Assembly (NCBI GenBank): GCA_965237675.1 | Contig: OZ250150.1 | Coordinates: forward strand, 4,224,001-4,288,000 | Length of the DNA: 64,000 nucleotides | Direction of reading: 5' to 3' | From: Candidatus Latescibacterota bacterium | GTDB lineage: Bacteria; Latescibacterota; UBA2968; GCA-2709665 | In this document: positions 1-64,000 of the stretch, piece after piece | How the letters are laid out: each line of letters opens with the position of its first letter | Position numbering within the stretch: position 1 is the stretch's first letter | The notes under the pieces: generated by a model | Told to the model about the DNA's origin: nothing | Databases searched by the model: none | Seen by the model: the letters and a program-made list of their open reading frames with translations, nothing else | Position numbers and translations under genes: made by a program

Positions 1-1167
1 ACCCTTGCAAATGCCGTTGCCGGACTGGACGCCCTGACCGCCGCATCGCTGGTTGCGGAAGCGGGCGTTAGGCAGAACACCGAAACAACGCCAGGCGCGA
101 TCGAGTATCTAGTCAGCCGGATCCGTGACCTGTTTGCCCACCCTCCGTTTCTGGATCGACCCGAGATTGTGAACTTACCCGATACCACCGCGCCATCCAT
201 CCAGATTCTGAGTCTGCCTCACAGACCGGGTAACGTGGTACACGTCTGCGCATCCGTCAGCGAAGCGATTGAGGGGCTCGCCTTATTCGGGGAAAACCAG
301 CAACACCTCAACGCGGATCGGCGCGCCATGGCCAGGGAACTGAGCCGACGCCGCACATCGCTCCAAAACAAGATCGCACGCATCCAGGACGATCTTGACG
401 ATTCGGGGAAAGCCGAACTCTACAGGAAATACGGCCATCTCCTTATGTCAGGCCTGCACAGGATCCACCTCGGGGCCGCGTCCGTTACCCTTCCGGACGT
501 CTTCAATCCGACGGAGGCGCCGGTGACCATCCCGCTCAAGACCAATAAAATGCCGCATGAGAATGCCGCCGCCTACCTGAAACGCAGCCGAAAGGCGGAG
601 AAGGCGGGTCCTATACTGACACGACGCATGGAAGCCGCACGGACAGAATTCGCAAGGGTCGAAGCATTCCTGGAGCGCCTTGAACAGACGGACAGCCAGG
701 ATGAGCTCATTGCACTTCGGGACGAATTGGCAGAAACAGGATGGCTTGCGAGTCGCAAACAGAAGACGAATACCGCCAAACATGCCCCGTCACAAACGCA
801 TCCCAGGCGCTACCTGACCTCGGACGGCTGGACCATTCTGGTCGGCCGCAACAACAACGAGAACGACCGCCTCACTAAAGAATCGGCCAAAGACGACCTC
901 TTTTTTCACGCCCAGGGATGCCCCGGTTCGCACGTCATCCTCAAGCGTGAAGGAAAACACGAGAAGCCCTCCGACGCCACCCTTAAGGAAGCCGCAAGCC
1001 TTGCTGCTTACTGGAGCAAAGCCCGGCATTCCAAGACTGTGCCGGTCAATTGTACCGAAGTACGGTACGTACAAAAGCCCCGAGGCGGCGCCCCGGGACA
1101 CGTCACGATCCGAAATGAAGTCACTCTCTTTGTTGCCCCCCGTCAGCTCAAGCGAACTGAAACGTAG
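1..1167 (+). CDS. rqcH: NFACT/FbpA-family ribosome quality control protein RqcH (5'-truncated by window edge)
   Basis: Frame is open from base 1. Coiled-coil with 'ENAAAYLKRSRK' and C-terminal NFACT-R motifs 'ILVGRNNNEND', 'FFHAQGCPGSHV', 'AASLAAYWSKAR', 'VQKPRGGAPG'. Confidence 0.85.
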   Translation, partial: TLANAVAGLDALTAASLVAEAGVRQNTETTPGAIEYLVSRIRDLFAHPPFLDRPEIVNLPDTTAPSIQILSLPHRPGNVVHVCASVSEAIEGLALFGENQQHLNADRRAMARELSRRRTSLQNKIARIQDDLDDSGKAELYRKYGHLLMSGLHRIHLGAASVTLPDVFNPTEAPVTIPLKTNKMPHENAAAYLKRSRKAEKAGPILTRRMEAARTEFARVEAFLERLEQTDSQDELIALRDELAETGWLASRKQKTNTAKHAPSQTHPRRYLTSDGWTILVGRNNNENDRLTKESAKDDLFFHAQGCPGSHVILKREGKHEKPSDATLKEAASLAAYWSKARHSKTVPVNCTEVRYVQKPRGGAPGHVTIRNEVTLFVAPRQLKRTET

Positions 1168-1204
1168 TACGGGCCGCCGGGGAATCCGTGTCAGGCCAAA
1201 AAGC

Positions 1205-1969
1205 CTACCAGATTTTCGTATAATACACCAACCGGACCTGTCGATCGATACTTGCCGACCGTTTTCCGTCTCGAATCAGGTTCTTGATATCCACCTCGAG
1301 AACCAGCCGATCGGAAGGCATCCAACGACCGCCCAGATTCAGCCTCCCCCTGCCCGAGCCCAGCGAATTATCATCGTTGTCGTTGATCGCAAAGTCATAT
1401 TCCACCAGCAGCGCAAAGACGCGCTTGAACTCGACGTCTGCGCCCAGAAACCCCGAAAAATCCCCATCGCCGTCACCATCTTCCAGACTGCGATTCAATC
1501 CGGCGTGAACCCCCATATCTCCCAGCGGAAACCCGTAGTTCTTGCTCGCCACCCCATAAAAGCCCTTGGATTTAACCGCATACCGCTTCAGGCCCTCATC
1601 GTACTGACCGTAACCCTGGGAGTGATAACCCACGGCAACAGCTGGAACTTTCAACTCTTCCTCCTTCACCCGGACGCGGCCCGCCACCTCCACGCGTGGA
1701 TTCCACGCAGCCTCACGGCTGCCTACAAGATGCTGACCGCCGAATGAAACCCCGATGCTGACACGATTGTGTACGCCGACTTCGATCTGGGAGAGAATTC
1801 CACTATCGCCGTACAATCGAAGATCCGCGGCCAGGCGGCCCGCCTGCAGCATGCCGGCAGTCGGCCCATCCACCAGCCATCGTGGTACATTCCCCTGGGC
1901 ATGCGCCGCGTCGGAACACATCCACCATACAGCAGACAAGATTAACATCCACCCCGCGTACCGTGTCAT
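1205..1969 (-). CDS. Exported, probable outer-membrane beta-barrel protein (YjbH-like)
   Basis: Signal peptide ending 'AHA-Q', alternating beta-strand pattern, C-terminal aromatic residue (W); overlaps tsaE stop by 4 nt. Confidence 0.6.
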   Translation of the reverse strand: MTRYAGWMLILSAVWWMCSDAAHAQGNVPRWLVDGPTAGMLQAGRLAADLRLYGDSGILSQIEVGVHNRVSIGVSFGGQHLVGSREAAWNPRVEVAGRVRVKEEELKVPAVAVGYHSQGYGQYDEGLKRYAVKSKGFYGVASKNYGFPLGDMGVHAGLNRSLEDGDGDGDFSGFLGADVEFKRVFALLVEYDFAINDNDDNSLGSGRGRLNLGGRWMPSDRLVLEVDIKNLIRDGKRSASIDRQVRLVYYTKIW

Positions 1970-2421
1970 GGGCCTTCTCCATCGTCAAGTATGAATCTGC
2001 GTGAACCGGAATCCGGAATTTCAATCCGGATACGTAACGTCCGGCCCGGAAGCAGGGATCCGGCGCGCTCCGCCCATTCGATCAAACAGACACCGTTGCT
2101 GGCAAGATAATCATCCCATCCGAGGTCAATCAGGGCCACGGCATCCGGAAGCCTGTACAGATCGAAGTGAAAGATCGGTATCGGACGCGACGTGGCGTCC
2201 CGGCCGTGGTACTCATTCACCAGGATGAACGTTGGGCTGGTCACCCGGTCCGACACCTTCAGCCCCTCACAGATGCCCTGCGCGAGGCAGGTCTTGCCAC
2301 TGCCGAGTTCTCCGATCAGGCCCACACAGTCACCCGGCCGCAAACGACCGGACAACTCCCTGCCAAGCGCGCGGGTCTGATCCGGCGAGGTCGTCTTGAA
2401 TTCAGGCATCGAGTTCCGCAT
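1966..2421 (-). CDS. tsaE: tRNA threonylcarbamoyladenosine biosynthesis ATPase TsaE
   Basis: 'GELGSGKT', 'VTSPTFILVNEY', 'HFDLYRL', 'LIEWAE' motifs. Confidence 0.95.
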   Translation of the reverse strand: MRNSMPEFKTTSPDQTRALGRELSGRLRPGDCVGLIGELGSGKTCLAQGICEGLKVSDRVTSPTFILVNEYHGRDATSRPIPIFHFDLYRLPDAVALIDLGWDDYLASNGVCLIEWAERAGSLLPGRTLRIRIEIPDSGSRRFILDDGEGP

Positions 2422-2533
2422 CAGGATACATTACGAGGGTACGTTGTGACGCCGCCGGACAATCCGATGACGAGTCGCCAGGAAACACCGACCCCGGGCA
2501 TCTGAGAGGGCAAGCCGAATACGCGCCTCCCCT

Positions 2534-4090
2534 CTATTTGCCTCTCATAACCGCAACCGGCAGGACCATCTCCTCAAGGGAAATACCCCCGTGCTGGAAA
2601 CTATTCGCGTAATACCGCTGGTATTCGTTGAATTTCGTGGGATAAACGAAATAATAGTCCTCCCGCGAAATAATGTATGTGGTCCCCATCCCCAAATCGG
2701 GCAGGCGGTATACATCCGGATCCGAAATATACAGGGCGTGCCGGGTATCACATCGAAGGTGTTTGCCGTATTTGTACCGGATATTGGTCGACGTGTCCCG
2801 GTTTCCATGCGCGACGGTCGCGCGCGTGCTCATAACGCATCCATGATCGGTCGTCAACACCACCGTGGTATCGGTATCGGCCAGCTTCCGCAACATTTCA
2901 AACAACGATGAATGGGAAAACCAGGATCGACTTAGCGACCGGTACGCGGACTCGTTCGGCGCCATCTCCTTAAGGATATCCGATTCCGACCTTCCGTGCG
3001 CCAGAATATCCAGGAAATTGAACACTACCGACATCAGCGGGAAAGACCGGTAGGAATGCACCTTTTTGACCAGATGGTTGCCCTCGGCAATATCCAGCAC
3101 CTTGACGTATCGGGTATCCAGCTTCAACGTCGGATCCAGTTCTTCAATCTGGCGGTCCAGAAGCTGATGTTCGTGCCGGTTTCGGCTGTTGTCGTCGTCC
3201 CAGCCCGCACGCCACTCCTGCGGATACGACTTGGCCACATCGCTTGGAAATAGCCCGCTGAAAATGGCATTTCTGGAATAGGGCGTGGCCGTAGGGAGAA
3301 TCGAATAGTGGTAGTGCTGCTCAATATTGAATAGTTCAGACAAGAGCGGGGCGATAGCCAGCCAGTGATCCAATCGCATGCAGTCCACAACCACAAAGAA
3401 CACCTGCTGGCCGTCCTGAAGCGCGGGCAATACAAACTCACTCACGACATCGACGGACAACACGGGCGAATCCATATCGTCCTGAAGCCAGTTGGCATAA
3501 TGGGACTCTATGAAGCGTCCGAACGCCCGGTTGCACGCCCGGCGCAAATCCTCATGCATCTTTCTCAAGCCGGCATCATAAAACCGGTCCAATTCCAGAT
3601 CCCATTCTGATAGCTTCACATGGATATCGATCCAATCCTGCCAGGTCACGTCGCCGGACATGGACGTACGTATGCGATTGGACACGGCGGCATAGTCCAA
3701 TCCCATTCGCCCCGTCATAATCTGGCGCGCGTCGAGCAATTTCTTGCAGGCCGAGAGAATCTGGCTGGGGTTCACCGGTTTGGTCAAATAGTCGTCGATC
3801 CGATGTCCCAGAGCTTCCTCCATCAAGCGCTCCTCTTCATTCTTCGTAATCATGATAACGGGAATGTGGGGGTTGATATCCTTGATCATCGCAAGCGTGG
3901 AAAGCCCGCCTCGCCCGGCCATCATTTCATCCAGCAGGACGATGTCGAAACCCCGCTGTTTCACCATTGCAATGGCATCATCCCCGTTCGTCACCGGCGT
4001 TACCTTATAGCCGCGTGATCCCAGAAACATGGTATGCGGCCTCAACAGGTCAATTTCGTCGTCCGCCCACAGAACCTGCTTTTCTTTCAT
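2534..4090 (-). CDS. porX: PorX-like response regulator (receiver + PglZ/alkaline-phosphatase domain)
   Basis: 'LWADDEIDLLRPH' receiver, 'LLDEMM', 'YLTKPVNPSQIL'; PglZ motifs 'DCMRLD', 'SILPTATPYSRNAIFSG', 'TTDHG', 'FQHGGISLEEM'. Confidence 0.85.
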   Translation of the reverse strand: MKEKQVLWADDEIDLLRPHTMFLGSRGYKVTPVTNGDDAIAMVKQRGFDIVLLDEMMAGRGGLSTLAMIKDINPHIPVIMITKNEEERLMEEALGHRIDDYLTKPVNPSQILSACKKLLDARQIMTGRMGLDYAAVSNRIRTSMSGDVTWQDWIDIHVKLSEWDLELDRFYDAGLRKMHEDLRRACNRAFGRFIESHYANWLQDDMDSPVLSVDVVSEFVLPALQDGQQVFFVVVDCMRLDHWLAIAPLLSELFNIEQHYHYSILPTATPYSRNAIFSGLFPSDVAKSYPQEWRAGWDDDNSRNRHEHQLLDRQIEELDPTLKLDTRYVKVLDIAEGNHLVKKVHSYRSFPLMSVVFNFLDILAHGRSESDILKEMAPNESAYRSLSRSWFSHSSLFEMLRKLADTDTTVVLTTDHGCVMSTRATVAHGNRDTSTNIRYKYGKHLRCDTRHALYISDPDVYRLPDLGMGTTYIISREDYYFVYPTKFNEYQRYYANSFQHGGISLEEMVLPVAVMRGK

Positions 4091-4110
4091 GGCGCTCAAG
4101 CTCCCCAATG

Positions 4111-5454
4111 TTAAGAAGCCGCCCGGTCTTCCGCCGGCCTAAGGGGAAGGGAAATTAAAAATGTGGTTCCCCTTTCCGGCAAACTCTCCTGAACGGTAAT
4201 CCTGCCCCGATGATAGTCTTCAATTATACGTTTGACAAACGCTAACCCCAGCCCCCAGCCCCGTTCTTTCGTGCTGTAGCCGGGCAGAAACACCTGCTTC
4301 AGGAGATGGGGCTGAATCCCTTTGCCGTTGTCTCGCACCCGCACGTCCACCCACTTGCCTTCAGACCGCACCTCCGCTGAAATCTCTATCTTTCCACCTT
4401 TCCCTTCCATTGCGTCCGCGGCATTTTTAAAGAGATTCTCAAAGGCCCAGCCTAGCAGCTGCCGATTCAACGGGACCGGTGGCACCTGGTAGTTTCGTTG
4501 TACGATCTGGACCTCTCGCGAGAGTCGATCGCGCAGGTAAGACGCCGTCTCTTCAATCACGCGACGGATGTTCTCCGAACGGAGTTCCGGCGTGGAGCCG
4601 ATAAGGCTGAACCGGGACACGATCTTATTCAACCGGCTGGTATCCTCCTCCATCGCCACCACAATCTGGTCGAATCGCCTGCGCGTCTGGTCATCCACCG
4701 GGCCGGAGGAATGCTCCAGTTCCGACTTTATCAATTCGATCCAACCGTACAAAGAGGAAAGGGGCGTACCAAGCTGGTGCGCGGTCTCGCGAGCCATCCC
4801 GACCCAGATTGATCTCTGTTCACTGTTCTTGATGTTCCGAAATCCGAGATAGCCCACCCCGACAAAGAGCGCCGTCACACATAGCGCGACCCACGGAAGC
4901 CATGCCAGACGTCGCACGAGCGGCGAATCGCCATAGTGCAGGACTCGCGGGCCGATTTGCGGAATTTCAAACGAATACGGCGGATTCTCGACATCCAGCC
5001 GGCGAACGATCCGCTGCATCTGCCTGAGATCGTCCGGACTGAGTTCACCCGGGTTGCCCGGCGGAATCTCTATGGCCTTCCACATGTGGGGTTCGCCCTT
5101 CGAGCCGGTAATGATCACCGGGAAATTGGTATTTGTAATGGTCTGGAAGATAAACTTGACGTCAAGATCGCTGACAACCACGGTGTCCTGGGTCGCCATC
5201 CCGTAAAAGAAGGCCAACCGTTTGATGATGTCTCGGGAATCTCGACGCATCGGATCCACAACAAAAATCTGCATATACAAAAGGAAAGCCAGGATAATCA
5301 CCGTTGCCGCCAGAAACAGATACGCGCCGAGACTGTAAGAATTCTGGAGCCCCACCCTCAGACGGCCGCCCCGTACCACCGGCGCGCCCACGAATCTCGA
5401 GTACCCGTGCCCTCCTGTTCGAACGTCGACATCCTTTGTTCGCGTGTCCATCAA
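4111..5454 (-). CDS. Membrane sensor histidine kinase
   Basis: Two TM segments, H-box 'WVGMARETAHQLGTPLSSL', N-box 'ENLFKNAADA', G-boxes 'DNGKG' and 'GWGLGL'. Confidence 0.92.
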   Translation of the reverse strand: MMDTRTKDVDVRTGGHGYSRFVGAPVVRGGRLRVGLQNSYSLGAYLFLAATVIILAFLLYMQIFVVDPMRRDSRDIIKRLAFFYGMATQDTVVVSDLDVKFIFQTITNTNFPVIITGSKGEPHMWKAIEIPPGNPGELSPDDLRQMQRIVRRLDVENPPYSFEIPQIGPRVLHYGDSPLVRRLAWLPWVALCVTALFVGVGYLGFRNIKNSEQRSIWVGMARETAHQLGTPLSSLYGWIELIKSELEHSSGPVDDQTRRRFDQIVVAMEEDTSRLNKIVSRFSLIGSTPELRSENIRRVIEETASYLRDRLSREVQIVQRNYQVPPVPLNRQLLGWAFENLFKNAADAMEGKGGKIEISAEVRSEGKWVDVRVRDNGKGIQPHLLKQVFLPGYSTKERGWGLGLAFVKRIIEDYHRGRITVQESLPERGTTFLISLPLRPAEDRAAS

Positions 5455-5979
5455 TTGCGGCTCCCTTCTCCTACCTCGACGTCTTGGGTCTCGTTAAGTT
5501 CCGTACCATCCCTTTGACAACAGCGTCTGAGTCCCGGCGACGCCCGAAGCGGATTCCATATTGCCCGATCCGTTATGACAGATCGTCCACGTCCCTTTGC
5601 CGATCCGGGCCAGGTTCCGGCTTGTGGCGAAAGCGAAACCGGCTGTGATCGGAACACCGGAGTCGACATCCTCTTCGCCCCGACCCGGCCCCACGTCGTA
5701 AACCCGGTATCGAGGCGTTCACGCTGGAGCGATGCCACGGCCGAGAGACTCGGAAGTGCCAGCATCTGGATGTACAGAAAGTATACAAATTTTGCAAGCA
5801 TCCAGTCAACCAAAGAAAAACTGTTTGCATAATATCTTTCATTTTTATATATTTGGAACATCGAATTCCGGAAAGACAATGCATGCAGGGAGAAACTTTG
5901 GCTGGCGTTCGGTCGTCAACTCCTTTTGATATTGAACATAAATTGATTCTCAGAAAACGGAAAGGGGGGAATCTAGCTT

Positions 5980-6177
5980 ATGGCCAGAGTTGTGGTGAGA
6001 GATGACGAGCCATTTGAAAAGGCGCTGAAAAGGTTTAAGAAAACCTGCGAAAAAGCGGGAATCATGACCGAGATGAAAAAGCATCAGCATTTCGAAAAAC
6101 CCAGCGAGCGCCGGAAAAGAAAAATTGCCGCGGCGAAGCGCAAACGAATAAAATTCGAAACGCGGTTCAACCAATAA
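5980..6177 (+). CDS. rpsU: 30S ribosomal protein S21
   Basis: 'EPFEKALKRFKK...GI..E.KKHQHFEKPSERRKRK'; purine-rich SD upstream. Confidence 0.97.
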   Translation: MARVVVRDDEPFEKALKRFKKTCEKAGIMTEMKKHQHFEKPSERRKRKIAAAKRKRIKFETRFNQ

Positions 6178-6593
6178 GTCAAAATCGCGAACAAAGCAAC
6201 AACAACCGCACCGATTCGCTTTCGGATGCGGTTGTATTTTTTCCGCTTCGTCATCAAGCCGGATCGTTTCGACCAATCGCATCCCTCGACCCGCGTGGTC
6301 CATCTCCGATTGGAACTGCAACGACACCTCTACGGTTTCGTCGAACTCTCGACCTCTCGGCGTTGCCGCCACAGGGGAACCCGGCATGCCCGCCGGTCGG
6401 ACAGCCGCGAATAGCAGTGGTTTTTAAAGGTGCAAATTCAAATGCGGCTCTTGGAGACGTTGCGGGGTGCGAACCGACATCCACCCGAGCCGGCTCCTCC
6501 CCCCATAGACGCGGTGCGGGAATCGACGGACGCACGGGTCGTCTTGTTGGTGACAATCAACCGTCACACCGATTTTGACGCAGAGAACCCCTC

Positions 6594-7256
6594 ATGAACG
6601 TTGCCGATCTGTTATTATTGGCTGGTCTGTGCTGGATGGTGTTCCGGGGGTGTCGCATCGGTCTCGTCCGAAGCCTGATTGCCCTGATCAGCTTCGTGCT
6701 GGCGTACGGACTCGCGCTCGCATACGGCGGTCCGGCATCGGAGTGGATTGCGGGCGAGAATGCCGGCCACGGCGCTTCTATGCTTGGCTTTTTCGGCGTA
6801 TTCATGGCAACCCTGATTGTCTGCTACCACGTCGGACGCATACTTCACAGCGTGCTTGAAGCCACCCCGCTCGGCATGCTGAACACCCTGGGGGGCGGCG
6901 CGCTCGGCCTGGCGCGAGGGCTTCTTATTCTGGGGCTGTTGGTCATATTGCTGCGCGCTTATCCCCCCCACGCCAGCGTGAAAATGCACATAGACAACGC
7001 CGTGCTCGCCCGCCCCGTAAAGCAGGCCAGCCTGGTTTTGATGGACGCGGTGAAAGGCGGCATCCCGCAGGCGGCCAGGCTGTATCAATACCTCCTTCCG
7101 GAAAGTCCCGAAACTTCAATCCATCCTGTTGTCGACGATATGACCCGAAAGGCCGGCAAAGCCGGCGCCAAATTGAAGGGACTCATCAAGGAAGCCCACG
7201 AACGTGAGAAAGAGGAACAGAAAGCTCCTCAGCCATCCGGGCCCTCTGGAAACTAA
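6594..7256 (+). CDS. cvpA: CvpA family membrane protein
   Basis: 'MNVADLLLL...RGCRIGLVRSL', several TM helices, 'LNTLGGGALGLARG'; lies upstream of mutS2, a common arrangement. Confidence 0.8.
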   Translation: MNVADLLLLAGLCWMVFRGCRIGLVRSLIALISFVLAYGLALAYGGPASEWIAGENAGHGASMLGFFGVFMATLIVCYHVGRILHSVLEATPLGMLNTLGGGALGLARGLLILGLLVILLRAYPPHASVKMHIDNAVLARPVKQASLVLMDAVKGGIPQAARLYQYLLPESPETSIHPVVDDMTRKAGKAGAKLKGLIKEAHEREKEEQKAPQPSGPSGN

Positions 7257-7346
7257 GCTCAGACGACTCCAGGGCTTCAGGGACCAACCCCGCACGCGCG
7301 CTCCTGTTCCGGGAAGACCTGAATCCGAATCCCTATCCCCGACCCC

Positions 7347-9719
7347 ATGACCCTCTCGTCAAAAACCCTTCAGACCCTCGAATTCAACAAGATTCTCGAC
7401 CTCATCGCGATACGCACCGTCTCGGTTCCCGGGCGAAACGAAGTCGAACGCCTGGCTCCGGCAGACAATCCGGAGCGCATTGAAGCCCGACTTCGTCCGG
7501 TGCTCGAAGCCATGGACCTGATCGGCTATGACGATCCGATTCCGATCGGACGCATGCCCGACATTCGTCCCGCGATTCACACTGCCGCGGTACCGGGCGC
7601 GGCGCTCACCGTCGGTGAACTGATACAGATTGACGAAATTGTGCGGATGTCGCGCCGCTTTCTGGGATATTTTTCCAAACGGAAGGCGAAATATCCCAGA
7701 CTACAGGCGCTCATGTCCGGTCTGTCCCAGCACCCCGATCTGGAAACGAATATTCACCGTTCCCTCGACCCCGCGGCGGAATCCGTTAAGGATTCCGCCA
7801 GCGCCGAATTGAGGCGGATCCGGCGCAGCCTTGAACAAACCCGATCCGGCATCCGCAGTTCCGTTGAAGGCATCCTGAACAAGCTCCCCGACACGGTTGT
7901 ACAGGAGCGCCTGATTACCATCCGGAACGGTCGTTTCGTCATACCGGTTCGCGAAAATCAGAAACATCGGCTGGAAGGCCTGGTGCATGATCAGTCGGCA
8001 AGCGGCGCCACGCTTTTTATCGAACCCATGGCCACCCTGGCGCTCAACAACCGGCTGCGGCAACTCGAACTGGCCGAGCGTCAAGAGGTAAAACGCATCC
8101 TTCTCGAGCTTACCCGAAGCGTTGCCGAAATCAGCGACAGCTTGCTTGACAATCTCGGCATTTTGGGAAGATTCGACGCCGTGTACGCGATCGCCGACTT
8201 TTCACGCGATCTGAAATGCGGCGAGCCCATTTTCAACCTGGAAGGACGCCTCGAACTCCACGACGCCAGGCATCCGCTCCTGGTCTACCGTCTACGAGGT
8301 GAGAAACGGCCCGATTCCATCGTCCCGCTTAGCCTTCCGATGGGCAATGATGCCATTCGCACCCTTATCCTGACCGGTCCGAACGCCGGTGGCAAGACCG
8401 TTGCCCTCAAAACCGTCGGTCTGCTTGCGCTGATGGCTCAGACCGGATTACCCGTGCCCGCCGCGGAACAATCGCAGTTTCCGATCTTCACAGGTGTATT
8501 TGCAGACATCGGCGATGCACAGTCCATTGAGAACGACCTTAGCACGTTTTCATCCCACGTGTCGAATCTGGTCGAGGTCACCAACCATGCCGAACTCCGG
8601 TCTCTTGTACTTCTGGACGAAGTCGGCGCCAGCACCGACCCCGACCAGGGCGCGGCCCTGGCGATGGCCCTACTGAATACGCTTACGGAACGGGGCTGCC
8701 ACACCATCGCGACCACCCATCACGGCGCGCTCAAGGCCTTTGCACACCGCACGGAGGGTATGGCCAACGGATCCATGGCATTTGACACGGCTACGCTGAC
8801 CCCCACCTTCCAACTTCGTCTCAACACGCCCGGCAGCAGCTATGCGTTCGAGATCGCCCGCCGACTTCAAATGCCATCCGATATTGTCGACGAAGCCGTG
8901 CGTATTGCGGGCAGCGATATCGGCCGCCTGGAGGCCCTCATCGCGGATCTTGACGATACCTATCAGCATTATAACGAAGAACTGGCTCGAGTGCACGCCA
9001 ACCGACGGGAGATGGAAAGCCTGAAAGCGGAGTATCAAATTCGCCTTGAAGAAGTAGAAGATCGGGAGCGGGCGTTAAAACGTGGCGCCGAGGAAGAGGC
9101 GCGGCGCATCCTTGACGGAGCCAATGCGCTCATCGAACGCACCGTAACCGAACTCAGAACGCGCAACGCAGACAGGGACGCCATAAAGAAAGCCCGGGCG
9201 CAGGTCGAGCGGGCCCGGCGCGAATTGGCGGAACCGGTCGAAGATCTCAAAGCACCGCTGCCCGTACTAAAACCCGGTTGCCGGGTTCGGGTGCGGACCC
9301 TGGGAAAAGAAGGGATCGTGGCGGAAGACCGAATTGCGGGATCGCGGGTGTCGGTCGAAGTCGGCAACGTACGCCTGCAGGTGGGGCGGGCGGACCTCGA
9401 ATTACTGGAAGGTGCCGAAAAGAACCCCTCGGGAGCGGTTTCTGCCGGGTTCACAACCCGCAACGACGTTGCCGCCGAAGTGGATCTGAGAGGAATGACC
9501 GTGGATGAGGCTGTGGAGGCAGTGGACAGATACATCGACGACCTGTATCTGGCCGGAATGGAACACGCCGCTGTCATCCATGGCAAAGGCACGGGGGCCC
9601 TGCGCAGGGCCATTGGCGTCCATCTCCGGAACCACGAATTTATCAAATCCCAGCGTCTTGGTTCGCACACCGAAGGCGGTGCAGGGGTCACGGTCATCAC
9701 GCTGGCCCTGAACCCTTGA
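7347..9719 (+). CDS. mutS2: Endonuclease MutS2 (ribosome-collision factor)
   Basis: 'HDQSASGATLFIEP', Walker A 'TGPNAGGKT', 'DIGDAQSIENDLSTFSSH', KOW region and C-terminal Smr 'VDLRGM...IHGKGTGALR'. Confidence 0.96.
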   Translation: MTLSSKTLQTLEFNKILDLIAIRTVSVPGRNEVERLAPADNPERIEARLRPVLEAMDLIGYDDPIPIGRMPDIRPAIHTAAVPGAALTVGELIQIDEIVRMSRRFLGYFSKRKAKYPRLQALMSGLSQHPDLETNIHRSLDPAAESVKDSASAELRRIRRSLEQTRSGIRSSVEGILNKLPDTVVQERLITIRNGRFVIPVRENQKHRLEGLVHDQSASGATLFIEPMATLALNNRLRQLELAERQEVKRILLELTRSVAEISDSLLDNLGILGRFDAVYAIADFSRDLKCGEPIFNLEGRLELHDARHPLLVYRLRGEKRPDSIVPLSLPMGNDAIRTLILTGPNAGGKTVALKTVGLLALMAQTGLPVPAAEQSQFPIFTGVFADIGDAQSIENDLSTFSSHVSNLVEVTNHAELRSLVLLDEVGASTDPDQGAALAMALLNTLTERGCHTIATTHHGALKAFAHRTEGMANGSMAFDTATLTPTFQLRLNTPGSSYAFEIARRLQMPSDIVDEAVRIAGSDIGRLEALIADLDDTYQHYNEELARVHANRREMESLKAEYQIRLEEVEDRERALKRGAEEEARRILDGANALIERTVTELRTRNADRDAIKKARAQVERARRELAEPVEDLKAPLPVLKPGCRVRVRTLGKEGIVAEDRIAGSRVSVEVGNVRLQVGRADLELLEGAEKNPSGAVSAGFTTRNDVAAEVDLRGMTVDEAVEAVDRYIDDLYLAGMEHAAVIHGKGTGALRRAIGVHLRNHEFIKSQRLGSHTEGGAGVTVITLALNP

Positions 9720-9931
9720 AGACTGGCTTGACTGCTCGCCGTTAAACCCGCAGATCCAAACCCCGCTCTTCCGTGGGGTCGATGGCAGCATGTACCTGAC
9801 CGGCATTGATCTCTGCGCGTGACCGGTCGATTCGCCGAACCCTCACCCGGTCCACGCGCCCACGTTCCATCCCCCGCCACCTCGAATCCCCGCGGGCGGG
9901 GCGGTGGCATCGGTTGCGGCATTGGCGCCGA

Positions 9932-9960
9932 TTGACACGTTATCCGGTTTCCTCTATATT
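9932..9960 (+). promoter_or_regulatory. Sigma70-type promoter for ispG-dnaG
   Basis: TTGACA (9932-9937), 17 nt spacer, TATATT (9955-9960). Confidence 0.7.
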
Positions 9961-9982
9961 AGATCCGATATATTAGATCCGA
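9955..9982 (+). repeat. 14-bp perfect tandem duplication TATATTAGATCCGA x2
   Basis: Read directly: 9955-9968 and 9969-9982. Confidence 0.9.
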
Positions 9983-10029
9983 GTCGGAAATACGAGCCTC
10001 TCTTTCAGCCTCTAACCTGAACGTGACCC

Positions 10030-11970
<1,941 letters not shown>

Positions 11971-12085
11971 ATACCGGTCGGGTCAACCCGCAACGATCGA
12001 CGCTTCCCTGCCCCGCGCTGGCGAAGGATGAACGGCGCCGGGACTTCCGCAACACTATCCTTCCATCCATACCATAGAACCCGTT

Positions 12086-13900
12086 ATGCCCCGTATTCCC
12101 GAAGATACCGTGGAACAGATTCGCGACTCGGTGGATATCGTCGACGTCATTTCCGAGTATGTCGCACTCGTCAAACGGGGCAAGAGCTATCTGGGCCTCT
12201 GTCCCTTTCACGACGACCGGACCCCCTCCCTGAACGTCTCCCAGGAGAAACAGATTTACAAGTGTTTTTCCTGCGGCGCGGGCGGAAATGCCTTCATTTT
12301 CCTGATGGAACTCGAACGCATCAGCTTCATCGAAGCCGTACGCAAGCTTGCTGACCAAGTCGGCATTTCGCTGCCCGAATTTCAGCCCCGTGACCAGGCG
12401 CCAAAGGACACCAACGACGAGGTTTACAGGACGGTCGAATTCGCCCGAAAATACTTCCGTCACATGCTGCTGCGACACGAATCCGGCGCAGCAGCACGCG
12501 AATACCTCGTTGGCCGTGGCGTCTCCGAATCGATGATGGATGCCTTCTCGCTGGGCTACGCCACCAAGGCCTGGGATGGCCTGCTCAACGTGGCCGGCAG
12601 GCGGGGCTTGAGCGCCCCGATGCTCGAGCGGGCCGGACTCGTCGTGCACCGCGAGGACGGCCGATCCTACGACCGCTTCCGAGACCGCGTGATCTTTCCC
12701 ATCGAATCGCACACCGGACGCACCGTTGCTTTCGGCGCCCGCACCCTCGATCCGGAAGTACAGCCCAAATATCTGAACTCTCCGGAGACCGATATCTACA
12801 GCAAGAGCGCCACGCTTTACGGCCTCTGGAAAAACCGGGAACCCATCCGATCGACCCGAACGGCGGTTGTTGTCGAAGGCTATATGGACCTCGTTGCCCT
12901 GGCTCAATTCGATATCCGAAACGTTGTCGCCTCTTCCGGAACCGCGCTCACTCCGGACCATGCGCGCCTGCTAAAGCGGTACGCCGACCTGGCCGTACTT
13001 GTGTTTGACGGCGACGCCGCAGGTACCGCGGCCACCGTGCGCGGCGTAGGCGCCCTGGTGGAATCCGGACTGGAAATCCGCGTGGTCACGCTCGACGGCG
13101 ATGAGGATCCTGACAGCTTCGTCCGGCAGCGGGGTTCGGACGGCTTTAACGAACTGACCGAAACCGCTGCGCCAATAATGGATTTTCTCTTTAATTGGGT
13201 GCGGTCACGGGAAGACCTGTCCACATCTGACGGCAAAACCCGCGCCGTTGAAACCATTTCGGAATTCGTCGCGCGCGCGAAGGACAGTACCCGAAGGCGT
13301 TTTCTGACACAGGAAACCGCAGAGAAACTGGGGATCGACGAAGCCATCGTCATTCAGGCGGTCCAGCGCGCAGCCCGTTCCCGACCCGGAAAACGCTCGG
13401 CCGACGCCACGGAAACGGTATCCCGATCCGGGACTTTCGATCCCCGCCCACGAATGGAACGGGAACTGATCGCGCTGATGATGGCGGACGATCACACGGC
13501 CGATACGGTCTTTCAACACGTCGACGTTGAATACTTTACCAACAGTGTCTACCGCAGGATCGCCGGGATGATCTCGGAGGTGCGTAAGGAGGGGCGAACC
13601 GTCGCGGCCGCGTCCCTGCTGAATCAATGTGAAGACGCCGGCCTGGCCAATATCCTGTCCGCCCTGTCAATGGAAACCGCCGATCTCAACCCGGAAGGGC
13701 AGGTTCCGCTGCAGGACTATCTCATCGGGTTACAACTCAAGGCCCTCGACGCGAGCATCAAAGCCCTTGAGGCCCAACTGCGCACAGCCGGTGGCGGCAC
13801 CGATCCAATCGTGTTGATGGCCGAACACAAGGTTCTGACCCAACAACGCAAAGCGCTCTTCGCCGCCCCGCGTTGGCGTCCCGAACCTGCGCAACTTTGA
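12086..13900 (+). CDS. dnaG: DNA primase
   Basis: Zn finger 'CPFHDDRTPS..CFSCG', 'DRFRDRVIFPI', 'KYLNSPET', TOPRIM 'VEGYMD' and 'FDGDAAG'. Confidence 0.97.
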   Translation: MPRIPEDTVEQIRDSVDIVDVISEYVALVKRGKSYLGLCPFHDDRTPSLNVSQEKQIYKCFSCGAGGNAFIFLMELERISFIEAVRKLADQVGISLPEFQPRDQAPKDTNDEVYRTVEFARKYFRHMLLRHESGAAAREYLVGRGVSESMMDAFSLGYATKAWDGLLNVAGRRGLSAPMLERAGLVVHREDGRSYDRFRDRVIFPIESHTGRTVAFGARTLDPEVQPKYLNSPETDIYSKSATLYGLWKNREPIRSTRTAVVVEGYMDLVALAQFDIRNVVASSGTALTPDHARLLKRYADLAVLVFDGDAAGTAATVRGVGALVESGLEIRVVTLDGDEDPDSFVRQRGSDGFNELTETAAPIMDFLFNWVRSREDLSTSDGKTRAVETISEFVARAKDSTRRRFLTQETAEKLGIDEAIVIQAVQRAARSRPGKRSADATETVSRSGTFDPRPRMERELIALMMADDHTADTVFQHVDVEYFTNSVYRRIAGMISEVRKEGRTVAAASLLNQCEDAGLANILSALSMETADLNPEGQVPLQDYLIGLQLKALDASIKALEAQLRTAGGGTDPIVLMAEHKVLTQQRKALFAAPRWRPEPAQL

Positions 13901-13949
13901 CCACAATAAGCTTGTCCTTTCGAGCAAATCGAGTACATTTCCCTGTTAC

Positions 13950-14026
13950 GGGCCCTTAGCTCAGCTGGTTAGAGCGGCGGACTCATAATCCGTTGGTCGC
14001 AGGTTCGAGTCCTGCAGGGCCCACCA
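13950..14026 (+). tRNA. tRNA-Ile2 (CAT anticodon, lysidine type)
   Basis: GGGCCCT...AGGGCCC-A-CCA acceptor stem, D-arm TAGCTCAGCTGGTTAGAGC, anticodon loop CTCATAA, T-loop GTTCGAGTC. Resembles ileX-type rather than Met tRNAs. Confidence 0.92.
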
Positions 14027-14033
14027 AAACGCG

Positions 14034-14069
14034 AAAGAGGGAGTCCGAAAATCTATCGGCTCCCTCTTT
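14034..14069. terminator. Probable bidirectional intrinsic terminator
   Basis: AAAGAGGGAG...CTCCCTCTTT inverted repeat between the tRNA and the convergent nuclease gene. Confidence 0.7.
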
Positions 14070-14116
14070 AATCTTTTGGGCTTATATATTCAACATGACG
14101 AGACGTTTTCACCATG

Positions 14117-14773
14117 TCAAAAATCATCAACTTCGGCAGTAGATGTGTCTTTGTCCACACGATCAGGGCATTCACTTGCGGGGATATTACAATACCGACA
14201 TTCCCCAAAACTCGGAACTCTTTTGGCTGGTTCATTCGATGCCAGCCTGCGTATTAACTCCGAAAATCGCTTGACGAATTTCTCATCAACAGCAGATGAC
14301 GGGACAGCAACCTCCCGCTCTCCGTATACAACCCGCCCCTCAAGAGCAACATTTCTGTATTTCTCAGGAAACGCTTTGGGAACTGCATACATGTAGAGCA
14401 TTACCTGAACGTGATCTGATGCCCTTGGCTGACCCGTTTTGATGTCTATGATTCTGCAGCTATTTCCCTTCTTTGCGATTAAATCAGGCTTTCCCCCAAC
14501 CGTCGCAGTCGTTCCTGAAAGGTGAAAATAATTTTGAGTCTCGGTTGACACATCAAAACCTTTATCTTCCAGTTTCTTTTGATATTTATTCCTGGCTGCT
14601 GTATGTTCGAGTTGCCAAGCAGTTGAATCAAAATCACCTGGCAAAGCAGTCCAACTTTTCCTGTCATGTTGGGCTTGAAACCAGTTTGCCCACTCACATG
14701 ACGTTTCACCAGTAAGCAACTTCGTCAACCACGTCACCCAAACATACGGAAGACCAGATCTCTTTTCGGCCAT
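14117..14773 (-). CDS. PD-(D/E)XK nuclease, Cas4/AddB-like with 4 Cys
   Basis: 'GKPDLI...IIDIKTG', 'HVQVMLY', N-terminal Cys (SCEW) plus C-terminal 'CRYCNIPASEC'. Confidence 0.8.
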   Translation of the reverse strand: MAEKRSGLPYVWVTWLTKLLTGETSCEWANWFQAQHDRKSWTALPGDFDSTAWQLEHTAARNKYQKKLEDKGFDVSTETQNYFHLSGTTATVGGKPDLIAKKGNSCRIIDIKTGQPRASDHVQVMLYMYAVPKAFPEKYRNVALEGRVVYGEREVAVPSSAVDEKFVKRFSELIRRLASNEPAKRVPSFGECRYCNIPASECPDRVDKDTSTAEVDDF

Positions 14774-14844
14774 CTCCTCCTCACTTTCGAGACTTCCTAT
14801 CGCTCTGTGCCCATTTTAAGGAGACATTTTCCCCATTGCCCAGG

Positions 14845-16914
14845 TTATGCTCCCAGGTCATCGAGGAATTCGGAAGCGGGCTTGACGCCGGAAACCATCA
14901 GGTGGTCACGGGCACGCGTGCACGCAACATACAGCAAGTGTCTCTCCGTGTTGTAGACCTCCTCAAGGTCCGCGTCATCCGCGACGGTTTCAATGCGCTC
15001 CTGTCGCGGGATCACTTCGTCGTCGCAGGCCATGACGGCAACGGCTCGAAACTCCAGCCCCTTGGCAAGATGCATCGTCGCAACCGACACCCGACCGGTG
15101 GCCGTTTCACTGCATTCATCCAGTGTCTGGAATGAAAATCCCGATCCCTCGACGGCCTCACGCGCTCGGTCCAGTTCCCTCGCCGATCGAACAAATACCC
15201 CCATCTCACCGGCATCGACCCCCTTGTTCCCCAACGCCTTCAGCCAATTTCCGACTGCCTCACTCTCCTGCTGCGCCGCATCGAACAAGCGTATTTCCGG
15301 AGGTTCGCCGTTGAACGCCGAAACCGTCCCCCTTCGATTCTCGACGTTGCCATCCACATCGGCGACTTCGGACCCCAGAAGACGATCCGCTCGCATCCTG
15401 ATCTGATGGGACGTACGATAATTTAGCTTGAGTGTCTCAGATCTCACCCGGACATCCACGCCAGCTGCCTTCCAGGAAAACGGAGCCTGGAAAATCCGTT
15501 GTCCCAGATCACCCGAAAAGAATAGGCCGTTCGGCTTTTCGCCGCCCATAGCGGCCAGAAAACGAAGTTGGGCGACTCCTATTTCCTGAGCCTCATCCAC
15601 GACTATAAACTCATACGGTGGATGGCGACGTTCTTTGAGCCTCTCCGCGAGTATACCGCACATACCTGATCGCGTAATCAGGTTCCGTTCTGTCAATTTG
15701 ACCTTGACCCGTTCGAATATATTCCACAGGCTCGAACGCAGCTCAAGAGGCAGGCGGGGCTTGCGGCCGAGTCGTCTTACGTCGCGATAGGCCTCCCAGC
15801 CATCCAATTGCCACGCGTCAACGACATTCTCCCATTCGCTCACCAGAAAGTTGAGGGAAAAGCGATGTATTTCCTCCTCTTTGGCGCCTTCAGCCAATAG
15901 CTCGCGAACCATCTCCCCAGACGCAATTCTCGCGACACCGACCTGCGCCTTATAGACACGTTCGCATACTTGATCAATTGTGTTGACCTCCAGCCGTTCC
16001 ATTAACCGGGGTTCATTGCGAATCAGCCGCCTGACTCTGGAACGGAGAAAGTCGGCCAGGGTGTCGGAGAAGGTGGTGAGCAGAACCCGTGCGTCCGGAT
16101 TCGCGCGTGCTAGGAACACAGCTCGGTGAATTGCGACAACGGTTTTGCCAGTACCTGCCGGTCCGGATACGCGAAAAGGTCCGTTGTAGTCCCGTTCAAC
16201 AATCTTCCGTTGCGTCGGGTGCAGAAAAATCGCCCATTTCGCCCACGGAAAGTCGAGCGCAAGCTCGAGTTCGTCCTCGTTCGACACCAGCTTGAATCGT
16301 CGCTCCGCGTCTGGGTGCTCGAACGGGTCGCCGGAAACAACCGGCTCCGCCGGCTTCGGTGTCTCACCAACGGCGATCTGTAGCAACGCCTCCGCTGCTT
16401 CTTCGGGCAAGTGTTCCGACAGGTCCAATAAACTGTCTTCGTTAGCGTTACGTACGTCCTCCAGCCATTCTGGAGGAACCCCGTACTTCAAGAGATCTTC
16501 TTCCGGAGTCTCTGCGAACAAGATGGGCTTGACCGGCGGTTTCTGTTGCGGTTCCACATAAACCGGTACCACGACTTCCTTAACCGTTTCCTTTACTTCG
16601 ACCAATTGCGCCGCTCCGGTCCTGGGATGGACTTCCAATTTGCGCTTTTCCGCCCATTTGTACGCGTTGTCGTGGTGATCCACGTAGCACATCATCAGAC
16701 TCTTCGATGTACGGTGCACGATGATACGTACGTCGCGGTTCACGCGAACTGACCAGAAATTCGGGTCTTTAGCTCTGTCAACCTTGTGGAATTTCAATCC
16801 AGGATGTGCCGGGTTCATCTGCAGATCAAAGGCCGTGGTTTTCACGGCCTTTTGTTCGTTTCCGGTCAACCTGGCGAGGCTTTCGGTTAAGGTATGTGCT
16901 ATCCGAAATTCCAT
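14845..16914 (-). CDS. SF1 UvrD-like helicase with N-terminal RelE/ParE-like domain
   Basis: Walker A 'GPAGTGKT', 'VDEAQE', 'GDLGQRIF', 'NYRTS', 'TMHLAKGLEF', 'LLYVACTRAR'. N-terminus 'GLKFHKV...FWSVRVNRDVRIIV' is RelE-like. Confidence 0.85.
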   Translation of the reverse strand: MEFRIAHTLTESLARLTGNEQKAVKTTAFDLQMNPAHPGLKFHKVDRAKDPNFWSVRVNRDVRIIVHRTSKSLMMCYVDHHDNAYKWAEKRKLEVHPRTGAAQLVEVKETVKEVVVPVYVEPQQKPPVKPILFAETPEEDLLKYGVPPEWLEDVRNANEDSLLDLSEHLPEEAAEALLQIAVGETPKPAEPVVSGDPFEHPDAERRFKLVSNEDELELALDFPWAKWAIFLHPTQRKIVERDYNGPFRVSGPAGTGKTVVAIHRAVFLARANPDARVLLTTFSDTLADFLRSRVRRLIRNEPRLMERLEVNTIDQVCERVYKAQVGVARIASGEMVRELLAEGAKEEEIHRFSLNFLVSEWENVVDAWQLDGWEAYRDVRRLGRKPRLPLELRSSLWNIFERVKVKLTERNLITRSGMCGILAERLKERRHPPYEFIVVDEAQEIGVAQLRFLAAMGGEKPNGLFFSGDLGQRIFQAPFSWKAAGVDVRVRSETLKLNYRTSHQIRMRADRLLGSEVADVDGNVENRRGTVSAFNGEPPEIRLFDAAQQESEAVGNWLKALGNKGVDAGEMGVFVRSARELDRAREAVEGSGFSFQTLDECSETATGRVSVATMHLAKGLEFRAVAVMACDDEVIPRQERIETVADDADLEEVYNTERHLLYVACTRARDHLMVSGVKPASEFLDDLGA

Positions 16915-17066
16915 TTCGGTATCCGTCGTGATTGACGACCATAGGAAGTTCGTGTTCCTGGTACTGCTCGGCGGATCATCGGAATTGGACGACCGTGAGA
17001 TTTACCGTGGAAATGTCAGGCGCTGTCTTATGCTTAATGAACAATACCGTCCGGTCCCAATCTAAC

Positions 17067-18764
17067 TTACAAATTAACCCGCCATATACTCGTAGCCTGT
17101 TTCGCCATCCAAGCCTGGCGTGTGCGAATCTTCTCTACGGTCCAAGAGTCGTAGTCTTCTGCTAGTCTCCGGGTGATGGCGAAGTTACTCTTATGATAGA
17201 CCGGTCGTTTTTCGTCGAATCCCGCGTTTCCCAAATTGCGATTGTCAGCGGTCGCCATCAGTGTCATGTTTCCGAGACGGTAGGTGGACCCCTCTCTTTG
17301 CTGGTCGTTGAACTGCTCCCAGCCGTTGCCGGGATTCTCCGGCAGCACATGTTCGATGCCGTATCTCGCGCTCTCATTTTCATAGCTTTGTCCCGACATC
17401 TGTGCTTCCAGCCGGAACAGCATAAAGCGCACGATCTTTTTGTTACGACTACTAGTCGTTCGTAGTGCCTTGTCAGCAAACGCTGCCTTGAATTCCGGAT
17501 CATCCGGATACACGGGGTTAAGTTCTGCAATAGCAGCGGCCATGCTGTGTACACGGCCTTCCGCAATTCCCTGGGCAATCTGGTTGTACACGACCTCCTG
17601 CTCGTTGCTCTGGCGGCTACATATCACGTTGTAGCGAAACGAAACAACCGCTACGGCATGAAGAAATCGTCCGAAGCCGACACGGTCCTCTTCCGCGAAT
17701 CGCTCAAATGCCGCCAATAGTAATGCCAAGGGTTGACGGACGTTGAACATCTGCAACTGGGCCAGATTGGCGCGTTCTTCCGCTGTCCAAGAGTCGTCCT
17801 CCGGGCTTCGCAAGGCCGCATACACACGGGCACTCCTATCCATGTCGCGGATCAGCTCAAACGCTTTGGACTTATCGCAAATCGCGTTCCGAATGACTTT
17901 GAACAAGTCAGCCTTGCGCACCAGCCTGTTTCGGCTGTTCCAGAACACACGCAAAAACTCAGGAAGACTCTCACTCCCCAGCAAACCTACAATACCCTCC
18001 CATCGATCTTCCAGGTTGTCAATCTCGGATTCGTGCGGATTTCCGCGTGAGACGACCGAAAACAAGTAATTCTTGAGCAAATCGGTAGCGGACAAGCGCA
18101 CGCCGCGAGCATTTAGTGTCTCGAACACCTTGAAGGCATTCAATTCGTCAGTCACGGTAATGATCGTAAAGAACAGTTTATCTACAGCGACGTCAACGAA
18201 ACGCGCTACGGATTCACCTTCATTGCCACATCTTTCTCTGATATGCTCCTTGAACCAGATAAACGCGCGACGCATTAGATGTTCCGAGGCGTTTAGGCCC
18301 CTTTGCGGTAGGCGCTCCAGCGGCACCAGGTAATTCTGGTAAAAGCGATCGTTATGCCGGTTCAGCGTGAGCTTGGAGCGCGATATCAGGCTGACTGGAT
18401 CCAGGTAGCCGATGTAGTTGCTTCGTAACTGCTCAGCGCGTCGCTGTTGTGGGTCATTTGGATCGTCCGGCGGTGCTAGATCTACTAGATGCGCTATCGC
18501 CGCCAGCATCAACAAGCTAAGCGTGGTCATTCGCTGCTGTCCGTCGATAATGTCAAACGACCTGTTGTCCGAAGATTGCAGTACTAGGTAGCCCATGTAG
18601 TGAGCGGGTTCCGGGGCCTCGCCGAATAGCGCAACAATGTCCTGCCACAGGTCGTCCCATTCGTCGAGACCCCAGGAGTAGTCGCGCTGAAACATCGGCA
18701 CGCGATAGCTCAGCCCATTACCCATTAATTGGCGAAATGTGTTATTGGTCGTGTAAAAATTCAT
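17067..18764 (-). CDS. DUF262 + DUF1524 (GmrSD/SspE-like) nuclease
   Basis: 'VPMFQRDYSW', 'IIDGQQRMTT', 'FETLNARG' (DUF262); 'IEHVLPE...RLGNMTL...N' (HNH-like DUF1524). Confidence 0.9.
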   Translation of the reverse strand: MNFYTTNNTFRQLMGNGLSYRVPMFQRDYSWGLDEWDDLWQDIVALFGEAPEPAHYMGYLVLQSSDNRSFDIIDGQQRMTTLSLLMLAAIAHLVDLAPPDDPNDPQQRRAEQLRSNYIGYLDPVSLISRSKLTLNRHNDRFYQNYLVPLERLPQRGLNASEHLMRRAFIWFKEHIRERCGNEGESVARFVDVAVDKLFFTIITVTDELNAFKVFETLNARGVRLSATDLLKNYLFSVVSRGNPHESEIDNLEDRWEGIVGLLGSESLPEFLRVFWNSRNRLVRKADLFKVIRNAICDKSKAFELIRDMDRSARVYAALRSPEDDSWTAEERANLAQLQMFNVRQPLALLLAAFERFAEEDRVGFGRFLHAVAVVSFRYNVICSRQSNEQEVVYNQIAQGIAEGRVHSMAAAIAELNPVYPDDPEFKAAFADKALRTTSSRNKKIVRFMLFRLEAQMSGQSYENESARYGIEHVLPENPGNGWEQFNDQQREGSTYRLGNMTLMATADNRNLGNAGFDEKRPVYHKSNFAITRRLAEDYDSWTVEKIRTRQAWMAKQATSIWRVNL

Positions 18765-18941
18765 TAACTACCCACCTCCAGAATTCGTCTCGTTTAATCA
18801 GCTAGCTGATCCTTCGAAACGGTACTACACGCTCTCCTCTACACCTTCCAATATACACGAAACTCGGATGGAGAGTTGTCCCTGTTTCTATATTGGCACG
18901 TTGGGAATTCCAATCGTGACTTTGACGCAATCCTGAATTAG

Positions 18942-19613
18942 TCAGTGCTGGCAACCCGAGAGCTTTTCGACAATAGAATCGAAGTTTACCAACATCTGCC
19001 GTTCGAAAGATCCCCACGACCTATAACAACGCAACGAAGTTTTATGGAAATTGGGTGCGAACTTCGTGGCCTCGATTTTCGTCAGCACCACAGATAACGT
19101 TTCGTAGATATTTCTAATGTTTCCGTAATTGTCACGATTTGGTACTCTCTATGAATTCATGAACCCGCTTCTGATATTCGTTAGTCCTTCGTCGATATTA
19201 TAGTTCCAAAATTTCCTTTCCCTGTTGTTATTCGGAGATACGTCTCCGTTGCGGAAGTCTGACGACCAGCGACAGAAGTCATCGCACAACGACTGAAACA
19301 GCGCTTCCGAGACAACAAATTGATCCAGATCGGAATTTGGGACAAACGGGTTTCCGAATTTTCCTTTTTTTAATGACAACGACGAACACAGTCGTGCACT
19401 TCCGGTCATACTAATCGCTTTAGCCTCAACGCCAAGTTTCCTGCTAAGCCACGAACGAAGCGATTCGTAGACTGCCGGACACTCTCTGAATGCAAAGGGT
19501 ATCCCTTCCGAAAGCCATTGCCGAGCAATCGCTACTCGATCCGTGGCCGCGCCGTCGCACATAGCCTTCAGTAATTGTCTCACGGTCGGATAGCGGTCGG
19601 AAATTGTGGCCAA
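18942..19613 (-). pseudogene. Pol-beta-superfamily nucleotidyltransferase-like gene interrupted by in-frame TAG (19149-19151)
   Basis: 'TGSARL.SS...F..NSDLD' GS/DxD motif. The frame continues past the TAG as RVPNRDNY...SLRCYRSWGSFERQ...QH to a TGA at 18942. Confidence 0.6.
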
Positions 19614-19626
19614 TGATGCAGAAAAC

Positions 19627-20241
19627 TCAAATGGCTTGTTTGCACACCTCTCGAATCGAGCCGGGCTCTACCTTTGCTCGGTTATATCGCGCCAATAGGT
19701 AGGCACATCTTTGTTCTATTTTGCGTAGCCGTTTGGCCGAAGCTTCCCTTGGCTGTGGATACTTGAGGCGAGCTACGAATAGAGCTGCAGAGTTCAAGTC
19801 TGATGAAGCTGGATCTATTCCTAACCGTTCACATGCCTGAACAAAGTTGTTCATTCGCCAACCGTAGTATGCTACCCACAAATAGAGTCCTGGAAGGTCT
19901 TCTCTTGGGACGTATCGAGTAAGCCAAACTGCCAGAACGATTTCTCGGGCCTTTCTCCGGACGGTGTTATCGTATCCCCGCATCAGGACCCGGGCAAGCT
20001 GCATCGCAATCGTGGAGCCACCTTCTTTACGGCCACAAACAGTCGTTCTCCAAGCAGCACGACATAATGCAACCGGATCGAAACCTGGATGGCGAAAGAA
20101 CCGATGGTCTTCGCCAAGAATAAGCAACGAGCACATTTGCGCGTTCGGATGCGCTTCGCACTGACGGTCGTATGCGCGTTTAACCCGATCGATTTCCCTT
20201 TTCAACTCTTTCCACATCCCATTCCAATACGTCACGATCAT
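19627..20241 (-). CDS. GT51 (peptidoglycan transglycosylase-like) domain protein without membrane anchor
   Basis: 'EDHRFFRHPG', 'GGSTIAMQLAR', 'RRKARE' GT51 motifs; start overlaps the mod stop (ATGA). Confidence 0.8.
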   Translation of the reverse strand: MIVTYWNGMWKELKREIDRVKRAYDRQCEAHPNAQMCSLLILGEDHRFFRHPGFDPVALCRAAWRTTVCGRKEGGSTIAMQLARVLMRGYDNTVRRKAREIVLAVWLTRYVPREDLPGLYLWVAYYGWRMNNFVQACERLGIDPASSDLNSAALFVARLKYPQPREASAKRLRKIEQRCAYLLARYNRAKVEPGSIREVCKQAI

Positions 20242-23066
20242 ACCCTAAACACCTTCATCACCTCGTCCCCAAGGTGGTTGATCACCTTTACAGCGATCCG
20301 ACCGGAACTCGGTTTGGGGAAAGGCCGTGAAATGTCGCTGTGGAGGGTTTCCCAGGCATCCTGATTTATTTCCGCCTTTAGTGTGGTCTTGAGAGATTTG
20401 TAGGGGTCGTTGGCACCTAGGAAGTAGGCATGACGGACGAAAAAGCTCTCGTTGTTGTAGTCTGTATCCACGAACCAGCATGCGATTCCGTCTGCATTGT
20501 CACTCCTGATTTCGCCGGTGTTGGGATGGAACACGTCCACGCCGTTGACTTTGACCTGGATTTGACTATCGTCCGCGTCGAGGATGTCTATATCCGGTTC
20601 GCCAAAGATGACGAAAAGGTTGCCTTTACCGGTGTTTTTGAGGTCGTCGGCCATGTGCAGGTCGGCATTCATGCGTGCCTTGAGGACCGGAACCCGTCCG
20701 ACCTTGTTGAAGTCGGACGCGTGGGCGTCGTAATTGAAGGCGCAGGCGATCAGCACATCGAAGTCGGCGTCAGCTGCCTCCCGGGCGGCCTCAACGAGAT
20801 CGGGACGGGAGACGGTCCCGAATTCTGGGCCGATGAAGATGCCGGCGCGTTTCTCCAAGCCGTAGACGGATTCCGCTTCGACGTAGGTACCCTCTGCGCA
20901 AACGAGATCGCCGGGCCAGGGTCTCATCCCGGAGAATGATATGCGGTCCTCCTTGTGCGCCTGCTGGACGCCGGAGGTCTTTAGATTGTCCAGGATTATT
21001 CCGGCGAAGTCCTGCTTCTCTCCGTAGCCGAGCTTCCCTTCGGCAACGTTGTCGATTAACGCGTCTTCCTCATCGACACCGAGGAGTCGGTGCGGCGACA
21101 GGCTCTCTACCGTGAAGGGTCCAGCGACACGGACCTTTTTCTTGTCCTCGTAAGGCTTGTCGTAGAGGTATTCGTAGTCCGCTTTCCCGGCGATGGAGGC
21201 GTCAACTTCCTTTTGTCGAGCGATCCGCAGTTCCCACCATTCCTTGTGTAACTTTCTCGCTTCCCTGGACCAATCATCTTGGGAATCACGGGGGATTTCC
21301 CACGCCTCATAGGATGTCCGAAGTTCCTCGTTTAGCTTCGCGCGGAGAGTCTCGAGCGTTTCCTGGAATTTCTCCCAGATCACATCGATTTCGGCGTTGT
21401 TGGCGATGGACTTGAGGGTAATGTGGGGGACGCGTTCATACACGAAACCATGGCGGATGTTGTGGTAGGTCGGTGTTTCGGAGGGTGACTTGCGGACGAG
21501 CGCGGCTTCCTTGATCTGTCCTTCGCGGCTGTCGGCGAGCAGGTAGTAGGGATAACGGGCGCCCATGGTGCGGGCACGGGCAAGCGCCAGGGCAACCCGT
21601 GATGTGTCGATGGTGATCCAGCGGCGTCCCCACTGCTCCGCCACGTACGCAGTAGTGCCGGAGCCGCAGGTGGGGTCGAGGACGAGGTCGCCGGGGTCAG
21701 TGGTCATCAGTATGCAGCGTTGGATGATCTTCTGAGCCGTTTGAACTACGTAAATCTTTTCCTCAGTGAAAGAGCCAGTCAGCGTATCAGTCCAGAGATT
21801 TCCTATGGGAGTGACGGGAAAGTCGTCAATGAATCTAATGTAACTAAGGCTGTTTATTGCGTGCCCAAGGCGCATTGATTGAGAAAGTCGTATCATCCCG
21901 ACAAAATTCGTCTTCCAGTATCCGCGACCAGAACTAAAGACCCTACCTTGATGGTAAAACTCAAAATTTGTTGTTTCGCCTCCGCTCTGGGACGTTATTG
22001 TATCGTGGCGATAGATTTTCGCGTCATTTCCGATTTTTGTTCGATCGGACCGTTCCTCTTTCGTCATTGAAATACGACTCAGATCAGGCCTTTGCAGCTT
22101 CGAATACTGTCCTCCCGCGGTGAAGGTGGCGTCCTTCGTTGTGAATGGTCTCCGAAACTTCAGTACGTATATGTCTCTAGAGTACCAAATCAAGTAATCT
22201 GATACGGACGCAAGGTTCTTGTCCGTTTGGCTACTGGTCTTTTTTATTGTGATGAGAGAAACACAATTCTCCTCTCCAAACACCTCGTCCATCAACGCCC
22301 GCACCCGATGCACATTCTCGTCCCCAATCTGCACAAAGACTGACCCGCTCTCAGCCAGCAGGTCCCGCGCGACCGTGAGCCTATCACGCAAATACGTCAA
22401 ATACGAATGAATGCCATCCCGCCACGTATCCCGAAACGCCTTTACCTGTTCCGGCTCGCGGGTGATGTGGTCGGCATTGCCGTCCTTGACGTTGCGGCTG
22501 GTCGTGGACCACTGGAAGTTGGAGTTGAATTTGATGCCGTAGGGAGGGTCGACGTAGATGCATTGCACCTTGCCGCGCAACCCCTCCCGCTCCGCGAGCG
22601 ACGCCATGACCTGCAAGCTGTCCCCGAGAATCATCCGGTTCGACCAGTTGGCGTCGTGCTTGTAGAACTCCGTCTGGGCGTCCGCGTTCGGCAATCCGTT
22701 GAAATCGGCGAACAGGTCGGCCTGGGTGCCGGATTCGCCGTCCCCCTTCTCCGCCACCGATTCTTTGCTCCGCTGCCGCAGGTCATCGATCAGGATCTTC
22801 GGATGAACCTTCTCCTGGATGAAGAGCGGCGGCGCCTCCACGACGAGGTCCGACCAGTTTTGCTGGTCTTTGCCGCGCCATATAAGCTGCGGGTCAAGGT
22901 CCCGGTTACGCCGCTCATAGGCGACTTCAATCGGGCTACGGTCGCCTTCCGCCATCACCGATTGATACTCGGCCGTCGGAATATTCTTTCGCGATGCGTC
23001 CTTGTGCTGGAGGGTTTCGATGGTTTTGCTCGATCTTCGTTTCCTCATTGATTCCGGTCTCTCCAT
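20238..23066 (-). CDS. mod: Type III-like RM DNA methyltransferase (Mod), beta-class N6-adenine
   Basis: 'NRMILGDSL', motif IV 'YVDPPYG', then TRD, then motif I 'LVLDPTCGSGTT'; long C-terminal extension. Confidence 0.9.
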   Translation of the reverse strand: MERPESMRKRRSSKTIETLQHKDASRKNIPTAEYQSVMAEGDRSPIEVAYERRNRDLDPQLIWRGKDQQNWSDLVVEAPPLFIQEKVHPKILIDDLRQRSKESVAEKGDGESGTQADLFADFNGLPNADAQTEFYKHDANWSNRMILGDSLQVMASLAEREGLRGKVQCIYVDPPYGIKFNSNFQWSTTSRNVKDGNADHITREPEQVKAFRDTWRDGIHSYLTYLRDRLTVARDLLAESGSVFVQIGDENVHRVRALMDEVFGEENCVSLITIKKTSSQTDKNLASVSDYLIWYSRDIYVLKFRRPFTTKDATFTAGGQYSKLQRPDLSRISMTKEERSDRTKIGNDAKIYRHDTITSQSGGETTNFEFYHQGRVFSSGRGYWKTNFVGMIRLSQSMRLGHAINSLSYIRFIDDFPVTPIGNLWTDTLTGSFTEEKIYVVQTAQKIIQRCILMTTDPGDLVLDPTCGSGTTAYVAEQWGRRWITIDTSRVALALARARTMGARYPYYLLADSREGQIKEAALVRKSPSETPTYHNIRHGFVYERVPHITLKSIANNAEIDVIWEKFQETLETLRAKLNEELRTSYEAWEIPRDSQDDWSREARKLHKEWWELRIARQKEVDASIAGKADYEYLYDKPYEDKKKVRVAGPFTVESLSPHRLLGVDEEDALIDNVAEGKLGYGEKQDFAGIILDNLKTSGVQQAHKEDRISFSGMRPWPGDLVCAEGTYVEAESVYGLEKRAGIFIGPEFGTVSRPDLVEAAREAADADFDVLIACAFNYDAHASDFNKVGRVPVLKARMNADLHMADDLKNTGKGNLFVIFGEPDIDILDADDSQIQVKVNGVDVFHPNTGEIRSDNADGIACWFVDTDYNNESFFVRHAYFLGANDPYKSLKTTLKAEINQDAWETLHSDISRPFPKPSSGRIAVKVINHLGDEVMKVFRV

Positions 23067-23093
23067 CGTATCACAAATTCGTTTGGTTACAGG

Positions 23094-23249
23094 TCAGACG
23101 TCAACGGACAGGCAACCTTCAACGGCCTCGTAGAGGTTGGTCAGCAACGCTTCGAAGGATTCCGCTTGCGTCGCACATCCAGGGATTGAGGGTACTTCCG
23201 CCCAATATCCGCCTTCTTCCGCTTGATGGATTTCAACTTTCAGTTTCAT
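23094..23249 (-). CDS. HicB-family antitoxin, short/orphan (51 aa; not in ORF track)
   Basis: Manual translation [51 protein letters not shown] matches the HicB 'EEGGY.A.VP.LPGC.TQG' pattern. Confidence 0.8.
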
Positions 23250-23266
23250 GGCTTTCTCATAGTTCG

Positions 23267-25018
23267 TTACGGACCAAGTGTGTGGGCTAGTGGTACGTAT
23301 TCCAACATCGCCGACGTTCCGATCATATCAACGAACCGCACAATCCATTCAAACCCGTTGACATCTGTGAGCCGCAACGGCTGATTCAATTTGAAGTGAA
23401 CGGGTTGCTCCTTGCCTTCGTCAATGGCGACGTTCGTCGCGTAAAGATACGTGCGGTCGAGATTGTCGAGGATCGGGTTGAGTCGCCCGGTTAGGTTCGG
23501 CAAATGGCCGGTTCTATCCGTGAACACCGCCGAGCCACCCATCGGCAACGGTTCAAGCTGCACGTGCAGCGATTCCGACGGGCGCCAATCCCGCTCCACG
23601 TGGGCGGTGTACCCCTGTGCCGCGCAGAAAACGGTAATGGGAAGTTCCGAGTGAAATCCAAAAGCGACCCGGCCAAACGTATCGGTTTTCCCCTCCATCC
23701 AGGTCTTGTTGGGATACAGTGTAACTACCTGCGCATCTGCAAGCGGCTGGCCGGCCGCGAATACCAACACTTCCCCTTTGATCCCCGTTACCGGCGGAGG
23801 GGCGGAAGGTATAGTCAGCCGCAGTTCTGCACCTCCGATCAGTTCGTAGTCCGGGTCGTGCCCTGTCAGCTCGTGGGTCTGCTCATAGATGATTGGAACT
23901 CCTTCGCCGCGTAGTTCCAGGAAGTACTGCCGATCACCCGCGCCGATGATTTCCCCTACCGCAAGCATACGGAGGATGGACGCGAGCGTTTCGTTGCGGG
24001 TGGCTTGTCGATTGCGCATGGCCTCGATAGGCAGCGTGTTGGGCAGGGCGCCCGGCGAGTACAACTCAAGGCGATCGTCAAAGATGAAGAGCCGTATCTT
24101 CCCGTTCTCTATCGAGTAGTCGCGGTGTACCACGGCGTTGACAGTGGCCTCGAATACTGCTCGCGGGCTAAATTGGGGAATCTCAACCCGCCCAGGATCC
24201 TTGCGCGCCGCCACCCGCGTGTTGAGCCTGACGAAATTGACGGTATCGCGAATTTGCTGGTCCAACGGACCGGTGATTGACGAGGCATCGTGCTGGCTTG
24301 CACGGCCGAGAACCGTGCCTCGATAGCGAATGGCCTCGACCAGAGCGCCTGGTATGTGCTCATCCGGGCGTGCGGTGCAGAGTAACACGCCGGCCACCGT
24401 TGCGCGGGTCACGCCGCTGTCATCCTCCCGCACCAACCCCAGCTTTGTGAGTTGGACCGTTGCAGGCTCGGTGGCGCGCGAGCTCAGGAATCGATCCGCC
24501 AAAGTCTCGTCGAGCGTGTTGGTTCCGGTTCCGGAAACGATCGCTTCGTCAGGACCAGGTAGACCAGAACGCCCCCGCTGCTGAAACAGACGGTTCAATG
24601 CTTCCGACGACAGTTCACGCTTCGCGCTGCCTTTACGGGAAAAATATCCTCCGGGGCTCTTGTGGACCAACGCGCTCTGTTCGACATGGACGATCAGCAC
24701 AAACGAACCGTCCGGCAGAGCCAGCCGTTGGGTGACGAACGCCAACGGAGGACGGATGCTATCCGAGCAAATCTCGCTGACGAAGGCTTCCAACGCATCC
24801 ATCTGTTTCCGGTTCATCGACCGCACCTCACCAGCGTCGGATACGCTGAAGATCACTGTGCCGCCAATGGTATTACCAAAAGCGGCCAACTCGTCTGCAA
24901 CCATGTCACGACGAGGCTCACGAACCCGGTTGTTGGCAAACACGACTTCTTTAAACTCAACGCTGCTGTCCTCGCCGAGTTTGAGTCGCTGCAACAGGCT
25001 ATCCGTGTTCCATAACAT
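23267..25018 (-). CDS. Schlafen/AlbA_2 + HATPase_c_4 (RecG-C-like) protein with extra C-terminal beta-rich domains
   Basis: '[10 protein letters not shown]...[10 protein letters not shown]', '[13 protein letters not shown]', '[11 protein letters not shown]', 'RNETLA', 'ELRGEGV'. Confidence 0.8.
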
Positions 25019-25053
25019 TGCATCTTCCCTTGGGCATGTTTCAACGAGCCAAT

Positions 25054-28000
25054 TTATCCGCGTGTTTCCGTCTTTAGATTCAGATCTCGGGGGCTTGCCT
25101 GGGCTGAAAACCGCTCGATTATTTCGTTGAACGCTGCTTCCACCTTGGACTCAAAGTCCGCCTGCATCTCATACACGTCAGTAAACTCTGCGAAAGCCCA
25201 GCGACCATAATTCCCGTGATTGTTTACTCCGGGCACCCAGTAGGTGTCCATGGTATCCTTCTTATGTTTGGCGTCCTCACCGCGATAGCCCTTGATCTCG
25301 ACAATAAGATGAAGGAGATCGTCCTGGCCTCGTCCGTCGTCAACGAGAACAATAAAATCAGGAATGTACGTCCGCGTCACGGAGCCGCGCCGGTAAGGAA
25401 CCTCGAGACCAAGATTGTGGTTTTTTACGTAAGCCCTGACGCTGCGATGGGATTCAGCGACGCGGCAAAATTCCGCTTCCCAGTCGCTATCCAAGACCAC
25501 CCAATTGACGTGGCAGCGGCGAGAATCCGTCTCGTAACGGCTGGTCCTGGTGGTATTGAAATTCACCTGAGCCGTCGAGCCTACCGGATTATACGGATCG
25601 AGCACGGCCTTGACCGGGCGACTGCCGATTGCCGCCCGAGTGATGGCGGCCGTGATGCGTTCACAGGCCATATCCGCAAGTTCCTGGTACATCAGTTGCG
25701 CAGGATATGTGCTACCCTTGCAAGTAAGGCAGGTATCGAGCCACTTCCGGGTAATGCTCTTGAGCTGTCCGAATAAATGAAGCTTGGGTTCCTCGCCCGG
25801 GTCCCGCCATTTGGTATATAGCAGCCGCTGGGTGAGGTAGAACAGAAGCGTGGATTGACGAATGTCATTTGTATGAACCAGATTGAGGTCCACGCCTTTG
25901 CCGATAATCCCCTGGTTTGTCGTGATGGATGGTCCGATGATATCCGGTGTTAATTCCAGAACCGAGTCCTCATTGAACTCGGCAGTTAACCTTTCGTCGG
26001 GCAGTTCCACTCGATATCCTGCCACTCGCGGGAAACGAATTTCAAGCGCGTCCCTTTCGGGTCGCACGGCCCTCACATGGACGGTTTCTCGTGGTGGTGT
26101 CGGCGTGACAACGACTGGCTTTGCGGTAAAGTCGAAAGGTATTCCCAGAACATCAGCGTACTCGACATCAAACAGCCCTTCGTCGTTGAGTTTGTAGGAC
26201 TGCCGGCGCAGCGCACGACCGACAACCTGCTCGCAAAGCAACTGGGTACCGAAAGCGCGAACACCCAGGACGTGACTGACGTTGTTCGCATCCCAACCCT
26301 CCGTGAGCATCGATACCGAAACCACACAACGAATCGAATCCCCCAGTCTACCGGATTTGCCGACGGTGTTCATGACCTCGCGGAGCAGTTCCTGGTCGCT
26401 GATCTTTTCGGCTTGTTGGCGATCGCCTGTACGTTCGATTATTTCTCGTCGAAAGCGTTCGATTTCATTGATAGCCATCTTTCGGAATTTCGTATCCAGC
26501 GCATCACCGGACTCCAACTGCTCACTGTCGATCAGTAGAGTGCGAGGGCGCGGGTGCCGCTGGCCATATTCATCGAAGTTGCGAAACAACTCCAGGCGTC
26601 CGTTCTCAAACGTCGATGAACCATCTTCGTTTTCACGATAAAAACCAGAGATATAATCGTATACCAGCTTGGAGGTCGAGGTGTTGTTGCAGACTACGAT
26701 AAAACATGGTGGCACGCCGATGCCGGCTTCCTCCATCAACTCGAACGTCTTCTTATAATGCCCATATAGTGCTGCCAACGCAGTCTGCAACTCCACGGGC
26801 AGACTGAGGGGATCGAGTGTCTTAGCCTTACCCCGCCCTTTCTTCGGCATATCACTTCGAATGTGTTCCCATAGGTTGCGGAACTTCGGCATATCCCCGC
26901 CGGGGATATTGTCGGCGACTGGCACGCGGGGCAGTTTGACGATGCCGCATTCGATGGCGTCCATCAGGGAGAAATCGCACATCGTCCACGGAAACAATGT
27001 CCCTTCTGCGTATCCCGAACCGCGCAGAAAGAAAGGCGTTGCAGAAAGATCCAGCACCCGGTTGATGCCGAGCTTTTTCCCCACCGTCTCCAGTCCCGAA
27101 ATCCAAAGGCGCGCGGCTTCCGTGTTCTTCTTGGCTTCCTTACTTTCGTCTCCCTTGAGTGTACCTTCCTCCCCTTCCCCCGGCTTTTCACGATAGCAGT
27201 GATGCGCCTCATCATTAAGGACCATGATGTTCTTGATTCCCATAAGTTCGGGCATGACCCGTTGGAGCATCTGTCCTTCAGTTTCCAAGGTAGACAGCGA
27301 CTCACCCCGACCCTGAAGCAAGGAACGGCCGCCCTTTGATAGTTCCAAACGTTCACGCAGCTTGAATGCGTGATAATTGGTGATGACGATCTTGGACTTT
27401 TCCAAGTCGGGCAGCATGTCGTTCGGAACCAGTTCGCTGCTCTGATAGTAACTGTCCGGGTCATTTGGCTGCAGGACACGCAGGCGATCCTTGATGGTGA
27501 TGCCGGGGGTGACAACGAGGAAGCCGCGCGTAAACCGGCTGCTCTGCGGCCGGCGTACTGCGTTGATGGTTTGCCAGGCGATCAACATCGCCATAACAGT
27601 GGTCTTGCCGGCGCCGGTTGCCAATTTAAGCGCCAGGCGCTGCAACCCTGTATTCGCTTCGTTGTTGGAACTTGCCAAGTGATCGAGGAATCTCTTGCCG
27701 GAAACACCGGCATTGGGCGCAACTTCTGTTAGCCAGATGACGGTCTCTACCGCCTCGACCTGGCAAAAGAAAGGTCGAATGTCATTGAACCGATGGTGCC
27801 GCCAATGCTGGAGCAGTCGCGCCGTTTCAGGCGACACCCGCCATTGTTTCGGATTTCGCAACCGTCGCCATCGGTCGACCTGTAACCGAACGCCGCTGAT
27901 GATTTCGGTTAGATCGTACCGCTGGCCTTCAGTCCCGAGTTTCCTGGCCGCCTCGTCGAAAACAATCGCGGATTGATCTACAGGCGATCCCTTCTGCTTC

Positions 28001-28152
28001 TTCGGTTTCGGAATCGGCGAAATGAACTCGGCGCGTCGCCGCATTTCGACGATTTTTTGCGTCGGCTGGCCTGTCTTGTCCAGTTCCCAGTGCGTGTTCG
28101 GGTACTCGTACGGCGAGTTGAGTATCGGTTGTTCGAAGAATTGATCGCTCAA
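25054..28152 (-). CDS. res: Type III-like restriction endonuclease subunit (Res; SF2 helicase + PD-(D/E)XK)
   Basis: 'LKLATGAGKT', 'NDEAHHCY', 'LSATP', 'SMLTEGWD', 'QVVGRALRR', C-terminal 'YIPDFIV...VEIKG'; TTG start with AGGAG SD. Confidence 0.9.
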   Translation of the reverse strand: MSDQFFEQPILNSPYEYPNTHWELDKTGQPTQKIVEMRRRAEFISPIPKPKKQKGSPVDQSAIVFDEAARKLGTEGQRYDLTEIISGVRLQVDRWRRLRNPKQWRVSPETARLLQHWRHHRFNDIRPFFCQVEAVETVIWLTEVAPNAGVSGKRFLDHLASSNNEANTGLQRLALKLATGAGKTTVMAMLIAWQTINAVRRPQSSRFTRGFLVVTPGITIKDRLRVLQPNDPDSYYQSSELVPNDMLPDLEKSKIVITNYHAFKLRERLELSKGGRSLLQGRGESLSTLETEGQMLQRVMPELMGIKNIMVLNDEAHHCYREKPGEGEEGTLKGDESKEAKKNTEAARLWISGLETVGKKLGINRVLDLSATPFFLRGSGYAEGTLFPWTMCDFSLMDAIECGIVKLPRVPVADNIPGGDMPKFRNLWEHIRSDMPKKGRGKAKTLDPLSLPVELQTALAALYGHYKKTFELMEEAGIGVPPCFIVVCNNTSTSKLVYDYISGFYRENEDGSSTFENGRLELFRNFDEYGQRHPRPRTLLIDSEQLESGDALDTKFRKMAINEIERFRREIIERTGDRQQAEKISDQELLREVMNTVGKSGRLGDSIRCVVSVSMLTEGWDANNVSHVLGVRAFGTQLLCEQVVGRALRRQSYKLNDEGLFDVEYADVLGIPFDFTAKPVVVTPTPPRETVHVRAVRPERDALEIRFPRVAGYRVELPDERLTAEFNEDSVLELTPDIIGPSITTNQGIIGKGVDLNLVHTNDIRQSTLLFYLTQRLLYTKWRDPGEEPKLHLFGQLKSITRKWLDTCLTCKGSTYPAQLMYQELADMACERITAAITRAAIGSRPVKAVLDPYNPVGSTAQVNFNTTRTSRYETDSRRCHVNWVVLDSDWEAEFCRVAESHRSVRAYVKNHNLGLEVPYRRGSVTRTYIPDFIVLVDDGRGQDDLLHLIVEIKGYRGEDAKHKKDTMDTYWVPGVNNHGNYGRWAFAEFTDVYEMQADFESKVEAAFNEIIERFSAQASPRDLNLKTETRG

Positions 28153-28565
28153 ATCAATGTACTCCTATTGCACCAAAATCACATTGACCCGTATTTTCGT
28201 AGAGGTACGGGAACCGAAACCCTCGTGAGCTGTTACAGCGTTCCCGGAGAAACTTCGATATGCTGCAAAAGTAGGAATGACACCAATAAAGAAATTTCAA
28301 GTCAACGCAAAACTGCATCTCCATCAAACCATTCGCAAACACGAGCACGAGCGAACGGCAGGACCTGACAAATCCGGATGTTCTTCAGGGTACCCTGCTA
28401 AGGCAACTCTCCGCCCCACCGGGCGTCTATAGCACATGTGAGATTCGGCTTTAGGTACAAGGAAATCGTCTTTCTAATATAGGCACAGAGGGTTCGTCCG
28501 TGTACATCTTTCAAAGCAAAGCCATCGAATTTGTCATGGACTCGACGAGCAGAAGGTCAACTCGA

Positions 28566-29894
28566 ATGAAGTTTCGCTTCCCGACTGGAAGATGGCTCCG
28601 TGCGTTCGTTACTTTGATTCTGATCGCCGAACACCCGGGATGCGGCGCAGAATCACCCGTGGACGAGGCGCCGGATGAAAGGGATGATGTTCCGAGGGAA
28701 CAGGTCACGTCGGAAAAGTCACGGATTACCTCGCTTTCCGCGTCAGACGTGAAGCTGGACGAACTGGTGCGGGGAAACAGCGCTTTCGCGTTCGACCTCT
28801 ATCGGGTTTTGCGCGATAATGAAGGAAACCTTTTCTATTCACCGCACAGCATCTCGTTGGCACTTTCCATGGTGTACGCCGGCGCCAGCGACCGGACGGC
28901 AGGCCAGATAAAGGAAGTACTTCACTTTCTCCTTCCCCCGGATCAATTGCATCCGGCATTCAACGTGCTGGATCTCGCGCTAGCCGAGCGCGGCAAGGGT
29001 AAAAGCAGCCAGGACAGCGTGAAATTCCGGTTGAACATCGCCAATGCCATCTGGGGACAAAGAGGATATGCATTCCTGCCGCAATTTCTGGACGCGCTGG
29101 CCGAGAACTACGGCGCCGAGATGAGGCCGCTGGATTTTGTCAACGAACCGGAAGCGTCACGTAAGGCGATCAATGACTGGGTCGCGAACCGAACCGAAGA
29201 TAAGATCGAAGAACTGATTCCGCAGGGTCTCATCAATACGTTGACGAGGCTGGTCCTGGCCAACGCCATCTATTTCAACGCGGCCTGGCACCTGCCCTTC
29301 GACGAAAGAGAGACCTCCAATGACACCTTTTTTCTGTTGAGCGGGGAACGTGTCGATGTACCGATGATGCGGCAATACGAGGATTTCAATCATACGTGGC
29401 ACAGGGCGTCTAATGCCCAGGCCGTGGAGTTGCTTTACCGGGATCGCGAGGTATCAATGATTGTCTTCCTTCCCGCGAAAGGGGAATTCGAACAATTCGA
29501 AAACTCGTTGACCGCGGATCTCGTCCGCGAGATTCATACATCTATGAGACCCCTTCGCCTGGAGCTTTCAATACCGTCGTTCGAGATCAAATCTGAATTC
29601 AGGCTGGCCGACACCCTGGCCGGGATGGGGATGCCGGACGCATTCGACCCGGAATCAGCGGATTTTTCCGGAATGACCGGGAAGAAAGACCTGTTCTGCT
29701 CCGCCGTTATTCACAAGGCTTTTGTAAAGGTAAATGAACGGGGCACGGAGGCGGCCGCCGCGACGGGTGCAGGGATGCAGCTAACGGCGGTTACGCCCGA
29801 ATTTATGGCCAATCGCCCATTTATCTTCCTCATCCGGGACATCGCTACCAACGCGATCCTGTTTGTCGGACGTGTGACGGATCCTAGGGGATAA
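28566..29894 (+). CDS. Serpin family protease inhibitor
   Basis: 'NLFYSPHSI', 'LVLANAIYFNAAW', hinge 'NERGTEAAAAT', 'ANRPFIFLIRD...LFVGRV.DP'. Confidence 0.93.
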   Translation: MKFRFPTGRWLRAFVTLILIAEHPGCGAESPVDEAPDERDDVPREQVTSEKSRITSLSASDVKLDELVRGNSAFAFDLYRVLRDNEGNLFYSPHSISLALSMVYAGASDRTAGQIKEVLHFLLPPDQLHPAFNVLDLALAERGKGKSSQDSVKFRLNIANAIWGQRGYAFLPQFLDALAENYGAEMRPLDFVNEPEASRKAINDWVANRTEDKIEELIPQGLINTLTRLVLANAIYFNAAWHLPFDERETSNDTFFLLSGERVDVPMMRQYEDFNHTWHRASNAQAVELLYRDREVSMIVFLPAKGEFEQFENSLTADLVREIHTSMRPLRLELSIPSFEIKSEFRLADTLAGMGMPDAFDPESADFSGMTGKKDLFCSAVIHKAFVKVNERGTEAAAATGAGMQLTAVTPEFMANRPFIFLIRDIATNAILFVGRVTDPRG

Positions 29895-30004
29895 CCCGCC
29901 CACCGACCCGTGAGTCCCTCTTGGCACGATTGGCGGACACCGGCTGGCACGCCCCGGAATTCGCATCCGCCAATCGCTCCGAAACGGGTTATTCCGCCGC
30001 ACAC

Positions 30005-31126
30005 TCAATACAATAGCCCCCGCAGCCGCGTGGGAAGCGATTCCCGCTTTGCGGGATGGCGGGGCGTCAAATCAAGGAGATCGACGCCATATATCTCCTC
30101 AAATGCCGAGTGAATCCCTTTTTCGTGTTCGGTAATATCCGCCAGAGGCAGGGCCACGCACATTCCATCCCTGCCAGCCGATTCCCGGATACCCATCAGC
30201 ACCTCGATATCCCTTCTGGCGTTACGCGCGCCATATTCCAGAGCTTTGCCGCGGACCACGGCATCGTGCAGGCTGCACCAGGCTTCGGCAACGGCAATGC
30301 TATCATCATTGGGAAGCATGTAGTCCCTGAGCGGACTCTCCCAAGCGATCTCCGGCTGTGTTCCCACGCTGGATCGATGCGCCGTTCTCTTCAGCCCCTC
30401 GCCCGGAGTTCCGGTGACGATCTCCAGTTTCTTGTCCCCACGATAAAGATGGAGTTGCGTTCCCCGTATGGCTCCATCCGATCCCAGAATCTCCCAGTAA
30501 TTCTTCCTCTGCACATTGTGTTCGTATGTCCCGCGGAGCTTGTCCGACCACCCGATGATACCCCGTTCTCTCACATCCTGGGAGTCGGGGTACGTACCTG
30601 AAACAACCCGTGGCTCTGATCCCAGAATCGACCTGATTGCGCTTATTCCGTGATAAGAGCCCGAGGTGTAGGAGACGTAGAACTCCCGCACCTCGCCGAT
30701 AAGCCCCTCCTGTACAATCTTCTGTTTCAGCCTCTCACGAGGCCACCTTCGAGCGTTCTCGGAGACTTCCAGAAAGACACCGTTTTCCTCCGCAGCCCGG
30801 ATCATCATGTCCGCGCATGGCAACGTCAGGGCGATCGGAGTCTCCGTGAGGATATGGACCTTTCTTTCGGACAACATGCGTGCGATCGCGTGATGAATCT
30901 CGGGTTGAGCCGCGATGAGGCCGGCATCCAGTTCCTCCGAATCCAGCATCTCCTGCAGATCCGTATACCCGTTCGCACCCACCTGATTGGCCACCGATCG
31001 CGCCCTGTCCTCGTCAATATCGCACACGCTTACCAATCTGTACCTGTCCGAGAGTATCGGCAGCACGGACAGGTGCGCCCCTGACCGCCCACCCAGACCG
31101 ATTACTGCTGCATTCAAGATCGCCAT
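30005..31126 (-). CDS. Gfo/Idh/MocA family oxidoreductase
   Basis: 'AVIGLGGRS' Rossmann start, 'VHILTETPIA' (EKP-like). Confidence 0.85.
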   Translation of the reverse strand: MAILNAAVIGLGGRSGAHLSVLPILSDRYRLVSVCDIDEDRARSVANQVGANGYTDLQEMLDSEELDAGLIAAQPEIHHAIARMLSERKVHILTETPIALTLPCADMMIRAAEENGVFLEVSENARRWPRERLKQKIVQEGLIGEVREFYVSYTSGSYHGISAIRSILGSEPRVVSGTYPDSQDVRERGIIGWSDKLRGTYEHNVQRKNYWEILGSDGAIRGTQLHLYRGDKKLEIVTGTPGEGLKRTAHRSSVGTQPEIAWESPLRDYMLPNDDSIAVAEAWCSLHDAVVRGKALEYGARNARRDIEVLMGIRESAGRDGMCVALPLADITEHEKGIHSAFEEIYGVDLLDLTPRHPAKRESLPTRLRGLLY

Positions 31127-31293
31127 GCACCCTGACCCTCCCATTACATCATGGCCCTGTTGCCGATGTCGGAAATGGACGAACTACCGAACGGATGTGA
31201 GAAACAGGTTCCGCCGGAAACGCATCCGCGTAAGAGAAAAAGGCACTCCCAGAGCGCCTTTTGAAGTGTCCCCAACGTTAGCTTGGTGTTGGG

Positions 31294-31941
31294 TCAACGA
31301 TCACTGGCAGCCGCCTCGCTTAGAATCTTCAAAACCTCGGTCTTGTTCCGGTACGTGGCCAGCCAGACCGCGGACTTCCCGTTTTCGGTCCTGGCGTTGA
31401 CATCGGCGCCCGCATCGAGCAAACGCCCCACCACCTTCTCGTACCCCCCATATGCCGCATAGATCATCGGCGTCCAGCCTGAACGCGCGGAAGCATTGAC
31501 GTCCGCCCCCGCAGCCAGTAGGACGTGAACCACGCCCGTAAACCCTGCGTCGGCTGCGAACATGAGGGGGGTCCGATGGTTGAGATCTCTCGCATCCACA
31601 ACGGCACCCGCCGCCAACAGGATCTCCGTGATCGTCGAATCCTTCTTGATCGCCGCCTCCATCAACGCCGTTCGGCTGTAGAGGTCTTCGTTTACATCCG
31701 CACCGGCATCGAGCAGAAGCCGTAGAACTTCGGGAACACCCTTTTTTGCGGCCTCGATCAACGGGGTCGTGCCCGCCTTGCCCTCTTCGTTCGCGTCGGC
31801 GCCCTCATCCAGAAGTGTCTTCACCCCCTCTTCATCTCCCTTTTTTACCATGGCGATCAGATCGGTGTCCTGGGCGGACTTGCATGCCGCAAATACGAGA
31901 AGCGGTATCAGGACCAGAACGTTCAAAATACGAAGCATCAT
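31294..31941 (-). CDS. Ankyrin-repeat lipoprotein
   Basis: Lipobox 'VFAAC'; repeated 'TPL..AA..G...V..LL.AGADVN'. Confidence 0.9.
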   Translation of the reverse strand: MMLRILNVLVLIPLLVFAACKSAQDTDLIAMVKKGDEEGVKTLLDEGADANEEGKAGTTPLIEAAKKGVPEVLRLLLDAGADVNEDLYSRTALMEAAIKKDSTITEILLAAGAVVDARDLNHRTPLMFAADAGFTGVVHVLLAAGADVNASARSGWTPMIYAAYGGYEKVVGRLLDAGADVNARTENGKSAVWLATYRNKTEVLKILSEAAASDR

Positions 31942-32166
31942 ACGAACACCATATATCGAACCGCGGACGACGTAACAAATCCGCCTTGTAGAAAACCACT
32001 GAAACCACACGACCCTCGCCGAACAGTTCCGAGAAAGCAGTCGCAATCGTCCGGCCGGCGTCCGAAATCATCAAACGCGCGAACAAACCGACGCGTGCCA
32101 TTGCGGCGATCTCCCTTCAAATGCCTTTACCAGATCCCAGACCCCAGCCCGGAGTCCGAATGGACA

Positions 32167-32592
32167 CTATTGACCGGCCTTGGTAAAGATCATCGAAATC
32201 GTCTGTGCCTGCCCGCCTGCCTGCACCGAAATTGATATGGATATCGTCGTACCGCCGTCCAAAACCTGACCGGACTGTGCGCCGCCTCCGCTGTCCGCCG
32301 TGAGGCTGAGATTCGTACCGGATTTTTCGTACATCCCGGTCTGCGAGACCCGTATGACATCGGTTGACCCGGTGGTAACGAAGACGGCTGTAACCGAATA
32401 TCGGTTTTCCGTTAACGTCATGATCCCCGAGGCGTCGGGAGGTGATATCGCCGAGCCCCCCGAAGGGGTCAACCTTAAGAGATCGTAGGAACCAGCCAGT
32501 GTCTCGGAAGCCGCGGGGTTATTGTCGTCGTCATCGCCGCCACAGGCTGCGCAGACACAAATTGCCAGCAGACCCAGCAGAATGGGTTTCAT
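32167..32592 (-). CDS. Lipoprotein, lipocalin-like hypothetical
   Basis: Signal peptide with 'CAAC-GGDDDD', then 'LAGSYDL' beta-rich domain. Confidence 0.65.
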   Translation of the reverse strand: MKPILLGLLAICVCAACGGDDDDNNPAASETLAGSYDLLRLTPSGGSAISPPDASGIMTLTENRYSVTAVFVTTGSTDVIRVSQTGMYEKSGTNLSLTADSGGGAQSGQVLDGGTTISISISVQAGGQAQTISMIFTKAGQ

Positions 32593-32814
32593 TGATTCAA
32601 TCTCCTCTTGGTAATCCGACGGGAAGCCCACGCGTATCGGCGTGCAGACGGACCGCTCCAGTGTTCGATTTCAATATAAATCCCGCGTGAAACCCGGGCA
32701 AGTGTTCTTTTGTAGGGCGGGAGGATATCCCTTTCACATTCTCTCGGGACGGCAGGGCCGGACTGGATGGCCTGATTCTCATTCCGGAAGCTTGTTTTTC
32801 TACTTGTTTTTCTA

Positions 32815-32843
32815 TTGACATTGAAAAATTTCTGAGTTATCGT
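32815..32843 (+). promoter_or_regulatory. Sigma70-type promoter for the HU gene
   Basis: TTGACA, 17 nt, TATCGT with an AT-rich upstream tract. Confidence 0.6.
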
Positions 32844-32889
32844 TCACTGGTCGCAAATTCCCAATAACGGCCTCAATCGCGGGTAGGGT

Positions 32890-33201
32890 ATGGCAACGAT
32901 CACGAAGGCTTCTCTGGCACGGTACCTTTCGGACAACATCGGCCATCCCAAAACCAAAGCATTAGAAGCCGTCGACGTCCTGTTTGAAGCCATGACGTCT
33001 TCCATCTGCAAAGGCAAACGCATTGAGATACGTGGGTTTGGCTCCTGGGAGGTCAAGGAGACAAAGGAAAAGAACCAGGCGCGTAATCCCAGCACCGGCG
33101 AAACGGTATACGTGCCCGCCCGCCGCAAAGTCATGTTCAAACCCGGAAAGATTCTGAAAAAGGTGCTGTCCCAGTCCCTGGAATCCGGAACCTCGCAATA
33201 G
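32890..33201 (+). CDS. HU/IHF family DNA-binding protein
   Basis: 'IEIRGFGSW', 'ARNPSTGE', 'FKPGK'. Confidence 0.93.
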   Translation: MATITKASLARYLSDNIGHPKTKALEAVDVLFEAMTSSICKGKRIEIRGFGSWEVKETKEKNQARNPSTGETVYVPARRKVMFKPGKILKKVLSQSLESGTSQ

Positions 33202-33230
33202 AACTTCATCCCGGAACGCCTGAACACCGC

Positions 33231-34046
33231 ATGCGATGGCGTTACAAGCTGAAGCAATTTCAGGCCGACGGCCCGGACAGGCTCCTGGTTGTCAGCGACT
33301 GGGACCGGACGCTGACGCGATCCACCGCGGAGGATGGCAGCGATCAGTCCACCTGTTCGGTGATCGCAAACAGTGGGCATCTCGGGCCGGCGTTCAACCG
33401 GCGTTACCGGGAACTGTTTGACCGCTATCGAAAAATCGAACGCGCGATCGATTTGCCCGAACGCGTTAAGTCGCCACACCTTCTTCGATGGTGGTCACGA
33501 CAGTTCGATCTGCTGCTCGATTACAGATTCAGCACACAGACGATCCATCGAATTGTCAGCGAAAATCGGCCGCACCTTCGAGACGGTGCGCGCCTTTTTT
33601 TTGAAACCCTCCACGATCGCCGCATACCCCTGATTATTCTCTCCGCGGGCATCAGGGAAATCATCGAGGCCCGACTCGCCGCAGATGGCTTACCCACCGC
33701 CAATGCCGTCATCATCGCCAACACGCTGGTCTTTGACCCGAACGGTATTGCGGTGGCGTACAAGACGCCGCTTATCCACAGCCTGAACAAACACACCCTG
33801 AACGAGGCCATCGTCCCCGAGTTCGCCGGGCGCCACAACCTGCTGCTCCTGGGCGACACGCTTGAAGATGTAAAGATGGCTAAAGGCATCGGCCACTCCC
33901 GCCTGCTCAGCTTTGCCTTCCCCGCCGACTGCGACCACGTCGAACAATACCGGTCTGTATACGATGTCGTGCTGGCTCCTGGCGCCTCCCTGGAGCCGGT
34001 GACCGCGGTCTTGAGGGATACCTGCGCGGCTTCCCGCGGAGATTGA
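33231..34046 (+). CDS. HAD hydrolase, pyrimidine 5'-nucleotidase (cN-III/UMPH-1-like)
   Basis: Motif I 'SDWDRTLT', 'WW' cap segment, 'LRDGA..FF..L', 'ILSAG', 'IHSLNK', 'LLLGDTLEDVKMA'. Confidence 0.8.
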   Translation: MRWRYKLKQFQADGPDRLLVVSDWDRTLTRSTAEDGSDQSTCSVIANSGHLGPAFNRRYRELFDRYRKIERAIDLPERVKSPHLLRWWSRQFDLLLDYRFSTQTIHRIVSENRPHLRDGARLFFETLHDRRIPLIILSAGIREIIEARLAADGLPTANAVIIANTLVFDPNGIAVAYKTPLIHSLNKHTLNEAIVPEFAGRHNLLLLGDTLEDVKMAKGIGHSRLLSFAFPADCDHVEQYRSVYDVVLAPGASLEPVTAVLRDTCAASRGD

Positions 34047-34235
34047 CCCGGAGCGTAAAGGAATCACCATCGTCAGCCGGTCCGCCGGAGAAGGGCGGAC
34101 GCGCGTGCCTTCGGTTTGTGTGCATCCGCCGGTGTGTAGACATGCGGACCGTTCGGTACAGTTATTGTTGATGCGTCTACAGAATCCGGACAGGTCATGG
34201 CGCGTGACCCGTCTGCGAGAGAAAGGAGGCGAATC

Positions 34236-34274
34236 ATGAAGGTGATTACCACGTGGAGGGCGACCGCCCGATAA
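34236..34274 (+). other. Small ORF MKVITTWRATAR with strong SD
   Basis: AAAGGAGG at 34222-34229, 6 nt before ATG; terminator follows. Confidence 0.45.
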
Positions 34275-34302
34275 AGGCCGTCGACATCCCTTCAGAAAGT
34301 CG

Positions 34303-34336
34303 AACCGGGCGCCCCCTCGCGGAAGCGCCCGGTTTT
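34303..34336 (+). terminator. Intrinsic terminator hairpin
   Basis: AACCGGGCGC...GCGCCCGGTT followed by TTGTGTTGT. Confidence 0.7.
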
Positions 34337-34383
34337 GTGTTGTCGTTCTCGACGCGTTTAGTACCCGTTTTCCCGACCGCCGC

Positions 34384-35751
34384 CTACTCGATTCTCATCG
34401 GCATCAGTATCGCTTTCCGGTCGGGATGATCCCCTGAAACAAATAGGAGAGCCTTCATCGGGTCTGTAAAGAAAATATCCAATATTCCCTCGGTTTCAAG
34501 TCCGGATACAACATCACCCAGGAAGGCGTGATTTACACTGGACCTGAACGGTTCCGGACTGTCTTCCAGGCTGACATGGCCTTCGAGGGTGGTCGTGAAC
34601 CGCCAGTACGGAACATCGGCCCAGGGGGCATCATCGGTAGAGACCGGTTTATCAGCTTTCTTTTTGGAGACACTATAACCCAGGTCCCTCGACGTGATCA
34701 ATGAGAGCGTCTGGTGCGCCTTGGAAATCCGGATCTCTACTTGTGGCAAATAGGACCACGTCTCAGAGTCCGGATGCCTGGGTTCCAGATGCTCTGCGAT
34801 CAGGTTCACTGCCTTTAGCAGTTCATCCGACGATACCCGAACGAGACTGTCTCCCATTTCCGTTATGACTGCCTCATAGTTTACGTAGGGTTCATCGATA
34901 ATCGGTATTACGAGTTCGTCTTCTCCCTCGGCATTAAGAAAAGCCTGCTCCTCTCGGATCGATAGCGTCGCCCGCTTGGGATATGGCGTCGGCATCTCGA
35001 GCCCGGGCCCCAGGATCACCTGGGTCTCCAGGTCCTGCGCGCCCTCCAGTGTACGCAGAAGCAACCTCGCTCCGTCTGTCGCCACAACGCGCCCGTCCGT
35101 GTCCAGGCAGACCCCCTGAAGCCGTCCACGGGATTCGTCCCGGCTCACAAACCGGGTCGCCCAATAGAGTGCTTGAAGATCCTGCGCCGTAAGATCGTAG
35201 GTCTGTCCACCGTTTTTCATCTCGCTCATCTCCTTTCGGATCCGCTGCCTCGCCTTCTGCAGGCGGCTGCGGACCGTGTTCATTTCCAGGCCCAACTGGC
35301 TGGCCGTTTCCTCGTAGGAATGGCCCTTGAAGTAATGATGTTCGATCACGTCCCGATGCGCATCTGATAGCTGGCGAATCGCCTGCCTGACCGTCATGCG
35401 TGCCTCTCGCTCCGCCTCCGATTCGTCGACGGCGTGTTCGCCCCACTCCGCCGTCAACAGCCGCTCGAAACGGATTTGCACCATTCGCCGCTGGCGCCAC
35501 CTGAAGGCCGCATTGTCCGCAATTTTCAGCAGCCATCCGGAAAACCGACGACCGTCGCGCAGTTGTCCGAGGCGGCGGTACGCCTGCAGGAAGATCTCCT
35601 GAACCAGATCCTCCGCCTCTTCAGGCTGTTTGACCACGCGGCGGATCCTCCCGAAAATCCGTCCGCCGTAGCGCTCCACCAGGCGGCCAAACGCCCATGT
35701 CTCTCCGGATACCGCGAGCCGGACCAGGTCTCGATCTTCAAGTGTCTTCAA
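34384..35751 (-). CDS. ECF sigma factor fused to DNA polymerase III beta-clamp-like domains
   Basis: Sigma2 'AEDLVQEIFLQAY..L..LRD...FSGWLLKIA' and sigma4 'SYEETA..LG....TVRSRL.KAR'. C-terminal part has DnaN-like 'SRDESR..LQGV...VATDGARL', 'PYVNYEAVI', 'VNHAFL.D', 'ILMPMR'. Confidence 0.8.
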   Translation of the reverse strand: MKTLEDRDLVRLAVSGETWAFGRLVERYGGRIFGRIRRVVKQPEEAEDLVQEIFLQAYRRLGQLRDGRRFSGWLLKIADNAAFRWRQRRMVQIRFERLLTAEWGEHAVDESEAEREARMTVRQAIRQLSDAHRDVIEHHYFKGHSYEETASQLGLEMNTVRSRLQKARQRIRKEMSEMKNGGQTYDLTAQDLQALYWATRFVSRDESRGRLQGVCLDTDGRVVATDGARLLLRTLEGAQDLETQVILGPGLEMPTPYPKRATLSIREEQAFLNAEGEDELVIPIIDEPYVNYEAVITEMGDSLVRVSSDELLKAVNLIAEHLEPRHPDSETWSYLPQVEIRISKAHQTLSLITSRDLGYSVSKKKADKPVSTDDAPWADVPYWRFTTTLEGHVSLEDSPEPFRSSVNHAFLGDVVSGLETEGILDIFFTDPMKALLFVSGDHPDRKAILMPMRIE

Positions 35752-36040
35752 GACATGCCTCCCTGCAGGGGCGAAACATGAGGAAATGCGCCTACCTTGT
35801 TAAAACAGACGGGGTTCCGATGCAATTTCGATATAGCAGTTACAAACAAGAATACTGTATCCTCAACCAAAGGAGACCGTGACCAAAAAAGTATCGTCGC
35901 GCTCCCGTGACATCACGTCCTAAAGGGATGCCGGTTAGTTTTACACACGGCAATATGGTTAGAGAAGAGCTGAAGGAGTTTGAAGTCAGGATCGCATTGA
36001 TTTAGGCGCTGGCCACCGCGACGAAGGTCCGAAGGCCGTT

Positions 36041-36056
36041 GTCAAGAACCAAATCG
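36041..36056 (+). repeat. 16-bp direct repeat GTCAAGAACCAAATCG, copy 1
   Basis: Identical copy at 38138-38153. Confidence 0.85.
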
Positions 36057-36077
36057 GCCGAGAGAGTTGCAATTGTC

Positions 36078-38012
36078 CTAAGAGTCTGGATAAAGTGGTG
36101 GTCTATCGCTTGAAAATCTTTCTGCTTGCATTGAATAAAACCGGGCGTAGATCCCCTTGGCAGTCAAAAGGCTTGAATGTGTCCCGTCTTCCACCACTTC
36201 ACCCCTGTTAATCACAATGATTCTCGTTGCCGCACGAACAGTGGAACATCGATGTGAGATCAAAAAGGTGGTTCTAAGTGCAGAAATGTCGGTGATGCGC
36301 CTGTATAGGTCATACTCAGCTTCAGCATCAAGAGACGATGTAGGTTCGTCAAGGACAAGGATTTTAGCGTTTTTCTTGAAAAGACATCGCGCCAGAGCAA
36401 CATGCTGCCATTCGCCGATCGAAAGATCGAGGCCGCCAAACGTCCTTCCAAGCATAGTATCAAGTCCTTGAGGTAGCTTGGCAAGAATGGCTTGAAGACC
36501 TGAGTTATTGCAGACATGCATAATATCTTCGTTGGACACATCATCCCTAGCGTCACCGATTGTTATATTATCCCGAAGAGTCAAATCATATGTTCCGAAA
36601 TCCTGAAATACCACCGAGACGTTTTTGCGAAGGGTCTCTATGCTGGTTGAGTCAATTTCATTTCCACAAAACCAAATCCTACCTTCGGATGGAGCCAGCA
36701 GCCCGCTAATCAGCTTGACAAACGTGGTCTTTCCAGCGCCGTTGTGGCCTACTAAGGCAACAATCTCACCCTCGTTGACGTCCAACGTCACCTTGCGTAG
36801 TGCATCCACGGAAGCGCCTGGATATCGAAACGAAACGTCTTCCAACCGAATGATGGGACTCCTGCTTGAATGCAACGAAGACCTGATATGGCGGGTATCC
36901 TTTTCCCGCAAATAGCTGCGGGAGGTAGAAAGGGCCTCATTTCGTATGTCGATTAATTTGAAATAGTCCATGACTATCAAAGAGGCACGGAAAACCTGGA
37001 TTACGTTGTGCGCAACCGAACTCGTTGCAAATCGAAGCTGAAGCGTAACACCAAGTCCCATGGCAAGTTCGCCCAAAGTAATCATACCTCCTGCTGCACG
37101 AAGGAGGAGATATAAGTAAATCGCTCCTGCAGCCAAAACTCCAGGAATGTCCGCCAACAAAGAAATCCCATGACGAGAAATAAAGAGACGTCGTCTCTCT
37201 TCATAACATTTTTCCCAGAGTGTGCTGTATTTGCTTAACCAGAACTCGGAGAGGTCAAACAGACGCACTTCCTTTGCCGCCTGCCGCCCAGAAAGTAACT
37301 CTGTGAAATAATTGAGCTGGCGCCTATCGGCGCTTTGATAATGAAACAGATGATGGCTCTGAGCTACGTACCGACCCCTTGATATCGCATGGGGCAGCAT
37401 CGTCATCACGATAAGAGGAGCGACCCACCAGCCTATAAAGGCCATTAGTGCAATTGTGGAGGTCAATCTAGTTACGGATGTCACCATCTGAAAGAAGAGT
37501 ATGGACGAATACTCCGGCCATTCCTGCGCTTTGCGTGCGGCTTCGATTCTATCGTAGAATCTCGAGTCCTCATAGAACACGTAGGGCACGCGGCTTGTCG
37601 TTTCTGCAACGTGCCGCCTAGTGATATGGGATCCACGTTCACCAAGAACTGAAACAAAGGGCCGGGCGAAAATATCGGCTATTGACGCCACAAGCCAAAT
37701 GAGTATCTGTATGCCAACGAGGATAGCTAGATAGCTGAGATCTACTAAATCCGCTGCTTGCTTAGCACGCCATTGTAACGTTGCTGCGTCAATTAGGAGC
37801 TTGGTCAGCCAGATGGAAATGACTGGCGCCAAGCCGTCATAGACGGACAGGGAAATTGAAAGCAACAAGTATGAAATGCCCGCTTCTCGAAAAACGCCGA
37901 TGATACGGGGAACGAGAAGCCACATCTGCCAAAGTTGCCCGCGGATCCTGTTCAGATTTGCAACGGATGATGATAGAATGTGTCTAATCAGCCGCACCCT
38001 CCCTAGATTCAC
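36078..38012 (-). CDS. ABC exporter, fused permease/ATPase (low GC)
   Basis: TM N-terminal half, Walker A 'GHNGAGKT', signature 'LSIGEWQ', 'LDEPTSSLD', 'ISHR'. Confidence 0.9.
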   Translation of the reverse strand: MNLGRVRLIRHILSSSVANLNRIRGQLWQMWLLVPRIIGVFREAGISYLLLSISLSVYDGLAPVISIWLTKLLIDAATLQWRAKQAADLVDLSYLAILVGIQILIWLVASIADIFARPFVSVLGERGSHITRRHVAETTSRVPYVFYEDSRFYDRIEAARKAQEWPEYSSILFFQMVTSVTRLTSTIALMAFIGWWVAPLIVMTMLPHAISRGRYVAQSHHLFHYQSADRRQLNYFTELLSGRQAAKEVRLFDLSEFWLSKYSTLWEKCYEERRRLFISRHGISLLADIPGVLAAGAIYLYLLLRAAGGMITLGELAMGLGVTLQLRFATSSVAHNVIQVFRASLIVMDYFKLIDIRNEALSTSRSYLREKDTRHIRSSLHSSRSPIIRLEDVSFRYPGASVDALRKVTLDVNEGEIVALVGHNGAGKTTFVKLISGLLAPSEGRIWFCGNEIDSTSIETLRKNVSVVFQDFGTYDLTLRDNITIGDARDDVSNEDIMHVCNNSGLQAILAKLPQGLDTMLGRTFGGLDLSIGEWQHVALARCLFKKNAKILVLDEPTSSLDAEAEYDLYRRITDISALRTTFLISHRCSTVRAATRIIVINRGEVVEDGTHSSLLTAKGIYARFYSMQAERFSSDRPPLYPDS

Positions 38013-38137
38013 GCGCTGTGCGTTAAGTTATGTAGTTCTTCCTGGTGGGTCTAAAAAGTCCTGACAATACACGTGTCCTTACCCCCGATCACCAGCTTAG
38101 CCCTCTCCATAGTTTCCGATTCTAATCCGCTGGACTG

Positions 38138-38153
38138 GTCAAGAACCAAATCG
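38138..38153 (+). repeat. 16-bp direct repeat GTCAAGAACCAAATCG, copy 2
   Basis: Identical to 36041-36056. Confidence 0.85.
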
Positions 38154-38689
38154 TCCTTGACATGCATACTCTAAGTAGATTTAGGCGCCGTTTTCAATTG
38201 CTGAGTCCAGCGCTGTTAGGTGATGATTCCTGATCACCTCGACAGTTACATCCGCGCTTGTATCCACCAAATCGACAAGGTCACGTTTGTCGCATACATG
38301 TAGATCCAAAACATCCGCAATAGTATCCCTCAACACGAAAAATGCCCAAGCGACTGTTCGGTGGCGCATTCTCACTACGAGCCTTTTGGTATCCTGCGCA
38401 ACAACACTACGCTGGGAGCAACACAGGCATTCTGGCCTTCGCTTCATCCCGCCTTAGACTCGCGCCAGGGATTTTTTCGTATCTCAAAAAAAGATGCCAC
38501 GTGTTGCAGCTCCGTGGCCCTATAAAAAAAGCCACCCCGATAAGGGCGGCTATGATTCCGCGTTCCAATCCGGTACAAGCTATTTCATCAGGAATCAAGA
38601 AAGAGCGTTTGAAATCTGATACCTGGGTAGCAACAAAAGACAAAGGTCTGCATGAAGAACCTCGCTGCGTGCGACGATAGAAGCTAAAG

Positions 38690-40768
38690 TCAGCAGGCGA
38701 CTGTGAGGCTGCTGATCGGGCCCTTCACGTCCGCGCTATTGACAGAACGCACCCGCATCGTGTTCAGCCCGTTGTGCAAATGCCAATCGAACGCATCCGG
38801 GCACGATTTCCACTCTCCTTGATCAACCCTTGACAGATAACCAGCGAAACAGGGTGTGTGCGTCTGCAGATTAACCTTCAGCACGACTGGATCCTGCGTC
38901 ACCTCAGCCGTATACCGGGTCCGGTTCATCGTGGGATAAAAATCCGAGCGACGGTTCGTGTGATTCGTAAAGTGGGACAGTGGCGGCACCTTGTTGTCTG
39001 CCCAGTTGAGATACCCGTCCCAGGCCCACACCTCCGTACCCTGACTCACCGGCAGCGGACGCGGCTGGCTGAACATGTTGTTCCGGGGGATCATACGGAA
39101 ATGACAAAACGACCGGAACAGAAAATGCGCCCCTTCCGTCGTGGAAAACTCGTGACTCCCCTCCCGTATTGCAATCGGCAGGTCACGAGCGAGGGATTCC
39201 AGGTCCTGCCGGAACAGGTATGGACGGTCCCAGCGTTCGACTTCCTGAAGCCTGTCCGCCAGAACCCGGTGCACCTCGAGCGTATCCAGCGGCAAACGCG
39301 TCTTTGGATCGTACCAATAGTAATCCCGCGTCGCGTCCAGATGAACCCACTTGCAATAATCGTTCGACCAGACCTCGGCGATCTCGTGCCCCGTCATGCC
39401 TTCGCTGTGAAAGTTCACGTGCCGCGCCGGAAAACCGAAACTCAGGCAGGCGGCCACCAGGGCTACGTTGGGATACAGACACATCTTGTCGCGCCGTCGC
39501 TCGCGATACCGGTTCATCACAATCGCACCGCAGGCGTCCCGCTCGAGCAACAGCCATTCCAGGACGTCCCAGGGATAGTGCCGGCACGGACCCAGCGGAA
39601 CGGAATACGCCCACGCCATCAGGCGCTCGATGGCTTCAAATTCCGTCTGCGCCCCGGCAACCACGGCATCCAGTTCGAACCGCTCACGCAGTTCCCGCAA
39701 CGTGCCGTGCCTGTAGTCCTCGTCCGCAATCCAGTACGAAGACCGGCGGATGGTCGGGTTCTCCGCCGCGACGACCCGGGGCAGCGGCTCCCGGTCCGGG
39801 CGCACCTCGGCAAGGACCCGCATCGCCTTCAGTACGGGTGTGTATGCCGGATCCGCCGTCTCAAACTGCATGCGCCATTGCAGGTAACGTCCGGCAACGA
39901 CCACCACCGGTGATCCGCATTCACAAGATTGCCAATCGCTCCAGCCCGCCGCATGCAGCAGCGGATCCGTTCCGGTGCGCACGTCACAGTGGACGGCGGT
40001 ACCGGCGGGGACCTCGACGTCCCAATCCAAACGCAGTCCACGAACGGAATGGCGCCGCTTCACACCCTCCCCTTCCCCGGCGGCATCGATCACCGTTGAC
40101 ACTACAAGTCCGTTCCCGCGGTACCCATCCGCGATCAGCCGGAGCACATATTCGCCGCGTTCGGACTCCCACTCACAATCTCGGCGAATAAAACTCGACG
40201 CCGGCAGCACAACCGGATCCGGCATCCCCTTTTCGTAATCCCGATAATCCGCCACCATCAGGCTCCATCCCACCCGCCCCTCGACGACATCCACAACCAC
40301 GCGGTTTTCGCCCTGTCGAAGGCAGCCGACAGGGAGTTCCACGTAATACCATCGACTCCAACTCCACGCGCCGTCATCGGACGCCAGCTCCCAGTATTGC
40401 CTGGCATCGGGCGTGGCCAGCGGCGATGGCGGCCGGAGCGCCTCCTGTCCATTGACGTTGAATCGCAATGTGGCCGAATGACCCCTCCGCTCCCGCGCGA
40501 TAAAGGCCAACCGCGTCGTTTCGGAAGGAATTCGGTGCAGCGTCAGCACTTTTTTCAGCGCCAACGGGCCGGAAACCTCCACAAACGGATCCTCGTCCCG
40601 GTCGTCCGACCGTCCGACGCCGGGGCTGTCGTTCTCCACCACCGAACCCCTGAATAGACGGATACCTTCATCCTCTTCGCCCATCCAGAGATTCGTAACG
40701 TCCCCCGTCCGGTAGATCTCCTCGGCGGGACAAAGGTTGTGAACCTGCCTGAATGCCTCCACAGCCAT
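38690..40768 (-). CDS. Transglutaminase-like domain protein
   Basis: Cys-His-Asp arrangement 'KMCLYPN', 'GHEIAEVWSNDYCKWVHLDAT'. Confidence 0.75.
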   Translation of the reverse strand: MAVEAFRQVHNLCPAEEIYRTGDVTNLWMGEEDEGIRLFRGSVVENDSPGVGRSDDRDEDPFVEVSGPLALKKVLTLHRIPSETTRLAFIARERRGHSATLRFNVNGQEALRPPSPLATPDARQYWELASDDGAWSWSRWYYVELPVGCLRQGENRVVVDVVEGRVGWSLMVADYRDYEKGMPDPVVLPASSFIRRDCEWESERGEYVLRLIADGYRGNGLVVSTVIDAAGEGEGVKRRHSVRGLRLDWDVEVPAGTAVHCDVRTGTDPLLHAAGWSDWQSCECGSPVVVVAGRYLQWRMQFETADPAYTPVLKAMRVLAEVRPDREPLPRVVAAENPTIRRSSYWIADEDYRHGTLRELRERFELDAVVAGAQTEFEAIERLMAWAYSVPLGPCRHYPWDVLEWLLLERDACGAIVMNRYRERRRDKMCLYPNVALVAACLSFGFPARHVNFHSEGMTGHEIAEVWSNDYCKWVHLDATRDYYWYDPKTRLPLDTLEVHRVLADRLQEVERWDRPYLFRQDLESLARDLPIAIREGSHEFSTTEGAHFLFRSFCHFRMIPRNNMFSQPRPLPVSQGTEVWAWDGYLNWADNKVPPLSHFTNHTNRRSDFYPTMNRTRYTAEVTQDPVVLKVNLQTHTPCFAGYLSRVDQGEWKSCPDAFDWHLHNGLNTMRVRSVNSADVKGPISSLTVAC

Positions 40769-40951
40769 TTTCCGATCTCTGTCGATTCATATCCGTGCCG
40801 CGACGTTCAGCCCTGGACGACATCGGTACAGGACAGTGACCCAAAACCGCGATCCGCTGGCACCAGGGATTCACAGCCGCCGACCGGGCTTATTCGCGGG
40901 ATATTCCCGGCGACAGCCGTCGCCCCGTTTGCGTCGAAGATGAATGACCGC

Positions 40952-42190
40952 CTATTTCAGATAGGCGTTCTCCACCTTCTCGAGAGCGGCCACGATGTCG
41001 GACTCCTCCTGCTCCCCGTAGTTCTCATGGATCGGCATCGTAAAATGGCTCTCGGCGGCCGCCACGGCGTTGGGGCACGGGAACGTGGCATTGCGGTCGC
41101 CCCGATAGTCGGGAAGACCCCAGGGATAGTCGCTGTTTCCGAAAACCTTGCGTTCCTTGAACCAGGTTGCCTCGGACGGGATATGCCTGTAGGATACCGA
41201 GGCCGATATCCCCTCAGCCGCGAGCGCCTTGACGAAGTCGGCCTTGTCCACACTCAGTCTGGCCGTATCCAGGTGGAACCGAAGGAACCAGTACACGCAC
41301 TCGGTACCCGGCACCTGCCTTCCCATCGACACCGCCTGCAGATGTTCGATACCGTCCCGTATTGCATCTCCCGCCCTTCGCCGGTTATCCGCGATCTCCC
41401 CCAACCGGCGCAACTGGACCCGTCCGATCGCCGCGGCCAGGTCGTTCCCGTTCATATTCAGGCTCGCCCTCACGTTGGAGAGTCCGCTCCCCTCCAGATT
41501 CAAGGGCTTGCCCCGATCCGAGAAACGCTTCACCCGCCAATAAAGATCCTGATCCTTCACGAAGACCACCCCGCCCTGCGACCCGGTGGCGTGATGCTTG
41601 CCACTCATCGTCGAAAAAGTCCCCAACGCCCCCATGCCACCCACTATCCTTCCCCTGTACCTGGCGCCGTGCGCCTGCGCGCAGTCTTCGATCACGGGCA
41701 ACCCGCGCGCTTCGGCAAGCTCCAGAATCGGGTCCATGTCCGCGGGTTCACCGGCGATATGCGCAACGATGATCGCACGCGAATGCTCGGTGAGCACAGC
41801 TTCGATCTGTTCCGCGCCGGCGTTGAATGTGCCGGGGGCCGCATCCGCCACAACCGGTACCAGGTTTAAAAGCGCCACGGGCATCACCCCTCCCGGATCG
41901 GTGATCGGCGGCACCACCACTTCGCCCGGGACCTCCAGTTCGAGGGCCCCAAGCGCTGTGTACAGAGACGTCGTGCCCGAATTCACCAGGTCAGCGTACC
42001 CGCCGCCCATAAAATCCGCAAAGTCCCGCTCGTACGCGCGTTCCTCCGGCCCATCGTACCCGAACGCGTTGCCCGACCGGATACTTTCGTCGAAGAGAGC
42101 CATCACCGCCCGCTTCTCCTCGTCGCCGAAAAGACGTCGTGCGGGCATCGGCACTGTACGGATCTTCTCACCGCCATCGATCGCCAGCAT
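40952..42190 (-). CDS. DegT/DnrJ/EryC1/StrS PLP aminotransferase
   Basis: 'MLAIDGG', 'VNSGTTSL', 'IEDCAQAHGA', 'FS..SGKH..TG.QGG'; start reassigned to the ATG at 42190. Confidence 0.9.
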   Translation of the reverse strand: MLAIDGGEKIRTVPMPARRLFGDEEKRAVMALFDESIRSGNAFGYDGPEERAYERDFADFMGGGYADLVNSGTTSLYTALGALELEVPGEVVVPPITDPGGVMPVALLNLVPVVADAAPGTFNAGAEQIEAVLTEHSRAIIVAHIAGEPADMDPILELAEARGLPVIEDCAQAHGARYRGRIVGGMGALGTFSTMSGKHHATGSQGGVVFVKDQDLYWRVKRFSDRGKPLNLEGSGLSNVRASLNMNGNDLAAAIGRVQLRRLGEIADNRRRAGDAIRDGIEHLQAVSMGRQVPGTECVYWFLRFHLDTARLSVDKADFVKALAAEGISASVSYRHIPSEATWFKERKVFGNSDYPWGLPDYRGDRNATFPCPNAVAAAESHFTMPIHENYGEQEESDIVAALEKVENAYLK

Positions 42191-42212
42191 ACCTCTTGCC
42201 TCCTGAAGTTTG

Positions 42213-43073
42213 TTAAGATATGGGGCCGGCAAAGGCTGTCCACAATTCATCGATGCCGTTGCCCATCGCCCGTGCATCCGGAAAACATCGATAGACCATC
42301 CGCGTATGTGCCACCATCTCGGCGCCCGCCGCCAGATCCCGGCCATAGCACCAGTCGTGCGCGGTATCCCATCCGTGGTACTGTCCGGTCAGGTATGTTG
42401 TGAGAACGGGGTCGCATAGAAACACCAGCGTGAACCCGTTTGAGGAATTTCGGGCAGCCAAAATGGGCACGCTGAAGTCCCGGTCTTCCAGATCCCGATG
42501 CAACCCCTTGTTTGGATCACCGAAACGTCCATCCTGAAGCATTTCGCGCGACAGCTCGTCTCTGACAACGCCGAACGTCCGATTGATTTCCACCCGGTTG
42601 TTCAGCCTTGTCCAGGTTCGAGACCCGTCGGCATTGGCTAAAGGCGCCCAGGTCTCATTGAAAACCTCGGCAATGTACGAGGCGAAAAAGATCTCAAAGC
42701 GTTGAATATCCACCGACGGGCGGATTGTCATCTCCAGGTCCACCGCGTCGCCGTGCGGCCGATATACGAGATCCATCTCCAACCCGAAATCCGGCTCCGC
42801 CGGGAAGTGGATGGCCACCCCTTCCTGCGAAAACTCGTGCGACACCTTCCTCGCCAGGGAGAGCCGTCGTGGGTACATCACCATCCCCGAACCCGGCCTG
42901 AGATAATATTCAGCATTCAAGAATGCCTTATAATGCCGAACCACCCCCACCCTGTAGTCTCGATGCATCAACCCGCAGATGCCGTGGTAATTCATATAGG
43001 GTTGAATACCGCCCATAATGTCGCCGGTATCGAACTCGTAACATTGAGACAGGTCGCTCCAGGCAATCTGCAC
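42213..43073 (-). CDS. Hypothetical protein (beta-sandwich, possibly mutarotase-like)
   Basis: 286-aa ORF co-oriented and tightly spaced with the DegT gene; no recognised motif. Confidence 0.6.
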   Translation of the reverse strand: MQIAWSDLSQCYEFDTGDIMGGIQPYMNYHGICGLMHRDYRVGVVRHYKAFLNAEYYLRPGSGMVMYPRRLSLARKVSHEFSQEGVAIHFPAEPDFGLEMDLVYRPHGDAVDLEMTIRPSVDIQRFEIFFASYIAEVFNETWAPLANADGSRTWTRLNNRVEINRTFGVVRDELSREMLQDGRFGDPNKGLHRDLEDRDFSVPILAARNSSNGFTLVFLCDPVLTTYLTGQYHGWDTAHDWCYGRDLAAGAEMVAHTRMVYRCFPDARAMGNGIDELWTAFAGPIS

Positions 43074-43129
43074 AACCGTCCTCCGAAAAATCGCGTCGCT
43101 GTCCGGCCGGTCGATCTCGCCGGGCGCCG

Positions 43130-43363
43130 TTAACGGTACTCCCGGCCAAACTGGCGCCCGATCGAGGTGCCTTTTCGCAACCGGCCGCCTCTCCGCCCGG
43201 CGTCCAATTCAAGGGTCTCGACCAAAAAATCCCGGGCCCGGATCTCATTCTCCGACCCGGCCAGGCGCGCCCCGATGTCGTCCGCCAGAACCAGTAGATT
43301 CTGATGCGCTTCTGACGACCTGAAAATCTCCTCCAACACGCGCTTTTCGATCTCGTGGCTCAT
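43130..43363 (-). pseudogene. Truncated N-terminus of an M28-like peptidase
   Basis: 'L.VLADDIGARLAGSENEIRARDF' resembles the M28 'IG.RL.GS' start; GGAGG SD; the frame then degenerates and stops. Confidence 0.55.
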
Positions 43364-43580
43364 CGTCCCTCCGATAGCATCCGGGCACATATAGTAAAGC
43401 CGGCCTTCCTGAATGGGTCGTACCTTCGTGCGCCTTTAGCCCGCAAGATAATATCCTGGGGGGGCAACGCAACCGGATTCTGGACACGCGAAAAGCGCGA
43501 GAATGGAATTCCCGCGCCAAAACGTAGTGAAACCCCACAGGCAGCACGTGGGAAGGAGGCGAAATCAGGCGCCCTTGTAC

Positions 43581-44267
43581 TTACTCTTTCGTAATTGCCG
43601 TATCCGCCGCGGCCTCCAGATCCAGCTTCAGCGGCCCCGACGTATCTCGCTTCGCATCGATCAGAACCGGCGCTGCTGGAGGTGTAACGGAAGGGGCAGC
43701 CGCACCCACATCGATGTCCGGACCCGTACTGTCCGCTGCCGCCGACTCCGGCTTCCTACCCCAGAAGTCCGGCGTTGCATTCAGATAGTAGGTGATGTTG
43801 TTATCGGTCAGATATACCGCTTCTTCGGACGCCAGACGCACATAATTCTTGCTCCAATCCCGCCTGGACTGGCCAAACACAAAGGCGGCAAGTTCCGTTC
43901 CTCCGGCGTTCCTGACGGACAACCGGATGCCGGCTGAATCGTCCACCGAATACACGTCCCAACGATCCGTGCGCCTGGTCATCAGGGTTGTGCGCTCGAC
44001 CGTCAATACCTTGTCGAGCAGATTGTCAACCGGCGCTTCTCGAACCTCCAGGGAATCGTGGCCCACGATGCGCCAAACCTCGCCGTCGAGACGCAGTTCA
44101 ACGCGTTCTCTACTGCGTTCGATTACAACCTGCTGCACATCGCCCCGGCTTCCTTCAAAAATCGGCTTGCCCGCAGCCGTATATCTGGTCTTCGAAATCT
44201 GAACGTATGCGACACCGGCGACGAGCGCCAGAATCACGACCAGCCATATCCTCACCCGTTTAGCCAT
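43581..44267 (-). CDS. DUF4340-like protein of Gld-type ABC operon
   Basis: N-terminal TM, 'W.I', 'YVRL..E..VY'; last gene of the GldA-F-G-like operon. Confidence 0.7.
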   Translation of the reverse strand: MAKRVRIWLVVILALVAGVAYVQISKTRYTAAGKPIFEGSRGDVQQVVIERSRERVELRLDGEVWRIVGHDSLEVREAPVDNLLDKVLTVERTTLMTRRTDRWDVYSVDDSAGIRLSVRNAGGTELAAFVFGQSRRDWSKNYVRLASEEAVYLTDNNITYYLNATPDFWGRKPESAAADSTGPDIDVGAAAPSVTPPAAPVLIDAKRDTSGPLKLDLEAAADTAITKE

Positions 44268-45762
44268 ATTGCTCCTCCAACATCCTTGCACGGCCCGCTT
44301 CCCGCCGCCATCGCAGCAGACCGTAGGCAACGATCAGAACCGGCGGCAGCAATACATTCAACCATTTCCAACGCGCCTTCTCCGTGTCGTCGAGTTCCAT
44401 CAAAGGCCGCGTCGTAATTTCCCGGGAGCGGAGTGCTACGAGGTCGCTATCCCCCATAAGAAAATCGACGATATTCGCGATAAAGATGTAATTCTCCTGA
44501 AAACTACCCCCGGATTCGTCATCGAATAACCCGGAATCACCCACCAGAACCACCTGGCTCATTCCCTGTGCGCCTTCCCGCTGGGCCAACGCACCCACGA
44601 CCTTCCCCGTTTGATTCAGCGTATTGAAGAACGGATTGTCCATAGGCCGAAGATTGAAGAATCCGGTCATGATTCCGGACCGGTCCGACGTATACATCAG
44701 CGGCGTGGTCTGCGTAACATCCGCAACCGAATCAGCCACGGCAATCTCGCTGCTGAAAAGCAGGCGCACCTGCTCGAGCCCGTCCACCGTCAGGTGCTTG
44801 CCAAAACGGTGTATCACCGGAAAAAACGGATACTGTATCTGCGAACTCATCTGAAGAAATCCGTGTCGTTGGCTTATCGTAATCGCGCTGCATCGCTGAT
44901 CCAGCACAAGATTTTCTTTCACCCGCAAACCCGATGTATCCAGAAAGTCAAATAGATTCGACTGTACTGCCGTGCCTCGCTGACCCTGCAAGTCGCCGGT
45001 CACACGCCCCTGCCCTATAAACAGATTTCCGCCCCGGTTCGCAAACGCCTCAAGGTTTTTGAGCTCATCTTCACTTAACGAATCCGTCACCCCGCTGATC
45101 ATCAACAGGCCGATATCGTCGGGAACGGGGGAAGCCAGCCTGATGTTTCGAACGAGGTACGACTGTTGGAGCACGGTGGATATATTCCGAACCCGGGGCG
45201 GCTGGGCGCCGATGATCGCAAAAGCGACCGCCTGCTTCTCCGTATCCAGCAGTTTTTTGATCTGTGTGGTGATTTCGTACTCCAGGCCGGTTGTGCTCTC
45301 AATCACGGGAATCACCTCCCGTCCGTCCCCGTAAAGAAACACCATTCCCATGTAGACCCGCTTCACTTCCAGCTTGTCGTTTTCAACCACCTGGAGTTGC
45401 ACCGGTTGAATTCCGTATTTCCGCGCTTCGTCCGCCAGCGTCTGATCTTCTTCGGGCCGGAAAAACTCGAACCGCACGCGCCCCCCGCCGAACGCTTCGT
45501 ATTCTTCCAGTATATCCTGCAGGTAGCGCCGGTTGTTGCCGTACTGACCCGGCAGATTATTGGTAAAGTAGACCTTCATCGTCAATAGATCTTCCACCTT
45601 GTCCACCACCCGTTTACTGGAATCGGAAAGCGAATAAATCCCGTTCGCCGTCAGGTCCAGCCGAAAAAACAAATCTCTGGACACAAAGTTCACGGCCGCG
45701 ACGATGACGACCGCCAGTAGCAGATAGGTGGTGAACGACCGTCTATTGTTAACCGCAAACAT
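44260..45762 (-). CDS. GldG-like ABC auxiliary component
   Basis: 'FRLDLTAN.IYSLSDSS', 'LEYEIT', 'IRSR/LRSRE...RPL', C-terminal TM. Confidence 0.85.
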   Translation of the reverse strand: MFAVNNRRSFTTYLLLAVVIVAAVNFVSRDLFFRLDLTANGIYSLSDSSKRVVDKVEDLLTMKVYFTNNLPGQYGNNRRYLQDILEEYEAFGGGRVRFEFFRPEEDQTLADEARKYGIQPVQLQVVENDKLEVKRVYMGMVFLYGDGREVIPVIESTTGLEYEITTQIKKLLDTEKQAVAFAIIGAQPPRVRNISTVLQQSYLVRNIRLASPVPDDIGLLMISGVTDSLSEDELKNLEAFANRGGNLFIGQGRVTGDLQGQRGTAVQSNLFDFLDTSGLRVKENLVLDQRCSAITISQRHGFLQMSSQIQYPFFPVIHRFGKHLTVDGLEQVRLLFSSEIAVADSVADVTQTTPLMYTSDRSGIMTGFFNLRPMDNPFFNTLNQTGKVVGALAQREGAQGMSQVVLVGDSGLFDDESGGSFQENYIFIANIVDFLMGDSDLVALRSREITTRPLMELDDTEKARWKWLNVLLPPVLIVAYGLLRWRREAGRARMLEEQYG

Positions 45763-45765
45763 CGA

Positions 45766-46479
45766 CTACCTCCACTTTCTCATCTCCAGGACCCGCAGGG
45801 TGAGCGCCAGAAACAGCCAGATCATCCCTGCGAAATAGATAAGATTCCTGGAATCCACGACGCCCCGTGCAATATTTGACAGGTGGAAGTCCACACTCAT
45901 GTATTGGGCAATCGCCGCCAACCCCGCAGGCACGAAAAGCAGCAGCTTGTCCAACAGGAAAAACACCATGATAATTGCGATCGCGACAATCAATGAAACC
46001 ACCTGGTTCTCCGTCAGGCTGCTCGCAAACGTCCCCACGGCCGCGTAAAACGCGCCAACAAGAACCAGGCCCACATATCCTGTAATCGCCGCCCCGATAT
46101 CCACGTGAGTGCCCACGGCCAGTAGCGTCAGAAAATGCACCAGCGTAAACAGAAGACCCGCCACGATCAGACTCACCGCAGCCAGGTATTTGCCCGCAAC
46201 AAATTCAACATCCTCAATGGGCATGGTAGATAATACTTCCATGGTTCCCAGGTTCTTCTCCTTCGCGATCAGTCCCATGGAAATGGCTGGCACGAAAAAT
46301 AGGTAGACCAGCGGTACGATGTTAAAAAGTGCCCGCATATCGGACTGACCGATAAGGAAGAATGTGCTCGTAAAGAAGTACCCGCTCAATACCGCGAAAA
46401 TCACGAGAAAAATGTAGGCCATAGGGCTATTGAAATAGGAGCGCAGTTCTTTCAGATAAATCGCCTTCGCATTACGCAT
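45766..46479 (-). CDS. GldF-like ABC-2 permease
   Basis: 'KELRSYFNSPMAY', 'EK..GT.E.L.T.P', 'SSLTENQ', 'RGVVDSR..IYF'. Confidence 0.88.
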   Translation of the reverse strand: MRNAKAIYLKELRSYFNSPMAYIFLVIFAVLSGYFFTSTFFLIGQSDMRALFNIVPLVYLFFVPAISMGLIAKEKNLGTMEVLSTMPIEDVEFVAGKYLAAVSLIVAGLLFTLVHFLTLLAVGTHVDIGAAITGYVGLVLVGAFYAAVGTFASSLTENQVVSLIVAIAIIMVFFLLDKLLLFVPAGLAAIAQYMSVDFHLSNIARGVVDSRNLIYFAGMIWLFLALTLRVLEMRKWR

Positions 46480-47416
46480 GGGACGACCCCTCCCCGGTGA
46501 GATTCCTGAATACGTCCTCCAGCTGAACTCGTGCCTGGCTCATTTCCAGAATCACCCATCCATTGTCTTTGGCATAATGAAAAATCCGCTCTCGGGGATC
46601 CGTGCCGCGCTCGTATTCCAGAAAGAGCGTGCGAGACCCATTGTTTTCCGCCATGCCCGTAAGCCCTACACCCGGTAACTGTTCGGGCAGCCCCTGAACG
46701 CTCTCGTCTTCAGCCTGTCTGACCTCCAACGTCATCTGGGTCTGTCCCCTGAAACTGGACATCAACTCCTCCCGCAGGCCATCCGCTACGATTTTTCCGT
46801 TGTGAATGATGATGATTCGGTCCACCGTCGCCTCGATTTCATGCAGGATGTGGCTGGACATGATCAGTGTCTTTTTACGCCCGAGAGACCGGATCAACTC
46901 GCGGATTTCTACAATCTGGTTGGGATCCAGCCCCGTCACGGGTTCGTCCAGAATCAGAATATCCGGATCGTGCAGCATGGCCGTTGCCAGGCCAATACGC
47001 TGTTTATACCCTTTTGAACATTCCTGCACCGCCCGGTGAACCACGCCGGCAAGCCCGCACTGCTCGACCACCCTCTCCAACGCCTGCCTGAACGCCCGCC
47101 CCTCCATGCGTCGAATGGTCGCAATAAATGAAAGCAGATCGTAGACGATCATCTCTCCGTACAACGGATTCAATTCGGGCAGATACCCGATGCGCTTGCG
47201 GATCTCCAGGGAATCGTCCACAATGTTCATGTCGTCCACGAAGACATCGCCGGCCGTAGCCGAAAGATACCCCGTCATTACCTTTAGCGTCGTTGACTTC
47301 CCGGCCCCGTTCTCGCCCAGAAATCCCAGGATCTCTCCGTCGTTGACCTGGAAACTGATATCCCGAACGGCCCGGACGTCACCGTAATTCTTGACAAGAT
47401 TTTCGACCCGGATCAT
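46472..47416 (-). CDS. GldA-like ABC ATP-binding protein
   Basis: 'GENGAGKST', 'SKGYKQRIGLA', 'LDEPVTGLDPNQI'. Confidence 0.9.
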   Translation of the reverse strand: MIRVENLVKNYGDVRAVRDISFQVNDGEILGFLGENGAGKSTTLKVMTGYLSATAGDVFVDDMNIVDDSLEIRKRIGYLPELNPLYGEMIVYDLLSFIATIRRMEGRAFRQALERVVEQCGLAGVVHRAVQECSKGYKQRIGLATAMLHDPDILILDEPVTGLDPNQIVEIRELIRSLGRKKTLIMSSHILHEIEATVDRIIIIHNGKIVADGLREELMSSFRGQTQMTLEVRQAEDESVQGLPEQLPGVGLTGMAENNGSRTLFLEYERGTDPRERIFHYAKDNGWVILEMSQARVQLEDVFRNLTGEGSSHA

Positions 47417-47636
47417 GCACGGCCCTCCTCCAAACCATGGTGCCCAGAAAGACTCTGAGCGCATTGAAGTTCAACCGGAAAATTAAAAAAAAAAGGCGGA
47501 CCCTGTCAAGTCCCAACTTCGAAAAAATCCCGCCGGTCCGTATCGCCGGCCCTGTACGTGGGGATGCCCGGCTCGCCGAAACGCATCCCGGGGGCCACCG
47601 GCGCGGCGCCAAATGGGTTCCTGAGCCTGATTTTTC

Positions 47637-47665
47637 TTGACACGATAATACAAATCCTGTATTTT
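47637..47665 (+). promoter_or_regulatory. Sigma70-type promoter of the ilv/leu operon
   Basis: TTGACA, 17 nt, TATTTT. Confidence 0.65.
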
Positions 47666-47714
47666 TCTTACTTTAAGATGCAGGACGGTCGGATCCTAAT
47701 CGGAGAGTGCGACG

Positions 47715-47873
47715 ATGAATCCCAAAGTATTGTCTTACCCGCCGGCATCCTCCGGCGCCTGCCCCTTCCCGGTCCCGCACCCACCCATTGCGGCCACCGT
47801 CGCACATACGGATATTTTTGTCCTCCCTGCATCCTCAAGCCTCTTATTGTCCGCCATCCTTCTGGACAATTAG
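47715..47873 (+). promoter_or_regulatory. Putative leader peptide (52 aa, ending ...IFVLPASSSLLLSAILLDN) of a Leu/Ile/Val attenuator
   Basis: GGAG SD, BCAA codon cluster at the 3' end, alternative pairings 47838-47845 / 47882-47890 / 47940-47947. Confidence 0.55.
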
Positions 47874-48000
47874 ACGTACAAAAGAGGCTCTCTCCCACGT
47901 CGCATCCCCTGAAAAATCAAGAAATGCCAAACCCGGACTGAGCCTCTCGGGCAATCGCCAGGTCGGTGCCCTGTCATATCCTTGCCAAAGGGAATGAGCA

Positions 48001-48513
48001 ATGCAAAAAAAACACACCATTTCCGCGTTGGTCGAAAACCACTTCGGTGTCCTGTGCCGCATTTCAGGCCTTTTTTCCAGCCGGGGGTTCAACATCGACA
48101 GCCTCTCGGTTGGAGAAACCGAAGACGCCACGACGTCCCGCATGACCATTGTGGCGAGAGGCGACGATCGTGTGCTGGAACAGGTGGTCAAACAACTCAA
48201 CCGACTCGTGGACGTCATCCGGGTCATTGACATCACTCAAGGTGAATTTGTAGAACGCGAACTGGCGCTCATCAATGTAAAGACCCGAACCGCCACACGT
48301 TCCGAGATCATCCAGATTGCCGAAATATTCCGGGCCGGCGTTGTGGATGTCAGTACCTACTCGATGACCATCGAAGTCACCGGAAAAGAAGACAAAATCG
48401 CAGCCATGATCAACATGCTGCGGGACTACGGGATCAACGAAATCGCCCGGACCGGCACGGTCGCACTTCTACGCGACTCCCAGATGAAGAAAGACGCTGA
48501 CGAAGAGAATTAG
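48001..48513 (+). CDS. ilvN: Acetolactate synthase small (regulatory) subunit
   Basis: 'VENHFGVL.RISGLFSSRGFNIDSL', 'KQLNRLVDV', 'ERELAL', 'EIARTG'. Confidence 0.95.
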   Translation: MQKKHTISALVENHFGVLCRISGLFSSRGFNIDSLSVGETEDATTSRMTIVARGDDRVLEQVVKQLNRLVDVIRVIDITQGEFVERELALINVKTRTATRSEIIQIAEIFRAGVVDVSTYSMTIEVTGKEDKIAAMINMLRDYGINEIARTGTVALLRDSQMKKDADEEN

Positions 48514-48682
48514 CCTGGCGCCCTGCCAATCGTTCAACTTAGGGTACGACGGAACGGACTCCCCTCGCATCTCGATTTGGAAAATCGCGAACCCAGCCGG
48601 ATACAGAGGGCGGAACCGCAAGGTCGGAGGGTTACTTCGGCCGCCAAATGCCTGCTCCTGACGAAGGAGGCGATAACACTCC

Positions 48683-50227
48683 ATGGACGATCGAGACCGT
48701 GTCGTCGTCTTCGACACCACATTGCGCGATGCCGAACAGACACCCGGCGCGAAACTTTCGGTACGCGAGAAAATCGAAATCGCGCATCAACTCGGCAGGC
48801 TGAACGTAGACGTCATTGAAGCCGGCTTCCCTATCTCCTCTGCCGAGGACTTCGAAGCGGTACGGCGAATCGGACAGGAAGTTGAAGGCCCGACCGTGTG
48901 CGGCCTCGCCAGGGCCATGACCAAAGACATCGACCGGGCCGGCGAAGCGCTCAGCGGTGCAGCCAGACCCAGAATCCACACCTTCATCGGCACGTCACCG
49001 AACCATATCACCATGGTCGGTAAGTCCGCCGACGAAGTACTCGGCATGGCCGTGCATGCCGTCGAGAGGGCCAGGGGACATGTCGACGACGTGGAATTCT
49101 CGCCCATGGACGCTGCCCGAACCGATCCGAGCTACCTCTATGCCGTTATAGAGGCCACGATCGAAGCCGGCGCCTCCACGGTCAATATTCCCGATACCGT
49201 GGGTTATGCGGTGCCCGAACAGTTCGGCGGCCTCATCCGCAACATCCGGGAAAATGTTTCCAATATAGACCAGGCCGTGATCAGCGTGCATTGTCACGAC
49301 GACCTCGGGATGGCGGTCATCAACAGTCTCACAGCCATCCTGAACGGCGCACGGCAGGCGGAATGTACCGTCAATGGCCTGGGCGAACGGGCCGGCAACG
49401 CCTCGCTCGAAGAAATTGTGATGGCAATCCGCACACGGGGTGATTATTACAGGCTATATACGAATATAGACTCAAAGGAAATCTGCCCGACAAGCCGGCT
49501 GGTGAGCCGGCTGATGGGCATTCCCGTTGCCCCCAACAAAGCCATTGTGGGCGCCAACGCCTTCGCGCACAGTTCCGGCATACACCAGGACGGAGTCTTG
49601 AAGAACCGTTCGAATTTTGAAATCATCGACCCGAAAGATGTGGGGCTCGAAGCCACGAGCATCGTGCTCACCGCAAGGTCGGGACGGCACGCCCTGCGGC
49701 ACCGTCTGGAAGAACTGGGATATCAACTTGAGCAGAACGACCTGAACAAGGCGTACGAACGATTCCTTAAGGTGGCCGACAAGAAAAAAGAGGTGTACGA
49801 CGAAGACCTGATGGCCATTGTGGAGGACGAGATCCGGGATATCCCCGAGAAATACCAACTCCTGTACATGCACACCACCAGCGGCACCGGCACGATCCCC
49901 TCGGCCACCGTGCGGATTTGCATCCAGGGCGAAAGGGAAATCCAGGAGTCCGCCTGGGGAGACGGTCCCGTCGACGCCACGTACAAAGCCATTGCGCAGG
50001 CCACCGCGACGGACGTCCAGGTCGACGAATACCACATCCGTTCCGTTACCCACGGCGCCGAAGCGATGGGAGAAGTAACCGTTAAGGTCACCCACGAGGG
50101 TGACGGCGCCACGGGGCGGGGCGCATCGACGGATATCATCGAGGCCAGTGCAAAAGCTTACATCGATGCCCTGAACCATCTGGCCGTGCGCGCGGGCGTC
50201 CGCCGGCATCGAACAGAAGCGGTATAG
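48683..50227 (+). CDS. leuA: 2-isopropylmalate synthase
   Basis: 'FDTTLRDAEQ', 'IEAGFP', 'HCHDDLG', 'GERAGN', 'AFAHSSGIHQDG', regulatory domain 'GDGPVDA'. Confidence 0.96.
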   Translation: MDDRDRVVVFDTTLRDAEQTPGAKLSVREKIEIAHQLGRLNVDVIEAGFPISSAEDFEAVRRIGQEVEGPTVCGLARAMTKDIDRAGEALSGAARPRIHTFIGTSPNHITMVGKSADEVLGMAVHAVERARGHVDDVEFSPMDAARTDPSYLYAVIEATIEAGASTVNIPDTVGYAVPEQFGGLIRNIRENVSNIDQAVISVHCHDDLGMAVINSLTAILNGARQAECTVNGLGERAGNASLEEIVMAIRTRGDYYRLYTNIDSKEICPTSRLVSRLMGIPVAPNKAIVGANAFAHSSGIHQDGVLKNRSNFEIIDPKDVGLEATSIVLTARSGRHALRHRLEELGYQLEQNDLNKAYERFLKVADKKKEVYDEDLMAIVEDEIRDIPEKYQLLYMHTTSGTGTIPSATVRICIQGEREIQESAWGDGPVDATYKAIAQATATDVQVDEYHIRSVTHGAEAMGEVTVKVTHEGDGATGRGASTDIIEASAKAYIDALNHLAVRAGVRRHRTEAV

Positions 50228-50299
50228 GCCCGGGGTTCCGAGCGACCAGACGACGAATCCCGTCTCCGAATCCGAATTCTCCGGAGGTTGAAACCACCC

Positions 50300-51703
50300 A
50301 TGGGTAAGAGTCTCTTTCATAAGTTGTGGGATGCCCACGCCGTTCGCAAGCTTCCATCGGGCCAGACCCAACTTTTTATTGGCCTGCACCTGATTCACGA
50401 AGTGACCAGCCCTCAGGCGTTTCAAATGATGCGTGAACGCGGCCTCAAAGTCGCGTACCCCGAGCGAACCTATGCCACCGTGGACCATATTGTCCCCACC
50501 GATATCCGTACGCGTCCGCTGATGGATTCCATGGCGGAAGAGATGCTGGGAGCGATCGAACAAAACACACGGGAGTTTGAAATCCCACTCTTCGACCTCC
50601 ACGACGATCGTCAGGGCATCGTACATATCATCGGTCCGGAGCTCGGACTCACGCAGCCGGGCATGACCATCGCATGCGGCGACAGCCACACGTCGACGCA
50701 TGGTGCGTTTGGCGCCATCGCCTTTGGCATCGGGACCTCTCAAGTACGCGACGTTCTAGCCACACAGTGTCTCGCGATGCACCCGCTCGAGGTCCGGCGC
50801 ATCGAAGTGACCGGCAGCCTCCCGAAGGGCGTTTACGCCAAAGACGTCATACTCAACATTATCCGCCGCCTTGGCGTGAAGGGCGGCGTCGGTTACGCGT
50901 ATGAATATGCCGGCCCGGTTATCGACGGGTTTAGCATGGAAGAACGCATGTCCATCTGCAATATGTCTATCGAAGGCGGAGCACGGGCGGGCTACGTGAA
51001 CCCGGACCAGACCACATTCGACTATCTCCGAGGACGGGCATACTCGCCCCCCGACCGCGGGTTCGACCGGGCCGTGGACTGGTGGAAACACATAGCCTCA
51101 GATGCCGATGCCCACTACGACGATGTCTTCGAGTTGGACGGGGCGGCGCTGGAGCCCACCGTTACCTGGGGCATCACGCCCAGTCAGGGCGTCTATGTGT
51201 CCGAAAGAATACCCTCCCTGCGGGATCTTCGGGAAGACGAACGGGACGTCGCCGCCGAAGCCTATGAATATATGGATTTCGACGCTGGAAGCCCGATTGC
51301 CGGTACACCCATCGACGTCGCGTTCATCGGTTCCTGCACGAATGGTCGAATCTCCGATCTTCGAGAGGCCGCTGGCGTCGTAAAGGGGAACAAGGTGGCT
51401 GGCAATGTCAACGCACTTGTGGTACCCGGCTCGGCAGCCGTGCGCAGGAACGCGGAAGCGGAAGGCCTGCATGAGATCTTCCGCGAAGCCGGGTTTGAAT
51501 GGAGGGAGGCGGGCTGTTCCATGTGTCTGGCGATGAACCCGGACAAACTCCAGCACCGCCAAATCTGCGCTTCGTCCAGCAACCGGAACTTCAAAGGCCG
51601 TCAGGGCAGCCCTACCGGCCGCACGCTGCTTATGAGTCCGGCAATGGTCGCCGCCGCGGCCGTATCGGGTGAAGTGACAGACGTCCGAACCATGTTGACG
51701 TGA
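50300..51703 (+). CDS. leuC: 3-isopropylmalate dehydratase large subunit
   Basis: 'HEVTSPQAF', '[13 protein letters not shown]', 'GSCTNGR', 'GCSMCLAMN', '[10 protein letters not shown]'. Confidence 0.97.
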
Positions 51704-51715
51704 AAGGACCGCCTG

Positions 51716-52312
51716 ATGAACGCTGCATCATCCGCAGTCAGCCACGTGGCCGGTCGAGGCATTCCGGTCCGCGGCAACGACATCGATACCGACCGGATCA
51801 TTCCCGCGAGGCACCTGCGCAACATCACCTTCGAGGGCCTGGGCGAGTTCGCCTTCGAAGACGACCGGAAATCCACGGACCATCCTTTCGACGATGCCCG
51901 CTACCGGGGGGCGTCCATTCTGGTGGTCAATGCCAACTTCGGATGCGGGTCTTCCCGGGAACACGCGCCTCAGGCCATTATGGGCTGGGGCATCGGGGCC
52001 ATTGTCGGGGAATCGTTCGCGGAGATCTTCCAGGGTAATTGCACGGCGATGGGATTTCCCTGTGTCACTGTTTCAAGCGATGATGTTCAGACATTGATGT
52101 ACGCCGTCGAATCCGATCCGACCCGGGAAATTACGGTCGATGTGGAAGAAAAGACGCTGGCGTGCGGCGATCTGATGGTTGGCGTCCAGATCCCGGACGG
52201 AGACCGCATTCAGCTCCTGGAAGGGACGTGGGACGCCACCGGGATGCTTCTGGAGGGTAGCGATACCGTTCGTTCCGTTGCGCGGAATCTCCCGTATATC
52301 TCAGGATTCTAA
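51716..52312 (+). CDS. leuD: 3-isopropylmalate dehydratase small subunit
   Basis: 'DIDTDRIIPAR', 'NFGCGSSREHAP', 'SFAEIF'. Confidence 0.96.
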   Translation: MNAASSAVSHVAGRGIPVRGNDIDTDRIIPARHLRNITFEGLGEFAFEDDRKSTDHPFDDARYRGASILVVNANFGCGSSREHAPQAIMGWGIGAIVGESFAEIFQGNCTAMGFPCVTVSSDDVQTLMYAVESDPTREITVDVEEKTLACGDLMVGVQIPDGDRIQLLEGTWDATGMLLEGSDTVRSVARNLPYISGF

Positions 52313-52329
52313 CCCATTGGAGGAGCCCT

Positions 52330-53415
52330 CTGTCCTACAAGATCGCAGTCATCCCAGGCGACGGTACGGGACCGGAAGTTGTCGCGGAAGGTCTTAAGTG
52401 TGTAAACGCTGTCGCCCGGACCTGCGTCTTCGACTTTGAAACCGTCACCTACGACTTTGGCGGCGAACGGTACCTGCGAACCGGCGAAACCCTGCCCGAC
52501 TCGGCCATTGAAGAACTCAAGGCATTCAATGCCATTTACCTGGGCGCCATAGGCCATCCGGACGTCAGGCCCGGGATCCTGGAGAAGGGTATTCTACTGC
52601 GAACCCGCTTTGAACTGGACCAGTACATCAACCTGCGTCCGGTCAAACTTTACCCCAATGTGGACTGCCCGCTCAAAGACAAGGGCCCCGCGGACGTCGA
52701 CTTTGTTGTCGTGCGCGAAAATACCGAGGGCCTCTATGCCGGTGCGGGAGGATTCCTGAAGAAGGGTACCCCCGACGAGGTCGCCGTCCAGGAATCCATC
52801 AATACCCGAAAGGGCGTGGAGAGGTGTCTGAGGTATGCTTTCGAATACACACGCAGGCGTAAACGCGGGAACACCCTCACCCTCTGCGGCAAGACCAACG
52901 TGCTCACCTATGCCTTCGACCTGTGGGAGCGTACGTTCAACGAAATCGGAGACGCCGATTACGCCGATGTCAAACGTGACTATGCCCACGTTGACGCCAT
53001 TACGATGTGGATGGTAAAAAATCCGGAATGGTTCGACGTCATTGTCACCGATAACATGTTCGGCGACATCATTACAGACCTGGGCGCCATGATTCAGGGC
53101 GGCATGGGTGTTGCGGCAGGGGGCAACATCAACCCCGAGGGCGTTTCAATGTTCGAACCCATCGGCGGATCGGCTCCCAAATATACCGGCCGGGGGGTTA
53201 TCAATCCTGTCGCCGGCATCGCCGCCGCGCAAATGATGCTCGACGTCCTGGGCGAGACCGAAGGCGCCAGGATCCTGGAAAACGCCATCATCCGTGTGGT
53301 CGGCACCAAACTCAAAGGTATGGGCGCGGGAGATATGGGTTACAGCACCTCGGAGGTAGGCGACCTCATCGCCGACGAAGTCGCCCGCACTCAGACTCGT
53401 GGAACCACCGGATGA
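52330..53415 (+). CDS. leuB: 3-isopropylmalate dehydrogenase (probable CTG start)
   Basis: Frame open from CTG 52330: [16 protein letters not shown]...NLRP...VRENTEG...NMFGDIITD...FEPIGGSAP. The ORF track start at 52660 misses the conserved N-terminus. Confidence 0.92.
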
Positions 53416-53580
53416 AACTTGCAGATTCAGCAGAAAGGACGTGGAATCAACCGGGCGACTACCTCCGCCCGGGCCGCATTGGACCGGCCGATCTCCAAGA
53501 TTGTGGACAGAACCGTCAACCAGACTGGAACGTCTGTTCCTGATCCCGGAATTTCCGATCCAATGTAAAAGGAGCCCTTA

Positions 53581-55188
53581 ATGTCCAACCATGTACAAAT
53601 ATACGATTCCACGCTGCGCGACGGCGCGCAAGCCGAAGGTATTGCGTTCTCGCTGGACGACAAGCTCCTGATCGCGCAGCGCCTGGACGAGCTCGGCGTC
53701 CATTATATCGAGGGAGGATGGCCCAATCCCACCAATCCCAAAGAGATGGAATTTTTCAACCGCATCAGGGAAGTCCCATTTGAAAACGCGCAGGTTGCCG
53801 CCTTCGGCAGCACTCGACGGGCAAACAACCTCCCGGAGGATGACGCCACCCTCAACACCCTCCTACAGGCGGGCACCGACGTCGTCACCCTCTTCGGCAA
53901 GTCCTGGGAACTGCACGTCACCCACGTTCTGCGCACCTCCCTCGACGAGAACCTGAGACTCATCCAGGACTCGGTTGCGTACATCGCGTCGAACGGACGG
54001 GACGTCGTCTACGATGCGGAGCACTTCTTCGACGGCTACAAGGCCGATCCTCGATATGCCATCACGACCCTCCTGGCCGCCCAGGAAGGCGGCGCCGATA
54101 TTCTGGTCCTCTGCGACACCAACGGCGGCACCCTGCCCTCCGAACTGAAGGAAATCATTGAAAACGTAAAGCGGAACGTCAGCCTGCCCTTCGGGATCCA
54201 TACCCACAACGACGCCGGCGTGGGCGTCGCCAACGCGCTCGTGGCTGTCGAAATGGGCGCCATCCAGGTCCAGGGCACATTCAACGGCTACGGGGAGCGC
54301 TGCGGCAATGCCAATCTGTGTTCCATCATTCCGAGCCTCGAAATAAAACTCAACAAATCCAGTATAGGTCCCGAGAAGCTCGCGGGGCTGAAGGACTTCT
54401 CTCGCTTCCTGAGCGAAATTGCAAACGTCTTTCACGATCACCGCCAGCCCTATGTGGGTGAAAGCGCATTTGCGCACAAGGGCGGGGTTCACATCGACGC
54501 CATGGTCAAACAACCCGCCACATACGAACACTGCGAACCCGAACAGGTGGGCAACGAACGACGCTTCCTGTTGTCCGAGCAATCCGGAAGCGCCACCATC
54601 GCAGCCAAACTGAAACATCTCATCCCCGGTCTCGACAAGAAACATCCGGCGCTTCAGCGCCTTCTTCGACAGATCAAGCAACTCGAACACGAGGGATACG
54701 TCTTTGAAGCCGCGGAAGCATCCTTCGAAATCCTGGCCCGCAAGGCGCTTGGCGGCATTTCCGACCCGTTCCGGTTAGTCGGATTCCGCACCATCAACCG
54801 GAATTCCGCGGAAGGGACTGAAGTGGAAGCGATCGTCAAAGTTGAGGTGGATGGCGAAATCTATCACACAGTGGCAGACGGAGACGGACCGGTGAACGCG
54901 CTGGACGCGGCGCTGCGGCAGGGGTTGGAGTCGGTGTACCCCATCCTCAAGGAAGTCCACCTCGAAGATTACAAAGTGCGCGTGTTATCCGCCAACGACG
55001 GCACGGCCGCCAGGGTGCGCGTACTCATCGAGTCCTCCGACAGCCACAGGGTATGGAATACAATCGGTGTGTCTGAAAATATCATTGAAGCAAGCTGGAT
55101 CGCCCTCGTGGACAGCCTCAGCTACAAGCTGCTCAGGGAGGGCTTCCTTACAGACACCGAACCGATCCGACAGGAAGCGCTGGTATAA
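53581..55188 (+). CDS. cimA: Citramalate synthase
   Basis: '[13 protein letters not shown]', 'YIEGGWP', 'AAFGSTRR', 'GKSWELHV', '[11 protein letters not shown]', 'AFAHKGGVH'. Confidence 0.93.
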
Positions 55189-55241
55189 ACTCCCGGCCGA
55201 TCCGGGCCCGACAGGGTGGGGTCCTCTTTCATGTTGCGAAA

Positions 55242-56414
55242 ATGAAAATCACGTCCCGAAGAATAGAACGCCTTCCGCCGTATGTGTTTGCCGAGGTCAA
55301 CGCGCACAAGATGCGCCTGCGCCGGCAAGGCGTGGACATTATTGATCTGGGGATGGGGAACCCGGACCAGCCGACCCCCGCGCATATTGTAGACAAACTC
55401 ATCGAAGTTGCCAGAGATCCCAAGACCCACCGCTATGCCCCGTCGCAGGGTATAGACGCGTTGCGCGCGGCCATCTGCCGGCACTACAGGAGGCGTTTCG
55501 GCGTCGATCTGGACCCCGATACGGAAGCCCTCGTCACCATTGGTTCCAAAGAGGGTCTTGCCCACATCTGCCTCGCCCTCCTGGATCCCGGCGATCTGGC
55601 CATTGTGCCCAATCCGGCGTATCCTCTGCATCTTTACGGCGTCGCCATCGCAAACGGAAATGTTCTGAGTCTGCCTCTCCGACCCGAGAAAGAGTTCATT
55701 CCCGAAATCCAAATGGTCGCAAGGGAACTCTGGCCAAAGCCCAAAATCATGATCTTCAACTTCCCGAACAATCCCACCACCGCGACGGTGGACCCCGCTT
55801 TTTTTGAGGAGATCGTAGACTTCGCCCGGCGCCAGGAAATCGTTATCATTCACGACATGGCCTACTCTGACATCGTCTTCGATGGCTACCAGGCACCCAG
55901 CCTGCTCCAGGTAAAAGGGGCAAAGGAAGTGGGTGTGGAATTTTTCACGATGTCCAAAACCTACAACATGGCCGGCTGGCGGGTAGGTTTCTGCCTGGGC
56001 AACCCGGAGGTCATCGAAGCACTGAAAACCATTAAACATTACTACGATTATGGTATTTTCACACCCATCCAGGTCGCCGCCATTGCCGCCCTGGACGGCC
56101 CTCAAGACTGTGTTGTTCAGGCCGCTGAAATCTATCGATCCAGGCGGGATGTGCTGGTCGAGGGCCTTAACCGGATCGGCTGGCCCGTATTCAAGCCCAA
56201 AGCATCGATGTTCATCTGGACGCAGATTCCCGACAAATACCGTTATCTGGGCTCAATGCGGTTTGCCCTCAAAATGATGGAGGACGCGGAAGTCGCCGTT
56301 TCCCCGGGAATCGGCTTCGGCGACATGGGTGAGGGTTACGTGCGTATTTCTCTCATTGAAAACGAGCACCGCATCCGCCAGGCAATCAGAAACATCAAAC
56401 GGGCATTCTTCTGA
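55242..56414 (+). CDS. alaC: Class I/II PLP aminotransferase, AlaC-like
   Basis: 'RLPPYVF', 'DLGMGNPD', '[10 protein letters not shown]', '[13 protein letters not shown]', '[14 protein letters not shown]'. Confidence 0.75.
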
Positions 56415-56425
56415 GAGGATCGGCT

Positions 56426-57619
56426 TTGGAATTCACGGAAGGCAGTTGCCTCCATCCCAGAGGGTTCCGCGCAGCCGGCGTTGCCTCCGGTCTGAAGGCA
56501 TCCGGCAAAGACCTGGCCCTCATCGCGTCCAACAGACCGGGCGCGGCGGCCGGTGTATTCACGACCAACCAGGTGCAGGCCGCTCCCATCCACGTAAACC
56601 GGGAACACCTGGCGGACAATACCGCTCAAGCCATTGTCATCAACAGTAAGAACGCCAATGCCTGCACGGGGAAACCGGGTTTAGCGGATGCCCGCCAGAC
56701 GGCACGTGAGGTGGCGCGCGAACTGGACATCGCACCGGAGAACGTGCTGGTCAACTCAACGGGTGTCATCGGCGTGCCGCTTCCGATGGAAAAAATCCGT
56801 GCGGGAATCCCGGCTGCAGTCCGCGAACTTCGCGGCGACGGCTGGGAAGACGCCTCGGAAGCGATCATGACCACGGATACGGTGCCTAAGCGGGCATCGG
56901 CGCAGATCCGGCTGGGCGGGCGCACCGTCACCATCTGCGGTATTGCAAAGGGTTCGGGCATGATCGCACCCGACATGGCCACCATGCTCGGCTTCGTCGC
57001 CACGGACGCCGCGGTAGATCCGGGGCGGCTGGAAACGTGCCTCAGGAAGGCCGTCGAACAGTCGTTCAACTGCATTACCGTGGACGGCGACACAAGCACG
57101 AACGACACGGTGCTCCTGCTGGCCAACGGTGCCGCTTGCGACCGCTCACTTTCCGCCAGCGAGGTCGAGTCCTTTCAGACGGGACTCAACGCCGTCTGCG
57201 GCAGCCTGGCCAGGCAGATCGCACGCGACGGGGAAGGTGCAACCAAGCTCATCACTATCCGTGTCACAGGAGCCACGTCCGCTCAAAATGCCCGAACCAT
57301 CGGCCTGTCCGTCGGCAATTCGAGCCTGGTCAAGACAGCCGTCTTCGGCCGAGATCCGAATTGGGGTCGTATCCTCTGCGCCATCGGGTATGCCGGCGTG
57401 CCGGTAGAACCGGAGAACGTCTCAGTTTCGATGGCCGGCATTCCCATCTACGGCAAAGGAGGCGGTCTGCCCTTCGATTCCGAGGCAGCCACGCAGGCAT
57501 TGTCTGCGACGGATGTGGAAATCGAAATTGATCTCGGCCAGGGAGAGGCAAACACCACGATTTATACCTGCGACCTCACATACGACTACATCAGGATCAA
57601 CGCCGAATACACCACCTGA
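56426..57619 (+). CDS. argJ: Bifunctional ornithine acetyltransferase/N-acetylglutamate synthase
   Basis: 'NANACTG', 'STGVIG', 'IMTTDT', 'KGSGMIAPDMATML', 'DGDTSTND', 'DGEGATK', 'INAEYTT'. Confidence 0.96.
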   Translation: MEFTEGSCLHPRGFRAAGVASGLKASGKDLALIASNRPGAAAGVFTTNQVQAAPIHVNREHLADNTAQAIVINSKNANACTGKPGLADARQTAREVARELDIAPENVLVNSTGVIGVPLPMEKIRAGIPAAVRELRGDGWEDASEAIMTTDTVPKRASAQIRLGGRTVTICGIAKGSGMIAPDMATMLGFVATDAAVDPGRLETCLRKAVEQSFNCITVDGDTSTNDTVLLLANGAACDRSLSASEVESFQTGLNAVCGSLARQIARDGEGATKLITIRVTGATSAQNARTIGLSVGNSSLVKTAVFGRDPNWGRILCAIGYAGVPVEPENVSVSMAGIPIYGKGGGLPFDSEAATQALSATDVEIEIDLGQGEANTTIYTCDLTYDYIRINAEYTT

Positions 57620-57719
57620 TCGGACGCGGAAAACGTAATCCGCGCCGAAGTCACACGGTGGTGCGGGGAACCGACTTACCGTTTTTCGGAACCTTCAAAC
57701 GCGGACTTCAACCGGGACC

Positions 57720-58913
57720 ATGGAAAAATTCGTTACGCCGTTCTCCAACCGTGTGCTCAATGCAAACGAATCGCTTACCGTAGCCACCTTTGCCAGAATG
57801 AGTGAATTGAAACGCCGGGGTGTGGACCTTATCTCCCTGGTAGCGGGCGAACCTGATTTTGACACCCCGAAGAACATCAAGGACGCTGGTATCCAGGCCA
57901 TCGTGAGTGGACACACGAAATACACCGCGCCCGCTTCGGGCCTGCCCGAACTCAAACAGGCAATCGCGAACAAACTGAGTCGAGAAAACAACCTGGACTA
58001 CGATCCCGCGCAGATCGTCGTTACCTGCGGCGCCAAGCAGACCATCTTCGACGCGGTCGTCGCGCTGATCAACCCCGGCGACGAGGTCATCATTCCCGCT
58101 CCGTTCTGGGTTAGCTACGTTGACCAGGTCAGACTGATGGGCGGCCGACCGGTCATTTTGAAAACGACTGAGGAGACGGGTTTCCGGCTCAGCCCCCGAA
58201 TGCTTGCGGATGCCATCAACCCACGTACCAAATTGCTACTCTTGAACAGTCCGTGCAATCCAACCGGTGAAGTCTACACGCCGGATGAACTGAGAGCCCT
58301 CGCAGACGTCATTGCAGAAGCCGGCATCTTTGTAATCTCGGACGAGATCTACGAAAAAATCATTTATGACGGCACCGAGCACGTCTCCATTGCCGCACTG
58401 CATCCGGACGTCAAAGGCAGGACCCTGCTGGTCAACGGCTTCTCCAAGGCCTATGCAATGACGGGCTGGCGAGTGGGCTATGGCGCAGGTCCTTCGGATC
58501 TGATGAAACTGATCGCCCGAGTACAGAGTCAGGAAACCACGAACACGTGCACAATTTCCCAGGTTGCGGCCATCGAAGCGCTTAACGGAACCCAGGAGAG
58601 CGTCGAAACCATGCGAAAGGCGTTCCAGGAACGCCGAAATCTGATCGTCGGCCGCCTGAACCGCATGCCGGGCGTCTCGTGTCGCCTTCCCCAGGGCGCC
58701 TTTTACGCCTTTCCCAACGTGTCCGGTCTATACAGCGAACGCATCACGGATGACGTCGCCCTCTCCAATTACCTGCTGGAAGAGGCCGAGACGGGCTGCG
58801 TGCCCGGCAGCGGGTTCGGTGCCGGCGACCACCTGCGTTTTTCATATGCCGCGTCTCTACCAAGGATTCAAGAGGCCATGGACCGCATCGAGGCTGCAAT
58901 CAGGAAAATTTAG
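57720..58913 (+). CDS. aspC: Aspartate aminotransferase-like PLP enzyme
   Basis: 'GEPDFDTP', 'GAKQ', 'NSPCNPTG', 'SDEIY', 'SKAYAMTGWRVG'. Confidence 0.85.
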   Translation: MEKFVTPFSNRVLNANESLTVATFARMSELKRRGVDLISLVAGEPDFDTPKNIKDAGIQAIVSGHTKYTAPASGLPELKQAIANKLSRENNLDYDPAQIVVTCGAKQTIFDAVVALINPGDEVIIPAPFWVSYVDQVRLMGGRPVILKTTEETGFRLSPRMLADAINPRTKLLLLNSPCNPTGEVYTPDELRALADVIAEAGIFVISDEIYEKIIYDGTEHVSIAALHPDVKGRTLLVNGFSKAYAMTGWRVGYGAGPSDLMKLIARVQSQETTNTCTISQVAAIEALNGTQESVETMRKAFQERRNLIVGRLNRMPGVSCRLPQGAFYAFPNVSGLYSERITDDVALSNYLLEEAETGCVPGSGFGAGDHLRFSYAASLPRIQEAMDRIEAAIRKI

Positions 58914-58946
58914 ACCCCCGGATCCTGCCGAAAAGGACACCCGACC

Positions 58947-59912
58947 ATGAAGGACAAGAAGAAAATATACCTGGACTTCGAGCGCCCCATTGCGGAACTG
59001 GAACAGACAATCGAAGACCTCAAATCCCATGCCGAGAATGAAAACATAGACATGTCCGCCGAATTGGCCACCCTTGAAAAACGGCTACACAAGTTGGAAA
59101 AGGAAATCTACTCGAACATGAGCCGGTGGCAAATATACCAGGTGGCGGGACACCCCCAGCGCCCTCACACGCTGGACTACATTCAATCCATTCTCACCGA
59201 TTTTATGGAACTCCACGGAGATCGGACCTATAGAGACGATCCGGCGGTCGTGAGTGGCTTCGCCCGCCTCGACGGACAACCCGTTCTGGTCCTGGGTACG
59301 CAAAAAGGTCGCAACACCAGGGAGAATATTCATCGCAACTTCGGCATGGCCCACCCCGAGGGTTATCGAAAAGCGCTTCGCGTTATGAAACTGGCCGCCA
59401 AATTCAAACGCCCCGTTCTCTGTCTGATCGATACCCCCGGCGCTTACCCCGGCATCGGATCGGAGGAACGAAGCGTTTCGGAAGCCATCGCCAGAAATCT
59501 CTTCGAGATTTCCCGGCTTCCCGTTCCCATCATCGTGGTCATTATCGGCGAGGGTGCAAGCGGCGGCGCACTCGGCATCGGTGTCGGCGACCGAATCCTG
59601 ATGTTGGAAAACGCATGGTATTCCGTGATCAACCCCCAATCCTGTTCGCTCATTCTCTGGCGGAATCGTGACAAGAAAGAAGAGGCCGCCGAGGCGTTGA
59701 AGATCACGGCACCGGACCTTATCCCCTTTGGGATCGTCGATAGAATTGTGCCTGAGCCCTTTGGCGGCGCACACAGAGATCCGTTGGCGACAGGTCAAAA
59801 CCTGAAGCGCATCTTACTGGAGGAACTCCAGAATCTCCTCCGGATACGCCCCGATGACCTTGTCCGCGAGAGGGTCGACAAATTCGGTCGGATGGGGGTC
59901 TGGGACGAGTAA
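58947..59912 (+). CDS. accA: Acetyl-CoA carboxylase carboxyltransferase alpha subunit
   Basis: 'LDFERPI', 'ELHGDR', 'NFGM..PEGYRKA', 'DTPGAYPG', 'GEGASGGAL'. Confidence 0.97.
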
Positions 59913-60884
59913 CCCCCGCTTTCCAACGGCACCCGATCTGCATGATTTTCCAGGTTTCGGATTTAGCAAAAAATGGGCCGTAAGATGCCCATTTTTTCTT
60001 TATATTTCTCCTTTCGACGGCGGGAATTCACTAACTTGCTGTTTACCTGAGACGTTCCGTAATTTGACCCAATCCGAGGAGGTTTCCCAGCCAAAAAGGT
60101 GCGACGGACACATGTCTGGCCAACAAAAGAAAATTTTATCGTCCAGCCAATTGTGTTTCAGTATCTTATGCGCCGGACACCCGATTTGCATCCTGTTTTC
60201 CTCAAATTATCTCTTGACGACACCGCATTCAGAGTATATATTCTCAAATGTTCTTGCGAAGAGACTATTTTCTTGTAAGTTCTTGTCTTGGAGCACGTTG
60301 TATCGTCGGATCCGTGTGCCTTTTCGAGGGGTGTCCTGCAGCGAAAACGCACGGATTCGGGACGGAACCGGGGGCTTGCGGGGGTTCGTTTTGATGTTGG
60401 GCCGAGGACCACAAAAACAATGATTCGTGGGCGCGGGTACTGGGTTTCGGCGGCGCCTCATTCTCCAAGCAGTACGCGACTCAATGGGCGGTATGGTCGT
60501 TACTGGAATTCGCTTCAGCACCTGATCCAGCCTGGGGGAAGTTGAAAGCATCGGCTCTTTGGTTGGCGGCGGTCTTATTGGGGGAGATAATACTGCCAGC
60601 TATACCGATCACTTAGAACTGCTGCTTCTCTTCTTATGCATCGTGGCTCTGTGCTGACTGTGTGTTCCGGTACCTCCAGCCGCCCATTTTTAACGTCGCC
60701 GGCAGGTACATTTCGGGGTCAACGAGACCGGTCTCTCCGCGGGCCCGTCCACCGGTTCGGCATGTGTAACGCCCGTCGGGCGGTTCCACTCAGGTCGGGT
60801 TCGCGCCATCGACGGCCCGCATCCACGCCTCCACCGACACCCATCCCCGTGTCGTCAACGCCTGCGAAGGCTCCCGTTGCGCCC

Positions 60885-63251
60885 TCACGGCACCTCAAGC
60901 CATCCGCGGGCTTCAATCCCCTGCTCATCGATTCGGATCTCTACTGCACCCATCAGATCGGTCCTGTAAATTGAGATTCCCATCGCCTCGTAACGCCGGA
61001 TCACCTCAGGGGACGGATGGCGGAATTTGTTCCGGATCCCACACGAAACCGCCACAAGCTCGGGACGTACGGCGCTCATAAAGGCGGCGGTGGACGAGGT
61101 ACGGGATCCGTGGTGCGCCGACTTCAGCACCTGGGCGCGAAGCAGATCCCCCCACCGGAGAAGATCCGGATCGGTTTCATGTTCGATGTCGCCCGTAAGC
61201 AAAATGGTCGAACCTCGGTACGTTAGTCTGATGACCACGGAACTGTTGTTGAGGCCCCTTGGGGCCGGGCCCCTCTCTGAGACATAATCCGGCGTCGGGT
61301 GCAAGACCAGGGCCTCGACCCCACCCAGTCCTTCCAGCCGATCCCCCGCTTCCACGACCGCATAGCGGATGCCTTTCTTCCGGATCAGAGTTCGAATCCG
61401 ACGCGCCGTCCAGGAATCGTAGTATTGTCCGGCGTCCAGGTACCAACCGACCTCTACCCTCTCCAACAGGGTCACGAATCCGCCGAAGTGGTCGCTGTGC
61501 GGGTGGGACGCGACCACCGCGTCGATACGTTCAATCCCCTCCGCCTTCAGAAACGGGATCAGTACACGTTCGCCCATGTCGATGTTCACCGCGCGCAACC
61601 CGCCATCGACCAGCATAGTCCTCCCGTTTGGAAACCTCAGAAAGATCCCGTCACCCTGCCCCACGTCCAGTACCAATATCCTCAAACCGGAGGGCCCGTG
61701 CAATATGCCCGACCAGACCCAGAAATTCGCCAGGGACAACGCCAGAAGCACGACCCGGCGGCCCCATCGGTGCGACCTCGCTTCAGGCAGGATGAGAAGC
61801 GTTGCACAGAGATACAACCCTATGACGGTCCAGCCGGGCCTCGGGACTTCGATGGCGGCCCACGCCGGCTCGGCAAACCAGGCTGCGGTCTGAATGGCAC
61901 ACTTCAAGACAAACCAATTTGCACCGTTCAACAACGCAGCAGCCGGCGACGACACCTGAATAACGACCACGCCAACCAGCCCCAGGGCGACGGCGGCAGC
62001 CATTAAGGGGACCACGATCAGATTGGCGAGAATCGACACAACCGAGAGCAATCCAAAATAGGTCAGCACTAGAGGGAGCGTGCCCACCTGAGCGGCCACC
62101 GACACGGCAAGCGGCGTCCATACCCAGTGAGCGAGACCTCCCGCAACGCCGCCGGGAAACCATGCCCGGATCGGTCTATAGAACAGGAGGATTCCGCCGG
62201 TGGCGGTGAAAGAAAGCTGAAAGCCCACATCGAAAAGGTCCTGCGGCCTGAAAATCAGAATGAGTAAGCCCGCCAGGCCGAGCGAATTCAAACCTTCTCC
62301 CTGTGTGTTTCCCAGACGACCCCAAATGGTGAACGCGCTCATCATGGAGGCTCTGACTACGGACGGCGGCAGCCCGGTAACCAGCGCATAGAGCAGCACG
62401 GCGCCAACGGTTGCCCAGGCTGTTGTTCGCCTGCCGCATCCGACCGCGCCGAGGCCGAAAAACACCACCGCTGCAATCAGACCCACGTGTAAGCCCGAAA
62501 CGGCCAGCACGTGGTTGACGCCGGCTCTGGTAAACGCGGTACGCACGTCTTCGGGGACCCCGCGTTTTTCGCCCAGTAAAATCCCATTCAGCAATCCTGC
62601 GGGTCCACCGGACAGGTTTGACGCCACACCCCGTCGAACTGCCCGGCGAACGGGCAAAACGACGTACGTCCACAGCAAACCGCCCCTGCCCCTGTGGGTT
62701 TCCAGTATCTGTTCGCTCCGGGACACGGAACCCATCGCATGGATTCCCTTCCGTTCCAGATAGGCACGGTAGTCGAACGCGCCCGGATTCCTGGCCGGCT
62801 GTGGTCTTCGAAGGTGTAGCCGTGCCACCAGGCGATCTCCATAATCCACGACCGGTCGAAACTTTCGAAACCGCACGAGAACCGCTCCTCGAATCGAAAA
62901 TACCGTATCATGTACGGTCACCCGTTCCGCCTCCAGTCGAAGACGCAACCCGTCTTCCATCCACTCAGGTTCCTCCGCGACGCGCCCCTCAAGCACCACA
63001 GGAACGTCTCGTCCGGCAAACCGGGCGACGTGGTCTTCGGGCAACCCCTCCGTTGCGCCTTCATATCTCATTGCCCCCAGAACGATCAACAGGACGCCCG
63101 GAAGGAAGGAGGGTCTCTTCCAGCGTACCAGCGACACGATCCAAAGCGCGAGGCCGCCGGTCCATAACGCCCAAACCGGCACCTCCCAACGATGTGCCAC
63201 AAGCACTCCTGCGGCAAAACACACCGCAGAGAGCAACGCCGGACGTTGCAT
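60885..63251 (-). CDS. comEC: DNA internalization competence protein ComEC/Rec2
   Basis: 'RNPGAFDY', 'HVLAVSGLHVG', 'GFQLSF', MBL domain 'DVGQGD', 'SHPHSDHFGG', 'HHGSRTS'. Confidence 0.95.
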   Translation of the reverse strand: MQRPALLSAVCFAAGVLVAHRWEVPVWALWTGGLALWIVSLVRWKRPSFLPGVLLIVLGAMRYEGATEGLPEDHVARFAGRDVPVVLEGRVAEEPEWMEDGLRLRLEAERVTVHDTVFSIRGAVLVRFRKFRPVVDYGDRLVARLHLRRPQPARNPGAFDYRAYLERKGIHAMGSVSRSEQILETHRGRGGLLWTYVVLPVRRAVRRGVASNLSGGPAGLLNGILLGEKRGVPEDVRTAFTRAGVNHVLAVSGLHVGLIAAVVFFGLGAVGCGRRTTAWATVGAVLLYALVTGLPPSVVRASMMSAFTIWGRLGNTQGEGLNSLGLAGLLILIFRPQDLFDVGFQLSFTATGGILLFYRPIRAWFPGGVAGGLAHWVWTPLAVSVAAQVGTLPLVLTYFGLLSVVSILANLIVVPLMAAAVALGLVGVVVIQVSSPAAALLNGANWFVLKCAIQTAAWFAEPAWAAIEVPRPGWTVIGLYLCATLLILPEARSHRWGRRVVLLALSLANFWVWSGILHGPSGLRILVLDVGQGDGIFLRFPNGRTMLVDGGLRAVNIDMGERVLIPFLKAEGIERIDAVVASHPHSDHFGGFVTLLERVEVGWYLDAGQYYDSWTARRIRTLIRKKGIRYAVVEAGDRLEGLGGVEALVLHPTPDYVSERGPAPRGLNNSSVVIRLTYRGSTILLTGDIEHETDPDLLRWGDLLRAQVLKSAHHGSRTSSTAAFMSAVRPELVAVSCGIRNKFRHPSPEVIRRYEAMGISIYRTDLMGAVEIRIDEQGIEARGWLEVP

Positions 63252-63424
63252 CACCGCTCCCTCCGTTTCGCGCCGAGATCCCTTCACGCAACTGCAAATT
63301 CCGTACCGCCGCTGATGCCGCGGGACTTGCCCGTTTCCGCGTAACGAAATGGAACGATCCGTTCAATCGATGCCGCGAAACGTTCACCGGGGCCGCGGCG
63401 CGGACCGTTACCCCGAACAATCAA

Positions 63425-63453
63425 TTGACATTCCCCGGTAGAGATGCTATATT
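63425..63453 (+). promoter_or_regulatory. Sigma70-type promoter upstream of truA
   Basis: TTGACA, 17 nt, TATATT with extended -10 TG. Confidence 0.65.
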
Positions 63454-63742
63454 TCGTAAAAATACCCCAGGGTTCTGTCGGAGAACTCCAATTTTAGGCG
63501 ATCATTATACAATATATTGATTTTATCTTTCCAAATAACACTATATATTGTATTTTGGGAGATGCTGGCATAGGTATTCCGACAGGCTCCTAGACAGACG
63601 ATCTGCTTTTCAGCAATTGCAGAAGATACGGCGCCCCGGCGTTGCGACCGGGATCGGACGTTCATTCGTGGGGCGCGATTATCCCGCCAACACGAGGCCT
63701 TCTCCCACGTCGTCCCCATCAATTCAAGCCGATCCAGCTGGA

Positions 63743-64000
63743 ATGCAACGGAATATTCGGCTCCGACTGGAATACGACGGTACAGATTTCAAGGGGTGGC
63801 AGATTCAGCCCGACCAGAGAACGGTCCAGGGAACCTTGGAAACGTGTCTGGAAACGCTGATGGTACATCCCATCCGGGCCATCGGAGCGGGGCGCACGGA
63901 CGCGGGTGTTCACGCGCTGGAGCAGGTGGCCAACTTTATCACGTTCAATCCGCTGCCATTACCACGGATCGGCGCCGCGCTCAATAGCAACCTGCCGTCT
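63743..64000 (+). CDS. truA: tRNA pseudouridine(38-40) synthase TruA (3'-truncated by window edge; not in ORF track)
   Basis: Manual translation [30 protein letters not shown]...[18 protein letters not shown]. Confidence 0.93.

What the first reader, a model, noticed from the sequence alone, without database searches (positions are those of the whole stretch)
18942..20241. Anchor-less GT51 transglycosylase + nucleotidyltransferase cassette inside a restriction-modification operon
Seen: a 204-aa protein with GT51 motifs (EDHRFFRHPG including the catalytic Glu, GGSTIAMQLAR, RKARE) has no TM helix, signal peptide or transpeptidase domain. It is translationally coupled to mod (ATGA overlap) and is followed 13 nt later by a Pol-beta-type NTase (GS...SDLD). 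Both look AT-richer than the conserved parts of mod. Established: GT51 enzymes are normally membrane-anchored extracytoplasmic lipid II polymerases with a lysozyme-like fold, and NTases are frequent defence toxins or signal synthases. Inference: a candidate undescribed two-gene anti-phage or toxin-antitoxin module in which a cytoplasmic GT51 fold acts as sensor, effector or modification target.
Basis: partly seen in the sequence, partly recalled or inferred. Interest (0 to 1): 0.8.

Follow-up and report, generated by a model that had tools for sequence, protein, structure and literature searches.

The report
Anchor-less cell-wall polymerase plus nucleotidyltransferase cassette
A small enzyme that normally builds cell wall outside the membrane is found here without its anchor, always paired with an unnamed nucleotidyltransferase-like gene, and this mobile pair sits among anti-phage genes, although the copy in this window is partly broken.

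Summary
Window 19627-20241 (-) encodes a 204-aa protein with a full GT51/Transgly domain, both catalytic Glu motifs and no hydrophobic anchor. It overlaps mod by ATGA. A minimal Pol-beta-like nucleotidyltransferase (NT) gene follows.

The pair is a conserved cassette:
- NT lies directly downstream in 61 of 64 testable GT51-seeded loci.
- GT51 lies directly upstream in 67 of 67 testable NT-seeded loci.
- The genes usually overlap (47 of 51), and fused forms exist.
- No third gene is conserved.

The cassette is sporadic (4 of 53 genomes of the same order). It lies in defence islands, inside type I and type III R-M operons, in prophage accessory regions and on one plasmid. Neither protein matches PADLOC v2.0.0, and seven literature look-ups found nothing.

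The window copy is decayed. The NT gene has lost its ancestral start codon and carries an in-frame TAG, which contigs from four sequencing runs reproduce. A second, diverged copy in the same genome has an intact NT and a frameshifted GT51.

My best reading is an undescribed toxin-antitoxin-like or abortive-infection module. A cytoplasmic GT51 enzyme would attack peptidoglycan precursors under control of the NT. That mechanism is inferred, not shown.

The parts
19627..20241 (-). Anchor-less GT51 (Transgly) gene, 204 aa, apparently intact
   Evidence: ORF. PF00912 at E 6.4e-25. All invariant family residues are kept. The AF2 model's top 24 PDB matches are all GT51.
18942..19640 (-). MNT-like nucleotidyltransferase (NT) gene of an unnamed family, here a pseudogene
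   Evidence: tblastn of the read-through product aligns over residues 1-219 to intact partners. The family has 477 representative clusters. An intact relative folds with pLDDT 96.5.
19638..19640 (-). Position of the ancestral NT start codon, now AAC (Asn)
   Evidence: The window reads ...ANKPFEFSASLA. Relatives read M/V-K/R-PFE at this place. The only remaining start is the TTG at 19611-19613.
19149..19151 (-). In-frame TAG that truncates NT after the GF.. strand, before the C-terminal third
   Evidence: reference position 162. Contigs from 4 runs in 2 studies reproduce it with 0 differences.
20238..20241 (-). ATGA overlap of the mod stop and the GT51 start
   Evidence: ORF coordinates and sequence.
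20238..23066 (-). Type III mod methyltransferase, 942 aa (context, not part of the cassette)
   Evidence: PF01555. PADLOC MTase_III PDLC03632, 1452 bits. Adjacent to the cassette only in L001-L004.
17067..18764 (-). GmrSD / HEC-06 type IV restriction enzyme (context)
   Evidence: PF03235 and PF07510. PADLOC HEC-06 at E 4e-227.
23094..28152 (-). res (25054-28152), an AlbA_2/HATPase_c_4 protein (23267-25018) and a HicB-like 51-aa ORF (23094-23249), all upstream of mod (context)
14117..16914 (-). UvrD-like helicase (14845-16914) and Cas4-like PD-(D/E)XK nuclease (14117-14773) (context)

Best explanation
The window holds a decayed copy of a conserved, horizontally mobile two-gene cassette.

Gene 1 is a roughly 200-aa GT51-family glycosyltransferase. 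It lacks the membrane anchor and transpeptidase domain but keeps all catalytic and pyrophosphate-sugar-binding motifs. Gene 2 is a roughly 225-aa protein of an unnamed family built around a minimal Pol-beta (MNT-like) nucleotidyltransferase core. The genes are translationally coupled and are sometimes fused into one polypeptide. Both products therefore act in the cytoplasm, where NTPs are available.

My reading is that the pair is a toxin-antitoxin-like or abortive-infection defence module of the type VII kind. The NT would hold the GT51 enzyme in check by nucleotidylation. Once released, the GT51 enzyme would consume or mis-polymerise peptidoglycan precursors (lipid II, or UDP-MurNAc-linked precursors) from the wrong side of the membrane. 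That would stop wall synthesis and abort infection.

Shown: the cassette, its coupling, its mobility, its defence-rich context and its decay in this window. Inferred: the cytoplasmic location, the defence role, and which partner is the effector and which the regulator.
For: Family and enzyme features
- 536 short Transgly proteins were found.
- E44, D45, R96, K97, E100 and GGST..Q are invariant.
- A sequence profile and the predicted fold match only GT51 structures.

Pairing
- NT lies directly downstream in 60 of the 65 short-family loci by tblastn, plus L063 by hhalign at 99.7%.
- GT lies directly upstream in 67 of 67 NT-seeded loci that have at least 600 nt of upstream sequence.
- The NT start overlaps the GT end in 47 of 51 intact pairs, by 14 nt in 21 of them.
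- Fused forms: 5 representative clusters of 428-634 aa, P0271, and L053 as a single 404-aa frame.
- No third gene is conserved. The largest neighbour cluster covers 4 of 60 loci, among 553 ORFs.

NTase core
- G80, S101, D102 and D104 are invariant.
- The best fold hits are MNTs of HEPN-MNT pairs: 1no5 Z 4.9, 1wot, 5yep, 8xeh.
- hhalign against 21 PF01909 proteins gives E 1.9e-4 over the GS..SDLD region.

Context
- 18 of 60 loci have R-M, defence or TA domains within two ORFs, and 4 more have a transposase or integrase. The same count in canonical PBP loci is 0 of 15. Fisher p = 0.0097.
- The cassette sits inside type I R-M operons in L019, L020 and L034.
- It lies in prophage accessory regions.
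- On an Aliarcobacter plasmid it lies between IS21, DUF4365, PLD, TIR and DUF4917 genes.

Distribution and topology
- Only 4 of 53 genomes of the same order carry it. This genome has two diverged copies.
- In the 9 of 120 members that have an N-terminal hydrophobic helix, the charge pattern places the GT51 domain on the cytoplasmic side (positive-inside rule, inference).
Against: - No experiment, and no homology to a tested system, supports the defence reading.
- The NTase assignment is weak. PF01909 stays below its cut-off (10 of 51 members, best E 0.026). Foldseek finds nothing at E <= 0.001. VIA Z stays under 5. hhalign probability is only 47.7%.
- In HEPN-MNT operons the NTase gene comes first (recalled). 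Here it comes second.
- If NT were an essential antitoxin, its loss beside an intact GT51 should be lethal. Yet that is the state of the window, L014, L015, L032, L050 and L107. GT-only breaks are about as frequent: L057, L133, L131 and copy 2 in this genome. Neither partner looks strongly toxic on its own.
- Roughly half of the more distant proteobacterial loci have only housekeeping neighbours.
- The loci are not phylogenetically independent. ORF calling was a crude longest-ORF method. Most loci come from MAGs.
Confidence: 0.45

Rival explanations
1. Same cassette with reversed roles. The NT is the toxin or effector; for example it nucleotidylates a cellular target, as MenT/AbiEii-type NTases do. 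The GT51-like protein is its antitoxin, sensor or modification target.
For: - Gene order is GT first, NT second. This fits the common antitoxin-first layout (recalled rule).
- NT is broken beside an intact GT in the window, L014, L015, L032, L050 and L107.
- Four of the six loci with internal NT stops have them at reference positions 150-169. These remove a core strand that carries invariant R201 and Y203.
- One member matched PF08843 AbiEii at E 0.06.
Against: - GT51 keeps every catalytic residue, which a mere binder would not need.
- GT-only breaks with an intact NT also occur: L057, L133, L131 and copy 2 in this genome.
- The decay tally of about 6 against 4 shows no real asymmetry.
Confidence: 0.2
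2. An accessory envelope or antibiotic-related pair rather than an immune module. Examples are a cytoplasmic glycan-handling enzyme with a nucleotidyl-activating partner, or a decoy and modifier pair against GT51-targeting phosphoglycolipid antibiotics.
For: - Many distant loci lie among housekeeping genes.
- L039 and L057 lie next to beta-lactamase-like genes.
- Small NTases include antibiotic nucleotidyltransferases (recalled).
- RefSeq names the GT gene 'biosynthetic peptidoglycan transglycosylase'.
Against: - The pair is present in only 4 of 53 genomes of the same order.
- Its context is enriched in R-M genes, defence genes, prophages and a plasmid.
- It is often pseudogenised.
- A cytoplasmic decoy could not meet an antibiotic that acts outside the membrane (inference).
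Confidence: 0.12
3. The pair already belongs to a named defence or TA system that the libraries used here do not contain.
For: PADLOC-DB here is v2.0.0 of 2023. DefenseFinder could not be run. bioRxiv supplements are closed.
Against: - No PADLOC hit for either protein.
- No Pfam or NCBIfam family for NT.
- Atlas clusters are all 'hypothetical protein'.
- RefSeq calls NT 'hypothetical protein'.
- Full-text look-ups found nothing.
Confidence: 0.08
4. The GT51 ORF is a leftover fragment of a PBP or mtgA gene, and the neighbouring NT is unrelated to it.
For: The best NCBIfam matches are PBP1c, PBP1a and MtgA models.
Against: - All those matches lie far below their cut-offs, for example 42.9 against 182.65 bits for MtgA.
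- There are 536 relatives of similar length.
- The family has its own invariant residues: C37, W64, YYGW.M and KYP.P.
- Pairing with NT is obligate in both directions.
- Fused forms exist.
Confidence: 0.01

Closest known systems
Monofunctional peptidoglycan glycosyltransferase MtgA and the GT51 domains of class A PBPs (PF00912; structures 3vmq, 3nb6, 2oqo)
   Same: Same domain, fold and catalytic motifs: EDxxF..H.G, GGST..Q and RKxxE.
   Different: - No N-terminal N-in/C-out membrane anchor and no transpeptidase domain.
- Scores lie far below the MtgA and PBP equivalog cut-offs.
- Family-specific residues: AMQ in place of TQQ, YYGW.MN, KYP.P and conserved Cys.
- Obligately paired or fused with a cytoplasmic NTase-like protein.
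- Sporadic, mobile distribution.
HEPN-MNT (HepT-MntA) type VII toxin-antitoxin pairs (structures 1no5, 5yep, 8xeh)
   Same: - Two small coupled genes, one of which is a minimal Pol-beta NTase.
- These MNTs are the best, though weak, structural neighbours of the NT model.
- The GS...DxD signature aligns by hhalign.
- Both are abundant in mobile and defence contexts.
   Different: - The partner is a GT51 enzyme, not a HEPN RNase.
- The NT is twice as long, with an N-terminal helical WLSEGIP region, an inserted helical hairpin and a C-terminal extension.
- The gene order is reversed (recalled).
- Nucleotidylation of the partner is not shown.
PrrC/RloC-type abortive-infection genes embedded in type I R-M operons
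   Same: Position. The cassette sits between or next to hsdM, hsdS and hsdR in L019, L020 and L034, and after a type III mod in the window. The comparison with prr is recalled.
   Different: Unrelated proteins. The cassette has two genes rather than one. It is linked to R-M in only a minority of loci.
Zeta/PezT toxins of epsilon-zeta TA systems (recalled: they phosphorylate UDP-GlcNAc and poison peptidoglycan synthesis)
   Same: A precedent for a cytoplasmic TA toxin that kills by attacking peptidoglycan precursors. This is the mode of action proposed here.
   Different: A different fold (kinase) and a different antitoxin. There is no sequence relation. The resemblance is functional speculation only.

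Membership tests
GT51 / Transgly (PF00912) | Domain match above Pfam's gathering score | tested here: met
   88 bits against a cut-off of 27, E 6.4e-25, profile positions 25-176 of 178. All 120 listed relatives carry PF00912.
GT51 / Transgly (PF00912) | Catalytic Glu of motif 1 (EDxxF) and Glu of motif 3 (RKxxE), plus the GGST motif | tested here: met
   E44, D45, R96, K97, E100, G74, S76 and T77 are invariant in 26 sequences. The equivalent residues are invariant in 51 sequences. They align to the Aquifex PBP1a GT domain. The motif names are recalled.
GT51 / Transgly (PF00912) | Lysozyme-like GT51 fold | tested here: met
   AF2 model with pLDDT 79. The top 24 Foldseek PDB hits are all GT51, with probability 0.97-1.00 and TM 0.44-0.62.
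Monofunctional MtgA (TIGR02070) / class A PBPs | N-terminal transmembrane anchor that places the domain outside the cytoplasm | tested here: not met
   The window's highest 19-residue hydropathy mean is 0.61. Only 9 of the 120 top relatives have an N-terminal hydrophobic helix, and its flanking charges suggest the opposite topology. No dedicated TM or signal-peptide predictor was available.
Monofunctional MtgA (TIGR02070) / class A PBPs | Score above the NCBIfam equivalog cut-off; a transpeptidase domain for PBPs | tested here: not met
   TIGR02070 scores 42.9 against 182.65. PBP_1c scores 88.9 against 494.2. There is no PF00905 match, and the protein is only 204 aa.
Pol-beta superfamily minimal nucleotidyltransferase (PF01909, MNT) | hG[GS] ... 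[DE]h[DE]h signature | tested here: met
   G80, S101, D102 and D104 are invariant, and S81 is at least 90% conserved, in 50 and 51 sequences. The window reads TGSAR...NSDLDQF. The form of the signature is recalled.
Pol-beta superfamily minimal nucleotidyltransferase (PF01909, MNT) | Sequence-profile match | tested here: inconclusive
   The window's product has no Pfam hit even at E 10. 10 of 51 family members match PF01909 weakly (best E 0.026; 13.3 bits against a cut-off of 21 for member 1). hhalign against 21 PF01909 proteins gives probability 47.7% and E 1.9e-4 over 40 columns.
Pol-beta superfamily minimal nucleotidyltransferase (PF01909, MNT) | NTase alpha/beta fold | tested here: inconclusive
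   The model is very confident (pLDDT 96.5). Foldseek finds nothing at E <= 0.001. The best VIA-align hit is MNT 1no5_B (Z 4.9, rmsd 3.7, 93 aligned), followed by 1wot (4.2), 5yep (4.1) and 8xeh (3.9), among unrelated rows of similar Z.
Type VII HEPN-MNT toxin-antitoxin | HEPN RNase partner | tested here: not met
   The partner is a GT51 domain in every locus examined.
Type VII HEPN-MNT toxin-antitoxin | The NTase covalently nucleotidylates and neutralises its partner | not testable with these tools
   This needs mass spectrometry of co-expressed proteins.
Known or candidate defence systems in PADLOC-DB v2.0.0 | HMM match of either protein | tested here: not met
   0 families for GT and 0 for NT at E <= 0.01, while the neighbouring genes hit MTase_III, HEC-06 and others.
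Type III R-M operon (as an integral component) | Conserved linkage to mod and res | tested here: not met
   mod-like sequence lies next to the cassette only in L001-L004. L016 has a weak, different methyltransferase. That is 5 of 80 loci. res matched in 1.

The most novel reading that the evidence does not exclude
A peptidoglycan polymerase domain has been recruited into the cytoplasm as a suicide effector of a new toxin-antitoxin or immune module. When released from control by its dedicated nucleotidyltransferase, it polymerises or consumes lipid II (or UDP-MurNAc precursors) on the inner face of the membrane. This collapses wall synthesis and aborts phage infection. It would be the first GT51-based immune effector and a new NTase-regulated (type VII-like) TA class.
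Probability: 0.2. Interest if true: 0.85.

Novelty: new variant of a known kind. Interest (0 to 1): 0.68.

Why it matters
GT51 enzymes are textbook extracytoplasmic, membrane-anchored lipid II polymerases and antibiotic targets. A widespread family that has lost the anchor, kept its catalytic residues and is welded to a cytoplasmic nucleotidyltransferase has not been described, as far as my searches reach.

If the pair is an immune or TA module, it adds a new effector chemistry: attack on wall precursors from inside the cell. It also adds a new partner for MNT-like regulators, and a soluble GT51 enzyme that could be useful for biochemistry.

It also shows concretely that genes embedded in R-M operons are good places to look for new modules. 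Several cultured bacteria carry intact copies, so the question can be tested directly.

Tried and rejected
- Complex prediction on cognate L001 GT and NT alignments gave no verdict (score 0.02; controls were not run). This says nothing either way.
- Foldseek of the NT model against the PDB found nothing at E <= 0.001.
- A PDB sequence-profile search with A4 found only chance-level hits, the best at E 0.084.
- NCBIfam, Pfam and PADLOC gave no family for the window's NT.
- The phages collection (INPHARED) had no tblastn match for NT.
- No sequencing run that holds the stretch is on record as RNA, so expression is not addressed.
- The decay pattern does not identify the toxin. NT-only breaks: window, L014, L015, L032, L050, L107. 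GT-only breaks: L057, L131, L133, copy 2. I rejected this line as not asymmetric.
- I considered that the in-frame stop might be programmed recoding. I rejected it because the four clustered stops use TAG, TAG, TGA and TAA, and other genes here end normally.
- L021's 356-aa downstream ORF is not an NT relative (hhalign probability 0.1%). L021 and L059 are GT51 genes without NT. L052 has a frameshifted GT and no NT.
- L010's long ORF is not a fusion, because GT and NT lie in different frames.
- Literature look-ups found nothing on a GT51 plus NTase pair:
  - Full-text searches. I saw only listings and abstracts.
  - Term look-ups inside PMC12839542, PMC13092281 and PMC13586616. I saw passages only, and no supplements.
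- Earlier findings of this scan: nothing.
Full report
**1. What is in the window**

All genes around the finding lie on the minus strand. In order of transcription they are:

| Coordinates | Product | Evidence |
|---|---|---|
| 25054-28152 | Type III res | ResIII and an endonuclease domain |
| 23267-25018 | AlbA_2/HATPase_c_4 protein | |
| 23094-23249 | HicB-like ORF, 51 aa | |
| 20238-23066 | Type III mod | PADLOC MTase_III, 1452 bits |
| 19627-20241 | GT51 ORF | see below |
| 19149-19613 | NT ORF | see below |
| 17067-18764 | GmrSD/HEC-06 enzyme | |
| 14845-16914 | UvrD-like helicase | |
| 14117-14773 | Cas4-like PD-(D/E)XK nuclease | |

This is a defence island.

The 204-aa ORF matches Pfam Transgly at E 6.4e-25, covering nearly the whole profile. 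Its NCBIfam matches are PBP1c, PBP1a and MtgA models, all far below their cut-offs. Its start overlaps the mod stop as ATGA. GC falls to 0.43-0.52 over the two genes, against 0.54-0.59 in the conserved parts of mod.

**2. The GT51 protein belongs to a distinct family of short proteins**

A search restricted to lengths of 112-357 aa found 536 proteins at E <= 0.001. The 120 listed all carry PF00912, and most are 186-215 aa.

In alignments of 26 and 51 members the GT51 catalytic and substrate-binding motifs are invariant: E44-D45, G74/S76/T77/Q81, and R96-K97..E100. Family-specific residues are invariant as well: C37, W64, Y125/G127/W128/M130 and K160-Y161-P162.

A family profile finds only GT51 structures in the PDB; the Aquifex PBP1a GT domain scores E 1e-20, and MtgA also matches. 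The AF2 model has pLDDT 79, low in residues 48-72. Its top 24 Foldseek hits are all GT51 structures.

The window protein has no hydrophobic stretch (highest 19-residue hydropathy mean 0.61). Of the 120 relatives, 9 have an N-terminal hydrophobic helix. In those 9 a short neutral or acidic tail precedes the helix and an Arg-rich stretch follows it. By the positive-inside rule this puts the GT51 domain in the cytoplasm. That is the opposite of MtgA and the PBPs. This is an inference, not a prediction by a dedicated tool.

**3. The downstream gene**

The TTG-started ORF carries TGSAR...NSDLD and stops at the TAG at 19149-19151. The frame then continues, open and homologous, down to 18945. It has no Pfam, NCBIfam or PADLOC family.

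An exhaustive HMMER search of 1.84 billion representatives with the read-through product found:
- 477 proteins at E <= 0.001;
- 309 at E <= 1e-10;
- most of them 220-240 aa long and matching query residues 1-219.

The full-length protein is therefore about 225 aa, and the window's copy is truncated.

Relatives also begin about 10 residues earlier, with M-K/R-P-F-E. The window keeps ...N-K-P-F-E-F..., with AAC at the start position and no other start codon before the TTG.

Contigs from 4 public runs (2 studies) reproduce 18900-20300 with 0 differences. The TAG is therefore not an assembly slip, although one of these runs may be the assembly's own source.

An intact relative folds with pLDDT 96.5 and pTM 0.91. 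Evidence on what fold this is:
- Foldseek finds no PDB match at E <= 0.001.
- In an all-against-all VIA-align search the top hit is the MNT HI0073 (1no5_B: Z 4.9, rmsd 3.7, 93 residues aligned).
- Three other MNTs of HEPN-MNT pairs appear among the top 21 rows, alongside unrelated rows of similar Z.
- Ten of 51 members touch PF01909 below its threshold.
- hhalign against an alignment of 21 PF01909 proteins from related genomes aligns GS...SDLD, with E 1.9e-4 and probability 47.7%.

I call it an MNT-like NTase with moderate confidence. Beyond the core, it has an N-terminal helical region carrying the invariant W-L-S-E-G-I-P motif. It also has an inserted helical hairpin, and a C-terminal strand and helix carrying invariant R201 and Y203.

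**4. The two genes form an obligate pair**

*GT51-seeded scan.* A scan of one genome per species (185,579 species) gave 215 confirmed stretches, of which 80 were kept.
- Fifteen of the 80 (L066-L080) are ordinary 646-893-aa PBPs.
- The other 65 belong to the short family.
- tblastn finds NT immediately downstream on the same strand in 60 of these 65.
- hhalign adds L063 at 99.7% probability.
- L035 ends at a contig edge and cannot be tested.
- L021 and L059 lack NT, and L052 has a frameshifted GT and no NT.
- The result is 61 of 64 testable loci.

*NT-seeded scan.* The reverse scan used 80 metagenome loci and 3 viral loci. All 67 loci with at least 600 nt of upstream sequence have GT51 directly upstream. 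In one of them, L131, only GT residues 1-61 match.

*Coupling and fusion.* In 51 intact pairs the NT start overlaps the GT end in 47, by 14 nt in 21; the start codons were chosen by a heuristic. Fusions occur: five representative clusters of 428-634 aa have Transgly at the N-terminus and NT at the C-terminus. There is also P0271 of 418 aa, and L053 reads as one 404-aa frame.

*No third gene.* Among 553 neighbouring ORFs, no cluster occurs in more than 4 of 60 loci.

**5. Where the cassette lives**

*Range.* Record titles span Latescibacterota, Gemmatimonadota, Acidobacteriota, Poribacteria, Nitrospirota, Campylobacterota, Chlorobium, and alpha-, gamma- and deltaproteobacteria.

*Patchy distribution.* Within the window's own order, 4 of 53 genomes carry NT, the own genome included. 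That is 2 of 14 other genomes in the same genus.

*Defence neighbours.* I took the two nearest called ORFs on each side: 228 ORFs in 60 loci. At Pfam E <= 1e-10, 18 loci have an R-M, known-defence or TA domain:
- Type I R-M: L008, L019, L020, L034.
- N6_N4, TaqI_C or Dam methyltransferases: L004, L006, L016, L018, L054.
- Mrr: L005, L013, L061.
- GmrSD and AlbA_2: L002.
- AAA_21 plus DUF4276: L003.
- DruA: L007.
- PemK: L025.
- NERD: L036.
- PRTase-CE: L037.

Four more loci have a transposase or integrase (L014, L015, L030, L032). Which domains count as defence-related is my own judgement from recalled knowledge. I left out borderline loci: L001, L028, L041, L047 and L053.

*Control.* The 15 canonical PBP loci from the same scan, treated the same way (49 ORFs), gave 0. 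One-sided Fisher p is 0.0097, or 0.0027 with the mobile-element loci included. The loci are not independent, so these p values flatter the result.

*Inside R-M operons.* In L019 the cassette sits between hsdM and hsdS-hsdR. In L020 it follows hsdM-hsdS. In L034 it precedes rhuM-hsdR. This is the position that abortive-infection genes such as prrC occupy (recalled).

*Mobile elements.*
- In L165 the cassette follows P2-type gpU and gpD.
- In L166 it lies among accessory genes of a lambdoid prophage.
- In L167 it lies between an integrase and a serine recombinase.
- On Aliarcobacter cryaerophilus plasmid pM830MA, RefSeq calls the pair 'biosynthetic peptidoglycan transglycosylase' and 'hypothetical protein'. 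It lies between IS21 and genes for DUF4365, PLD, TIR and DUF4917 proteins.

*Against the defence reading.* About half of the more distant proteobacterial loci have only housekeeping neighbours such as gcvP, polA, efp/earP and LysR regulators.

*Link to mod.* mod-like sequence adjoins the cassette only in the closest relatives, L001-L004. In L002 and L003 only 3' remnants of mod are left. The cassette is therefore a passenger of the R-M operon, not a component of it.

**6. State of the cassette in this genome**

The genome has two copies.
- Copy 1, in the window: GT intact, NT without its start codon and with a TAG.
- Copy 2, 140 kb away: 45-51% identical, with housekeeping neighbours. Its NT is intact. 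Its GT is frameshifted by a 1-nt deletion in a G run just before GGST. I could not check that deletion against reads.

Across all loci, breaks fall on either gene about equally:
- NT only: window, L014, L015, L032, L050, L107.
- GT only: L057, L131, L133, copy 2.
- Both genes: L064, L113.

This argues against a simple picture in which one partner is lethal without the other. Alternatively, many of these breaks are MAG errors.

**7. Mechanism**

*Shown:*
- a self-contained, translationally coupled, sometimes fused pair;
- a catalytically complete GT51 domain without the usual anchor;
- an MNT-like partner;
- mobility, sporadic distribution and defence-rich surroundings.

*Inferred:* both proteins are cytoplasmic. 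The reasons are that fusions have no membrane segment between the two domains, an NTase needs NTPs, there is no signal sequence, and the anchored subclade has an inverted charge pattern.

In the cytoplasm, the only GT51-type substrates are lipid II at the inner leaflet or MurNAc-pyrophosphoryl nucleotides. Consuming either would stop wall synthesis. That is how zeta/PezT toxins and single-gene phage lysis proteins kill cells (recalled).

By analogy with HEPN-MNT, I propose that the NT controls the GT51 enzyme by nucleotidylation. My odds are:
- about 0.6 that the pair is a TA-like or defence module;
- about 0.2-0.25 for this particular division of labour;
- about 0.2 for the reverse, with NT as the effector;
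- about 0.12 for a non-immune envelope or antibiotic-related role.

**8. Known or new**

- PADLOC v2.0.0 has no model for either protein.
- NT has no Pfam or NCBIfam family.
- PHROGs has only families of unknown function: phrog_33002 for GT and phrog_32008 for the N-terminal half of NT.
- Atlas clusters are 'hypothetical protein'.
- Five full-text searches and three in-paper look-ups found no description.
- DefenseFinder, newer PADLOC releases and preprint supplements could not be consulted, so I leave about 0.08 for an existing name.

**9. Verdict**

There are three amendments:
1. The cassette is independent of the R-M system.
2. The 13-nt gap reflects a lost start codon.
3. The copy in this window is a decaying one.

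The finding about the family is the interesting part.

Noticed in passing
G000:C1:4381900-4383264 (L083:8927-10283), 140 kb from the finding: A second, diverged GT-NT cassette (45-51% identical) lies in the same genome with the opposite defect. Its NT is intact. Its GT is frameshifted by a 1-nt deletion in a G run just before the GGST motif. One intact GT and one intact NT therefore remain in the cell, on different cassettes.
   Followed up: partly
window 19149-19151; L107, L116, L140 (also L028 and L063, whose NT ORFs end early): Premature stops in NT genes cluster. Four of the six loci with internal stops have them at reference positions 150-169 of about 225, using TAG, TAG, TGA and TAA. The NT ORFs of L028 and L063 also end there. 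My rough post-hoc odds of this arising by chance are 0.01-0.02. It is unexplained.
   Followed up: partly
P0055, P0060, P0062, P0066, P0074, P0086, P0098, P0099, P0120 (GT51 relatives): A subclade (9 of the 120 top relatives) has an N-terminal hydrophobic helix with a neutral or acidic tail before it and Arg-rich residues after it. This suggests N-out/C-in topology, the reverse of MtgA and the PBPs.
   Followed up: partly
window 12086-18764; L001, L002, L003: The island abuts dnaG (12086-13900, +). It shares a UvrD-like helicase, a Cas4-like PD-(D/E)XK nuclease and GmrSD with the closest loci, in varying order. L002 and L003 also have dnaG next to the island. This looks like a recurrent insertion hotspot beside dnaG.
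   Followed up: no
window 23094-28152: The type III R-M has an unusual layout. res lies upstream of mod, with two genes between them: an AlbA_2/HATPase_c_4 protein (weak PADLOC matches to pAgo-associated models) and a 51-aa HicB-like ORF. No HicA was called nearby.
   Followed up: no
window 20242-20300: Short-read contigs of all four runs break at about 20246, the junction of the mod 3' end and the cassette. Summed contig depth rises there from 5-65 to 37-130. The mod 3' end may be shared by more strains or organisms than the cassette is. Contig depth is a weak measure.
   Followed up: no
window 19365: One run's contig (X6, depth 5) lacks one base inside the NT pseudogene. This may be an error or further decay in a related strain.
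   Followed up: no
L039:4113-5825 and L057:7299-9034: In two gammaproteobacterial and deltaproteobacterial loci the cassette lies next to beta-lactamase-like genes: PF00144 plus a GNAT in one, an OXA-like PF00905 protein plus a metallo-beta-lactamase fold in the other.
   Followed up: no
window 21750-22249: GC dips to 0.45 inside mod, against 0.54-0.59 for the conserved parts of the gene. This probably marks a swapped target-recognition region.
   Followed up: no
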